Of a stretch of 64,000 nucleotides of DNA, positions 1 through 64,000 are shown piece by piece. Made by a program: the position numbers and the translations under genes. The notes beneath the pieces are model-generated. The model ran no database searches, was not told the DNA's origin, and saw only the letters and a list, made by a program, of their open reading frames with translations. The first letter of the stretch is position 1. The number at the start of each line of letters is the position of its first letter. Origin of the DNA: Phyllobates terribilis (taxonomy: Eukaryota); assembly GCF_046119375.1 (NCBI RefSeq), contig NW_027362916.1, positions 1 to 64,000 of the forward strand, read 5' to 3'.

Positions 1-595
1 TCCAGGGCTCCCGCCTTTTCGAAGAGCTAGATAAGATGATCTTTAATGCCATGGGGGGTAAAAGTATTTTGTTTCTCCGCAACAGAGGGCCAAATGCCCC
101 CCCCCCCCTCACCCAAGAGACGCACAGTCCAGTTTTTTTTCGTCCTTTCGGAAATTTTCAGTGTAGAACAGCAGCCAAAAGGACAACTCCGGCCCGCCAG
201 GAAAAGAGACCTTCCTTTAGGCTAGCCCCCTCCTGGCATCAACGAACTTGCCAGCGCCGGTACTTATCTAGCAGATTCTCTTCGGTATGACGCGGTGTTC
301 CCACCTGGGATGTTTCTGAGGGTGGATGGCCATCTCCTTTTGGTTCTGGGATGAGTGGCTCTCCGTAGTCAACAACTCTTGGGTCTGAGATGTTGTCGAC
401 TACAGACGCAAAATAGAAATTTCCATGCGGCCTTATATTCGAGACCAATTTCCCCAAAGACCCCCTTCACTTATTCCCGGGTTTTTCAAAGCTATTGATT
501 TGCTATCCAAAGCAGGCATCATGATCTCATTTCCAGGACGCTGAAACATCAGACACCGGAGGCAGGCTGAGGGGTTGGAGCAAAGCCAAAAACCT
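1..595 (+). mobile_element. DIRS1-type (tyrosine-recombinase) retrotransposon fragment: gag C-terminus and start of the RT ORF, degenerate
   Basis: Translation QGSRLFEELDKMIFNAMGGKSILF resembles the DIRS gag end (FQGxRLFGxxLDxIISxATGGKS). It is followed by VDGHLL..WLSVVNNSWV*DVVDYRRKIEISMRP, resembling the DIRS RT N-terminus. Stops and frameshifts present; truncated by the window start. Confidence 0.65.
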
Positions 596-1715
596 TACCC
601 ACAATCCTCCCATAAATGACCTTTTATAAAATTAGAATTATTTCTATACATAATGTTAAAATGTTATTTCTACAATTAAACGTTTGAGATTTCTGTGGTA
701 ATGGTTTTGTTTCTGTTCTGAATGTAAATAAAACATTTCTGATTAAGTTTCCACATTGTATTTTAGCCTTTCATTTTACTCATAGGGCAGGAAAAGCCCA
801 TGATGCATCTGTGTAAACCATGTAAAAGGTACTATAATAACATGGCTTAGACAGGTAACCCACTTTTGAAACCATGAAGTTCACTTGTACAAGCTGCATA
901 GATGAAAACCTGCTTTAAGGGAACCTGTCACCTGGTTTTCCCCATATAAAGTACGACCACCACCTGTATGCCCTAGAATGCTGTATAGAAGTCCCCAAGC
1001 CGATCTGCATAACGTAAAAAAAAAACTACAGGGTAGTCCCGTCCAATGGGTTTCTCTAGTGTTAATCCGGCGCCTCCTCCTCCTGAGATTGCCGTCCTCC
1101 TTTCTTCAAGTGGATGACGTGTCCTACATCATCCAGACAGTGTCCTTCATTGCACTCCCGCGCAGGCGCACTTCTCTCTGCCCTTTCCCCGCACAGAGCA
1201 GAGAAGTGTGCCTGCGCAGGAGTGTGATGGCAGAGGCTGTGTGGCTGACGTTGGATGTGTAGTCCACATGAAGCAGAGGAGGATGATTGTGTCGGATGAA
1301 GACCAGCAACATCCATAGGACTGGACGTTACTAGATTGTGCCTACCATGCCCAGGCCACACGGGAGGACGGTACTAGATAGTACCGGCCGTGCCCCAGGC
1401 CACACGGGGGGGACGGTACTAGATAGTACCGGCTGTGCCCCAGGCCACATACTGCAGAAAGGCAGTTATCTATAATATAACGGGAGATGCGTGTCTCTGA
1501 AGCCTCTATAAACTGCGCAAACGCGACACACCTGCGCAGTCTGGCTCCAGAGAGAAGCAGGCATGGAGCCGTTACAGGTAAGAGGAGTGTATGGCACCGG
1601 AGATCACGGTATGCGTAGACACTGAACGTATACCGCTATCTCCGGTGCCATACTTACCTGACCGGGAGGAGTGTTTATTTTTTGGTATGTGTGCAGTGTG
1701 TTAGGGATGAGGGTC

Positions 1716-2030
1716 GCCACGCATATCAGGATTGGGGGGGCGAGGTGTGCCACGCATATCAGGATTGGGGGGCGAGGTGTGCCACGCATATCAGGATTGG
1801 GGGGGCGAGGTGTGCCACGCATATCAGGATTGGGGGGGCGAGGTGTGCCACGCATATCAGGATTGGGGGGGCGAGGTGTGCCACGCATATCAGGATTGGG
1901 GGGGCGAGGTGTGCCACGCATATCAGGATTGGGGGGCGAGGTGTGCCACGCATATCAGGAGTGGGGGGGGCGAGGGACCCCACGCATACCAGGATTGGGG
2001 GTGAGGGACCCCACGCATACCAGGATAGGA
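1716..2030. repeat. ~33-bp minisatellite, about 10 copies
   Basis: Unit CACGCATATCAGGATTGGGGGGGCGAGGTGTGC with variable G-run; explains the repetitive ORFs at 1604-2111. Confidence 0.95.
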
Positions 2031-2180
2031 TGGTGGGGCAGCACATACCAGCATGGGAGACCATATACCAATAAAGATGCTCACCACCCAGGCGTAGAAC
2101 AGATTCCATAGCTAGTTTGAACTAGAGCTGAGCGGATCAATTCATGAGACCCCGGACAGGAGGCCACGAATCTCTTACCT

Positions 2181-2452
2181 ATAGTGTTGCATGTGCGTGC
2201 TCGGTTTACCCTCTCACCGAGCATGCTCGAGTGCTGCCTGAGTATTTACGGCATACTCGGGATCTATGCTCGAGCCACTGGGGCTGTTAGACAGCTGTGA
2301 TACATGCAGGGGTTGCCTAACAAACATACAATCCCTGCATGTGTCACAGCTGTCTAACAGCCGCGGCGGCTCGAGCATAGATGCCGAAAATACTCGAGCA
2401 GCACCCGAGCGTGCTCTGGGAAAGGGTTAACCGAGCACGCTCATGCCACACT
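2181..2452. mobile_element. Foldback/MITE with long imperfect inverted repeats (TAGTG(A/T)TGAGCG family)
   Basis: Left arm TAGTGTTGCATGTGCGTGCTCGG..CTATGCTCGAGCC..GGCTGTTAGACAGCTGTGATACATGCAGGG mirrors right arm CCCTGCATGTGTCACAGCTGTCTAACAGCC..GGCTCGAGCATAG..CCGAGCACGCTCATGCCACACTA. Related ends occur at ~5174, ~9300, ~47030 and ~48450. Confidence 0.75.
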
Positions 2453-2621
2453 ACTAACCTTACCTCATCCGGTGTGACTTTTGATTAGCCAGGGCTGGCA
2501 TGATGTCATCTGTGCGTCGTGCTTCTTTCAGTTGGGATCTATGGATTTATTTTCTGTCCATTCAACTTTCTCATCTTTATGTAGCTTCACTATTTGACAT
2601 CTGGGTTTTTTGTGTCTGCAA

Positions 2622-3061
2622 GGCCGTGTTCACATGTTGAATAAATACTGTATATTTTTGTTTTCTGTAGATGTCCACACCAAACTACACAATAACAATC
2701 ATCTCTGATTATTGCATGCTTGCTGCATTTTTTTATGCCTTTTCCCCTTATTTGATTTTTTGGTGCACATGTGAAGCCGCATTGTTCATTTTTTTTATAA
2801 TACAGAATAGCTTGGATTCTGCACTTAAAGTAACTGCAGTCTTTTTACATGCGTTTTCTCTCTTTTTAGGCTCCACATAGAAACCTCTAGACGTAAAAAA
2901 AAAAACATAACCGTACAGATCAGCAGCATCTTTAGACCACAGAGCGGTTTGCATGAAATCGCATCCACTTTTCTTGGCCATTTAAATGCTGAAAAATGAC
3001 TGTTCCAAAAAAAAGCAGCTGAAAAAAAACCACAGCATTTTTGCTACATCTGAACACGGCC
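2622..3061. mobile_element. PIF/Harbinger-type MITE
   Basis: TIRs GGCCGTGTTCACATGT ... ACATCTGAACACGGCC (1 mismatch); flanks CAA/TAA, close to a TWA target. Confidence 0.7.
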
Positions 3062-3559
3062 TAAATGTCCAAGCACAGTGGATGTGATTTAATGAAATAT
3101 ATGCCTGCAGTGCAGCTAAAGACGCTGCTGAACTATGTGAATTTCATACATTTTTTTAATTTGCTAATGTGCTAGCGCAAACTATAGTAGCCCACCTTAT
3201 CAGTTTTTGGGGGTGAAATTCAGTTGTATGCATAGTAAAAAAAATATACATTTTTTTTCTGTTGCTAGCCAGAGTCCACCTAGTCCTTTTGTGGTGGTAA
3301 AATTCAGCAGTATGCAGAGTAAAAAAAAATATTTTTTTTTTTTGCTGTGACTAACGTGATACAGCGGGCTAGATCTGAGTTTGGAATATCTTGGAGCATA
3401 TATTCCGTGTTATACAGGCTTCATCCACAGTAAAAAAATACTTTCTTCTGTTCCTAACGTTATACAGCAGAAGACATCTCAGTTTGAAATAGTTTAGAGC
3501 ATATCTGCTATGTCGTAGAGGCCTCATCCACACTAAAATACTTTCTTCTGTTACTAACG

Positions 3560-4260
3560 TCATACACTGGGGGACATCTCAGGGTGCCAAGGGAGGGTGG
3601 TTCACTGCGATTAAAGGGGGGTTGGTGATACCAGACAAATTGTTAGTGAAGGTGCAAGAGGCGAGGAACAAATGGAAGAGGTGATAGGGGCGAGCAACAG
3701 TCAGAACATGAAGAGGATAGTCATCCCCTCTCTGTTCGTGTTTGGTGGGAGGGGACAGAGGAAACAAGCTTCAGAATGACCCAGCCACCAACACAGCATG
3801 AGCTTGAACCTCTTGGAAGAGCCCAACATATGAGTGCCTTCTTGCTGCACTATCTGCAACATGATCCCCATATAGTTATGATTCTAAATAGTGCTGACTA
3901 CTGGCTTGCAATTCTGTTAGATCCATGCTATAAGAGTAAATTTTGCCACATGCTTCCTGCCCGGGAAAGGGACCCACGAATGCTGGAGTATCGAAACACG
4001 TTTTTGCACAATCTTAAGAGAGGTTTTTCCCAAGACAGCAATGAGGCACACAGAGTGCATTGCAGCTCTACACTTCCAACCTCTGGCACGTCAATTTATC
4101 AACGCAAAAATATTAGTAGCAGCAGTAATGTAAGTGGCACAAGCAACTTCTGTGAGTCCTTTCACACATTTTTTAGACCAGCTCGTGCACCAGCATAACA
4201 GAGTACAAGTCTGACACATGAACGACTGGAGAGGATGGTGCACTCCTGATTGAGTCTCCA
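3560..4260 (+). pseudogene. hAT (ZBED-like) transposase fragment, C-terminal part
   Basis: ORF 3776-4198 contains MSAFLLHYLQHDPHI..DYWLAILLDPCYKSK, matching the hAT YWxATLLDPRYK motif. Confidence 0.75.
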
Positions 4261-4524
4261 TCTGCTGGGTTGGTTGTAGTGGAAGAGGTGTCTGTCCCCA
4301 TTATACTACTTCTAATCTACTGAAATAGAAGCCACTTCGGTGGTGTTAGGCCCTAATTTTTTAATGTGAACACTCCTGGTTGGGTCTCCATCTGCTGGGT
4401 TGCCTGTAGTGGAAGAGGTTTTGGTCTCTATTATAATAGTTATACTTTAGTGAAATTAATTTTTGGTGCAGATATTGATCTCCATACAGGGGTACACAAA
4501 CATGTTAAACTCAAAATTGATTTT

Positions 4525-5760
4525 CAATAAACAACCATCAGCCACCCCATGAAACGCATCTGCTGCTTCCTCCTCCTCTTTTGTTACCGTGCCAAGTATT
4601 GTCAAGCAGGTCTCTGACAGCAGAATCTCCAATTCTGTACCCGCTCCAGTCAGGCTGAGTGAGAGTCCATCTCCTGTAATTGAAGCGGACATGCCTGCTG
4701 TTTTTGACCGATCTCAGAGAGAATGCACACCACAACCTTATCCATCATAACATCTCCGTCTGCATCTCACTCACGGTCCAGCTGTCTTTCCGGTCCACCA
4801 TACTCCGCCCTCTCTCAGCACTGCAGCCAGCAAAAGATTGTTTCCTCCTACACATGACAAAGCTAAGAGATTGAACGCCACCATTTCCAAACTGTTGGCC
4901 ACGGAAATGGTGGTGTCAGGCCCTAATTGTTTGAACTGTGAACACTCCTGGTTGGGTCTTCATCTGCTGGACTGGCTGTAGTGGAAGAGTTGTTGGTCCC
5001 CATTATACTAGTTCTATATCTAGTGAAATTAATTCTTTGGTACAGATATTGTCACAGGAGTACACATGATATAATCAAAATTGGTTTTCTTAGTACTGTG
5101 GTATATAAAGCAGGCTACATTTCATCTTTTAATTCTTTGGTGATGATATTGTTCTCCAGACAGGGGTACCCATTAGTGATGAGCGAGCACTAAATGTGCT
5201 CAACTTAGTGATTCAGCGGTTTCTCAAAAATTACCCAGATCTGCCAGAGCTGCTCATGAAAACGCCGCGTGTGTGTCCATTTTAGAAAGTAAGCTACAGC
5301 TTTCCCCACCCTGGCAGTGCTTCAGCAGCGTTTGCAGCTTCCAGCTCACCGACTGGTGTGCGATGTGATCATACGTTGGAAATCAATGTTGCAGATGTTG
5401 GGAAGGATTTGTGAGCAGCAGAGGGCAGTTGTTGAGTACCAGCTTCAACATGCTCGTTGGAATTCAGGTCAGCCTCCGCACATAACAGCTGATGAGTGGG
5501 GATGGATGTTTGACATCTGTGTTGTCTCCAAAACTTTGAGGACTCCACCAAGATGGTGAGTGGCGATGACGCCATAATTAGCGACACTGTCCCGCTTCTC
5601 TGTTTACTGAAACGCTCGCAGCTCACAAAGACAAGGCCTTGCAGGCAGAGCAGGGTGCTATACAGGGAGATGCTACACAGCCCCGCCTCATCTTATCTCA
5701 AGGAGGAGGAGGAGAACATGAATTGTCGTCCTCTTAGTGAGGACAGGGAAGTCTTGGCTT
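4525..5760 (+). pseudogene. hAT transposase fragments (N-terminal and central)
   Basis: LNATISKLLATEM (~4870); VLNLVIQRFLKNYPDLPELL (~5195); LVCDVIIRWKSMLQML (the CDVPTRWNST motif). Frameshifted and broken by ~130-bp local duplications at 4240-5170. Confidence 0.7.
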
Positions 5761-5764
5761 TCTT

Positions 5765-6810
5765 GGAAGTCTTAATACCCCTCTTTCAGTCTGTGGGAAA
5801 GCTGTACGAGTTTCGCTTAATGATGACCTTCAGTGGCTTTGCTTATGCACGTTATTTGTGAAAACGCATTGTAGATCAGCCCATTGCCCAACTCTGTAGT
5901 CATGAAATTCAAGGCGCAAAGAAACATCTTTGTATGTTGAAGCACCACCAAGAAGTGTGAGCTGATGTTGGGCGGGCTGTCATTGCTTATGGAAGAAGCT
6001 GCATTAAAGGACTTTCCTGGGAGAAATGACAGCCGGCATATATTCAGTTTCCTTCTATGCCAGTCCTTTCACCAAGCTAAAGAATATGGCTGTGGAGAAA
6101 TACAACTGTCACCAAGAAGCAATGTCAGACTGAAGAACATTGGGCCCACCAGAGCATTTGATTCTGAGGGCCCACCTTTCTCCCCTGCTCAAGAGCCCTA
6201 TAGCAGTTGTAAGGATTGCCCACCGGGGGAGTCTCCGGTTCTATGGTGGGCCCGTGCAACCCTGCCGAGAAGCATTCCTGGCCAAGGTTCCAGGACACTC
6301 TATGGCTACTTTTTTACTGTGGACTGGCTCCAGCAATCTATAAGATTGAAATCTATAAGATCCATTCACTGGCTCCCAATTGCCCAGCTTATCCAGTTCA
6401 AACTAATAACACTGACCTACAAAGCCATCCATAACCTTTTTCCTCCGTACATCTCTTAATTAATCTCCCGCTATATTCCCTTTCGTAATCTTCGGTCTAA
6501 CATGCTGGAGAAACTTGCACCTACTGCCACTCAGTGTCTTCAGCTCCTTTGTGAGAAACTAATGTTTGGGCAGCTATTCTACCAAATAAAATTCCTGACA
6601 TATGGAAATTGTGGATGGCCTCGTTTCTGGTACTGGGTGCTAAAACCAAACCGTGGCGTGCCATTCACTGGTTATTCCTGATTGATTGGAGACAAGCTCA
6701 TTCCCACAGAAAAGTACCAGCATCAAGCTAAGGAGACAGTGGCCTCTGTCATGATGAAGGAGTTTGCTCGTTGTCTAGGGGACCGATCACTGCTGCTGTC
6801 TACCTTGTGA
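5765..6810 (+). pseudogene. dnd1: Disrupted copy of dead end 1 (RRM1 part, RRM2, C-terminal dsRBD), probably a processed pseudogene
   Basis: [28 protein letters not shown] (DND1 RRM1 with LNRG deleted); STTKKCELMLGGL; LGEMTAGIYSVSFYASPFTKLKNMAVEKYNCH; GSRTLYGYFFTVDWLQ. At 6502-6810, CLQLLCEKLMFGQLFYQIKFLTYGNCGWPRFWYWVLKPNRGVPFTGYS*LIG..AKETVA matches the DND1 dsRBD (LQLLCQRMKLG..GWHRFWYQVVIP..VPFSG). Stops, frameshifts and two inserts. Confidence 0.85.
6358..6498 (+). mobile_element. L2/CR1-clade LINE fragment inserted in the dnd1 copy
   Basis: SIHWLPIAQLIQFKLITLTYKAIHNLFPPYIS is the conserved L2 ORF2 C-terminal motif (LHWLP..RI.FK...L.YKA). Confidence 0.8.
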
Positions 6811-6889
6811 ACTTTGTGTTGAAGCTTGCGAGGATTAAGAGGTTACATTGGCGAGTCTGGTTTTTATACTAAAGATCCTACTGTTTTTA

Positions 6890-8040
6890 TAGTTTTAAAT
6901 GAGCACACACAAACCGTGATTTCTGCAGCAGCGCATCCAGGCCAGGATAGTGGAAGAGAAATTGCTGTACCATCAGGTAGAGGATGCAAGACATGCAAGG
7001 CACGTGTGTGAGGTTGCACGGGTGTGTGAGGTTTCCCCAGCGTAGGGCCGCCACCAGGTTTGCACCATTATTGCACACGTCCTTTTCTTGCTCCAGGTTC
7101 AGTGGAGATAGCCATTGCTCAAACTCGGCCTGAAGAGCTGTCCACAACTCTTCAGCTGTATGACTGCAATCTCCAAGGCATATTAATTTTAACCGGTGAG
7201 CCATAGCTGCGCAGTACGGAGGTGGGGGGATTCTTTCTGCACTGTTGTAACATGTGTCTTATTAAGACAGAAGTTTCGGGCGCAAGTGGAGGCCCTAGAG
7301 GAGGCAGAGGCATCGGACAAAGCGTTAGATATAGAGGTTTGTCCCACTAGCTTTGAGGATTCCAACACTTGCTGTCTAGTGACACCTTGATGTCTAGTGG
7401 TCCAGTTCTCCATCCCCTGGTGTGTAGTAGTTTAGTTCTCCAAACCTAGCTGTTTAGTAGTTTAGTTTTCCAACCCCTGTTGTATATTAGTTTAGTTCTC
7501 CATGTTCTGGTGTGTATTTGTATTGTTCTCCAACCCATCCATGCCCACCCCCAGGGGTTAATGTCTGATGACGAGGGTTTGGATTCTGTTCGGACCCTAC
7601 TTCGTCCGGGCCCGGATCAACTGAAAAAATTTTTGGCCATTGCTACACATGCTTTCCCCATCTTTTGAGTCTGTGAAGCTTTGTATCACACCTCTGATTC
7701 CCCGGAATATAATGTGTGCACAGCTCTGCAGACTCGCTCATTTGTAGTTCCCCACAGTCAGTTGGGCAGTTGGAGAGTTGTGACGCGGGGGAAAACAAGG
7801 GTAATTGGGGTGCCACCTCTGAGGACTGTACTGTGTGATTTTAAGGTGGAGGAAGAGGAGCAGAGGCCACTTGATGCCACGCTTGTCATCCACTGGAGCA
7901 CATATTCTTTCTGGTCCTCATCTACAAAGCGTACCGCTGTCTCTGCATCACCGATTGGCCGTAGCTTGGATCTCTTCATACCTAACCGACCCGACATTCA
8001 GTGTCTCCCGCTCACACACCACCTCCTCATCTCGCCCCCT
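6890..8040 (-). pseudogene. hAT transposase fragments, minus strand
   Basis: LKLICLGDCSHTAEELW..VCNNGANLVAAL..HVPCMSCILYLMVQQFL (catalytic core) at 6887-7204; an N-terminal-like segment lies at 7758-7997. Confidence 0.7.
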
Positions 8041-9106
8041 ATGTGTCGGTGATTCAGTTCTAGGACCCCTGCTCTTCTCCATCTACGCCTTCGGCCTGGG
8101 ACAGCTCCTACAGTCTCAAGGCTTTCAGTATCACCTCTATGCTGATGACACACAGATCTACCTCTCCGGACCTGATATCACCTCCTTACTAACCAGAATC
8201 CCACAATGTGAGTCCGCTATTTAAGCTTTCTTCTCTGCTAGATTAATAAAACTTTACATGGATAAAACCAAATTCATCATCTTTCCACCATCTCATTGAC
8301 CACCACAACTTACCTATCCATGAAAGTCAATGGCTGCCCACTCTGATCTGGCCTTGAAAAGTCAGATCCAAGCCCTTTCCACTTGCTGCCAACTACAACT
8401 CCAAAATATCTCCGGTATCCACACATTCCTCAACCATGAATCTACAAAAACACCAGTGCATGTCCTCATCCTCCCCCGCCTTGATTACTGCAAGCTCCTA
8501 CTCTGTGGCCTCCCTTCTACCACTCTCGCACCCCTCCAATCTATCCTAAACTGTGCAGGCCGGCTAATCCACATGTTATCCCGCTATTCCCCGGCTTTTC
8601 CCCTTTCTCTGTCAATCCCTGCGCTGGCTCCCCGTTGCCCAGAGACTAGTTGAAAAGCCTAAGTTTGGCATACCAAGCCATGGAAATCCTGTCTCCTCCA
8701 TACATGTGTGACGTAGTCTCCCTGCACACAACCTCCCATCCTTCCAAGATCTTCTCTACTTCCCTCTTATCTCTTCTTGCCACAATCCCATACAAGATTT
8801 GTCCCGTGCATCTCCCCTACTGTGTAACTCTGTACCCCAACACATCAGACTCTCGCCTACCCTGGAAACCTTGAAAAGGAAGCTGAAGACCCACTTCTTC
8901 TGACAAGCGTACAATCTACGGTAACCCTCGCTCCAGCATACAACTACACGACTAGCTGTACCCTGACATACTGTATCCTCACCCATCCCTTGTAGATTGT
9001 TTGTGCGCCCTCGTGGGCAGGGTCCTCTCTCCTCTTGTACCAGTCAGTGACTCCATTTCACATGTAAAGCGCCACGGAATAAATGTCGCTGTAATAATAA
9101 TAATTA
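8040..9106 (+). mobile_element. 5'-truncated L2 LINE (RT remnant plus 3' UTR and (AAT)n tail)
   Basis: [26 protein letters not shown] (YADD); LILPRLDYCKLLLCGLP; 3' end TGTAAAGCGCCACGGAATAAATGTCGCTGTAATAATAATAAT. Confidence 0.9.
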
Positions 9107-9398
9107 TAGTACTTGTACTCTGGGTCAATTGATGACACTTTTCTGGTGTCTACCCATAATTTGATGTGTTTTGTCAGCTTTTGGACCAGTTTGAAGGTGT
9201 TGTGTATGCGTTTGTTGTTGCCCCCCATTGAATCCTATGACGTTCGTCAATGTTCGACGAATTTTGCAAATTCGACAATTGTAATCTGACCCGAACATTG
9301 AAACACTCGCTCATCTCTGCTCACTAACATATCCCGAACAGGAACCCATACATTCTGATCAGAGGCGTAAGTAAAGTCTGATGGGCCTGTTGCAAGAG

Positions 9399-9399
<1 letters not shown>

Positions 9400-9443
<44 letters not shown>
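9400..9443. repeat. (TA)n microsatellite
   Basis: About 20 TA units, directly visible. Confidence 0.95.
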
Positions 9444-9446
<3 letters not shown>

Positions 9447-9599
9447 CTTCCATCCTGGTATATATGTCCCTCATTATGGTCCCTTATCTTAGAGCCCCAT
9501 ACTGGTATATACAGTATATATCCTCCATTCTGGTGCTGTTCTTTACCGTATAGAAAAAAAAGTAAAGCATTACACTCCCCAGGGGTGAACACAGAAGTC

Positions 9600-10050
9600 A
9601 TAGTGCCCCATAGTCCCCCCTACAGTATTATGCTCCTACTTATAGTATAATGCACTCCCCATACTCCTCCATACACTATAACCCCACAGTGCTCCATACA
9701 GTATAATGCACAGCCCATAGTCCTCCCTATTGTATAATGTACTCTCCATATTCCTTCATATAGTATAATGCACCCTCAATAATCCACCATACAGTATAAT
9801 GCACACCCTATAGTCATGCATGTAGTATAATGCACAGCCTATAGTCCTCTATATAGTATAATGCACAGCCCATTCTGAAATATGTGCCCCATCCTGGTAT
9901 ATGGCCCTCATCCTGGTATATATTCCCCATCCTGGTGTATGGCCCTCATCCTGGTATATGGCCCCATCCTAGAATATGACCCTCATCCTGGTATATGTCC
10001 CCCATCCTGGTATATGGCCCCATCTCCAGCCCCCATCCTAATATATGGCC
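9600..10050. repeat. Two adjacent degenerate minisatellites (~29-bp ATAGTATAATGCAC.. unit; ~20-bp CCTGGTATATGGCCCCAT unit)
   Basis: Recurrent motifs visible in the sequence. Confidence 0.8.
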
Positions 10051-10464
10051 CCACTGTTGGTCAATACACAGAAAAAAAACGCTCCTACTCACCTTCCTAG
10101 CACTCACCATGCTGTGCGGCGTCCACATCTGAAGCTGGCAGCTGATTTTGGTTGATTTTGACAGGAGTGCATAACGTCACTGCCATGCGCCCCCGGCAGC
10201 CTCTGATTGGCCAGCAGCATGTATTGCGGAGCACGGATCTGGCAAGTTTTTGCACTGCAATACACTTCAGCTGAATGTGTGTCCGAAGATACACATTCAG
10301 CTGAAATAGGGGCTGGCGCCGGCGAGCCCCTTATCCGCCGGGTACGTTACGCCCCTGATTTTGATGTTCTATTGTATACCTGGCACGAGCCAATATATTG
10401 TGATGACTTCACTGTTATATACCACCAGGAGCCCTTACATTATAGTGTCTTTAACAGTGAAACG

Positions 10465-12392
10465 GCTAGAATGTATGGGTTGCAGTCAAAACTGGAAAGA
10501 GACCATACATTGTAGGCTACATTCTGCTAGCTTCACTAACATACACCTGGGAAATGATCATAGATTCTGCTGGCTCCAATAATATATACCTAGCCGGAGC
10601 CCATACATACTCCTGCCTCCAATAATATATACCTGACAGGAGCCCATACATTCTGCTGCCTCCAATAATATATACCTGACAAGAGCCCATACATTCTGCT
10701 GCCTCCAATAATATATACCTGACAGGAGCACATATATTCTGCTGCCTCCAATAATATATACCTGACAGGAGCCCATACGTTCTCCTGCCTCCAATAATAT
10801 ATACCTGACAGGAGCTCATACATTCTGCTGCCTCCAATAATATATACCTGACAGGAGCCCATAGATTCTCCTGCCTCCAATAATATATACCTGACAGGAG
10901 CCCATAGATTCTCCTGCCTTCAATAATATATACCTGACAGGAGCCCATAGATTCTGCTGCCTCCAATAATATATACCTGACAGGAGCCCATAGATTCTCC
11001 TGTCTCCAAAAATATATACCTGACAGGAGCCCATAGATTCTCCTGCCTCCAATAATATATACCAGACAGGAGCCCATACATTCTGCTGCCTCCAATAATA
11101 TATACCTGACAGCAGCCCATACATTCTCCTGCCTCCAATAATATATACCTGCCAGGAGCCCATACATTCTCCTGCCTCCAATAATATATACCTGTCAGGA
11201 GCCCATACATCCTGCTGCCTCCAATAATATATACCTGACAGGAGCCCATACATTCTCCTGCCTCCAATAATATATACCTGACAGGAGCCCATACATTCTC
11301 CTGCCTCCAATAATATATACCTGACAGGAGCCAATACATTCTGCTGTCTCTAATAATATATACCTGACAGGAGCCCATACATTCTCATGCCTCCAATAAT
11401 ATATACCTGACAGGAGCCCATAGATTCTCCTGCCTCCAATAATATATACCTGCCAGGAGCCCATACATTCTCCTGCCTCCAATTATATATACCTGTCAGG
11501 AGCCCATAAATTCTCCTGCTTCCAATAATATATACCTGACGGGAGCCCATACATTCTGCTGCCTCCAATAATATATACCTGACAGGAGCCCATATATTCT
11601 CATGCCTCCAATAATATATACCTGCCAGGAGCCCATACATTCTCATGCCTCCAATAATATATACCTGACAGGAGCCCATATATTCTCCTGCTTCCAATAA
11701 TATATACCTGACGGGAGCCCATACATTCTGCTGCCTCCAATAATATATACCTGTCAGGAGCCCATAAATTCTCCTGCCTCCAATAATATATACCTGACGG
11801 GAGCCCATACATTCTGCTGCCTCCAATAATATATACCTGACAGGAGCCCATACATTCTCCTGCCTCCAATAATATATACCTGACAGGAGCCCATACATTC
11901 TCCTGCCTCCAATAATATATACCTGACAGGAGCCCATACATTCTGCTGCCTCCAATAATATATACCTGACAGGAGCCCATACATTCTGCTGCCTCCAATA
12001 ATATATACCTGACAGGAGCCCATACATTCTGCTGCCTCCAATAATATATACCTGACGGGAGCCCATACATTCTGCTGCCTCCAATAATATATACCTGACA
12101 GGAGCCCATACATTCTGCTGCCTCCAATAATATATACCTGACAGGAGCCCATAGATTCTCCTGCCTCCAATAATATATACCTGACAGGAGCCCATACATT
12201 CTGCTGCCTCCAATAATATATACCTGTCAGGAGCCCATACATTCTGCTGCCTCCAATAATATATACCTGACAGGAGCCCATACATTCTCCTACCTCCAAT
12301 AATATATACCTGTCAGGAGCCCATAGATTCTGCTATCTTCCAGAATGTATGGGCTTCTTCCAGGTCCTGACTGCAGCCCATACATTCTAGGC
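10465..12392. repeat. 43-bp tandem array (~41 copies, ~10560-12335) bracketed by ~50-bp inverted repeats
   Basis: Unit CTCCAATAATATATACCTGACAGGAGCCCATACATTCTGCTGC (period 43, e.g. 11821 to 11864). The flank at 10465-10515 is approximately the reverse complement of 12340-12392. Confidence 0.9.
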
Positions 12393-12430
12393 TCAACCCC
12401 GCCACCACATATATGGCTGTTGTGTGCGCA

Positions 12431-12965
12431 CAGGAGCTGTGATGAGGTCACAGGAGGGGAGGAGTCAGGGGTCACATGATCAGGGGCCTCAGTGGATGCA
12501 GGACTCTGCTGTGCTGGTTGTCATGGTGCTGGATGAGCTGAAGTTTATGTGTGGGGTCTGGAGGGGTTTACAGTGTGGATGTAGCAGAGCAGCGTGTGTG
12601 CGAGGCGTACGGAGCGAAGCCGCGCGTGTACGAGGCGTACGGAGCGGAGCCGCGCGTGTACGAGGTGTACGGAGCGGAGCCGCGCGTGTACAAGGCGTAC
12701 TGAGCGGAGCCGCGTGTGTACGAGGTGTACGGAGCGGAGCCGCGTGTGTACGAGGTGTACGGAGTGGAGCCGCGCGTGTACGAGGCGTACGGAGCGGAGC
12801 CGCGCGTGTACAAGGCGTACTGAGCGGAGCCGCGTGTGTACGAGGTGTACGGAGCGGAGCCGCGTGTGTACGAGGTGTACGGAGCGGAGCCGCATGTACG
12901 GGGTGTACAGAGCGGAGCGGCAGACGAGGAGCACGGAGCGGGGCCGTGTGTGTATGAGGTGTACG
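12431..12965 (+). repeat. ~165-bp unique head followed by a 30-bp CpG-rich minisatellite
   Basis: Head CAGGAGCTGTGATGAGGTCACAGGAG..GTGGATGTAGCAGAGC, then GTGTACGAGGTGTACGGAGCGGAGCCGCGC repeats; an inverted copy lies at 17170-18908. Confidence 0.9.
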
Positions 12966-12979
12966 GAGCACATATGGGG

Positions 12980-14081
12980 TATCAACGTATTCAGGAGAAA
13001 TTGCACAACAAATGGTATGGTGCATTTTCTCTTTTTATTATTCTGAAAATGCTAAATTTGGGCATAAAACAGAAGTTTTGTGGTAAAAATAAGATTTTTT
13101 TATTTTCTCGGCTCAACGTCATAAACTTCTGTGAAGCACCTGTGGGTTCAAGGTGCTCACCACATATCTTGATAAATTCCTTGAGGTGTCTAGTTTCCAA
13201 AATGGGGTCACTTGTGGGGGGTTTCCACTGTTTAGGCACATCAGGGGCTCTTGAAAAGCAACATGGCGTCCGCTACCGACTCCAGCCAAATTTTTGTTGC
13301 AAAAGTCGAATGGTGCTCCTTTCCTTCCGAGCCCTGCCGTGCCCTCAAACACTAGTCTTCCACCACATATAGGATACCAGCGTATTCAGGAGTAATTGCA
13401 CAACAAATTGCATGGTCCATTTTCTCATGTTAGATTTGTGAAAATGTAAAATTTTGGACAAAAGTAAAATTTTTGTGGGAAAAAATAAACTGTTCATTTT
13501 TTTCCATTCACATTCCATTAGTTCCTGTAAAGCCCCTGAAGGGCTAATAAACTTCATGAATGTGGTTTTGAGCACTTTGAGGGGTGCAGTTTTTAGAATG
13601 ATGTCACTTTTGGGTATTTTCTGTCATATAGACTCCTCGAAGTCGCTTCAAATGTGATGTGGTCCCTAAAAAAATGGTTTTGTAAATTTTGTTGGAAAAA
13701 TGAAAAATCGCTGAACTTTTAACCCTTATAGCTCCCTAATAAAAATATATTTTGGTTCCAAAATTGTGCTGATGTAAAGTAGACATGTGGGAAATGTTAT
13801 TTATTAACTATTTTTTGTGAAATATCTCTGATTTAAAGGCATAGGAATTGTGACATTTTCAAAATTTTCGCCAAATTTCCTTTTTTTTTTTCACAAATAA
13901 ACGCAAGTCATGTCAAAGAAATTTTACCAATGTTGTGAAGTACAACATGTCACAAAAAAAACAGTCTCAGAATCAGGGAGATCCGTTGAAGTGTTCCAGA
14001 GTTATTACCTCATAAAGTGACAATGGTCAGAATTGAAAAAAATGGCCTGGTCACTAAGTGGCTCAGTCCTTAAGGGGTTAA
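12980..14081. mobile_element. Right part of a non-autonomous TTAA-ended DNA element (TTAACCCCTT..AAGGGGTTAA family)
   Basis: Ends CCTTAAGGGGTTAA at ~14080; internal repeats (GTATTCAGGAG.AATTGCACAACAAAT) at ~12990 and ~13382. Related pieces at ~31390 and 33100-33600. Confidence 0.55.
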
Positions 14082-14087
14082 ACGGAG

Positions 14088-14287
14088 TATAATTATTATT
14101 ATAATAATTGTTATTATAGCGCCACTAATTTCTTGGCGCTTTACATGTGTAAAAGGGTATGCATAGCAAACAACGAGTACAATAATTTGAACAAAAATGA
14201 GTCAGTGACTGGTACAGGAGGAGTGAGAACCCTGCCAGCGAGGGCTCACAATCTACAAAGGATGGGTGAGGATACAGTAGGTGAGGG
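14088..14287 (-). mobile_element. L2 LINE 3' end
   Basis: Reverse complement resembles the L2 3' UTR and tail at 8960-9106 (CATCCTTTGTAGATTGTGAGCCCTCGC..TGTAAAGCGCC..ATAATAAT). Confidence 0.8.
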
Positions 14288-14479
14288 AATATTTGACACG
14301 TTCCCTAAAAATTTCTGGCTTAGTACTGCAGTAATATCTTATGTATGACGACCACGGTTTTAGGTACTGGCCTTGTAGTATGGTATTGGTACGCGACCAA
14401 GTGTGAATAGTTTGGAACAACACACAACTGCCAGACTTTAAATGGAGTATAAAGAACGCCTTGTAAACACAACACACGG

Positions 14480-14650
14480 CTCCGTTTCATACACCTCATA
14501 CACACGCGGCTCTGCTCCGTACACCTCATACACGCAAGGCTCTGCTACGTATGCCTTGTACACGCATGGCTACGCACACCTCGTACACGCACGGCTCCAC
14601 TTCGTACACCTTGTACACGCACGGCTCCGCTTCGTACACCTTGTACATGC
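14480..14650 (-). repeat. 30-bp minisatellite, degenerate copies abutting the Gmr1-like LTR
   Basis: CACGCGGCTCTGCTCCGTACACCTCATACA units, same family as 17170-18740. Confidence 0.85.
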
Positions 14651-17166
14651 TGTGACGGATCAGCTCTCGGGTAGGCGCAGTTTCACAGAGGAATGCAGCC
14701 TGCAGGTTCAAAAAGAAACTGGTGGCTTATTAAATGTCCATAAACCAACCAGGAAAACAAAACATAACAGCCTTTTTCTGGCACAAAAAGGTATAACAGA
14801 AAAAAACTCAAAATAACCCGTCCATATGCAGCACGGCTTCAGCCGTTTAAATGTAGTGCTTTTCTCTGCCTCCAGCAGACTCTGAGCAGCGCATGCAAGG
14901 TCTGCTCACCTTGCACAACACACAGCACAATGAGACAGGTGCAGCTGTCTTAAATCAGGCCTTCCAAGACCTGGACTGGTGGTAAGTGAGCAGCTGTTCC
15001 CACTCCCAACTTTTTCAGCTGCTCGTAAAACTCCGCCCTTTAATCCGGGTCCATTAACTCCCTCTCAGCACTATGTGTGCTGGAGCCTGCTTCTTCGGGT
15101 CCTACATAACCGAAGCTTGGTAATTCGGGGACACATACCTCCCGTCGACGACTTGTGCGGTAGCAACCTTGCACACCCCACCTCTGCCCAAAGCCGGGGG
15201 CTTGGCACCTTCTGCCACCATACAATAGACCCTTGACAGGGCATCAGCATTCCCATGTTGTTTCCCAGGCCTATGCTCTACCTGGAAACTAATATCTTGT
15301 AGGGCTAGGAACCATCTAGTTACTCGGGCATTGTTCCCCTTCTTTTCTCGCATTCACCTCAATGGGTCATGGTCTGACGCTAACCTGAAACTTCTACCTA
15401 ACAGGTAATATCTCAAAGTGTCCAACGTCCACTTGATGGCTAAACATTCTCAGTTTCCAACTGAGGTACATTAGAGGGTGTTCCTCTCCGTTAATCTCCT
15501 GGGACAAGAATGCTCCCAGCCTGACATCCGATGCATCCATCTGGACCACAAACTCTTTTGAGAAGTTGGGAGCCACCAAGACTGGCTGTTTACAGAGGGC
15601 CAGATTCAATTCCTGGAAGGCCACTTCAGCTTCCGTGGACCACTTGGCCATAGCTGACTTCGTCCCTTTCAGCAGATCCGTCTGCTATCAGGGCAAAGTT
15701 AGGGACAAATCTTCGATAGTAGACCACGATGCCTAGAAATGCCCTGACCTGCTTCTTCAAGAGGGGCTGTGGCAAGTTCAGGATCGCCTCGACCTTATTT
15801 ATTTGTGGTTTTATTTCCCCTCTACCAACCACGTAGCCCAGATACTTGGCTTCCTCAATCTCCATGGCACATTTCTTCGGGTTGATGGTAAAGCCCGCCT
15901 TCCTTAAAGCATCAAGTATGGCTTGAACTTTTCTAAGAATACTTTCCCAGTCCTGGCTGAATATGACAATGTCATCTAGGTAGGCCGCTGCATACTTTTT
16001 GTGGGGTGCTAAGATCCGGTCCATGGATCTCTGGAAGGTGGCCGGAGCTCCCTGCAACCCAAACGCCATCCTGACTTATTGATAACCGTCTGGCATCGAG
16101 AAGGCCGTCTTCTCCTTGGCCTCTTTGGACAGGGGAATTTGCCAATATTCTTTGGTGAGGTCTAGGGTGGTGATGTACTGAGTGGGTCCTAGCCTTTCGA
16201 TAAGCTCATCTTCAAGACCTCGTTCAGCTTCCTATAGTTATTGCAAAACCGCGATTCTCCATCTGGTTTCGGCACTAAGACTATAGGACTGGACCAGACA
16301 CTCTTGGACTCCTCAATGACTCCAAGGTTCAGGATCCGCTTCAACTCTTTCGAGATCACCTCTCTGCGGGCCTAAAAAGGTTTTAGGTTGACACGAACAT
16401 GAGGCTCTGTGAGTACTTCATGCTCTATGACCCGAGTGAGTCCTGGCAATTCTGAAAACAGGTCTTTATTTCGCTGTAGAAACTCTTTGCACTGTTGCTT
16501 TTGGGCACGTGACAGCGACTCTGGCACCTTGACCTCTTTCACATCAGCGTCAGGCTCAGTCACTAAACACGAAGCTTCCACGGGCTCCCTATCTCGCTAT
16601 GGCTTAATCAAGTTGACGTGGTACACCTGGTAGGGTTTCCTTCTCTCTGGCTGGTGGAGTTAATAGTTGACCTCACTAACCTTTTCAACTATTTCATAGG
16701 GGCCCTGCCACTTCACCAGGAAGTTGCTCTCCACTGTAGGTACCAGCACCAGTACCCGATCCCTAGGGTTGAAGTGTCTCACTCGTGCCGATCTATTGTA
16801 CACCCTAGATTGCGCCTCTTGTGCTTGGAGGAGGTGCTCTTTCACGATGGGCATCACCATGGCAATTCTCTCTTGCATTTGGGCCATGTGTTCGATTACA
16901 CTCCGGTAGGGTGTAGACTCCGCCTCCCAAGTCTCCTTTGCCACATCCAGGAGCCCTTGGGGGTGTTGGCCATCCAACAGCTCAAAAGGGGAGAATCCAG
17001 TAGAGGACTGTGGTACCCCTCTGATGGAGAAGAGACGGTACGGAAGTAGGCAGTCCCTGTCTCGGCCGTCCTTCTCTACGATCTTCTTTAACATGTGTGC
17101 TGGAGCCTGCTTCTCCGGGTCCTACATCAACGAAGCTTGGTACTTCGGGGTCACATACCTCCCGTC
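14651..17166 (-). mobile_element. Gmr1-like Gypsy LTR retrotransposon, internally deleted (IN C-term, RT, RNase H, 3' LTR)
   Basis: Minus-strand order: integrase tail (PQSSTGFSPFELL..KWQGPY, 16660-17094), then RT (FGLQGAPATFQR..AYLDDIVIF, 15626-16069), then RNase H (QMDASDVRLG..WFLALQD..HGNADALSR). 3' LTR 14651-15174 has TG..CA ends and is preceded by a purine-rich tract. A 5'-LTR piece at 17093-17166 matches 15073-15145. Confidence 0.85.
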
Positions 17167-17169
17167 CAT

Positions 17170-18908
17170 GACCTCCGTACACGCGCGGCTCCGCTCCGTA
17201 CACCTCGCACACGCGCGGCTCCGCTGCGTACACCTCGCACACGCGCGGCTCCGCTGCGTACACCTCGTTGACGCGCGGCTCCGCTCCGCACACCTCGCAC
17301 ACGCGCGGCTCCGCTGCGTACACCTCGCACACGCGCGGCTCCGCTGCGTACACCTCGCACACGCGCGGCTCCACTCCGTACACCTCGCACACGCGCGGCT
17401 CCGCTGCATACACCTCGTACACGCGCGGCACCGCTCCGTACACCTCGTACACGCGCGGCTCCGCTCCGTACACCTCGTACAAACGCGGCTCCGCTCCGTA
17501 CACCTCGTACACACGCGGCTCCGCTCCGTACACCTCGTACACACGCGGCTCCGCTCAGTACACCTCGTAGACACACGCGGCTCCGCTCAGTACACCTCGT
17601 AGACACACGCGGCTCCGCTCAGTACACCTCGTAGACACACGCGGCTCCGCTCCGTACACCTCGTAGACACACGCGGCTCCTCTCCGTACACCTCGCACAC
17701 GCGCGGCTCCGCACACACGCTGTTCCTTTCTGTACTCCTTGGATGCGCGGCTCCGCTCCGTACACCTCATGGACGCGTGGCTCCGCCCCGCACACCTCGT
17801 GGACGCGCGGCTCCGCTCCGCACACCTTGTACACGCGCGGCTCCGCTCCGTACACCACGCACACGCGCGGCTCCGCTCCGTACACCTCGCACACGCGCGG
17901 CTCCGCTCCGTACACCTCGCACACGCGCGGCTCTTCTCCGTACACCTCGCACACGCGCGGCTCTTCTCCGTACACCTCGCACACGCGCGGCTCTTCTCCG
18001 TACACCTCGCACACGCGCGGCTCTTCTCCGTACACCTCGCACACGCGCGGCTCCTCTCCGTACACCTCGAACACGCGCGGCTCCTCTCCGTACACCTCGT
18101 ACACGGGCGGCTCCGCTCCGTACACCTCGAACAGACGCGGCTCCGCTCCGTACGCCTCGTACACGCGCGGCTCCGCTCCGTACGCCTCGTACACGCGCGG
18201 CTCCGCTCCGTACGCCTCGTACACGCGCGGCTCCGCTCCGTACGCCTCGTACACGCGCGGCTCCGCTCCGTACGCCTCGTACACGCGCGGCTCCGCTCCG
18301 TACGCCTCGTACACGCGCGGCTCCGCTCCGTACGCCTCGTACACGCGCGGCTCCGCTCCGTACGCCTCGTACACGCGCGGCTCCGCTCCGCACGCCTCGT
18401 ACACGCGCGGCTCCGCTCCGCACGCCTCGTACACGCGCGGCTCCGCTCCGCACGCCTCGTACACGCGCGGCTCCGCTCCGCACGCCTCGTACACGCGCGG
18501 CTCCGCTCCGTACGCCTCGTACACACGGGGCTCCGCTCCGTACACCTCGTACACACGCGGCTCCGCTCCGTACACCTCGTACACACGCGGCTCCGCTCCG
18601 TACACCTCGTACACACGCGGCTCCGCTCCGTACACCTCGTACACACGCGGCTCTGCTCCGTACACCTCGTACACACGCGGCTCCTCTCCGTACACCTCGT
18701 ACACACGGGGCTCCGCTCCGTACACCTCGTACACACGGCTCTGCTACATCCACACTGTAAATCCCTCCTGACCCCACACATAAACTTCAGCTCATCCACC
18801 ACCATGACAACCAGCACAGCAGAGTCCTGCATCCACTGAGGCCCCTGATCATGTGACCCCTGACTCTTCCCCTCCTGTGACCTCCTGTGACCTCATCACA
18901 GCTCCTGT
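17170..18908 (-). repeat. 30-bp CpG-rich minisatellite (~50 copies) plus the ~165-bp head, inverted relative to 12431-12965
   Basis: Unit CACGCGCGGCTCCGCTCCGTACACCTCGTA; the head at 18738-18908 is the reverse complement of 12431-12590. Confidence 0.95.
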
Positions 18909-19661
18909 ACAGGACCCCTTTACTGCCCCCCACAGTGTAATGCCCCCATTATGCCCCTTATACAGTATGTATGATGCCCCCACACAGTGTAATTCCCCCA
19001 TTATGCCCCTTATGCAGGATGTATTATGTCCCACACAGTGTAATGCCCCATTATGCCCCTTATGCAGGATGTATTATGCCCCCACACAGTGTAATGCCCC
19101 CATTATGCCCCTTATGCAGTACGTATGATGCCCACACACAGTGTAATGCCCCCATTATGCCCCTTATGCAGGATGTATGATGCCCCCACACAGTGTAATG
19201 CCCCCATTATGCCTCTTATGCAGGATGTATGATGCCCCCCACACAGTGTAATGCCCCTTATGCAGGATGTATGATGCCCCCACAGTGTAATGCCCCTTAT
19301 GCAGTATGTATGATGCCCCCACACAGTGTAATGCCCCCATTATGCCCCTTATGCAGTACGTATGATGCCCACACACAATGTAATGCACCCATTATGCCCC
19401 TTATGCAGTATGTATGATGCCCCCACAGTGTAATGCCCCTTATGCAGTATGTATGATGCCCCCACACAGTGAAATGCCCCCATTATGCCCCTTATACTGT
19501 TTATATGATGCCCCCACACAGTGTAATGCCCCCATTATGCCCCTTATGTAGTATGTATGATGCCCCCACACAGCGTAATACCTCTATTATGCCCCTTATG
19601 CAAGATGTATGATGCCCCCACACAGTGTAATGCCCCCATTATGCCCCTTATGCAGGATGTA

Positions 19662-21301
19662 CAGTTAGGTCCATATATATTTGGACAAAGAGAACATTTT
19701 TCTAATTTTGGTTCTAGACATTACCACAATGAATTTTAAACAAAACAATTTAGATGCAGTTGAATTTCAGACTTTCAGCTTTCATTTGAGGGTATCCACA
19801 TTAAAATTGGATGAAGGGTTTAGGAGTTTCAACTCCTTAACATGTGCCACCCTGTTTTTAAAAGGGACCAAAATTAATTGGACAGATTAAATAATTGTAA
19901 ATAAAATGTTAATTTCTAGTACTTGGTTGAAAACCCTTTGTTGGCAATGACTGCGTGAAGTCTTGAACTCATGGACATCACGAGACGCGGTGTTTCCTCC
20001 TTTTTGATGCTCTGCCAGGCCTTCACTGCGGTGGTTTTCAGTTGCTGTTTGTTTGTGGGCCTTTCTGTCTGAAGTTTAGTTTTTAACAAGTGAAATGCAT
20101 GCTCAATTGGGTTGAGATCAGGTGACTGACTTGGCCATTCAAGAATATTCCACTTCTTTGCTTTAATAAACTCCTGGGTTGCTTTGGCTTTAAGTTTTGG
20201 GTCATTGTCCATCTGTAGTATGAAACGACGACCAGTCAGTTTGGCTGCATTTGGCTGGATCTGAGCACACAGTATGGCTCTGAATACATCAGAGTACATT
20301 CGGCTGCTTCTGTCCTGTGTCACATCATCAATAAACACTAGTGACCCAGTGCCATTGGCAGCCATGCATGCCCAAGCCATCACACTGCCTCCGCCGTGTT
20401 TTACAGATGATGTGGTATTCTTTGGATCATGAGCTGTACCACGCCTTCGCCATACTTTTCTCTTTCCATCATTCTGGTATAGGTTGATCTTGGTTTCATC
20501 TGTCCAAAGAATGTTCTTCCAGAACTGTGCTGGCTTTTTTGGATGTTCTTTTAGCAAAGTCTGGTGTAGCCTTTTTATTCTTGATGCTTATGAGTGGCTT
20601 GCACCGTGCAGTGAACCCTCTGTATTTACTTTCATGCAGTCTTCTCTTTATGGTAGATTTGGATATTGATACGCCTACCTCCTGGAGAGTGTTGTTCACT
20701 TGGTTGGCTGTTGTGAAAGGGTTTCTCTTCACCATGGAGATTATTCTGCGATCATCCACCACTGTTGTCTTCCGTGGGCGCCCAGGTCTTTTTGCATTGA
20801 TGAGTTCACCAGTGCTTTCTTTCTTTCTCAGGATGTACCAAACTGTAGATTTTGCCACTCCTAATATTGTAGCAATTTCTCGAATGGGTTTTTTCTGTTT
20901 TTGCAGCTTAAGGATGGCTTGTTTCACCTGCATGGAGAGCTCATTTGACCGCATGTTTACTTCACAGCAAAACCTTCCAAATGCAAGCACCACACCTCAA
21001 ATCAACTCCAGGCCTTTTATCTGCTTAATTGAGAATGACATAACGAAGGTGTTGCCCACACCTGTCTATGAAATAGCCTTGGAGTCAATTGTCCAATTAA
21101 TTTTGGTCCCTTTAAAAACAGGGTGGCACATGTTAAGGAGCTGAAACTCCTAAACCCTTCATCCAATTTTAATCTGGATACCCTCAAATGAAAGTCTGAA
21201 CTTCAACTGCATCTGAATTGTTTTGTTTAAAATTCATTGTGGTAATGTCTAGAACCAAAATTACAGAAATGTCTCTGTCCAAATATATATGGACCTAACT
21301 G
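19662..21301 (-). mobile_element. Full-length Tc1/mariner (DD34E) transposon, 1640 bp
   Basis: TA|CAGTTAGGTCCATATATATTTGGACA ... TGTCCAAATATATATGGACCTAACTG|TA; ~210-bp TIRs; TA target duplication. Confidence 0.97.
19916..20954 (-). pseudogene. Tc1 transposase with one frameshift (~20540)
   Basis: MRSNELSMQVKQAI (paired-like HTH), GRPRKTT, then LWTDETK / MDNDPK / SPDLNPIEH in the second frame. Confidence 0.92.
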
Positions 21302-21927
21302 TATGATGCCCCCACACAGTGTAATGCCCCCGTTATGCCCCTTATGCAGGATGTATGATGCCCCCACAGTGTAATGCCCCCATTATGCCCCTTATGCAAT
21401 AGGTTTGATGCCCCCCACACAGAGTAATGTTCCTACAGTACCACCTTCCCCCCACACACAGTATAATGTTTCCACAGTACCGGCTGAGGTCCTGCAGTTG
21501 GAATAAGTCCTGAGATTTTACAGTTGAAATAATCCCTCTGGAATTGGTTTTCCCTCTGCCTGCTCCCCTACATGTATACCCTCAGCATGTATGCATGCAT
21601 GTAGGGAAGCAGGCCTTTCTAGATATCGAGTCTTTGTACAGTAATATACCGCATGAGGATGATATCAGAGGAGTAAGACATTTATTGAAATCGAGATCAA
21701 TAGAGTGTAGCAGACATAATGACTTCATGGAGGATCTTCTAACATTCACTCTTAGTCATAACATCTTTCTTTTTGACAGGAAGTACTTACCCGAGCTCAG
21801 GGGTCCTGCGATGGGGAGCCCCTGTACCCCTCATCTGCTAATCTATTACTGGGCTGGTGGGAGGAAACTACAATATTCAGGGATGATAATAAATGGTGGC
21901 ATCCATATATTGGGGCATGGTATAGAT

Positions 21928-23562
21928 CAGGGGTCCTCAAACTACGGCCCGCGGGCCACATGCGGCCCGCGGAGAACTTTTATCCGGCCCGCTGGGCTAT
22001 GGGTGGAGGAGAGGAGAGCGGTGCCATTGCCCGCCCTTCCCCCCGCTTGCTCAGGGCCCCGGCAGGCGGATACTTACCTCTCCCCGTGCCTCCGCAGATC
22101 CGCTGTCTTCCTGCTCTGCGCTTCCTGTGACTTCTCAGGTCAGAGGGCGCGGTGACGTCTTTACACCGCACCCTCCCGAGTGCCGTCACAGGCAGCGCAG
22201 AGCGGGACAACGACGCTTGAGTCCGGACCAGAGTAGAGCAGCGGCAGCAAGTGAAAAGTGAGTATTGGATTTTTTTTTTTTTTATGTATGGAGGCATAGG
22301 TCATTATATGGGGGGTGACATCCTGCATGGGGCATGATATGGGGGGTGACATCCTGCATGGGGCATTATATGGAGGGAAAGGAACATCCTGCATGGGGCA
22401 TAATATGGGGGGGGTGACATGCTGCATGGGGCATAATATGGGGGTGTGACATGCTGCATGTGGCATAATATGGGGGGGTGACATGCTACATGTGGCATTA
22501 TATGGGGGGGTGACATGCTGCATGGGGCATTATATGGGGGGGGTGACATGCTGCATGGGGCATTATAAAGACAGGGGAGTGATATCCTGCATGGGGCGTT
22601 ATTTGGGGGGTGGCATCCAGCATGGGGCATTATAAGGGGGGAACAGCCTGCATGGGGCATTATATGGGGGGAACATCCTGCATATGGCATTATAAGGGGG
22701 AAACAGCCTGCCTGTTGGGAACATTTACCTGCCCATTGAGGACCTATGCTGCCTATTGGGGACATTTACCTGCCTATTGGAGACATATGCTGCCTATTGG
22801 GGACCTATGCTGTCTATTGGGGACATTCACTTGCCTATTAGAAACCTATGCAGCCTATTGGGGACATTTACCTGCCTATTGAGTACCTATGCTGCCTATT
22901 GGGGACATTTACCTGCCTATTGGGGACATTTACCTACCTATTGGAGACCTATGCTGCCTATTGGGGACCTTTACCTGCCTATTGGGGACCTATGCTGTCT
23001 ATTGGGGACGTTTACCTGCCTATTGGAGACGTTTACTTGCCTATTAGGAACCTATGCTGCCTATTGGGAACCTATGCTGCCTATTGGGAACATTTACTTG
23101 CCTATTAGGAACCTATGCTGCCTATTGGGGATATTTAACTGCCTATTGGGGACATTTACTTGCCTATTGGGGACTCTCGCACCACACCAGTCTGAGCTTG
23201 AGATAATTTGTTAAACAATGCCTTCTTTCTGTTCTCCAACCAGATCCAGACTAACTGATACACACTTGCATCACTTGTTACGACAAGCAGTGACAAATAT
23301 GGAACCGGACATTGACCATCTCATTAGCCAAAAGCAGGCCCATAGTTCCCATTGAAATACCGGTAAGTTTGTTGATTTAACTTTACTTCTTCTTCATTTT
23401 AAATATTATATTTGTTCCCGTTTTGTTTTTTTACTTCAAAATAAGATATGTGCAGTGTGCATAGGAATTTGTTCATAGTTTTTTTTAAAACTATATTCCG
23501 ACCCTCCAATGGTCTGAGGGACAGTGAACTGGCCCCCTGTTTAAAAAGTTTGAGGACCCCTG
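21928..23562 (+). mobile_element. Non-autonomous hAT (Charlie/SPIN/OC1-like) with internal tandem arrays and a transposase C-terminal remnant
   Basis: TIRs CAGGGGTCCTCAAACT ... AGTTTGAGGACCCCTG; perfect 8-bp TSD GTATAGAT (21920-21927 / 23563-23570). RSRLTDTHLHHLLRQAVTNMEPDIDHLISQKQAHSSH* at ~23243-23356; two internal minisatellites at 22300-23170. Confidence 0.92.
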
Positions 23563-23734
23563 GTATAGATATATTGACAACATTTTTATCATCTGGTCAA
23601 GGACGAGTGAACAATTTCTTGAATTTGTCAGAGAACTCAATATCCATAGAGTGGGCCTTAGATTTATGTCCGAGTTTAATTAATACCAGTTTCCTTTCCT
23701 GGATGTACTAATCAAGAAAGTACGGGATGGGAGC

Positions 23735-24071
23735 CTGGGCTGTGGAGTTGGTAAGCCAAACCTTCGACTCCTACTCCTCAATTTCCATGACACCGACACC
23801 GACTTCTACTCCACGACTCCGACTCCCTCATACATGGCTCATGTTTAAGTGATAAATTTACAGTAGGACACATTTTTTCTCAGCTAAAACTCTAGACCCT
23901 TAGATCAGGAACAGGACAGACATTTATAGGACATTTCATAACTTTCCCAAATTCTTATGAAAAAATATTACTCACAAACTGCATTGAACTACTGTGCCCA
24001 ATTTATTATGTATTTTAGGAGTCGGAGTCGGTCCATTTTACACCGACTCCAACTCTGACTCCACAGCCCTG
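23735..24071. mobile_element. MITE with CAGGGCTGTGGAGT TIRs
   Basis: CTGGGCTGTGGAGTTGG ... CTGACTCCACAGCCCTG; near-identical flanks GATGGGAGC / GATGGGACC. Confidence 0.8.
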
Positions 24072-24808
24072 GATGGGACCCTAGGGACACTCCTCTACCA
24101 TAAACTATTAAAGCGGGATAGCCACCACCCCATCCTACTAAAAAAAAAAAAGCAATATCCAAGGGCCAATTTTTACAGTTGAGAAGAAACTGCTCTAATG
24201 TCACAGATATTAATATACAGGCAATAGACATAAACACCAGATTCAAGGAAAAAAGTATCCACAGTACATTTTGGATTCTGCACCATTGTTTGCAGAAAAA
24301 CAGGAGAGACAGACACTCCTCCATACCTAACCAAGACACCAAGAAAAATATGGGATAACACAAGTACGTAATAGGAACTTGTGACAATCAGAGTGACCAT
24401 ATCTTTAATACCTCAGAAAACACTAGGATGTACTTGTGGCCGACCTGGACCTGAGGGTGCTGTGGAATCTACTCCCACAATAACTTTTAGAAAGGGTTGG
24501 TCAATTAGGGACCGTTTAGTGCATAGTTTCTATAAAAACCTGCACCCAAGGGGACATGGCTAGATAGAAGAATCTGTGGTTTCTTTAGATGTGGAGAAAG
24601 TTGTACATGTAATTGGATGAGACCATGTAAATCTTTCTCGAGTTCCTCTACATGTGAAACCCTTTTCCAGAGGGATTATTCCAACTGTAAAACCTCAGGA
24701 CTTGTATATGTGGCCACATGCACCTACCTCCTAGATTATGTATGCATGACCAAGAGGCAGTCTAGGAGGAGTGTGGGGGGCATTTGGGCGAAATACGCCA
24801 TGGTCGGG

Positions 24809-27281
24809 TGTCACGGGTGTGTCTGAAGTGACATACAGTGCAATGCAGACAGCTGCCTAGATAGAAGGCTGTCTTTAGGACCCAGCGACTACCTCCCTTT
24901 AGTCTGGGTGTATATATACCTGGTGTGTCTAGGTGGGCGTTGGAGGTTATACTCATTTCTACTTGGAACTTGGCTGAAGCAGCATCACGTCCTCTTTGGA
25001 GTCTTGAGGCCGTGTGCCCTGTTGGAGTTTCTTCTAAAGCTAAGTTGTAATTCCCCTGTGTTGTCTTCCCCTTTTGTCTTTAGAGTGCTAGCGGTGGTTG
25101 ACTAGTGCTCATCTCCTTCCACCCCCAGCTATAGCCTTATGCCGGGGATAGTAGGGCGAGGCACATGATGGATGACAGCTGCAGAGGCTGTATAGGGACA
25201 TTATTGTGAGACAGGGTGACGCTAGTCCAGATTAGGAGGTCACCTCTTCCCCCTTTTCCCCAGTGTCTGGGCTCCCTTTAACTTTCCCCTCTGTGTTGCA
25301 CTCACACCTGGCGTGACTCTCTGTGTTGCACTCACACCTGTTGTGACATTATAACTGGCCGAGCACGTTTTGGAAATAAAAAAAACGACACAAGATTGAC
25401 ACTTTGTTTTTTTTTCTTTGTGTGTTTTTGGGGATGCACCTTTTTTTTCCTGACTCCCTTTAGTATGGGATCAGTTGCAGAGCGGTTCCGCTGTCTGTCT
25501 CTGGAGGTGAATGCCCTCTGCTGTGAGGTTCTGAGGTTCTGCAGCGGTTACAGGCCGCCAATGTGGGGGTCTCTGCGGGTAAGCCTGTCCAGCCTGAACC
25601 CAAGGTTGCCCTCCCGGACAGGTTTTTCAGGAGGTAGGGACAAGTTTTTTGTGTTTAAGGAGGCATGCAAATTGTACTTCAAACTTCGTCCCTACTCCCC
25701 CGGTAATGAGGAGCAACGGGTTGGTATTGTGATCTCTCTACTGCAGGGTGATCCTCACTCATGGACATTTTCATTACCACAGGACTCAGTTTGTCTCCAG
25801 CCTGTGGAGGTTTTTTTTTTGAGCTCTTGCCCTCATCTATGATGATCCTGACCGAGTCGCCTTGGCTGAGTCTAAGCTACGTCGTCTTCAGTAGGGGATT
25901 CGGTCAGTGGAAATGTACAGTTCAGAATTCCGTAGATGGGCTACGGATTCCAAATGGAATGACTCAGCCCTTAAAAGTCAATTTTGTGAGGGGCACACGG
26001 AAAGGTTAAAAGATGCCTTAGCTGTATATGATACCCTTCAGTCCTTGGAGGATGCCATGTCTTTGGCCTTACGTCTGGATAAACGCGTTCGGGATAGACG
26101 GGTGTGACCTCCTTCTCCGGGGCCTTTTTGTCTCGGTTGTGTACCTGCCAAGGGAGTGGTCTGGGGGTGATCCAGTACTGGGGGAGGTGGAGGAACCTAT
26201 GCAGTTAGGGGGTGTCACTACATCATACATCTCCCCAGAGATTCGCAAGAAAAAAGGCGTATTTTTTTTGTGGGAAAAAGGGACACTTTGTTGAGACCTG
26301 TCCTTCAATTCCTAAACAGAAAGACTATATTAACTCTCGGTAGTCTGGAGTTGGATAAACAAGGGGTGCATTTGTGGCCAAACTGCAGTTTCCGCTTTGT
26401 CCTGACTGCAGAGGTTGTGCTAGAGAACAAAATTGAAAAAATTACGTAGAACCTCTTGAGCCCTCACCTCTACCACCGCCCCCAGTAATGGTTGATGGTA
26501 ATTTGGAGTTCAAGATTTCGAGAATAGTAGATTCTTGTGTCCAACGTCATTCTCTACAATACTTGGTGCACTTAAAAGGCTATGGTCCGGAGGAGAGGAC
26601 ATGGGTTTCAGCGTCAGAGGTGAACGCTCCCAGATTGGTTCGTTATTTTCACACCTCTTTTCCTGAGAAACCCGGTCCTGAGTGTCCGGATGCCACATGT
26701 AGAGGTGGGGTACTGTCACGGGTGTGTCAGAGGTGACAGACAGTCGCCCTGCAAGGGTTTGCAGGAGATCTCCATGCTTGGCAATGCAGACAGCTGCCTA
26801 GATAGGAGGCTGTGTTTAGGACCCAGCGACTACCTCCCTTTAGTCTGGGTGTATGTATACCTGGTGTATCTAGGTGGGCGTCGCCAGTTATACTCATTTC
26901 TACTTGTAACTTGGCTGAAGCAGTATCACGTCCTCTTTGGAGTCTTGAGGCCGTGTGCCCTGCTGGAGTTTCTTCTAAAGCGAAGTTGTAATTTCCCTGT
27001 GTTGTCTTCCCCTTTTGTCTTTAGAGTGCTAGCGGAGGTTGACTAGTGCTCATCTCCTTCCACCCCCAGCTATAGCCTTATGCCAGGGATAGTGGGGCGA
27101 GGCACGTGATGGATGACAGCTGCGGAAGCTGTATAGGGATGTTAGGGGGAGACAGGGTGGTGCTAGTCCAGATTAGGAGGTCACCTCTTCCCCCTTTTCC
27201 CTAGTGTCTGGGCTCCCTTTCCCCTCTGTGTTTCACTCACACCTGGCGTGACTCTGTGTTGCACTCAAACCTGGCGTGACA
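24809..27281 (+). mobile_element. Non-autonomous sushi/chromovirus-type LTR retrotransposon (LTR, gag relic, chromodomain, LTR; no RT)
   Basis: LTRs 24809-25348 and 26714-27281 (TGTCACGG..GTGACA); 5-bp TSD TCGGG on both sides; PPT AGAGGTGGGGTAC. Gag relic (FSGGRDKFFVFKEAC..EEQRVGIVISLLQG..YSSEFRRWA) and chromodomain (FKISRIVDS..QYLVHLKGYGPEERTWV). Confidence 0.93.
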
Positions 27282-29840
27282 TCGGGACACCTCATTAGTG
27301 AGACACATGAACAGTGCATATTGAGGTGAAACAAGAAACATCTCCTTTTGCATCATTGAGGTGGTTAAACCCAATGTGAGAGGAGGTAATCTAAATAGAT
27401 GTATCCTCTAAAAGTAAAGTGAGTGGATTTCTAGACTGGATTCACTAGCCCCTAAGGGACTGAATGAGCAAATTTCCTATGCCTGTTTTGTATGAATACA
27501 GCCCCATCCTGGATTACATTTTTGGATTTTATACTCTAACCATTGCTACTCAGTTCCCTGTGAATGAGGTTCACATATTGTTTTACTTCATCAAGAGATC
27601 TGAGCCTCTATATCAGAATTATTTCTGATCAGTTATATCCCACTTATACTATTTAGTAACTAACAAGTGTGGTGATCCTTGTGTATCTCTAATTATGCAA
27701 TAGGAGTCAAATATGACCATTTAGGAGTATGATAACTACGGGCATGTGCAGTCACAGGTACAAGTGGCGCGGCGGCAATCAGTTTATCTGGTGTTTCAGC
27801 ATAAAGCACGTCACTTCCGGACATGGACACTAGGTTATGGACATTATCGAACCTCTAGCTCATGAGAAGTAGCGTAGGCGCGGTACATTATTGTAGACAG
27901 ACTCTATTCTGTATATCCTGTGACAATTCACCTCTAGGAATGGGAATGGGTCTCCTAGTCTGGGAGGGGTTTTGGATGAAGTGGGATATTTAAAAATGGA
28001 CACCTGGCTATTAGGCACACTGTGCTGAACATCATGAATTATCATCCCTATATCAAGCCTCCTAATGAACCTGTTGGGGAAATGCTTTGAGGCCGATTAT
28101 TGAAACATTCTCTGAGTACCATACCTTTTCCTTTATACATATTGTAGGGGTTTTACTCACTGGGGCACAATGGGAGGAAAACAAGAGGCATGTTCCTTTA
28201 AAATTTCATGTGAGTTTATTACTTCATAAACCCAGAAGCCAAACAGAAAAGCAAATAGCCTTTAGATCAGGCAAACAAAGTAAATGTCCTTAGCCGGTCT
28301 CTGCTCGCCCAGGCCTGTGCGGCACACAAGCTGGGGTAGCGTCCAGTGTCCTGGCTTGGTCTGAAGACAAACATACACAGGAGGCCTTCTCCCTCCAAAC
28401 ACACAGACCATGTGCCAAACAACAGCCTCCATTTTATAGGCTGTTAACCACACCCAGAGGTGAGGTATGTGGGTAGCTGGACTCGCCCATTCTCTCTTAG
28501 CTACCCGTAACCCGGCTCCCAGGTGCACCAAACGATCCTCTTAGTGCTTATCTGCCCTAGAGAAACACTCCGGGTTACATCACAGAGACCAGCCATCTCT
28601 GTGACACATACCTCCCATTGACTATGCAACCATTAACCACATTGCAATACATATCTGGTTTTATGATTACCCCACGGCTGATGAATGGGAATCTGTCACC
28701 CCCTGGGACTTATCTGACCTCTAATATTGGCATACAGGTGATAGAAATGTGACTCTATACATACCTGTATGCCTCATATAAGAGGTCTGTTTGCTGTGAA
28801 ATGGCTTTTTATTCAGTGAAGATTCTGATGCTTGCTGGCCGTGGGGTAGTCGGTGGAGTGGATTCCCTTTAATAAATACTCACTTAGCCCCATTCTTCGT
28901 GCAGATACTAATAAATACAGGACCTATGAGATTTTTACCATATGATAGTTGGATAGTTAGGGGTGTATCATCCATAGCAGCAGCCCACAGGGCCACTATG
29001 GTGCCCGTGAAAAAAACACAGAATTTGAGCTTGGTATAAGTTGGTATCCATGCAGCACATAGACGCATGTTTACTATGGCCATAAATCAGAAAAAAACTA
29101 TAAGAAGAAAAATGATCATAAACCCTGCTGTAAATAAACAAATAAAAAGCAAAAGTGCATTTAAATAAAATAGGGTTCTTAGTAACACTGTTTTTGATCA
29201 AAAATAGCATGAAAGCTATCTCACCATGGCAAGATGATCCCATTCGGGGTAGTCCTACTCTGTTTAATATTAAAAACCTTACCATGTATCAAAGCCTCAA
29301 ACTTCTGTGTGTGAATCAGACCTGAGATCTAACGTGATAGAAGATTACAGTCCGGGGAAGACGGGAAACATTCATATAGACGGCCGGTGGAGATGTAGTC
29401 AGTGAAGAACTCTGGCCAAATATGTTTGTAGAGCCGTAGTAGAAGATGAAAATTTCGTCCTCTTTATGAAGTAGTTATTTCTCATGTCACGTGTAATGAA
29501 TATCTCCTGCAGTATTGCGAATGCCTATTGCAGTGTCAGTAAATGAGACGAGAATTAGCTTTATGGAAGATGAGTCTTTGAGAAATGTGTTCAGCTACCG
29601 ACTCCGAGGAAGAAACTGCTTGCTGTCTGTGGCCTAAAATATATAGGTTTTATTACTAGATGTAAAGCAGAAAACTAAATACTGTAAAATAATAAATCTC
29701 ATGTTTCCCTTATTATCTCCAGTAATTGTATTATTACACAGGATCTTTATGATGTTACATTGGCTCATCATCTTCTCATTCAGGTCCCTACAATATCAGA
29801 TCCTCTCAGTGAAGATCTTCTATTTAAGAGAATTTTCCTT

Positions 29841-32800
29841 ATGGACCCATCAAAGATGGATATGGATAGAGACAAGATGGCGGAGAGGATATTACACCTC
29901 ACCCTAGAGATCCTCTTCCGACTTACTGGAGAGGTGAGAGATTCTGATGACATCACATTACATCATTCTTATCTATGGGAATAACAGATGGACAGAACTG
30001 GAGAGGTGTCTGTAGTTAGAATTATTAATGTGTCTCTCCATAACCAGGATTACACAGTAGTGAAGAAGACCTCTAGTGAGCGCTGTCAGGACCCTGTGTC
30101 TGAGGGATGGGGAAGACCCCTGAGCCCAATCACAGGGCCTCCACCTCACCCCCTGATACATGAGGACATCAATGACCAGAAGATCCTAGAACTCACCTAC
30201 AAGATGATTGAGCTGCTGACTGGAGAGGTGACACTGCTGGGAATGCTGGGACATTATACAGTATCACTATGAAGGGATTGGGGGATGACTGTATCATTGT
30301 ATGTGTCAGGTTCCTATAAGATGTCAGGATGTCGCTGTCTATTTCTCCATGGAGGAGTGGGAGTATTTAGAAGGACACAAAGATTTGTACAAGGACGTCA
30401 TGATGGAGGTTCCTCAGCCCCTCACATCACCAGGTAATAGACAGGACTAAATACACACGGCCTATAATTATCTGTATGTAAAGAATGAATTCAGCCGCTG
30501 TATGTGTTTCCTCCAGATCTATTCAGTAAGAGGACAACACCAGAGAGATGTCCCCGTCCTTTTCTTCCACATGACTGTAAACAAGAAGATCCCAATGTTC
30601 CTCAGGATCATCAGGTAGATGGAGAGAAGGTGTCATGAGATCTCCCCTATGATGTGTAGACGGCTGTGAAGGTCTTGTGTTCAGTCTTGTTTTATCCACC
30701 AGTATTATGTGTTTTATATTTGTGTAATGAGAATGATGGAGTTGGCAGGATTAGAGCTGATCATAGATGGGACTTCTCATCTGTTTGTGACTTTTACAAT
30801 ATTTGTTTCAGGGTGAAGATCTGACCCATATTAATACTACAGAGACATATGTGAGGGGTGATGAGCGGTGTAAAGAGGAGATTCCTACATCTGACTACCC
30901 AGGTGAGTGGTAACCACTAAATGCTGAGAAGTCACAGATTCTTCTCAGTCACCGGCTGTGGCTGCTTTATCGGTGGTGTAGTCCGGCCGTATCACAATCA
31001 TGTGATCACCATTTTGCCTCTAGACCACAACATTCTCTTCCATCCAATACAGTTCAAATGATTTTGGGCATTGAAAACCCTTTTCCATAGAACTTACAAC
31101 CTGGAGGATCCACCTACTCACTGTGATTAGCAGACGTTACCTGCCCAGATCTGTAAACCACAAAGCCAGAAAATCACTTGAAGAAAAATATTATGATGGG
31201 CCGTAAGAGAAAGCGAAGGGTAATGATGATGTTGGCTTCCTAGAACCCTGATATCTTATTGGATGAATCTACCTTCTCTCCCTTCTGTGCTGCTGAATGT
31301 GCTCATATGGTCCCTACAAGACCAGGTCCAGTCTTTACTCTATACTCACAGTTTTGACTATAGTAGTTAGTGCCCAAAATACTCTTATTTAACCCCTTCC
31401 TGCAGCCAGTTTTGTGTTCCTATCTGGGCCCATTTTTCAAATCTGACGTGTGTCACTTTATGTGGTGATAACTTTGGAATTCTTCACAAAGGATAATAGG
31501 AAACAAATGGACCTTACAAATAATATTTCATCTTGTCTTGAATCCGACAATACCTTGTATGCAATTGTACACTACTGTCTGGCCACATGGCAGGTTAAGA
31601 AGGGAAGGAGCGCGATTTAGCTATTTGAATGCAGATTTTGCTGGGATAGCGTGCAGACACGATGTATTGGGGACACTGTTTGTTGTCACCTGGCAGCTCA
31701 AAAGATGGCCACCATGAACAGGCTTGGCTCTATCTACTCCATTTTCCTGATCCCAGCGTTTGCCTTGCTCATCACCCTTTAACCCCTCTACGTGGATTTG
31801 GACTTAGACAGAGACCCCCTGAGCTTGCGCCACGGTTTACCTGCTGTTCTGTGGAGTGAGATGACAAGAAGAATAGTCAGGTAGCCGGATCAGAACCAGG
31901 AGGGCAGAGAAAATACAAAATCAGAAGACACAAGAGTAGTCAGTAGTCGTGCCGAGGTCACAACAGGACACAAATACACAAGCCGGGGGCTGAGCGCAGA
32001 AGACTGAACCAGAGGAGAACAAGGCTGGATCTGGCCGCTTCTGGTAATATGCACAAAAAGCAAAGCCACACTAAGAAGAATTAAAATTCCCCCAATATTC
32101 AAGAAAAAACACAGCAAAAAAGGGCAGCAGTGTTTACCTGCCCAGATGTTCAGAACTAAATGCACTAACAGGGTGCAGTATACCCACATAAAGATGGCGG
32201 CTACACAGGTGAAAAATACTGATGAGACAATCACTCACAACTAACCTACAATCACTCACAACCTACCATTTCATGGAGGGGTGACTGCTTAGTATTTGAA
32301 TTACTCACAAAAAGGCTTGTATAGGGTTCTGTTTACACTAAGGTGCACAGTATCCGGCTTACAGCCTATTAGTTACGCCTATACTATTAGATTAGGCAGG
32401 CTGCCCGGTACTATCCATATATTATATATGCATTTTTGCACTTTTTTTATTCCAGGGTGCAGCCAGGCCCATCAGTGCGGGCATTGTAAACTGTGTCTGT
32501 TCCCATGGGGTGCACTTGGATAGTACTGGGCAGCCCACCTAATCTAATAGTATGGCCGTAACTAATAGGCTGTAAGCCGGATAGTGTGCACTACCCTAGT
32601 GTGAACAGCACCCTATACAAGCCTTTTTGTGTGCAATTCAAATACTAAGCAGTCACCCCCTCCATGAAATGGTAGGTTGTGAGTGATTGTCTCATCAGTA
32701 TTTTGTACTTGTGTAGCCGCCATCTTTATGTGGGTTTGCTGCACCCTGGTTTAGTTATGACGATCTGGGCAGGTACACACTTCTGCCCTATTTTGCTGTG

Positions 32801-35740
32801 TTTTAGTTTCTGGCAATATGCTTCCAGCTTTAGTAGGGTGTGGTGCTTTCCAGTTAGCAGATTACTCCAGCTGGACAGCACACACACCCATACTGCCAGA
32901 CTGGATGGTACTACTGGTCCCAGCAACCCTAATCTTAGTGGCTGGACAGAGCCTGCGCCGCCCAGAGCTTCTGGTTCTGACGTCTCCTCCATCACCAGCG
33001 CCACCTGCAGGATGAATAAGGCGGCTCCTGGTGACCGAAGCAGATGTTGCAGGAGCAGATCCCAGAGGAGATGGGACACACCATTTGCAGAAGCCCTAAT
33101 GTGACCAAATTGCAGAGAACCAGAACAGTAGAAATCCCCATAAAGTGACTCCATTTTGGAAATTATAACCCTCAGTGAAGTAATCTATAGGAGTAGTGAC
33201 TATTGTGACTCCACAGGCACTTTCCGGAAATTAGCACACAGTGGATGTTGGAGAGTGAAAATTACAAATATACCATTTCATTACCCAACACATAGTGCCC
33301 AGATTGTGCTCCAGGAGACACACACCGTAAATTAAGTGGGTTCTTCTCACTATAGTAATACCAAATACATGGATGCTGAGTGTTGTTTGGGCGCACTGCA
33401 AGGCTCAGAAGTGAGGGGGAGATCTGACTTTGGGAGAGCGGATATTGCTGGATTGGTTTATGGAAGCCATGTTGCTTTTCAAGAGCCTTTGAGCCACTAA
33501 TAATGTGGAAACCTCTGGTTTTCCATTGACAGATAATGACCCTGACTGGGGACTTGTTTTTTGTGAGATGAGTAGAAGTTATTATTGATATTATTTTTGC
33601 CTACATAACATTGTTTGATGGCTTCTTATTCCATATTTGGGAAGCAGAATGAACAGTTGGACACCACGCTCTACTGGTTCATCCTATGAGGTTTTCTATT
33701 AGACTGTGAACTGTCATTCTGTCAATAACTTCCCATTTCTACAGATATTTTAAGTACAATTAACACAAGAATCTCATAGAAAAATAAATAAAGATTGCAT
33801 ACCACTTCTAAATCAATCTAAATACACACATCCCTGGGCTACATGCTAATCCAGGAAAATGAAGAGATATATGCTCAAGTTTAAATATTCCTCTATATTT
33901 TAGATTTGTGTCTAATAAAATAGATTTTTAAACTTGAGCATATATCTCTTCATTTTCCTGGATTAGCATGTAGCCCAGGGATGTGTTTGTTTAGACATTT
34001 TAAGTAGAAATGTTCAAAAATATAAATTTCAAGGATATTTTATTCAAAATTAATAATTGTTTTTTTTTCTTGGCAGATGACTGTACCAAAAGATCAGAGG
34101 GACTGGAGATTTTTAAATCAGACGATCTTAAGATCCCACAGGATACAATTGAAGTGAATGCCATTACTCCAGATATACCATCATCCCTTCACAGCAAACA
34201 TCAATCATCTGATCCTATGAAACAGGTCCTGTCTTCTGATTCATTACCGACTGCTAAGGAAAATAAAAAAAAAAAAATGAGCATTACAAAACGAACTGCT
34301 CCTAAAGCAAAGAAGACATTTTCAGGTTCAGAATATGGAAATATTTTTACCCTCTCAAAGTCTATTCTTAAACATCAAAAAATACACACAGCGGACAATA
34401 GATTTTCTTGTTCCATATGTGGGAGATGTTTTAACCAGAAATCAGATTTTAATATACACCAGAGAACTCACACAGGGGAGAAGCCTTTTTCATGTTCAGA
34501 ATGTGGGAAATGTTTCAACCGGAAAGCACGTCTTCATATCCACCAGAGAACCCACACAGGAGAGAAGCCTTTTTCATGTTCAGAATGTGGGTTATGTTCC
34601 ATCGAGAAAGCACATCTTAATAACCACCAGAGAACCCACACAGGGGAGAAGCCTTTTTCCTGTTCAGAATGTGGGAAATGGTTTAACCAGAGATCAGATT
34701 TGATTAATCACCAGAGAATTCACACAGGGGTGAAGCCTTTCTCATGTTCAGAATGTGGGAAATGTTTTAACCAGAAATCACATCTTGTTAAACACCAGAG
34801 AATCCACACAGGGGAGAAGCCTTTTTCATGTTCAGAATGTGGGAAATGTTTTAAACAGAAATCGCATCTTATCCTACACCAGAGAACTCACACAGGGGAT
34901 AAGCCTTTTTCATGCTCAGAATGTGGGAAATGTTTTAACCAGAGATCAGATTTGATTAATCACCAGAGAATTCACACAGGGGTGAAGCCTTTTTCATGTT
35001 CAGAATGTGGGAAATGTTTTAAACAGAAATCGCATCTTATCCTACACCAGAGAACTCACACAGGGGATAAGCCTTTTTCATGCTCAGAATGTGGGAAATG
35101 TTTTAACCATAAATCACATCTTGTTAAACACCAGAGAACTCACACAGGGGAGAAGCCTTTTTCATGTTCAGAATGTGGGAAATGTTTTAACCATAAATCA
35201 CATCTTGTTAAACACCAGAGAATTCACACAGGGGTGAAGCCTTTTTCATGTTCAGAATGTGGGAAATGTTTTAAACAGAAATCGCATCTTATCCTACACC
35301 AGAGAACTCACACAGGGGATAAGCCTTTTTCATGCTCAGAATGTGGGAAATGTTTTAACCATAAATCACATCTTGTTAAACACCAGAGAACTCACACAGG
35401 GGAGAAGCCTTTTTCATGTTCAGAATGTGGGAAATGTTTTAACCATAAATCACATCTTGTTAAACACCAGAGAATTCACACAGGGGTGAAGCCTTTTTCA
35501 TGTTCAGAATGTGGGAAATGTTTTAAACAGAAATCGCATCTTATCCTACACCAGAGAACTCACACAGGGGAGAAGCCTTTTTCATGTTCAGAATGTGGGA
35601 AAGGTTTTATACAGCAATCAAATCTTATCAACCATCACAGAACTCACACAGGGGAGAAGCCTTTTTCATGTTCAGAATGTGTTAAATGTTTTAGCCATAA
35701 ATCCGCTTTGGTTAAGCACCAGAGAACCCACACAGAGTAG
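29841..35740 (+). CDS. C2H2 zinc-finger protein (oocyte/gastrula ZNF, XlCOF/XlCGF-like) with FAX-type boxes and a KRAB-A-like box; 749 aa, 16 intact fingers
   Basis: Exons 29841-29933, 30048-30227, 30310-30433, 30517-30614, 30812-30902, 34077-35740; all GT-AG with consistent phases (0,0,1,0,1); total 2250 nt, open. Exon 3 [27 protein letters not shown] resembles KRAB-A; last exon has [14 protein letters not shown] repeats. The start codon and any upstream exon are uncertain (acceptor at 29783). Confidence 0.9.
32106..32804. repeat. Long intronic inverted repeat (~300-bp arms, ~100-bp spacer)
   Basis: 32106-32417 is approximately the reverse complement of 32517-32804 (e.g. CCCACATAAAGATGGCGGCTACAC / GTGTAGCCGCCATCTTTATGTGGG). 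Confidence 0.9.
33826..33986. repeat. Perfect 60-bp inverted repeat with 41-bp spacer
   Basis: 33826-33885 is the exact reverse complement of 33927-33986. Confidence 0.95.
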
Positions 35741-35789
35741 AAGCCTTTTTCATATTCTTTTTTTTTCAATCCAATAAATTTGAGTATTT

Positions 35790-36945
35790 TTTTCATTAGT
35801 TTTTTTTTTTTGGACAAATCAAGAAACCAGTACATACAATAATATATTAACATACCATAGGGATGACATAGATGCATCTCTCCTATATATCCTTTCAGCT
35901 TGCCCATTACCGTCTGATAACTTGCAGTTACTATATCTTACAATTAACATTCCACATTCTTGAAATCTCTTATATAACCATAATATTGTAATAAACATTA
36001 TAATCCTATACACATATAGGTGTGCTATATTACCCATACCACATGTTAAGGAATTCCAATGCACATCATAATGAAACATTAGACCTCGCCAATACCCCCT
36101 TCCCCCATAAGTCAATGTCTCTCCAACAATAACCCCCGTGATGGCATTCCAGGTGTATCCAACCATAAGCCCCATATTTTCTCAAATGTATTCATTGAAT
36201 TTTATTTTTTACATAACACCTTTTCTAATCTGATAATATTATTTATCCTATTTTTGAGTTCACTAATTTCTGGAGGTGAGGGGTTAATCCATTTGGATGC
36301 AATATGTTTCCTAGCTTGAAATAAAATATGTGAAATCCCTATTGAAATTGGGTCAAATTCCATATCATCTTCTAATATACCTAATAGACATTTTTTGGGT
36401 CTGGTTGAATATCTGTTTTATACACCCTCTTTATAATAGACAGAACTCCTTTCCAGTATTTACCTAACTCCCGGCATTCCCATAGCGTATGTAATAGGCC
36501 CGCAGCATCCATGTTACATCTTGGACATTCAGCAGCAGTCCGGTATCCTATGTTACATAGGAATCTAGGCGTCTTATATTTCCTGTGTATTAATATGATC
36601 TGGGAAAATCTCTGCGCCTCATATAAAGATAATTGGGGTACCAGTTCTAATACCGCTCTCCATTGATCCTCAGAAATTGGACCTATATCTCCATCCATTT
36701 TTGGAAATACGACCCTTAGTATTTCCCTTCTCTAATACCAACTTAACAAAAGTATTATTTTCTACCCAAAAGGGCGTCCATCTTGATTGTGCATTAAATG
36801 AATGCCGAAACTGTAGATATTTATACAATTGTTTATTTGTCAACACAAATCCCCCCTTTAATTCATCAAAGGACTTAAGTATTTTTAGAAAAGTGGAGGG
36901 CACCACCTATATAGTATCCAATGTTGTTCAACCCGTCACATACCA
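35790..36945 (-). mobile_element. L1/Tx1-clade LINE 3' fragment
   Basis: RFSQIILIHRKYKTPRFL..AAECPRCNMDAAGLLHTLWECRELGKYW is the ORF2 C-terminal cysteine-rich domain; upstream LYKYLQFRH. Confidence 0.8.
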
Positions 36946-36955
36946 AAAAAACATA

Positions 36956-38586
36956 CAGTGGGTACGGAAAGTATTCAGACCCCTTTAAGTTTTTCACTTT
37001 TTGTTTCATTGCAGCCATTTGGTAAATTCTAAAAAATTATTTTTTTTTTCTCATTAAAGGCCACTCTGCACCCCATCTTGACTGAAAAAAAACAGAAATG
37101 TAGAAATTTTTGCAAATTTATTAAAGAAAAACTGAAATATCACACGGGCATAAGTATTCAGACCATTTGCTCAGTATTGAGTAGAAGCACTCTTTTGAGC
37201 TAGTACAGCCATGAGTCTTCTTGGGAATGATGCAACAAGTTTTTCACACCTGGATTTGGGGATCCTCTGCCATTCTTCCTTGCAGAACCTCTCCAGTTCC
37301 ATCAGGTTGGATGGTGAATGTTGGTGGACAGCCATTTTCAGGTCTCTCCAGAGATGCTCAATTAGGTTTAGGTCAGGGTTGTGGCTGGGCCAGTCAAGAA
37401 TGGTCACAGAGTTGTTCTGAAGCCACTCCTTTGTTATTTTAGCTGTGTGCTTAGTGTCAATGTTTTGTTGAAAGGTGAACCTTCATCCAAGTCTGAGGTC
37501 CAGAGCACTCTGGAAGAGGTCATCATCTAGGATATCTCTGTACTTGGCCCATTCATGTTTCCTTCAATTGCAACCAGTTGTCCTGTCCCTGCAGCTGAAA
37601 AACACCTCCATAGCATGATGCTGCCACCACCATGTTTCACTGCTGGGATTGGATTGGGCAGGTGATGAGCAGTGCCTGGTTTTCTCCACACATATTGCTT
37701 AGAATTATCACCAAAAAGTTCTATCTTTGTCTCATCAGACCAGAGAATCTTATTTCTCATAGTCTGGGAGTCCTTAATATGTTTTTGAGCAAACTATGTG
37801 GGCTTTCATATGTCTTGCACTGAAGAGAGGATTCCGTCGGGCCACTCTGCCATAAAGGTCTGACTGGTGGAGGGCTGCAGTGATAGTTGACTTTGTGGAA
37901 CTTTCTCCCATCTCCCTACTGCATCTCTGGAGCTCAGCCACAGTGATCTTGGGGTTCTTCTTTACCTCTCTCACCAAGGCTCTTCTCCCATGATTGCTCA
38001 GTTTGGTTGGACGGCCAGGTCTAGGAAGACTTCTGGTGGTCCCAAACTTCTTCCATTTAAGGATTATGGAGACCACTGTGCTCTTAGGAACCTTGAGTAA
38101 TGCAGAAATTCTTTTGTAACCTTGGCCAGATCTGTGCCTTGCCACAATTCTGTCTCTGAGCTCCTTGGGCAGTTCCTTTGAGCTCATGATTCTCATTTGG
38201 TCTGACATGCACTGTGAGCTGTGAGGTCTTATATTGACAGGTGTGTGCCTTTCCAAATCAAGTCCTATCAGTTTAATTAAATACAGCTGGACTCCAATGA
38301 AGGAGTAGAACCATCTTAAGGAGGATCACAAGGAAATGGAAACCATGTGACTCAAATATGAGTTTCTGAGCAAATGGTCTGAATATTTATGACCATGTGA
38401 TATTTCAGTTTTTCTTTTTTAATACATTTGCAAAAATTTCTACATTTCTGTGTTTTTTCAGTCAAGATGGGGTGCAGAGTGTACTTTAATGAGAAAAAAA
38501 ATGAAGTTTTTAGAATTTACCAAATGGCTGCAATGAAACAAAGAGTGAAAAATGTAAAGGGATCTCAATACTTTCCGTACCCACTG
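36956..38586 (-). mobile_element. Full-length Tc1 (IR/DR type), 1631 bp, transposase decayed
   Basis: TA|CAGTGGGTACGGAAAGTATT ... AATACTTTCCGTACCCACTG|TA. Transposase pieces [44 protein letters not shown] lie in different frames. Confidence 0.95.
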
Positions 38587-39064
38587 TATGGTCCAATGAT
38601 ACAGAGAAAAAACAGTATGTATTGACAGGGATCACCACAATATATAAATTAAAATTATTTTATTAAACAATTACCTAGACAAACATATCACAGCTAAAAA
38701 CAGTTAAAAAGCACAACGCTTGAACAAAATAACAAGCCGCCACATAATATTGTATTGGCTAACCTCAAAAAGAGTCACCAGAAATAAATGGCTTGAGGCT
38801 ATGTGCCCACGATGCAGAAATGAAGCAGAAAATTTCTGCAGCGTTTCTGCATTTCTGCATCTCCCTTGCCAGAAAAACGCATGCGTTTTTTTTACTCGTT
38901 TTTGACGCGTTTTTTCATGCGGATTTTACTTGCGTTTTTGTTGCATATCTAAAGCGTTTTTGAGACCAAATAAAGTTTATTTAAAAAAAAAAAAAAGGGA
39001 GAAATTCTGATGTAATTTCCTAGTTCAACCCCTCTTTACCATTTTGCTTTTTGTAAGAGAAAAG

Positions 39065-41441
39065 ATGCCAGAGGAATTGCAGCCCCTACGGCGCAGCAGA
39101 CAATGCCTTTTGCTGCTGACTTGCTTAAATCTCATGCACTACTACGTTGAGCAGGTAATATAAAGTAGATCTTTTTTTGTGTTACATTATTTGTATGTAG
39201 TGTGTGTACTAACCTATATTGTTATATAGGAGCGGTTAAGGAGGAGAAGACGACCCAAAAAGATGTGGGTGCACCCTATCTTGCTTGAGCGTGCGGACAA
39301 GGGCCACTTCAATCTTCTTTACCAGGATTTAAGGACGTAAGATATATGTTCATAAAGTCTAAGGTCACACTTGTATACCCTTTTTTTTTTTAACGTTTTT
39401 GCTTGTATACTCTAAAATTATATTTTAATCCTATTTTTTTTTTTTTATACAAAGTTTTCCGGAAAAATTTCAACAATTTTGCCGTCTGAACATTACCGCG
39501 TTTGATCGTCTGCTAAGCATTATTTCTCCTGACCTGGACTACCAAGACACCGTAATGTGAAGGGCCATCTCTGCTGAGGAAAAGCTGCTCATCACCTTGC
39601 GGTAAGTTGAATGTTATATGTTTTTTATTATTTTTTAGATCTAAGCAACATATGCTGCCATGGGCAGAAAAATTATTGATTCAGGATTTCCACATTATGT
39701 TGTTCAGCTTTTATTTTTTTCTCCGATTTAGGACAATAGTACATTATTATAATAGAAACACCTCACCAATTCTGCATTTATCAACCATAGCCTGTTTCAC
39801 ATGTACACATCTACAGCACCTTCCCAAAAAATGTTCTAGAGATCCGTTCCCCGTGTGTCGTGTGTGTTTTCCGTGTTGTAGTTGTGTGCATTACGTGTGC
39901 TTCACCTGGATCACATGGATGGACTTCTGGGAGTCAGCACTACAATCGATAATCCCAAGAGTCTGTGCTGAACGCTGCCCTCATCATGGTTTTCTACTGG
40001 CACTGTGCTCAGCACCGGCAGGGACCATGATGGGGGGGTTAGTATTGTGTCCCCAACTGTAAAAATTAAGAATAAAGTAATAGCAATCATTATGTCTCTT
40101 GTCTCTGGTATGTCTGGAAACTGTCATCACTCTTACCATAGAAACTGATTAGTTAGTTAGTCACCCTGTGGTGATGGCTCCCCTGTGTCTGTGTACCTAA
40201 TTTGGGCTTTACCATGAGATCAGCATGCACACAGATCAGATTGAAAAGGTAACTGATGTGTGAACTCTAGAGCAAACATCGTAGGCAAACACAGACACAA
40301 AATGAAAACAGAATAGAATTGATGTGTGAACTCAAGAGCAAACAAAATCTGAAAAAACAAATACTAAAATGTGTGTCCAAACCCCTGACCCCCCCCAAAA
40401 AAAAGCTGATCGATGGAATAGTACTTTGTAATAGTCAGTCATTTTTAACAGAGTAATCAGAATTACTGTTGGCTTCTATTTCTTTCTATGGCTTTTCTAA
40501 TATATTTTTCCTTTTCAGGTTTTTGGCCACAGGAGAGAGCTATACATCACTGCACCTCCAATTTCGGGTTGGTAATTCCACCATTTCCAGAATTGTGAGG
40601 TGCACATGTACCGTCATCTGGCAGAAGTTGCAGCCCATTGTGATGCCTTCCCCAACCGAGGAGACTTGGCTGCAGGTCGCAGCAGGCTTTGAAACTGTGG
40701 CCAATTTCCCCAACTGCATTGGTGTTGTTGATGGCAAACATGTGAGAGTTCAGCAGCCACCACGATCAGGATCACGCTTCTTTAATTATAAGAAGTATTT
40801 TTCCGTGGTCCTGATGGCGGTGGCTGAGGCACATTACAAATTTGTTGCCATCGACGTTGGTGCTTATGGCAGTACAGGGGACTCTTGGGTGTTTAGATCA
40901 TCACATATTGGGCTGCAAATTCTTCAAGATGGCGGAACACTCCCAGCCCCAAGACCTTTGCCAGGTTCCACACATCCAGTTCCTTTTGTGATGGTATCGG
41001 ATGAGGCATTTCCCTTACAGACCGACCTGCTGCGCCCATTACCCACGAAGGGCACTGGATGACCGGCGGAGGATTTTTAATTATCGGCTGAGTCGTGCAC
41101 GCAGATATGTGGAATGCACCTTTGGAATCATGTGTAGTCAGTGGAGGATCTTTCACACTGCCATGCAGTTGGATACGGAGACCGTTGACACTGTAATTAA
41201 GGCATTCTGTGTACTCCACAACTATGCTCGTGAATACAGCACTGAGCAAGATGAGGAGTCACAGCTGTCTGAATTAATTACAGTTGTCAACTCTGGTCAG
41301 GGAAGGCCATCCAACTCTGGTGCCAGTGTGCGAGAAACCTTCGCTGACTACTTCATAAGTGCTGAAGGTGGCGTGCAATGGCAATGCTCCTATGCTGGTG
41401 TTGAGCAGCCTGACCAGCAGAGAAGATCTGATCAACAGTAA
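39065..41441 (+). pseudogene. Harbinger DDE transposase (HARBI1-like), 4 exons, disabled
   Basis: Exons 39065-39154, 39230-39336, 39455-39601, 40519-41441 (GT-AG, phases 0,2,2). Motifs KMWVHP, EEKLLITLRFLATGE, VDGKH, VSDEAFPL, RARRYVECTFG. In-frame TGA at 39558 and a frameshift at ~41040. Confidence 0.9.
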
Positions 41442-42466
41442 AGAAGAACTTCCTGTCTTCATTTTTTTTTCTGGAAAATGTTTAAAAATTTTTTTTAAAA
41501 TAATGAATAAATTTTGTTTAAATTTTAATTTGTCTCCAATATTTCTTGAATTGCCACCTTCTACGTATTGTTTTAGGACCATACGTCAACGCAAAAGTGA
41601 ACAACCCACAAGTATCAGTGCCTGGAAATTAGCTTTACTACCTAGAGCGCTCTTCCCAAGTACTGTCTGCTAAAGTCATCCCTCATCATTGTTATTTGCT
41701 TGCGCAAAGAGCAGAACTAGCAAAAAACAGTGTTGAGAGTAGTATCCATCCAAAACTTAGTTGTGGTCAAAAATATCAAAGTATATTTCTAATTTAAAAA
41801 CGACTGTATACAGCCGACCACACACGTAGAGTAGTTGAAAAAAAATAAACATTTAGAGTTCCTCTGACCTGCGCTATTGTGAGCACAGATCGGGCGACCA
41901 CTTTTTCAGTTAAACCAAATCCAACCACATATACACTTGATAAGTAAAATGAACACATAGATTAACCAATTTTGTTTTAATAAATAAAATAGAATAACTT
42001 TAAATATTTTTTAAACAGAAAACAAGAAACTTTTGAGAACATTTATTTGGACAAACATTGCCCATAACTTGTTAATAACTAGCACATTGGGTACGGCAGA
42101 GCTGTCCTGTCATCAGTTTAGGGCCATAAAATATGGGCAGCACCTGTAGGTTGTTTAATTATATAAAACGAAACACCTTTTATTACATTCCCCTACGCCT
42201 GAAGCCTGGTATAGGTGACCATAAGAAAAGGTGTTTGTTAAATTATTTTCAAAAAAATTGTGTATCTAACAACCTACAGGTGCTGTCTGTATTTGCTATG
42301 GTCCAAAAATGATGACAGGGAGGGTTAAATGGTTTAACTGCAAGTTATGAAATTGTTGCTCGAAGCCGTACCCAGAAAACATTTATTGTGTAAAACTCGC
42401 ATTTGGGGATGGTCCTCTGATAAAAGATGAGCCACCAGGGGCCATTTGGCGACCATAAGTTTGTTC

Positions 42467-43753
42467 TTATTCTTTGGGCCGGTATGCTTCAACCTGCCCA
42501 AAACGCTGCGTTGCTGCTGGTGGTGGTGGTGGAGGCACACTGGGATTGAACAAATTATGTATGACATTAACTATGGCTGGGGGTGAGGGCATAACTGATG
42601 CCCCATCAATTGCCGTTAACAGAGCATTTGCTGCTGTAATGTAAATGTTCTGCTTCTCTCGTGGCATGGATCGGAGGTGGGCAGCTATGGATAAGCCAAC
42701 TAAATCCAGGGGATCTTCCTGGCATGTCCTTTCTACAAGACTGAGGGTACGTTTAGTCAGGGCTTCAAACAGACTAGTCACACCCTCGTGGCTTTTGGCC
42801 TTTTTTTTGGTCGCCCTTCTCAATGCCACGGGACGAGCAGAAGCTGACCCCCTCCCAGTAGGCCTCGACACATCACCAGTAGAGCTACCGGCAGCGCTTG
42901 GACCAGGAGCAGCAGTCCCCAAACCGGTATCGACGTCCGCTTCAGTTACGGAACAACAGTGGCAGAAGCAGATGTCTCCGGCAACGAAAGCTGTACAATT
43001 GGATGGAATTCCTCCTCTACTTCATCCTTTCTTGCGTCGGTTTCTGTTGATGGAGCACTGATGTTGCCTTCAGTTCTAAAAGAAAAGGTAAAAAATACTG
43101 TTAATACCACATTTTTTTAAACATTGCAATTACTATTTTTTGCGAAATTACCTCCGCAAACTCCTGCTGGTTAGCATAAACGCAAGTTCATCTGCATACG
43201 GTACTTTTCGTTTACGTGGCGATGCGCCACTTTTCACCGACTGGTGATACTTCACCAGCCGGTCGGTGACCGATCGCCATTGGCTTTTCACATCACACAC
43301 TACAATAACAAAACAAAAAACAATTTAGTAACTGCTTTAACAACAAAAATGCAATTAAAAATAGATCTAACAATAAAGGTAAAAATCAATACTCACTAAT
43401 TTCCTCATGGGCATCACGATCCGCATTCACCCACTGGTGATAGATTTCCCGCAAGACAGAGGCCCAGGCGTCCTTTTTTTTCTGTTTGTCTTTATTACAG
43501 TCGCTTGCGCTGTCCCAGATTTCGGGATATTTTTCAATCTATAGTGAATAACATAACGTCTGTGAATATTTTTTCTTTAAAAAAAAGGGTGGAATAAAGG
43601 AGTAATAAAGAAAAAAATAAAATAAATAAACATTCACACACACACGCAAAACATATGGCGATATCTACGCACACACCAACACTAACCCCTCACCTATATT
43701 GTACGGTTCTTTCACACGTCAATCTCCGGGACGAGTGTTGATGCCATTTTCCA
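42467..43753 (-). pseudogene. Harbinger accessory Myb/SANT-like (MADF) DNA-binding protein with BESS-like tail
   Basis: Exons ~43690-43753, 43396-43538 (IEKYPEIWD..KKKDAWASV), 43152-43299 (WRSVTDRL..SGASPRKRKVPYADELAFM) and 42467-43075 (EDPLDLVGLSIAAHLRSMPREKQ). Apparent frameshifts in the first and last exons. Confidence 0.8.
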
Positions 43754-46199
43754 CACATACCGGAGACCCACACACAGACCCATTCCAAAGCATGCTCGGT
43801 CACACATATCTGTAGTAATGTGGATATGTGGACGTGAGAAATTAACCTTACAGCGTATGCAGGAGCTTTGAGTCAATGAACCTACATACGCTGTCCAATA
43901 ATCTTTCAGTTCAATAAATAATTGAAAAAAAAAAAATGTGGGCTCCCGCATAGCTTTAATAACTAGCAGAGGGAAAGCAGACGGTTGAGGGCTGATGTTA
44001 TAGTCTGGGAAGTAGGCAATAAGCATGGCCCCTTCCCTTGCTATTAATACCAGCCCGCAGCAGTTAGATTAACCTTTACTGGCCATTGTACAGGGGGACC
44101 CCCACAAAAAAAATGACGTGGGGTCCCCCTATAAGTTGTAGCCAGCAAAGGCTAGGCAGACAGCTGCGACCTGATATTAATAGCCAAGAAAGGGGCCATC
44201 GTTGTAGGCCCCCTCCCAGGCTATAATATCAGCCCTCAGCCGCCCCAGATTTGGCGCATCTTATTTGTGCGCCAAATCTGGCACTTAGCATCGCTCTTCC
44301 ACGCTGCCCTGGTGCGGTGGCAGGGGGTAATAGTGGTGGGGTTCATGTCAGCGCCAGCTGCCATGAAGCCCAGGTTAGTAATGATGGGCGTCTATAAGAC
44401 ACCCCCATTACTAACCTACAAAGTGTTAAAAAGAAAAAACACACACTACACCCAGAAAAATATAATTTATTTGAAATAAAACAGACCATTTTATTTAATT
44501 CTTAGTTTACAAAAAAAAAAATAGTTACCTGTCCACGTTCCTGCGCTGATCTCCCATGCACAGCTGTCACATCTGGAGATGGTGACAGCTGTGCTTGGCT
44601 GCTGTAAGCTCACACTGCGGGGAACACGTCCGCTCCCGGCAGCGGGAGCCCCTGACTGAGGTCACCGGAGTGCATTCAGGCAGCGCAGCTCCGGAGACCT
44701 CCTTTACGGCACTGCTGTTCCGTGGGAATTTCTCACGATACAGCAGGGCCGTAAAGGAGCTGACCGGAGCAGCGCTGCCTGAACTCCGGCGAACCCGCTT
44801 ATGCAATGACGGAGCTGCTTTACGGCCCCATCATTCTATCGGCGGCAGCGGTTCAGAGCGGTCACATTCTATGTGGCTGCTCTAAACTGGAGATCTTCGT
44901 GGGACACTCGTGGACTACTACGGAGGGGTAAGGATAAGGTTGTGGTTTATTATTTTAGATTTTATTACAGGAGATCGATGGCTTCGGGGAATTAGGTGTC
45001 TAGGTGAGTATAGGTGTATTTTTTTATTTTTTATTTATTTTAGGTGGCGATCGGCGGGGACAGGTAATGATTTAAATATTCATAGGTAAGCACTGGCCAC
45101 CAATGAAAAAAAAAAGGGACAGTAAATAATCTTGGGGACAATAAAAACATAATAAAAAAAAACACAAAAAAAACGTTTGTATATATTATAGAGAGAGAGA
45201 GAGATCTAAAGGGAATATGATGGCACCCTCCAAAAAAAAAAAGGAATAGGAATAGGGCCAATAATATATGGGGGCTATAATTTCATTTTGGGGCACATTT
45301 TACAGCAGGATCAGGCTGATGGGAACTACTGCTCCCATCGAGCTGCTCCTGCTGGCACTAGTGGACGGGGGACAGACATAGGCCGATGGGAGTAGTAGTC
45401 TCACATCGGCCTATGTCTCCCTGCTGACACCTGCGCACACAGACCCCACACAGACACATACAGACACTTACCACACTAATCATGAATCCCACGTTCAGAT
45501 TCATGCGCTTGTACCATCCCAGATGAGCAGCCATGATCCTGACAGACGGGAATACTATGGGATTCTCGTCTTCCTGGATTATGGGATGCTTATGGGATGC
45601 TCATGGGATGGCTGGAACGCCCAATTGTGAGCTCACTTCCTATTTGCTGCGGTTTTGTGGTACAAGACCGCATCAAATACGCTTCAATTCCGCAAGTATT
45701 TTTACATATTTGCGGATTTCAAGCGTCCCAAAGCAAGTCAATGGCGGCGCTTCCGCTGCGTTTCCCCAAAATTAATGAACATGCTGCGGATTTTTGAGCG
45801 CCGCAGAAAGGCTGCGGAAAAATCCGCAGCATGTGCATTGACATTGCGGAATGCCATTGGGGACCATGGGGTGCGGATTACCAAGCGTTTTTGAGGCGTT
45901 TCCGCTGCGGAAATTCCGCAGCGGAAACGCATGAAAAACGCATCGTGGGCACACAGCCTAAGGGTTTAAAAGAAATGGGGACCAAGCCTGAAGGTACGAC
46001 TGCTCATGTGACCTCATCACTGTTCCACATAAAATAAAATCTACACATATATAATTACCTTGTACTGCTTTTTCTGCTATACCTACACTAAATATTACCT
46101 TTATGTAAATATAAAGCTGTCCTGTGTTGGATAAAAGTAAAATAGGACCTTTCTAGAGCATGTACAGTATGTAGGTGAAGATTGCAATACCTGAATAAC

Positions 46200-47028
46200 T
46201 TACTAATTTACACTTGTTTAAATTACATTTTTATTTGAAATCCCCTTTTAATATTCCACATAATCATTCCTTTGCAGCCATTAAAAAATTACTTTTTTCA
46301 TGTATACAATAAATAGCTTTTTGATTTTCTAACAGATGCAATAAAGATTCCTGTAAAGGAAAACGAATATGCTTAGGAAAAGAATTTAAGACTGGATCTC
46401 CCAGTCTTCTTTTTGTAAACATTGTTGGTGACCCAACTTGCAAGCTGAAACCTCCTCCGAGTCCAGAAACCCTTCCTTCAACCATTACATTTATACAAAT
46501 AAGGTAAATAATATCGAGGTTCTACATTCATGACAACCACAATGACTGCTAATGTGACAAGTAAAATTATAGTTTCAGTAGCAAGATAAAGATTGGATCC
46601 TGTTTGGTTACATCAAGAAAGATTACTTTCATACCACATAATTGGATCTAAACCTTTTTTTCCAATTTTAAAAGTTTATACCTTTATTGCCATTTTCAAA
46701 AATTTGAATGTTTAGTACACATAATCGATCAATCTGTTGAAATAAAATGCTGTATGGTGCTCACTATGGGTCAAACTATATATTGAGGTCCAGACATGTT
46801 TACATGCATTCAGTCAGATACAATAAAAAGCCATGCTTTTTTTAGAGATAAAGTTCTCTTAAATCATTAATTCTGGTTGCATCAGATAACCGCAAAATCA
46901 CATATTGTAAGATGCCATACTGTGTCCTCCATACAGGTATTACAATATTTAATATTTTAAAAATTACATGTTTTCAAAACCTATGTTTGTCATATGTACA
47001 GTGGTATTCTTAATGAGAAGCATATTTA
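46200..47028 (-). pseudogene. Possible highly decayed Toll-like-receptor-like relic (LRR, LRRCT, TM, start of TIR)
   Basis: Stitched frames: INMLLIKNTT..FENM*FLKY; LRELYL; FYCI*LNA..W; CNQTGSNLYLATETIILLVTLAVIVVV (TM); RYYLPYLY..WLKE. Many stops; identification by eye only. Confidence 0.35.
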
Positions 47029-48951
47029 TTAGTGATGAGCGAGAGTGCTTGGATAAACCTCGAGCATTTCAGTGCTCGAATGTGTTCGGTACTCAATGAG
47101 TACAGACAGCTAATAAACATGCAGGGACCGCCAATAAACATGGAGGGATTGCCTGCCAATACAGTAATGCTGCAGCCATGTTGACTACTGGAATTACTGT
47201 GATTGAGTGGCCGTATCTCACATGTGATGCTCGGTACAAGCAGTTCAGGGAGAGTTATGTTGGAGGGAAAGCTTAGATTAGAGCAGGGATATAGCTATTT
47301 ATTAAATAAATAAAAGAAAAAAAGACAAGGGGTCCCCACCATTTTTGATTACCAGCTAAGGCAAAGCAGACAGCAGCGGGCTGATTTATTAGCTATCAGC
47401 TGTCTCCTTTGCCTTAACTGGCTATCAAAAATGGGGGGAACCCAAAATAGTTTTTTCATTTATTTATTAGATTAAACAAATACATTTAAAAAAAGATTTG
47501 GGGTTCCTCCCTATTTTTGATAACCAGCTAAGGAAAGCAGAGCGCTGATATTATTACGCTGGGAAAGTTCATGGCCATTTGGTCTTTCACAGACTAAAAA
47601 TACCAGCCCGCAGACACCCCAGAACCAGCATATCACATTAGATGCGCCAGTTCTGGCACCCTGTCTCACTTCTTCCTGATGCCCTGGTGCGGTGGCAATG
47701 GGGTAATCGTAGTTGGGGTTGATGACAGATGTGATTTGTGAAAGATCACAGTTACTATCAAGCCTATTCATAGTATAATTAATTAATTGATTTGATTAGT
47801 TGGAGTAAAACTACAGCATCCCATTCATTGTTCAACATGCATAATGCTATATATTTGTTTGGCCTGATTTTCAGTAAATAATAGAGTAACAAAGATTTGT
47901 ACAGAGCTGAACCAATGAAACAGTTAATATGATGCTGTAATGAGGTGCTATGACAAAAACCTCTGCACTCAGTATAGTTATTATGGAACAAATATTTTAA
48001 TTATAAATGCAGTCCAGGAAAACAAACGTTTGGGCCGACATGGCCTTCATCAGTGCAATCCGACCGCTGTGAAGATCAAGGATGGGAGGGGGAAGAGGCT
48101 GGACTCCGTGTCTCAAGAGGTGAGGGACAGTTGGACCTGCCATATGAGGGTGTGGGGCTGGAACGCAGTATCCACCACTAGTTCATGTGCCTACCCCACA
48201 CCCTCATCTGGTAGGTGACACAGGTCCAACTGACCCTCACCTCTTGAGACACAGAGTCCAGCCTCTTCCCCATCCTATCCCTGATGTCGTGAGTGGAGAC
48301 TGAGGCAGTGGATAGCGTGATCCAGAGTTCAGACAAGGGAAAGCAGTAGAAGGACTGAGTGTTGAGAACAAAGACGGGTCATGTAACAAGACGCCCAACT
48401 GTACCGCCCCAAGTGAGATAGGTAACAGGCCAAGAAGGAACAGCCGCTGGCTAGTGATGAGCAAACCCGAACTGTAAAGTTTGAGGTTAGTACCTGATGA
48501 ACTCGAAACACAGACTTCTTATGGAAGTCTGTTGTACAGTTCAGGTTCGGATGCCGAATGAAGTTTGTTGAATCAACAAGCTTTTTGGCTGTGGGCACTT
48601 CCAGAGCCATCACAGCTGTGCCAATACCATAGCAATCTTAAAATGGCTGGGTAGTTCCAAAGACTACAATTCTTTGGACACAGTAATTTTATGTGACACA
48701 TGCTTGTGTAAGGCGGGGATGGCACACCCGGAGAAGTAGTTGTAGCTGAAGACCAAGTACCGAGGGATGGCTGCCACCGGGAGGTTATGGAAAGCTTACA
48801 TGCCCTGAATTCACAGCATGAGAAAATAATCGGCATGAGAAAATAATCGCAGATGTGAGCTGCACCTTAGGGTAACATTCAACCGAGTGCTATGCGATTT
48901 TTTATGAGATGGCACTAGTCCCATTACATCGCAAGTGGGAGCAAGCCCTAA

Positions 48952-50056
48952 GGCTGTGTGCCCACGTAGTGTTTTTCAAGCGTTTACGGTGCGTAAAATA
49001 CGCAGCGTAAAATCTTAAAAAAAGCTAGTAAATACGCACCTCATTATCCCCTATGGCAGTGTTTCTCAACTCCAGTCCTCAGGACCCCCCAACAGATCAG
49101 GTTTTCAGGATCTCCTTAGTATTGCACAGGTGATGGAATTATTATCAAGGCACCAAAATATGCCACAGGTTCTCTCACCTGTTCAATACTAAGGAGATCC
49201 TGAAAACCTGATCTGTTGGGGGGGTCCTGAGGACTGGAGTTGAGAAACACTGCCCTATGGGATAACGCAAGTGCTGTGCACATGCTGCGTATTTTTATGC
49301 AGCAGAAATGCTTTGTGTAAAAATACGCAGCATGTTCATTATTTCGGCGTTTGCACAGCGTAATCGCCGCCATAGACTTGTATTGAAACACTCAATATAC
49401 GCATGGCTACATGCCCATGATGAGCATATTGAGCGTTCAATGTGCGGATGGTACCCGGGTCTGGAGGAGAAGAGACTCTCCTCCAGGCCCAGGTACCATT
49501 TACCTGTAGTAAAAAAAATAATGAAAATAAAAAAAAATGAATATTCTCACCTACCGCCAGCGCGATCTCCTGTCCCCGAACCTCGTACAGTCTTTTCTGT
49601 TGTGGTGAAGGACCTGTGATGACGCGTGACCTGTCACATGAACAGCTGACGTCCTCACAGGTCCTTCACCACTACAGAAGACTGCACGAGGATCGCGGAC
49701 GGGAGATCGCGCCGGCAGAGGGTGAGAATAATGATTTGTTTAAAAAATTTTTTATTATTTTTTACATTCTATCATTTACTATTGATGCAGCATCAATAGT
49801 AAAAGTTGGTCACACTTGTCAAGCACTATGCTTGACAAGTGTGACCAACCTATCAGCACTTGTCAATCACTTTTCCAAGTGATGCTAGCATCACTTAGAA
49901 AAGCGCTTGCCAATACGCATGAAAAGTAAACATGCCAAAATGCTTGATTTAGGCGGGAAAAACGCATGCAAATTAAACATGCGTTTTTCCCACGAGGGAG
50001 ATGCAGAAATGAAGCAGAAAATGTTTGCTTCATTTCTGCAACGTGGGCACATAGCC
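48952..50056. mobile_element. Non-autonomous Harbinger of the same family as 38797-45958, opposite orientation
   Basis: GGCTGTGTGCCCACG ... CGTGGGCACATAGCC; the subterminal TGCAGAAATGAAGCAGAAAAT is shared with the 38797 end. Confidence 0.8.
49057..49252. mobile_element. 196-bp hAT MITE nested in the Harbinger MITE
   Basis: CAGTGTTTCTCAACTCCAGTCCTCAG ... CTGAGGACTGGAGTTGAGAAACACTG; perfect 8-bp TSD CCCTATGG. Confidence 0.95.
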
Positions 50057-51034
50057 TTAGGCTGAGTTTCGGAGGAGCACCAGGGTGGCAGAAACGGAAG
50101 CATTAAGCAGGCTGTCATAGTAAACCGTCAGTGATCGTGTCAGAGATCGCAGATGGAAGCTGGCATTCCATTTAAATGGCGATTGTCAGAGATTGACAGC
50201 AGAAGTTAAATGGTTAACAGCAGCTGCTGGAGCTCATTACTGGCTGTTAGAAACAGATATTTAATATATTCCATATCTCCGTGTAGAGAGAGCCCAGCTC
50301 CTGACCCCATTCCACATGCCGTCATCCCTGCAATCATGTACATGTATGTGATGTTGTGTTACGGGATAAAATGGAGCTTCATTCAAATTATTAAATTGGA
50401 ATAGCGATTTCCAGCTCACACATAAAGCCCAGTATGAGCCAGGAAGTCACATAACTCGAAAGACAACCAGAGCCATGCTGAAAACCCGGGGAAGATGTCA
50501 TTTGGTGAGATATGCAATAAAAAAAATAATGGGAGTGCTTGTTGAAGGAAGCTGCTAAAATAATATTTATGTCTCTGTATAGATTTACAACGTAAATGAA
50601 GTTGGTGTACTTATTTGCTGTGCCTCAGCATGAAATAGACTTAAAGTAGCCATGTGAATAAACCCTTATGTGAGTTCACAAATATTATGTATTTTAATTA
50701 TTTTTTTTTTAAAAGGTACAACGCAGTAGCAGTCACCTACAACACAGGAAATCATTTTGTGTGTTTCCACTGCATGGATGATAATCGGGAGTGGAAGTAT
50801 TATAATGGAATAGCTGAACACTTCCACCCAGGTGACGGCGTAAAACTTGTGACTCCAGAATTCTTGAAAACTGTTTTTAAAACCTGGCATTACACCCGGA
50901 CATATTATTTTTGTGAGGCAAAATGGCGATAAACTCGATAACTAAGAAGAAATATTAGTTTGTTAAAATAAAAGTTCTCTGCACATGTGGTTGTTGTTTT
51001 ATTCACAAAATTATCATAACTTTGTATTTAGATT

Positions 51035-51300
51035 TGAGAGTCCTCAGTGGTTGATACCTTTAATGGCTAACTGAAAAGATGGTAACAAATTGCAGCTTTC
51101 TAGACTACTCAGGTCTCTTCATCAGGCTAGTATACCACAAAATCTGAAGAGTCACATATGTATACACAATAGGACACAGAAATAATGCAATAGATGAGAC
51201 AGGTGATGAAAAGCAGAACTATCAGTATAGGAGAAGAGATAAACAGCCATGGCTGTAAATATTGGAGCAGTTCATAGATAAGAAGTGTGAAAGTTTTATT
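51035..51300 (-). mobile_element. Penelope-like element 3' terminal repeat with hammerhead-like core
   Basis: Minus strand CCTGATGAAGAGACCTGAGTAGTCTAGAAAGCTGCAATTTG..GTTAGCCATTAAAGGTATCAA resembles frog PLE ends (recalled, not searched). Confidence 0.6.
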
Positions 51301-51309
51301 GTCCTGTGA

Positions 51310-52503
51310 TGCCCATTTTGATGCCCAGAACCCATTTGGGCCAGGCTGGAGTGACCTGAATTTGATGTGGGCCATCACTATGTATGTAGTGGTGGTGTGA
51401 GATTAGTGGCCCAAAGTCATTTAACCCCTGAAAAACACCAGTTACTTATTCAAATCTGTGAAAAGTGGCTATTTGCCAGCTTTGATGGCCATTTTGATGA
51501 TCAGAACCCTTTTGGGCCAGGCTGGAGTGACCTGAATTTGATGTGGGCCATCATACTGTTTGTAGTGGCGGTGTGAGATCAGTATCTCAAAGTAATTTAA
51601 CCCCTGAAAAACACCAGTTACTTATTTGAATCTGTGAAAAGTGGCTATTTGCCCGCTTTAGTGGCCATTTTGATGCCCAGATCCCATTTGAGCCAGTCTG
51701 GAGTGACCTAGTTTTGATGTGGGCCATCACTATGTATGAAATACTGGTATGAGATCAGTGGCCCAAAGTCATTTAACCCCTGAAAAACACCAGTTACTTA
51801 TTCAAATCTGTGAAAAGTGGCTATTTGCCAGCTTTCATGCCCATTTTGATGCCCAGAATCCATTTAGACCAGGCTGGAGGAAAATGAATTTGATGCGGGC
51901 CATTACTACATATGTAGTGGTGGTGTGAGATCAGTGGCTCAACGTCATTTAACCCCTGAAAAACACCAGTTACTTATTCAAATGTGTGAAAAGTGGCTAT
52001 TTGCCTGCTTTGATGCCCATTTTAATGCCCAGAGCCCATTTGGGCCAAGCTGGAGTGGCCTTATTTTGATGTGGGCCATCACTATGTATGAAATACTAGT
52101 ATGAGATCAGTGGCCCAAAGTCATTTAACTAATGAAAAACACCAGTTACTTATTCAAATCTGTGAAAAGTGGCAAATTGACAGCTTTGATGCCCATTTTG
52201 ATGCCCAGAACCCATTTGGGCCAGGCTGGAGGAAAATGAATTTGATGCGGGCCATTACTACATAAGTAGTGGCAGTGTGAGATCAGTGGCTCAACATCAT
52301 TTAACCCCTGAAAAACACCAGTTACTTATTCAAATGTGTGAAAAGTGGCTATTTGCCTGCTTTGATGCCCATTTTAATGCCCAGAGCCCATTTGGGCCAG
52401 GCTGGAGTGGCCTTATTTTTTTAATGTGGGCCATCACTATGTATGAAATACTAGTATGAGATCAATGGCCCAAAGTCATTTAACTAATGAAAAACACCAG
52501 TTA
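51310..52503. repeat. ~176-bp satellite, about 7 copies
   Basis: AAAACACCAGTTA recurs at ~51433, 51608, 51783, 51960, 52136, 52312, 52491; the array ends at the Gypsy LTR. Confidence 0.9.
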
Positions 52504-52696
52504 TGTAGCATCGGCGTCTCTGCCTCCTGCTAGGCAGAGACGCCTCCCTCTCACCTTCCTGTTCAGCGTGCGGCGTCCTCCTGCGCTCCTTCCCTCGCTG
52601 CTGCCGGCGCGCGCTCCTTCCCGGGCACTGTGCTTAGGGCGCGCGCGCTCCCCCTCTCTTGAAGGGGCCGCGCGCGTCGTCCTAAGGAGTCCCCGG

Positions 52697-52759
52697 CCAA
52701 TTGCCGGAGGACTTCCCATATATAAGGCACCTCCTCCAAAATGGAGGTGCCCGAGCAAA
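52697..52759 (+). promoter_or_regulatory. LTR promoter: CCAAT (~52697), TATA (52719-52725), predicted TSS at ~52749
   Basis: GGCCAATT, TATATAA and a 9-bp stem GGCACCTCC/GGAGGTGCC; GCCCGAGCAAA starts 30 nt after the TATA. Confidence 0.7.
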
Positions 52760-53584
52760 GTTGTTTGCACTGTGTCTCACCTGTGCTTCAGCCCTCAGGT
52801 TCCGCTGCTAGCCTGACTCCTCGTCCAGCCTGCCAGCCTGTTACCTGCCTTGTCTGTCAGACCGCTCACCTGGGAGCGTCCACCAGTTACCTGCCTGTTA
52901 CCTGCCTCGTCTGTCAGACCGCTCACCTGGGAGCGTCCACCAGTTACCTGACTGTTCCTGCCTCGTCTGTCAGACCGCTCACCTGGGATCATCCACCAGT
53001 TACCTGACTGTTACCTGCCTCGTCTGTCAGACCGCTCACCTGGGAGCGCCCGCCAGTTACCTGCCTGTTACCTGCCTCGTCTGTCTGCCCGCTCACCTGG
53101 GAGCACCCGCCTGTTACCTGCTGTGTCCGTCAGCCTGCTCACCTGGGAGTGCCCACCAGTTACCTGCCAGATGCCCGCCTCGTCTGTCTGCCCGCTCACC
53201 TGGGAGCACCTGCCTGTTTCCTGCCAGCCTGCCTGGAGACCCTGCCGTCACTTGCTGTGACCATCTTCCTGGTAAACCTAAAGACTGTTACCTGCCCTGC
53301 TTTCTCGAACTGTGACCACCTGCCAGCTACCAGAGACTTCCGCCTGCTTGCCGTGTCCATCCGCCATACTGGCCAGTCCCAGCCATCTGACCGGTGGGAG
53401 CCACCTGCTCTCTTACAAGGTCGTCCCCAGAGTAGCACCTGGTCCCTCAGCCCGGATCATCCCTGGTCACGGTGTCGTTAGCTGCCGTACGACCAGGGTC
53501 GGTTCGGGTGGATACTTAGTCACGCCCCTCTGGGTCCCTACTTGCACCTCGGCACAGAGGTTCCACCACCCGGCCCCGTAACAG

Positions 53585-53595
53585 TTTGCTCGGGC
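53585..53595 (+). promoter_or_regulatory. Self-priming PBS (non-tRNA)
   Basis: TTTGCTCGGGC lies 1 nt after the LTR end and is the exact reverse complement of 52749-52759. Confidence 0.8.
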
Positions 53596-53596
53596 C

Positions 53597-54553
53597 ATGG
53601 AACCCGGTGGCACCCAAGCTCCCTCGCTCTCTGACCTATACCAGGAAGTCTCCCGTCAGAGATCCCAGCAGGAGTCCATCCTGAACCATCTGCGGAATGT
53701 CCACTCCCGCCTGGACACACTGACTGCTCCACCTACAACCACCGCTAGTTGCACGACTCGCACCCCGGCAGCGCCGCTGCCCATCAATACCATGGCATCC
53801 TGCTCTGGACTCCGGCTTTCTGCACCTCCTCGTTTCGGAGGTGACCCCGCTCAAGCTCGGGGCTTCATAAACCAGTGCACCCTGCACTTTGAACTCTTGG
53901 CACATCACTTTACCACCGACCGGGCCAAAGTGGCTTTCATAATGTCCCATCTCACTGGACAGGCACTGGCTTGGCTAAATCCCCTGTGGGAGAGAGGGGA
54001 TCCCCTAGTATCCAACTTGTCAGCTTTCCTCACTGCTTTCCGGAAAGTCTTCAATGATCCGGGATGAAAGACCTCGTCAGCCTCCTCTCTGCTACGTCTC
54101 CGCCAAGGGAGTCTCACCGTAGGCCAATATGCCATACGGTTCCGTACCCTCGCTTCTGAACTTGCCTGGGATAACGAGGCCCTGCTGTCCGTCTTCTGGG
54201 AGGGTCTTTCCATTCGGATTAAAGTAGAACTTGCCGGTCGGGACATCCCTCCCACCCTGGACGACCTAGTGTCACTTGCTACCCGGATTGACATCCGGTT
54301 CCAGGAACGTACCAAGGAAACCACCCGTGAGAGAAGGTTTCCCCGCCTTGCTCCTAACTTCCAGAGACCTGTCTCTTCTTCAGTCACTCCCCGGGCGCAC
54401 TCACCCGAGCCCATGCAGGTCGACCAGACCAAGTTGGTCAAATCCCACCAGGAGTCACGCCGGGCCTAGGGGAGCTGTTTCTATTGTGGCAGCAAGGAGC
54501 ACCTGATTCGTTCCTGCCCGGAGAGGCCGGGAAACGCCGGTGTCTAGGATCGC
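53597..54553 (+). pseudogene. Gag (retrotransposon gag, CCHC knuckle) with two in-frame stops
   Basis: PPRFGGDPAQARGFINQC..KVAFIMSHLTGQALAW..LRQGSLTVGQYAIRFRTLA..CFYCGSKEHLIRSC; TGA at 54065-54067 and TAG at 54467-54469. Confidence 0.9.
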
Positions 54554-57500
54554 TCGGAGAGGTCGTCCTAGACAAAAGTAAGTCCTCTCCCTCCCTGACT
54601 TTGTCTGTCTCTCTCTCCTGGGGAGAGGATCGGCACTTTGAAAACGCTCACCTGGACTCTGGAGCGGCTGGGAACCTCATCTCCCAGTCCTTAGTTGAGA
54701 GATACCGTATTCCCACAAAGCTTCTCACTGAACATTTGTCAGTTGCCTCCGTGGATGGTAAACTCCTTCCAGTACCCATCCTGCTCGTCACTGAACCCTT
54801 AACTCTGCAGGTGGGAATGCTGCACTCTGAGAAGATCTCCTTCCATGTGCTATCTGGACTCTCTCACTCCCTGTTGCTAGGTCTACCTTGGCTCCAGACA
54901 CATGAACCCGTATTGAACTCGCGATCTGGCGAAGTACTCCGGTGGGGTCCAGACTGCCATAGGACCTGCCTGGTTCCGGTCCGCCCAGCTCGCCTTCCGC
55001 CTACTCCAGCTAATCTTCCCGGTCTCCCGGCTCCATACTGGCCCTATGCGGACGTCTTCGGTAAAAAGGAGTCAGAGACGTTGCCACCCCATAGGCCATA
55101 TGACTGCCCGATCGACCTGGTACCTGGTGCCACTCCTCCCCGTGGGCGTATCTACCCGTTGTCTGCGGCCGAAACCCGGGCCATGTCTGAATACATTGAG
55201 GAGAATCTGGCTAGGGGATTTATCCGAAAATCTACCCCCCCGGCTGGAGCCGGATTCTTCTTTGTCAAAAAGAAAGACGGCTCGCTACGTCCCTGTATTG
55301 ACTACAGAGGACTCAATCTAATCACTATAAAAAACAAATACCCCCTGCCGCTCATCTCCGAATTGTTTGACCTTCTCAAGGGCGCCAGGATCTTCTCCAA
55401 GCTGGATCTAAGAGGGGCATATAACTTGGTCCGTATCCGTCAAGGAGACGAGTGGAAGACAGCATTCAATACCCGGGACGGTCACTATGAGTACCTTGCG
55501 ATGCCCTTTGGTCTCTGTAACGCCCCCGCTGTCTTTCAAGAGCTGGTCAACGACATCTTCCGTGACCTCTTGTACTCCTGCGTAGTGGTTTACCTGGACG
55601 ATATCTTGGTCTTCTCTCCGGATCTCCCCACACACCGGAGGGATGTTCGTCAGGTCCTGCTTAGGCTCCGGCAGAACCACCTCTATGCCAAATACGAGAA
55701 GTGCCTCTTCGACCAGACCTCCCTTCCATTCTTGGGCTATGTTATCTCCCAGACAGGTCTACAAATGGATCCGGAGAAGCTCTCTTCTGTTCTAAAATGG
55801 CCCCGTCCAGAAGGTTTGAAGGCGATACAGCGATTCCTGGGCTTCGCTAATTACTATCGTCTTTTCATCCCACACTTCTCATCCCGGACTGCTCCCATAT
55901 CTGTGCTTACCCGTAAGGGGGCAAATCCCAAGGTATGGTCACCTGAAGCCGAGGAGGCCTTCCTTTCCTTAAAGAGAGCCTTCGCCTCTGCCCCCGTCCT
56001 GCATCGTCCGGACTATAATAAACAATTCTACCTGGAGGTTGATGCCTCCTCCTCCGGAGCCGGAGCGGTACTCACCCAAAAATCTTCTACCGGGAGAATG
56101 GTAACCTGCGGCTTCTTTTCCAAAATCTTCTCCTCGTCTGAGAGCAACTACTCCATAGGAGACCGTGATTTGCTAGCCATCAAATTGGCACTGGAGGAGT
56201 GGCGCTATCTGCTAGAAGGGGCTCTCTACCCGGTAATCATCTACACGGATCACAAAAACCTGGCATATCTCCAAAATGCCCAGAGACTCAATCCTCGCCA
56301 GGCCCGGTGGTCGTTGTTTTTTGCCCGTTTCGACTTCATTCTTCATTTCCGCCCAGCGGACAAGAACGTCAAAGCTGATGCCTTGTCCCGGTCCTCCCTG
56401 TCCTCCGATCTAGAGGAGGAGCCTACGCACATCATTGACTCCTCCAAGGTGATGAATGTGGCCCCCTTGGATCTGACTCGTCTTCCACCCGGTAAGACAT
56501 TTGTAGCAGTATCCGATCGGGAGAGGGTTCTTCGCTGGGGACATTTTTCTAAACTAGCTGGCCATGCTGGCCAAAAGAAGACCTTCCAGCTCATTTCCCG
56601 GCATTACTGGTGGGCCTACCTTGCGTAAGGACGTTGTAGACTTCGTCGCGGCCTGTTCATCCTGTGCCCGTAACAAAGTTCCCAGACATGTACCAGCTGG
56701 CCATCTCTTGCCCCTGCCCGTACCTGCTGCTCCATGGCAGCACATTGCTATGGACTTTATCACCGATCTTCCTGTTTCTGCCGGTTGTACAGTCATTTGG
56801 GTGGTCGTTGACCGCTTTTCTAGAATGGCCCACTTCATTCCCCTGCCTGGCCTCCCATCTGCACCCGAGCTGGCTAAAGACTTTATCCGCCATATCTTCC
56901 GTCTCCATGGCCTACCCCTCCACATCGTGTCGGATCGTGGGGTTCAGTTCACCTCACGCTTCAGGAGAGCCACATGTAAGCTGCTAGACGTCACCCTGGA
57001 TTTCTCCTCCGCTTACCACCCACAGTCCAATGGTCAAGTGGAGCGAATCAATCAGATCCTGACCAGCTACCTCCGGCACTTCGTTAATGCCCACCATTCG
57101 GATTGGGTGGATCTCCTACCATGGGCCGAGTTCTCTTATAATAATCATGAGAGCGAATCCTCTTCCCAATCCCCGTTCTTTATTGTCAATGGCCAGTACC
57201 CCCGGATTCCAGTTCCTGTCTCCGCTTCTGTGGACAACCCTGCCGCAGAGTCTCTTGTCAGCGAGTTTTCTACTATTTGGGAGAATACCAGGTCCGCTCT
57301 TCTTCTGTCCTCCGAGCGGATGAAGAGATATGCTGATAAGAGACGTCTGGATCCACCTCAATTCCGTCCGGGAGACAAGGTTTGGCTCTCTTCCAAATAT
57401 GTACGGCTCAAAGTACCCTCCTACAAGTTGGGCCCTCGGTTCATCGGACCCTTCGAAGTTCTCAGGCAAATTAACCTAGTGGCCTACAAATTAAAACTCC

Positions 57501-57597
57501 CAGCCACCCTACGCATTCCCAACTCCTTCCACGTATCCCTCCTCAAACCCATTGTCCTTAACACTTTTTCCGACAATCCAGGTACTCCTCCTACTCC
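54529..57597 (+). pseudogene. Pol (PR-RT-RH-IN) entered by -1 frameshift at GGGAAAC; one frameshift near 56615; cut by the ERV before the chromodomain
   Basis: ORFs 54484-56628 and 56564-57742; the last ~47 codons of the second ORF are ERV LTR read-through. Confidence 0.9.
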
Positions 57598-58115
57598 TGT
57601 CAGGGTAAAAGAGAATATATATATTTGTAACTTTTATACTTTTGTAACTTTTATACGCTTTTTTGCTAATGTACTAACCACCATTTTGTGTCATATAACA
57701 ATAAGCTTTCCTTGCTACGTAATTACTCAAATCGAAACTTAAACTAAGACATTTCCAGTGTTGCCAAGACATTTCAGAGAAATGAAACAAGATTATAAGC
57801 TGACGGCTGCAATTTCTGCCCAGAGACTGAGATAAGGAGATGTGGACCAATCAGGAGTGGCCAGACATTGGAATTTCATGGTTTACCCCGCCCCGGACAA
57901 CCCCTTTTCCCTCCCATTATGTAGTGTATTTAGATTTGTGCATGTAAAAATAAATTCAGAACAATGCTGAGGAGGTTGACTGTAGTAGTCTTCTGAGCAT
58001 GCTCTGAGCTTGAACCAGCTTGTTGCCTGACTCATTCTTTGAATGGTTGACCCATGCTCATAGTTTGAATTTGGAGTGACTGGAGGACGAGTGGAATGTC
58101 ATCACGACCCCCACA
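57598..58115 (+). mobile_element. ERV 5' LTR (518 bp)
   Basis: TGTCAGGG ... CCCCCACA; begins abruptly inside the Gypsy integrase tail and is followed by a tRNA PBS. Confidence 0.85.
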
Positions 58116-58117
58116 AA

Positions 58118-58135
58118 TGGCGCCCAACGTGGGGC
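58118..58135 (+). promoter_or_regulatory. Primer-binding site, tRNA-Lys1,2
   Basis: TGGCGCCCAACGTGGGGC, the canonical Lys1,2 PBS, 2 nt after the LTR. Confidence 0.92.
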
Positions 58136-58899
58136 GTGGCTAGCGGTACGCCGCCCTCCCGGACCCATATTGCTGACTTCCCTGGTGGTGACCGCGGTGG
58201 CTGAATTTGAGGCCTGATCAACCTCCATCGAACACGGTAAGTTGAGATGTATTTTATATGTCTCACTTGCCTGTGTGTCAGCCGCAGCGGTTTCTGTGGG
58301 GTTGTTAGGTTGGATCTGGGTGGGTGACCGGTCGAGTGGTGAGACCTTGGGCGTCCCGCACCACGTCCTGAACCAGCAAGTGTTAAACCGAGTGACGTCG
58401 CATGCCTGCGCGTGCTCGTGTGCACACCACCTCCTCCTCCCCCGGTCACTGTACTTTTCTTAGATAGCTGCCTCCCGTAACTGATAGTCGAAGTTTCAAA
58501 GCATTCCTGAATTGTAGTGTAAGGTGTTGTGCTGTAAGAATCTGTGACGAATTGAGAGGTGTACTCTTCGTCTAATACAGAGACTGCTGTTAAATCAAGG
58601 TTAGGAAACAGTGTATTGAGGTGTACTCTACACTGACGGGTGGTACCGTGGTAGGAAAGGAGATAGATTGAGAGGTGACTCTCTATCTCATCGGTGTATT
58701 GAGGGGTACTCTACACTGACGGGTGGTGCCGTAGTAGGAAGGAAGACGAATTGAGGTGTACTCTTCGTCTTATACAGAGAAACCTCATAAGGAGGGGTTC
58801 TGCTGTCAGGGTGCCGTGGTGAGTCGTACTGTAAAGTCGCCATTCAAAGTTAGGGAAGGGACAGATGGAGGCGTACTCTCTGTCTTAGTGTATTGAGGA

Positions 58900-60830
58900 G
58901 TACTCTACACTGATGAGTGGCGACCTGTCGGCTGCACCAGTGATCTGAGTCGCGACAGATCATTGCATTCTATAAGAAAATGTTGTGTATATTCAAATTT
59001 GAAAGATTTCGTAAGTTGCGGAATGCTGCTGTAGGAGTTAAGCCAATTAGTGGAGTTACGGGAAGGCAAGAAGGCAAGAAGAATGTTAGGAATTTGTAGA
59101 ACATGATAAGCTTATGAATGTGTTACACAAAAGTTGGGAAAGTTGGGTGAGGATTTCTGCAAGCACATCTTAGAGTAGATGATGCAGGGGGGGGACAGAG
59201 AATGCCGAGCCTTTGTTCGGATACATGAAAGCTGCAGAATGTGATGTGTTATGTGACCCTAAATTGGCCGTAACCCCGTTGATGCTTGTCACTACACCGA
59301 GCCTTCAGCCACCGCCCTATAATGGTGCCAACAACAAATCACCGGAGGGGTGGACGTGTCGGGTGTGTGGAGAGCAAAACCCACTCTGGGCGGGCCGCCC
59401 ATGGCACGATGCCCAGCCTGCCCCCAAGAACAATCCCACCCCCACTCCCACCTCCTCCCTCCAACGGCCATCTTACTACACCTTTTCCTGCCTCCAAGAA
59501 TAATCCCACTCCCACCTCCTCCCTCCCACGGCCATCTTGCTACACCTCTTACTTGTTGTGGGAGGCCCGGAAAGCCCCAATCCAGCCTATATCCACTACT
59601 AGATCCATCCGGTGCATATTACCAGCCACCAGCACAGGTGGAAAAGCCCGTAGTCCCAGAGTACCCATCTGAAGTTAATGTGACACCCTCTGCTCCAGTT
59701 CACGATGCTGAGACGCTTCCCCTGTTTCCTATGGGAGTCACCCACAACCCTGGGGATATCCTCCTCAACTCCCCAGAATTTCAGGCCAGACTGCTCTCCC
59801 TCCGTCAACATACTGTTACTCAAGACGATACGGAGCCAGATGAGGGATGGGCTCAAGATACCCCCCCCTTTACCCCATACGTCTCCTATGGCATCCTCCA
59901 CCCCACATTCATTACCCGTACTCCGGCCCTTGCTCCAAGCAACTGCTGAAAGAGCACCACCCCCCAGCCCCTCAGAAGTCTGGGACCCCTGCCGCTCCCG
60001 GAACCTAGTAGACCCATCAGGACGCCCTGTCACTCTGTCAATAGGCTATGGTGACATCCTTACACATCGGGTGGGGGCCATAGTCAACCCTGCAAACACC
60101 TGTATGAGCCATGTTGGAGGATTGGTTCGTAAAATTGCCCTTGCTGCTGGTTCTACTCTGGCTGCAGAATGCCAGGCTCACTTAGCCGAAAACGGAGAGC
60201 TTTCAAAAGGCCATGGATTCCACAAAAGCAGGATCCCTTAGTACGTATGAATCCGGCCTAGAATACATGAAACAGTTAAAAGCCTGGGCTCAGGATCGCT
60301 TGTCAGATCAAGCTGGGTCTGTACAAGATGTTCAACAAGACCCTGATGAATCTGTGGAAAGATATGCTGCAAGACTCAGCATGCATTTTGAGGATCTCGG
60401 ATACAGTTCTCACGTCAACACGCAGGCCGCCCTGTTGGTTCAGGCCCTAGTAGATGGCCTACAAGACGCTCTCAGAGATGAAGTCTTGAGAGTACGGCCC
60501 GAGATTCGTTCTTCTTCTTTCAACGACGCGGTGAACATCGTCAAAGCTTTCCAAAAATCAATGCTAAAAATGGAAAAGGATACTAAGCCAAAGAAGAAAG
60601 CCGCTCCTGCCATGATATATCAAGCTCAAGAAAGCTACCCACCCCTGGCAACCAACATGGAATCAAGTGGGTAATGGTTAAAGGCACAGGTGATGATACT
60701 CCTCCCACATATAGAAAACAAGACAGAAGAGATGACAAGGGATCATCTAGAAACAGAAGACAACCTCGTGATTCTGAAGGATGAATGTTATGTTGGGAGT
60801 GTGGTAGCCTTGACCACATCCTCAGAGACT
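58900..60830 (+). pseudogene. ERV gag, decayed: PPPY and PSAP late motifs, RanBP2-like Zn finger, partial macrodomain, capsid C-term, CCHC knuckle
   Basis: QPPPY (~59310); WTCRVCGEQN..ARCPAC; TPSAP (~59688); GDILTHRVGAIVNPAN..HVGGLVRKIALAAG (60050-60150); QDPDESVERYAARL; CWECGSLDHILRDC (~60790). Start position uncertain. Confidence 0.75.
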
Positions 60831-60839
60831 GTCACTTTA

Positions 60840-63800
60840 CAGGTGGACACTGGGGCGGCCACATCTGTCATTTCCTCTGCACAGCTCCCTCCTTCTGTAT
60901 CCCTATCACCGGATACCCTCACCTGTGTTGGGGTGGAAGGCCAACATATTTCCTCTCCACTCACAGTCCCTGTGTCTGCAGGACCGTTCACCGGAGTACT
61001 CACAAGATTCTTGGTCTCTGAAACTTGCCCTGTCAACCTGTTGGGAACCGATCTCTTAGAGCGGATGAAGGCAACAATTACCTTCGGAAACCATGGTATG
61101 GAGCTTCTTTTGCGGGACCCTCATTCCGAACAAGGGACTGAAGACCACTGTGTTCTTAAAGCCTTCCCTCTCATGATGATGACCATACAATCTCACAGTT
61201 CCCTCACTCTCTGTGGTCCAGTGGGCCAGAGGACGTCGGCCTCCTGCAGGTTCCCCCGGTCCGAGTACACCTCAAGCCTGGACACAGGTATCCACGGTTG
61301 CCACAATACCCCCTCAAGGCTGCACAAGAACAAAGCTTGGGTACCCAAATCGTTTCCCTCCTGGAATCAGGAGTCCTTGTCAGATGTGTATCTCCATGCA
61401 ATACACCCCTCTTTTCTGTAAAAAAGAAAACCGTTCCGGGAGAGTCTCCAAGATACCAGTTGGTTCAGGATCTCAGAGCCGTCAATGCAGCTACCATTTT
61501 AGAAACTCCAGTGGTACCCAACTCAAACACCCTCTTGTCTCAGCTGCCTCCAACGGCCACCTTGTTTACGGTGTTAGATCTGGCCAACGCCTTCTTCAGT
61601 ATACCCTTACATGAAGATTCGTGGTTTCTTTTTGCCTTCACCTTTCAAGGAGCACAGTTTACATGGACCAGGACTCCGCAGAGCCCAGAACTCTCCTAAC
61701 CAATTCACTCATTCTATGAAGTCTATTCTGAAGCCTTGGGTTCAAGAGAACCCTCAGGTCACCCTTCTACGGTATGTGGATGATCTTTTACTATGTGGCA
61801 CTGAAGAAAATTTGCCAGAGATGTCAGCATCCCTTCTCTGGTTTCTTCACTCAGCTAACTGTAAAGTCTCGAAAGGCGAAGTCCAATGGTGTCTGCCCAA
61901 GGTCATTTTCCTCGGACATTGTATATCACAAGGTGCTAGACATCTGACTGAAGAAAGAAAACAAGCCATCATGGATATCACCTTCCCAACCACCTACTCC
62001 GCTATGCAGACTTTCCTTGGCCTCATCACTTACTGCAGGCAATGGATCCCTGATGCCTCAAAGCTCATGCAACCTCTGTACGACTGTTTCAAGAATGAAG
62101 GCTCAGTTTGGCTTCATGCTGAAGATCCACGTGTTTCTCATCAACACAGACCGTTTTGACCGCCTTAAACAGGCTGTTGTCTCTGCCCCGGCCTTGGGCT
62201 TACCAGACAATACTCAGCCATTTCACGTTTTTTTGTCTCTGAATCGGAAGGTCATGCCTCTGGAGTTCTAGCACAACGCTATGATCATAAGTATCGGCCT
62301 TTGGGCTACTACTCAGCCCGCCTGGACCCTGTCGCCCGAACTGCCCTCATGTGCCTTAAGGCGGTCCACGCTGCTCACATCCTCCTTGACAAGTCAGCTG
62401 ATATCGTCCTTGGACATGATCTAGTTATACAGGCCGGCCATGATCTCTCAGCTGTTCTGCAACAAACATCTCCGAAACATCTCACCAACCAAAGACACCT
62501 GCGGCTGCAGTGTTCCCTATTGTTGCCCTCCAATATAACATTTACCAGATGTCTGACTATCAATCCTGCCACTTTGTTTCCACCTTCTAGGGGGGAAGGT
62601 GAAGAGGGTGAAGGTCCATTGGTGGAACCTCATGTTTGTATAAAAATTTTGCAGGAAGAGACTTCTGCTCCAGAGAATATGGTGGCACATCCGCTCGCAC
62701 ACCCTGCCTTGCACCTATGGACTGATGAATCCCGTTTTGCAGACCCTCAGGGGAAGTTCCACACGGGATATGCTGTCACAACAGACCTAACAGTTCTGAA
62801 GGCTGAAGCTCTACCACCATACATGTCTGCACAAGAAGCTGAACTTGTGGCTCTCACAGAGGCCTGCCACCTGGCAGCAGGAACAAAAGTGAATATATAT
62901 ATATACCGATTCCAGGTATGGACATGGAATTTGCAATGATTCTGGACTCTTGTGGAAGTCTAGAGGATTCATCACAGCTGCAGGTACACCAGTGAAACAT
63001 GCCTCATGGATTAAGGCCCTGATGAAGGCCCTGGAACTACCCATTCAGGTTGCTGTTATGAAGGTCAAGGCTCATGGAAGACTAGAATCCAGAGAAGCCA
63101 GGGACAACCACCTAACTGACCAAGCAGCCAAGACTGCAGCAGTGGAGAATGTGTCATCAAAGTGGCAGGAAAAGGAAGAAGGGATGGGGGAGACCCTGCA
63201 AACCGTAGCTGTGGCGCTCACTAGAGCAAGAGCCAAAGAACAGCCGGCGGAAGACCATACAAGTCCAGCGGAGACACGAGTGGAATCCAGGGGGGTTAGG
63301 ATGCCTGAAGAAAAATTGTGTGAGGAACAAAGGGAGACCCCCACTGAAGAAGTCAAGCAATGGAAAGCGGCAGGAGCTGTGCTGGCAGGTCGCAAAGATT
63401 CAAAGGTCAACTCGACTCTTTACCAAGTGGATGGGAAGCCTTGCTTGCCTAGACGCATGTACTCAGCTGTGGCAGCATGGGCTCACGGGCCTACACACAG
63501 AGGAAAGAATCAAGCCTTGGCATGTATCAAGAAACTGTACTTTGCACCCGGAATCTCTTCCACTGTGACTGCGTACTCAAAATCCTGCTCTGTCTGCGCT
63601 ACCTGCAACCCAACGTGTACGGCACGGGTCCCTCTCCAACACCTGGCTAAACCAGACTACCCTTGGCAGAGAATACAAGTCGACCATATCCAAATGCCTA
63701 AAGCAAGAAAATAGGAGTACGTTTTGGTAGCCGTGGATATGTTCTCAGCCTGGCCCGAGGCCTACCCGGTCGTCAACATGACTGCTAAAGTCACAGCCAA

Positions 63801-64000
63801 GAAACTGATCACCAAAATTGCCTACAGATTTGGAGTTCCCCAAGTCATAGAATCGGATCAAGGACCAGATTTCACAACAAATATCTACAAAGAACTCTGG
63901 AACATGTTGGGAACAGATTTGGGCCTCCACACTCCATACCATCCTGCCAGTTCAGGCAAAGTGGAAAGGATGAATTCCACACTCAAGACCCAGCTCTTGA
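60840..64000 (+). pseudogene. ERV pro-pol (PR-RT-tether-RNase H-IN), epsilon/gamma-like, decayed; runs off the window
   Basis: VDTGA..NLLGTDLL; PCNTPLF..YQLVQDLRAVN..VLDLANAFF..RYVDDLLL; LWTDESR..SAQEAEL; HGPTH..CSVCATC; QVDHI..ESDQG..GKVERMN. Several frameshifts and stops. Confidence 0.92.

Follow-up and report, generated by a model that had tools for sequence, protein, structure and literature searches.

Which RNA primes reverse transcription in an LTR retrotransposon that has only 13 nt between its 5′ LTR and its gag ATG? The question is raised by a locus in a 64,000-nt stretch of the Phyllobates terribilis genome (the window, meaning the whole stretch that was analyzed). An original prediction made from the window alone proposed priming by the element's own RNA 5′ end. 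We followed this up in the copy itself, in its relatives across the genome and in the literature.

The pairing site and its element

The LTR end at 53583, from which the 13-nt leader to the gag ATG is counted, was confirmed by the 3′ LTR of the same copy, beyond the window; the leader was correctly described as lacking a TGG primer binding site (PBS). The segment 53585–53595 is the exact reverse complement of 52749–52759 (GCCCGAGCAAA). This 11-nt complementarity proved as exact as claimed and is bounded on both sides, with no pairing beyond either end. It is the sole match of at least 7 nt between LTR and leader; elsewhere in an element's own LTR, the longest complements to its PBS reach only 5–8 nt. 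The claimed spacing also held, with the TATA box TATATAAG starting at 52719, 30 nt upstream of the predicted start at 52749. Chance complementarity might be suspected in a GC-rich LTR longer than 1 kb. However, a base-composition estimate gives an expectation of 4e-4 for the whole LTR and 5e-6 for a 15-nt interval following the TATA box, and all seven groups described below show the pairing again in other letters. These cross-family data refute chance, to which we assign next to no probability.

The copy is classed from its sequence as a decayed Tf1/sushi-type chromovirus. Its LTRs are of the TG...CA form, AGTTA borders the insertion on either side, and a G-rich PPT is present. The LTR start was corrected to 52504, and the 5′ and 3′ LTRs (the latter at L381:1440-2550) are 97.7% identical over ungapped columns (1054/1079). 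A Pfam scan returned the Ty3/gypsy order of gag, RT, RNase H and integrase. Among solved structures the best relatives of the RT are those of Ty3, and its closest named relatives are frog proteins, followed by teleost proteins. The C-terminal half of gag matches the PEG10 capsid (E 5e-7); sushi elements are relatives of PEG10/RTL1. A chromodomain (PF00385, E 1.8e-9) was found in the duplicate copy L142, and the window copy resumes past an inserted retrovirus with the same chromodomain stretch at 98% identity. Two gag stops, a break in the pol frame and the retroviral insertion leave the window copy immobile. Feature coordinates are collected in the table.

Features of the sushi-type element and its surroundings (window coordinates unless a locus is named)
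Feature	Position	Strand	Remarks
Target site duplication AGTTA, 5 bp, left copy	52499..52503	+	right-hand partner outside the window, L381:2551-2555
5′ LTR, TG...CA, 1080 bp	52504..53583	+	internal tandem repeats at about 52833-53234
TATA box TATATAAG	52719..52726	+	−30 from predicted start; by regex, 12/14 exemplars have a TATA-like element between −28 and −35
9-bp inverted repeat, 52726-52734 / 52743-52751	52726..52751	+	covers primer nt 1-3; window lineage, weakly sister family E
Predicted RNA 5′ end and self-primer	52749..52759	+	nt 1-10 (52749-52758) conserved; nt 11 pairs in the window's subfamily only
Possible third-stem 5′ arm ACTGT	52769..52773	+	partner 53581-53585 (LTR end and spacer); weak
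U5 arm GGTTCCA of U5:leader stem	53559..53565	+	pairs with TGGAACC 53598-53604, over gag start
Spacer GT, 2 nt, LTR end to conserved 10-nt PBS	53584..53585	+	
Predicted primer binding site, conserved 10-nt core	53586..53595	+	53585 makes 11 in the window copy; no TGG
gag: DUF4939/Ty3_capsid, Retrotrans_gag, PEG10-like C-terminal capsid half, CCHC finger	53597..54547	+	early stop codons (54065, 54467)
pol: protease motif (seen in sequence), RT, RNase H, integrase, SH3_Tf2-1	54530..57597	+	frame broken near 56.6 kb; ends just before chromodomain at the endogenous retrovirus
Later endogenous retrovirus inside the sushi element	57598..64000	+	runs on to L381:1233; outside the priming system

Several further features of the element and its surroundings were recorded. 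A slippery GGGAAAC (54529-54535) lies at the gag-pol junction with an inverted repeat after it, which we take to be a PEG10-type −1 frameshift signal; other families in the genome have a single long reading frame in place of this junction. The LTR of the window copy's family has no AATAAA-type signal, whereas in family E an AATAAA lies 31 nt short of the LTR end. Tandem units of ~52-57 bp (52833-53234) shift LTR length by several hundred bases among copies and hold CTGTTAC, complementary to the LTR end. A satellite block (about 52000-52503) surrounds the element, and L141 and L142 are further copies of the same insertion. With this insertion and its AGTTA flanks present on three contigs, the block is either duplicated or assembled as separate haplotypes. 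The inserted retrovirus (7.6 kb) is very young, with 518-bp LTRs that are 99.8% identical and a 4-bp target site duplication, CTCC, and is missing from L141 and L142. Its PBS is TGG-type (58118-58135), presumably of tRNA-Lys type, and its gag region 59950-60240 translates to ILTHRVGAIVNPAN...GGL, a stretch we assume to be macrodomain-like. Elsewhere, long minisatellite arrays occupy 10430-12450, 17033-18900, 18847-19720 and 34281-35850, with periods of 43, 30, 52 and 84 bp.

Compensatory change across the genome

Relatives were gathered by gag, SH3 and chromodomain searches, and long stretches were then fetched. At the junction, a first look gave about 2,500 candidates in the 10.6-Gb genome, of which 40 were scored. 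For the pairing itself, primer and PBS were located by flanking anchors blind to pairing. The 277 loci examined comprised 63 without an anchor and 214 with both; removal of 35 duplicates left 179 distinct copies. Complementarity was conserved across these, each of positions 1–10 forming a Watson-Crick pair in 163–173 of the 179. Outside this core the counts were 5/179 at position −1, 62/179 at position 11 and 15/179 at position 12. The core was perfect in 121 copies and carried one mismatch in 47, as post-insertion decay would predict. At least one non-Watson-Crick pair occurred in 58/179 copies, and at least six in six copies, which are misanchored or replaced. Two copies, L094 and L100, have in common a mismatched haplotype at a C-C position.

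Ten distinct primer/PBS 10-mers were found across seven groups. The primers are GCCCGAGCAA/GCCCGTGCAA/GCCTGTGCAA, GCGCTCAGAT/GCGCTCTGAT and GCTAGAGTAT/GCTTGAGTAT, slashes joining recurrent changes within a clade, together with GCCTGAGTAT, GCTTGTGTAT and GCTTCTGAAT. When primers and binding sites of different types were crossed, 0/90 pairs were perfect and the mean was 4.2 mismatches. The original prediction had called for a search for covariation between the 11-mers at the transcription start and the PBS; compensatory change was present at seven of the ten core positions (3–8 and 10, with two to four pair types each). Primer positions 1 (G), 2 (C) and 9 (A) are invariant. A pyrimidine at −1 and G at +1 were present in 14/14 exemplars. 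Primer and LTR end are separated by as little as 200 and as much as 835 nt, and a TATA-like element stays ~30 nt upstream of the primer. Exemplars were chosen among perfectly pairing copies, and the unbiased count is that of the 179-copy set only. Copy counts are not counts of independent events, because copies are related and exemplars were taken from perfect copies.

A second approach set LTR ends by each element's own LTR pair. Among 80 long loci, 56 were callable and 24 were not. Of the 56 elements with called ends, 44 carry a complement 10 nt long or longer. The 12 misses mostly reflect wrong boundaries or single mutations, and L273 has a PBS with three mismatches. A TGG at the PBS start was seen at 0/56 called LTR ends, nor in the window. 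The RT identity of the families to the window copy is about 66-99%, and the RT tree (44 stop-free rows, covering the groups other than the W subfamily variants and D) parts the groups by starred branches.

Priming could instead come from a small host RNA such as a tRNA half, the LTR match being a by-product. The invariant G1, C2 and A9 could reflect such a fixed primer, and half-tRNA priming is seen in copia elements (PMC6317226). Yet ten PBS types would require ten host RNAs, and the element's own LTR matches each of them at TATA+30. There is also no TGG, and the best of 20 distinct tRNA-Lys(TTT)-type sequences, the only tRNA types compared, has 2–4 mismatches. Within that comparison a host tRNA fragment as primer is very unlikely, and host RNA priming as a whole hardly more credible. 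An Rfam tRNA search gave 63 matches, and the 30 loci examined were tRNA-Lys(TTT) types only. These loci (L291-L320) include large tandem tRNA-Lys(TTT) gene arrays at ~1-kb spacing on two chromosomes. As a tRNA-primed control, 30 PF03732 loci were searched, and a PBS within 1500 nt was found in 0/30. All 150 of the top 150 PF03732 matches, as well as the top PF24626 matches, come from unplaced contigs of small size with numbers beyond roughly C2700 (L061, L062, L161-L220). The gag at these loci is, we presume, plant-element-like, and the contigs are possibly assembly contamination.

Covariation demonstrates pairing and not priming, and the same pairs might serve a leader structure for packaging, dimerization or translation control, with another primer in use. 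Translation control is suggested by the U5 stem described below, which lies over the gag ATG. Against this, the paired site sits precisely at the required PBS position, at a constant offset from the LTR end, and the 13-nt leader holds no other primer site. We regard a leader structure without priming as improbable, if somewhat less so than a host RNA primer.

Pairing, a fixed register to the TATA box and LTR end, compensatory change across families and the absence of a TGG site were all observed. The proposed self-priming is strongly supported by compensatory changes between families at a constant spacing from the TATA box. We put at about 0.9 the probability that the element's family primes reverse transcription with its own RNA 5′ end, the start and cleavage being predicted. 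The RNA would begin at 52749, as TATA spacing and the pyrimidine-G step suggest, and fold back so that nt 1–10 pair with the PBS lying 2 nt beyond the LTR end. By analogy with Tf1, the element's RNase H would cut just after this duplex and free the primer 3′ end. Extension would then copy the spacer and proceed to U5 and R, followed by transfer to the 3′ R, and the copied 2 nt would later be trimmed by integrase. A U5:leader stem may flank the primer duplex. Four contig runs over 52505-52830 were considered as RNA evidence and given no weight, contigs showing neither start nor strand.

Primer length and relation to known systems

The original prediction specified an 11-nt self-primer, and here the data departed from it. 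A search for 11 conserved base pairs in the 179 copies found that ten are kept, with position 11 Watson-Crick in only 62. In the exemplars this position is Watson-Crick in 3/14, G-U in 7/14 and mismatched in 4/14. It is a plain mismatch in the young copies L282, L286 and L136, whose LTR identities are 99.0%, 98.9% and 98.2%. Since position 11 is not conserved and its mismatches are fixed in subfamilies including young copies, the conserved PBS starts 2 nt past the CA of the LTR. The neighboring retrovirus PBS likewise has a 2-nt spacer, and integrases usually trim 2–3 nt (PMC2615609).

The same mechanism could use an 11-nt primer as in Tf1, or one of 12 nt, with wobble or mismatch tolerated at the 3′ end and a 1-nt gap between LTR and PBS. 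Counting G-U pairs, position 11 is matched in 122/179 copies and 10/14 exemplars, and the Tf1 cut falls between nt 11 and 12 (PMC7175516). T13 also faces the terminal A of the LTR in 169/179 copies and 14/14 exemplars, which would let the cut occur at any point of the 11–12 loop. This pair is a lead only and gives no covariation evidence, because both sides are invariant. The T-T, C-T and C-A mismatches fixed at position 11 in subfamilies with young copies would however make a bad 3′ end for RT, and a 2-nt spacer fits both integrase trimming (PMC2615609) and the spacer of the neighboring retrovirus. Within self-priming we therefore consider a primer of 11 or 12 nt rather unlikely and prefer one of 10 nt, with modest confidence. 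Ten pairs instead of eleven weakens the view that the element is identical to Tf1 and leaves intact the view that it works like Tf1.

To our knowledge, experimental proof of self-priming is limited to fission yeast, the vertebrate case being a sequence-based proposal. For Tf1, the 11-nt primer and its cleavage are established (PMC7175516, PMC4600332, PMC5341516), and the mechanism with its three-duplex structure has been described (PMC7175516, PMC4600332, bioRxiv 10.1101/2022.12.06.519325), all three duplexes being needed (bioRxiv 10.1101/2022.12.06.519325). Self-priming and the "pretzel" fold are ascribed to Tf1/sushi elements in general, those of vertebrates among them, with citation of Butler 2001 (PMC6317226, PMC4600332, bioRxiv 10.1101/2022.12.06.519325). 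As in Tf1/Tf2 of Schizosaccharomyces pombe, Tj1 and Tosmo1-3, the frog RNA 5′ end complements a PBS just past the LTR, a three-duplex pretzel may form and there is no tRNA-type PBS. Unlike the Tf1 primer of 11 nt, proven by experiment, the conserved frog duplex has 10 bp and is known from sequence alone; unlike in the Tf1/Tf2 group, frog primer and PBS are usually 400–830 nt apart. Self-priming has also been predicted for the plant Tcn1 and TAR lineages from an LTR complement of at least 10 bp located 0–5 bp past the LTR (PMC6317226); these differ in their hosts, and TAR belongs to the copia superfamily.

The closest likeness is to vertebrate Tf1/sushi chromoviruses (GyDB V-clade: sushi-ichi, Amn-ichi/ni/san). 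Shared traits are the chromodomain Ty3/gypsy layout, PEG10-like capsid, 5-bp target site duplication and GGGAAAC at the gag-pol junction, as well as the lack of a tRNA PBS, a PBS complementary to the LTR and candidate flanking stems. The window LTR ends loosely fit the Sushi motif TGTYANR/CNTNACA (PMC3601003). There is no difference in kind from these elements, and the mechanism is not new, being of the known Tf1/sushi type and already proposed for vertebrates (Butler 2001, as cited by later papers). In the main texts of the open-access literature we found no vertebrate covariation or start-site study of self-priming. What is added is comparative proof by covariation over ten types in one genome, together with a likely 10-nt register (10-bp core, 2-nt spacer). 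Ten covarying primer/PBS pairs in one genome turn the vertebrate proposal into strong comparative evidence, from which exact predictions result: a start at the G and a cut at +10 to +12.

Flanking stems and hairpin

The leader can pair, across the gag start, with a U5 stretch located 18–32 nt upstream of the LTR end. Its arms covary between families, AGACTCCT/AGGAGTCT changing to GGACTCCT/AGGAGTCC, with GGTTCCA/TGGAACC and GGTGTCCA/TGGATGCC as further pairs. Against shuffles, p 0.05 was reached in 9/15 exemplars; the window copy (p 0.063) was not significant, and arm pairs crossed between families can score equally well. For the possible third stem, at least five pairs were present in 13/15 copies of family A (controls 6/60), 6/6 of B (6/24), 59/90 of W (9/360) and 11/29 of E (0/116). 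Under a strict test it was not seen in families C, D and F.

Folding of the leader, which the original prediction had suggested, gave a divided result. From 52749, the primer:PBS duplex in the window copy has P near 1, and P exceeded 0.5 in only 5/14 exemplars; the latter counts against the duplex, although the thermodynamic model cannot form crossing stems. Taken together, the data allow the tentative view that vertebrate sushi elements have their own version of the Tf1 mechanism with a distinct register, one that genome sequence by itself would reveal. This register would combine a fixed 10-nt capped self-primer (G1-C2...A9), a retrovirus-like 2-nt spacer, a cut in a nt 11–12 loop closed by an invariant pair of U13 with the last A of the LTR, and a covarying U5 stem over the gag AUG that couples priming to translation shut-off.

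A 9-bp hairpin had also been placed between the TATA box and the start site. The hairpin is real, and its placement was inexact, the 3′ arm overlapping primer nt 1–3. It was significant by shuffle test only in the five W exemplars and in F, and in family E a single T-A pair is replaced by G-C. The group does not require this hairpin, nor does it belong to the mechanism in general. RNA starting at 52749 cannot form this hairpin at its 5′ end, and a start at 52727 loses pairs 1–2 only. The only place left for the U3 hairpin to form is the RNA's 3′ LTR copy; alternatively, the repeat could mirror a symmetric YY1-like site. A role in masking the 3′ LTR primer copy in all families was rejected, U3-primer duplexes beating shuffles in 0/15 exemplars. 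Inside the inverted repeat, at 52737-52747, lies CAAAATGGAGG, which we assume to be a YY1-like motif. The YY1-like motif (AAAATGGAGG, or AACATGGCGGC in family E loci such as L279) ends 1–2 nt before the predicted start, and this arrangement is confined to two sister groups.

Follow-up and report, generated by a model that had tools for sequence, protein, structure and literature searches.

The window analyzed here, a stretch of 64,000 nucleotides of Phyllobates terribilis DNA (contig NW_027362916.1, positions 1 to 64,000), ends within a class I endogenous retrovirus (ERV) of 7636 bp that extends from position 57598 to contig position 65233. The provirus is inserted in the integrase end of a Ty3/gypsy retrotransposon, which resumes past the 3' LTR; the part of this element just after the insertion point (L033:1234-1440) reads like what we take to be a chromodomain. 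A 4-bp target duplication (CTCC) and a polypurine tract are present, the two LTRs differ at 1 of 518 positions, and the primer binding site is presumably of the tRNA-Lys1,2 type. The coordinates of the features are listed in Table 1.

Table 1. Features of the provirus and of the element into which it inserted, with the basis of each assignment
Feature	Position	Strand	Basis
Ty3/gypsy retrotransposon (host of the insertion, not part of the ERV)	53582..57597	+	Pfam Ty3_capsid, RVT_1, rve, SH3_Tf2-1
5' LTR, 518 bp, TG...CA	57598..58115	+	LTR pair comparison
Primer binding site	58118..58135	+	Sequence
gag matrix region, broken by indels in the window copy	58980..59300	+	Alignment to open sister frames and RMERV Gag
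PPPY late-domain motif	59309..59320	+	Translation; kept in 5/5 aligned Gags
RanBP2-type zinc finger remnant	59351..59392	+	Pfam PF00641 E 0.004, below cut-off; complete in sisters
PSAP late-domain-like motif	59686..59697	+	Translation; in 8/8 aligned family copies
Macrodomain, N-terminal ~70 residues	59999..60213	+	Translation, Pfam, PDB matches; domain whole in sisters
9-bp microhomology junction of the 689-bp deletion	60205..60213	+	Comparison with natural undeleted copy
Capsid, C-terminal part	60214..60560	+	96% DNA identity to sister gag; RMERV Gag homology
Single CCHC zinc knuckle (nucleocapsid)	60791..60832	+	Pfam zf-CCHC E 0.006
pro-pol: protease, RT, RNase H, integrase; frameshifted	60834..64000	+	Pfam
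3' LTR	contig 64716-65233, just beyond the window end		LTR pair comparison

The gag and pol genes of this copy are broken over many frames. In addition to a 689-bp deletion in gag, a second deletion lies after the CCHC knuckle and across the gag-pro boundary, where sister copies are ~170-190 bases longer. The pro-pol region ends ~450 bases beyond the window and is followed by a short env remnant only, ~1.85 kb of env being missing. With no open gag, pol or env, the copy is not autonomous.

Upstream of the macrodomain, gag contains a 69-bp (23-residue) tandem repeat (59417-59553 in the window) that is present in 2 to 4 copies among family members. The PSAP motif is absent from the corresponding place in the aligned Gag of RMERV, an ERV of the cane toad Rhinella marina. 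The RanBP2-type finger (PF00641) has an E-value of 9e-4 in sister copies, below the cut-off, and of 1.3e-5 in an Ascaphus relative. A C4 finger of this type follows PPPY in every examined Gag of the clade (sister residues 164-188) and, as a second additional domain, is unusual among retroviral Gags.

A truncated macrodomain in gag

Working from the sequence alone, the initial annotation had proposed that positions 60020-60211 encode the N-terminal half of a macrodomain inside gag, and that the second half had been lost together with the N-terminal half of the capsid. This segment is an open forward-strand translation of 64 residues with no stops. The suggested profile search against Pfam Macro (PF01661) returned an E-value of 3.9e-4 and 20.8 bits. 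This falls slightly short of the 22-bit cut-off, since the segment covers no more than profile positions 1-40; with the sister copies taken into account, the match is far above chance. In a PDB sequence search, 9/9 matches at E<=0.01 were macrodomains or a macrodomain-based design, the best being PARP9 (1.6e-5) and PARP14 (1.1e-4). The remnant keeps the adenine-binding Asp, the NPAN motif and the H-V-G-G catalytic loop. Comparison with a natural undeleted copy bears out the proposed loss as a 689-bp deletion at a 9-bp direct repeat. The window copy encodes no functional macrodomain and cannot deliver one, and its gag is split over several frames.

Sister copies carry the whole domain, in frame, with a GIFG loop, and located between the late domains and the capsid, as the initial annotation had anticipated; its concern that the segment might be missing from the rest of the family has thus not materialized. 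Capture after integration is ruled out by the whole domain in sister copies and in other frog genera, and by purifying selection.

A defective subfamily defined by the 689-bp deletion

The deletion lies between two 9-bp direct repeats, removes codons 486-715 (the C-terminal half of the macrodomain, the linker and the N-terminal half of the capsid) and shifts the reading frame. The 9-bp microhomology suggests an RT template switch. Genome-wide, exact matches to the deleted junction number 452 and those to the undeleted one 193, both lower bounds, with several dozen of the undeleted matches located in one tandem array; reversed controls gave 0. Among 52 classified loci, which had been picked by protein searches, 22 have the deleted junction and 30 are without it. 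The window copy is thus a member of a defective subfamily that outgrew its parent.

All six deleted-type copies examined lack ~1.7 kb of env (~1.85 kb in the window copy), and a 639-codon env frame is found in 4/6 undeleted-type copies (Pfam TLV_coat E 1.8e-10, a gamma-type env). Since the deleted subfamily has no env and yet outnumbers its undeleted parent, it was most likely spread by packaging and copying with helper proteins. In this scheme, the deletion would have arisen once through RT template switching, and the defective subfamily would then have multiplied on proteins supplied by helpers.

Two further insertions (L001, C1:692.6 Mb; L004, C364:1.05 Mb) match the window copy at 100% over 3192 bp but lie in other flanking sequence, which points to a very recent burst. 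The different flanks rule out assembly duplication as the source of these two copies. The LTR pairs of five undeleted-type copies show 0-1 substitutions each.

At C3:639.0-643.5 Mb, and also at C7:182.8-183.3 Mb and on C684, dozens of same-strand copies occur at a spacing of roughly 60 kb or more, a pattern suggestive of a large tandem segmental array that contains the provirus. Contigs from sequencing runs (8 of 18 runs) were also inspected. In five runs from two studies of organism A (X1, X2, X3, X15 and X16), contigs bridge the 689-base joint; the same runs cover the undeleted interval (L026:2609-3299) at hundreds-fold lower depth, and no joint was seen in the contigs of three runs of organism B. 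As the run type was guessed and contig depth is unsuited to ranking, the dominance of the deleted subfamily in those five libraries, with a depth gap far above the ~2:1 genomic junction ratio, is only a hint, and the run data are not counted as evidence.

Undeleted sister copies encode a complete Gag macrodomain

The gag frames of the sister copies span 881-974 codons in 7/8 aligned and 711 codons in the remaining one. The order of their elements is matrix, PPPY, RanBP2-type finger, 23-residue repeats, PSAP, macrodomain, capsid and one CCHC knuckle. The frame ends in TGA and is followed by pro-pol in the same frame, with the context TGA-CGG in 4/4 sister sequences, a context lost in the window copy. 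It resembles the UGA-C readthrough context known from alphaviruses. Pfam Macro has an E-value of ~3e-24 in 4/4 sister frames scanned, and the domain is whole in 36/40 undeleted copies taken in genome order.

In a PDB sequence search, the whole sister domain matches PARP14 MD1 (1.4e-27) and PARP9 MD1 (3.6e-23) best, followed by bacterial MacroD and human MacroD1 and MacroD2 (5e-15 to 8e-13, with MacroD1 at 1e-14). An AlphaFold2 model calculated with a 40-row alignment reached a pLDDT of 94.9, compared with 47.8 for single-sequence folding. The modeled domain has PARP14 MD1 bound to ADP-ribose (3Q6Z) as its top PDB fold match, with a TM-score of 0.83, and RMERV Gag as its top viral fold match.

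Passages of PMC10470015 define mono-ADP-ribosylhydrolases by the motifs N(6x)GG[VLI] and G[VIA][YF]G, both present in PARP14 and PARP9 MD1, and describe the reader domains MD2 and MD3 as being without both. The first motif, the catalytic loop with its upstream His, occurs in the sister copies, and the second, the diphosphate loop, reads GIFG in them and is deleted from the window copy. The domain thus has the features of a putative ADP-ribosylhydrolase; the initial annotation had envisaged an anti-PARP enzyme or an ADP-ribose reader. According to a passage of PMC7729036, the important residues comprise the adenine Asp, the final Asn of NAAN, the His preceding the glycines, and a Gly and a Phe of loop 2. 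With positions matched by alignment to these published residues, the numbering being our own reading, the adenine Asp, the catalytic Asn, both Gly of loop 1 and the Gly and Phe of loop 2 carry no amino-acid change in any of the 39-40 copies that cover them, and the His upstream in loop 1 is changed in one copy.

The initial annotation had left open whether the H-V-G-G sequence reflects decay or a real variant, and the comparison of copies supports the latter. The residue after the His is V or A (A in 23/40 copies), and the same position holds I, V, Y, A, C or G in host-type PARP14 and PARP9 MD1 domains, HIGG, HYGG, HVGG and HAGG being among the resulting loops; PARP14 of the same frog genome carries HIGG. 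Because host MD1 domains vary likewise at this residue, HVGG is normal for the PARP9/14 MD1 subtype, and the copy survey together with the host comparison rules out decay of the loop. The NAAN position reads NPAN, with both Asn retained, and NPAN is seen as well in PARP14-like MD1 domains, P0106 and P0154 among them; the site of the Pro is described in a passage of PMC7729036 as facing the phosphates. Weaker motifs are found in relatives, with A-G-V for G-G-[VLI] in RMERV and G-L-F-R in loop 2 of the Ascaphus Gags.

The macrodomain is under purifying selection

Selection was assessed on the first 40 of the 193 exact undeleted-junction places in genome order, by counts against one natural reference and not by codon models. 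The analysis was repeated on this sample because an earlier value of 0.11, from 29 copies chosen by protein similarity, was biased by that choice. Macrodomain changes common to at least three copies comprise 10 nonsynonymous and 21 synonymous (pN/pS 0.17, p 1e-6 versus neutrality), compared with a pN/pS of 0.59 for rare changes (shared versus rare, Fisher p 0.004). Elsewhere in gag, pN/pS is 0.21 in the matrix, 0.05 in the capsid, 0.27 in the upstream Pro-rich linker and 1.10 in the downstream linker; within the family, selection on the domain does not differ significantly from that on the pooled linkers (Fisher p 0.18). Between the family and RMERV, identity is 52% in the domain, 64% in the matrix and 67% in the capsid, compared with 25% and 6% in the flanking linkers. 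The macrodomain of the undeleted family is under purifying selection, which is silent on the activity that is maintained.

Distribution and origin of the domain

The same Gag layout is found in RMERV, in two species of Ranitomeya, in Ascaphus and in two further families of the P. terribilis genome, and the macrodomain is in frame in hundreds of copies. These two Gag macrodomain families, B (L055-L065, L067-L069, L071-L073) and C (L070, L074, L075), carry the loops NAAN..HNGG and NATN..HRGG, and their RTs are 58-66% identical to that of the window family. Among the 120 Pol matches listed, the nearest are from Ranitomeya (83%) and Ascaphus (70%), and the named reference epsilonretroviruses (WDSV, RMERV, Xen1) do not occur. 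The RT of the window family groups with frog class I ERVs. Together with the Gag homology to RMERV, this agrees with the amphibian epsilon-like ERV that had been proposed as the carrier; the epsilon label rests on the link to RMERV and on a passage of PMC12690878, which places Xen1 of Xenopus laevis and RMERV together in a clade of anuran epsilon elements.

In a careful domain tree of 39 rows, taken from 88 that were themselves chosen from 441 extracted domains, the 10 ERV macrodomains form one clade (98/97). This clade sits inside the PARP9/14 MD1 group (91/95) and is nested in neither vertebrate PARP9 nor vertebrate PARP14. In the 88-row quick tree, the ERV macrodomains split in two, with the window family, RMERV and one Ranitomeya Gag set apart in a group that adjoins long unrelated branches; ERV monophyly appears after removal of 49 rows, long branches included. 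The AU test rejects neither a sister relationship of the ERV domains to PARP9 (p-AU 0.50) nor one to jawed-vertebrate PARP14 (0.11). Placing the ERV domains with frog PARP14 is rejected (0.005); placing them with frog PARP9 is not (0.20). The ERV domain is about one third identical to the MD1 domains of the host's own PARPs.

In an RT tree of 30 rows, families B and C, the window family, Ranitomeya and Ascaphus form one clade (96/98), whose branching order is that of the domain tree, the Ranitomeya and Ascaphus Pol sequences having been matched to their Gags by species, which is an assumption. The sister clade includes an X. laevis Gag-Pol that has no macrodomain and falls outside the macro-bearing RT clade; the virus group therefore does not need the domain. 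As the ERV macrodomains group together in the careful tree and branch there as RT does, the simplest reading of these sequences suggests a single old capture from a PARP9/14-type gene, followed by vertical inheritance with RT.

In the host genome, PARP14 and PARP9 (C9:190.92 Mb and 191.38 Mb; L066 and L054) each encode MD1 in a single long open exon, so that a spliced or an unspliced transcript could supply the domain in one piece. A gene model of Ranitomeya imitator (P0076) has an ERV-type macrodomain fused to an APE endonuclease; since its domain is nearly identical to that of the Gag-linked P0128, the prediction has probably joined a LINE to it, giving a chimeric gene.

Possible function of the Gag macrodomain

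We consider it probable, judging from sequence motifs and the structural model, that undeleted copies of this recently active frog class I family encode a PARP9/14-MD1-like Gag domain that acts as a mono-ADP-ribosylhydrolase and removes host antiviral ADP-ribose marks. According to passages of PMC10499325 and PMC10470015, PARP14 and PARP9 MD1 are proven hydrolases and coronavirus Mac1 also removes mono-ADP-ribose, so the ERV domain would likely reverse marks set by interferon-induced PARPs. The Pro in NPAN, the weaker motifs of RMERV and Ascaphus, the lack of a significant difference in selection between the domain and the pooled linkers, the split of the ERV domains in the quick tree and the X. 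laevis element with no macrodomain count against this reading. A PARP9/14-type gene would have been captured once, long ago, and the domain then inherited with RT. In retroviruses generally, each Gag domain enters the particle in equal number to capsid and is cut free by the protease; a domain in this position would therefore be plentiful where virions assemble and within them. More specifically, the macrodomain would be made and packaged one-to-one with capsid, would probably be freed by the viral protease like other Gag spacer proteins, and may act at assembly or soon after entry, with Gag, viral nucleic acid or host factors as its targets. The complete proposal, in which a frog retrovirus clade took a PARP9/14 eraser once, built it into Gag and kept it active as a virion-packaged ADP-ribosylhydrolase, a counterpart of coronavirus Mac1, is put forward more tentatively, with a likelihood slightly short of even.

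Alternatively, the domain could be a reader or decoy of ADP-ribose instead of an enzyme, serving as a p12-like tether of Gag or the core to ADP-ribosylated host proteins or chromatin, or as a competitor of the macro-PARPs. Its Gag spacer position, stoichiometric with capsid, would suit such a role, the loop motifs differ over the clade (NPAN, NATN, A-G-V, G-L-F-R), and a published model has viral macrodomains compete with macro-PARPs (a passage of PMC4038475). However, the family has both of the motifs that the readers MD2 and MD3 are described as being without (PMC10470015), and the catalytic Asn and loop-2 Phe are unchanged in 40/40 copies, which makes this alternative rather unlikely.

Still less likely is that the domain serves Gag assembly, as a structural element or by binding nucleic acid, with vestigial ADP-ribose chemistry. 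A folded domain of a polyprotein must stay folded, which alone depresses pN/pS, and an RNA-binding-type zinc finger is also present in the same Gag; yet among Gags whose domains are 37-52% identical, conservation is highest at the ligand-pocket residues, and the related X. laevis Gag is without a macrodomain. That the domain is a neutral passenger from a recent or post-integration host capture, for which its similarity to PARP9/14 is the one point, is hardly credible given its in-frame presence in hundreds of copies and in other frog genera, the purifying selection, the identity of about one third to host MD1 domains, the rejected grouping with frog PARP14 (though not with frog PARP9), and the ERV-only domain clade with its matching RT clade.

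Viral macrodomain biology rests on work with coronaviruses, alphaviruses and hepatitis E virus, in which the domain is part of the replicase. A Gag in which purifying selection has maintained a PARP9/14-MD1-type domain in distant frog lineages provides evolutionary evidence for anti-retroviral ADP-ribosylation, and it indicates a structural polyprotein used as the carrier of what is, by sequence and model, a likely counter-defence enzyme. Furthermore, the link between viral macrodomains and PARP9/14 MD1 becomes visible here as a traceable capture. If the packaged hydrolase is real, ADP-ribosylation by macro-PARPs would restrict retroviruses. The surprise is limited, as the window copy itself is a dead derivative and the layout is already in public databases. 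The Gag-macrodomain layout is known, being public through RMERV Gag, and what is new relative to the literature passages is the evolutionary and mechanistic reading, namely origin and selection.

Comparison with known systems

The precedents that could be verified are RMERV Gag and the macro ORFs of fish epsilon-like ERVs mentioned in a passage of PMC4977317. The initial annotation had named Xen1 of X. laevis as the precedent; the X. laevis relative analyzed here has no macrodomain. The literature passages contain no account of a frog ERV Gag macrodomain, its PARP9/14 origin or selection on it, which Basta 2009, Russo 2018 and Kambol 2003 may describe. The passage of PMC4977317, citing Basta et al. 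2009, states that the fish elements sometimes include macro-domain ORFs; these are described as additional ORFs and not as a Gag insert, unlike the domain considered here. Protein searches found no fish retroviral macrodomains.

RMERV Gag (UniProt A0A2U9K508) is the closest system. It has matrix, PPPY, RanBP2-type finger, macrodomain, capsid and a single CCHC in the same order, shares 44% identity over the whole Gag (977 columns) and 52% in the domain, and carries a precomputed Pfam Macro match in its UniProt entry. In both, gag ends in UGA (for RMERV, a passage of PMC13517186). In contrast to RMERV, the window family is a separate family with additional 23-residue repeats, PSAP, and G-G-L in loop 1 in place of A-G-V; its copies, which are very young, number in the hundreds, and a deleted subfamily dominates.

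PARP14 and PARP9 MD1 (PDB 3Q6Z, 9QYD) provide the best sequence and fold matches and share both hydrolase motifs and the upstream His. The ERV domain differs from them in being ~33% identical, with NPAN for NAAN or NASN and a short insertion before the loop-2 strand, and in being embedded in a viral structural polyprotein, with a putative hydrolase activity. Coronavirus nsP3 Mac1 and alphavirus nsP3 are likewise viral polyprotein domains of the MacroD class, and a His-x-Gly-Gly loop is described for coronaviruses and PARP9/14 MD1 in a passage of PMC7729036. In contrast to these non-structural replicase domains, which show ~16-26% identity in the fold matches, the ERV domain resides in the Gag of a reverse-transcribing virus.
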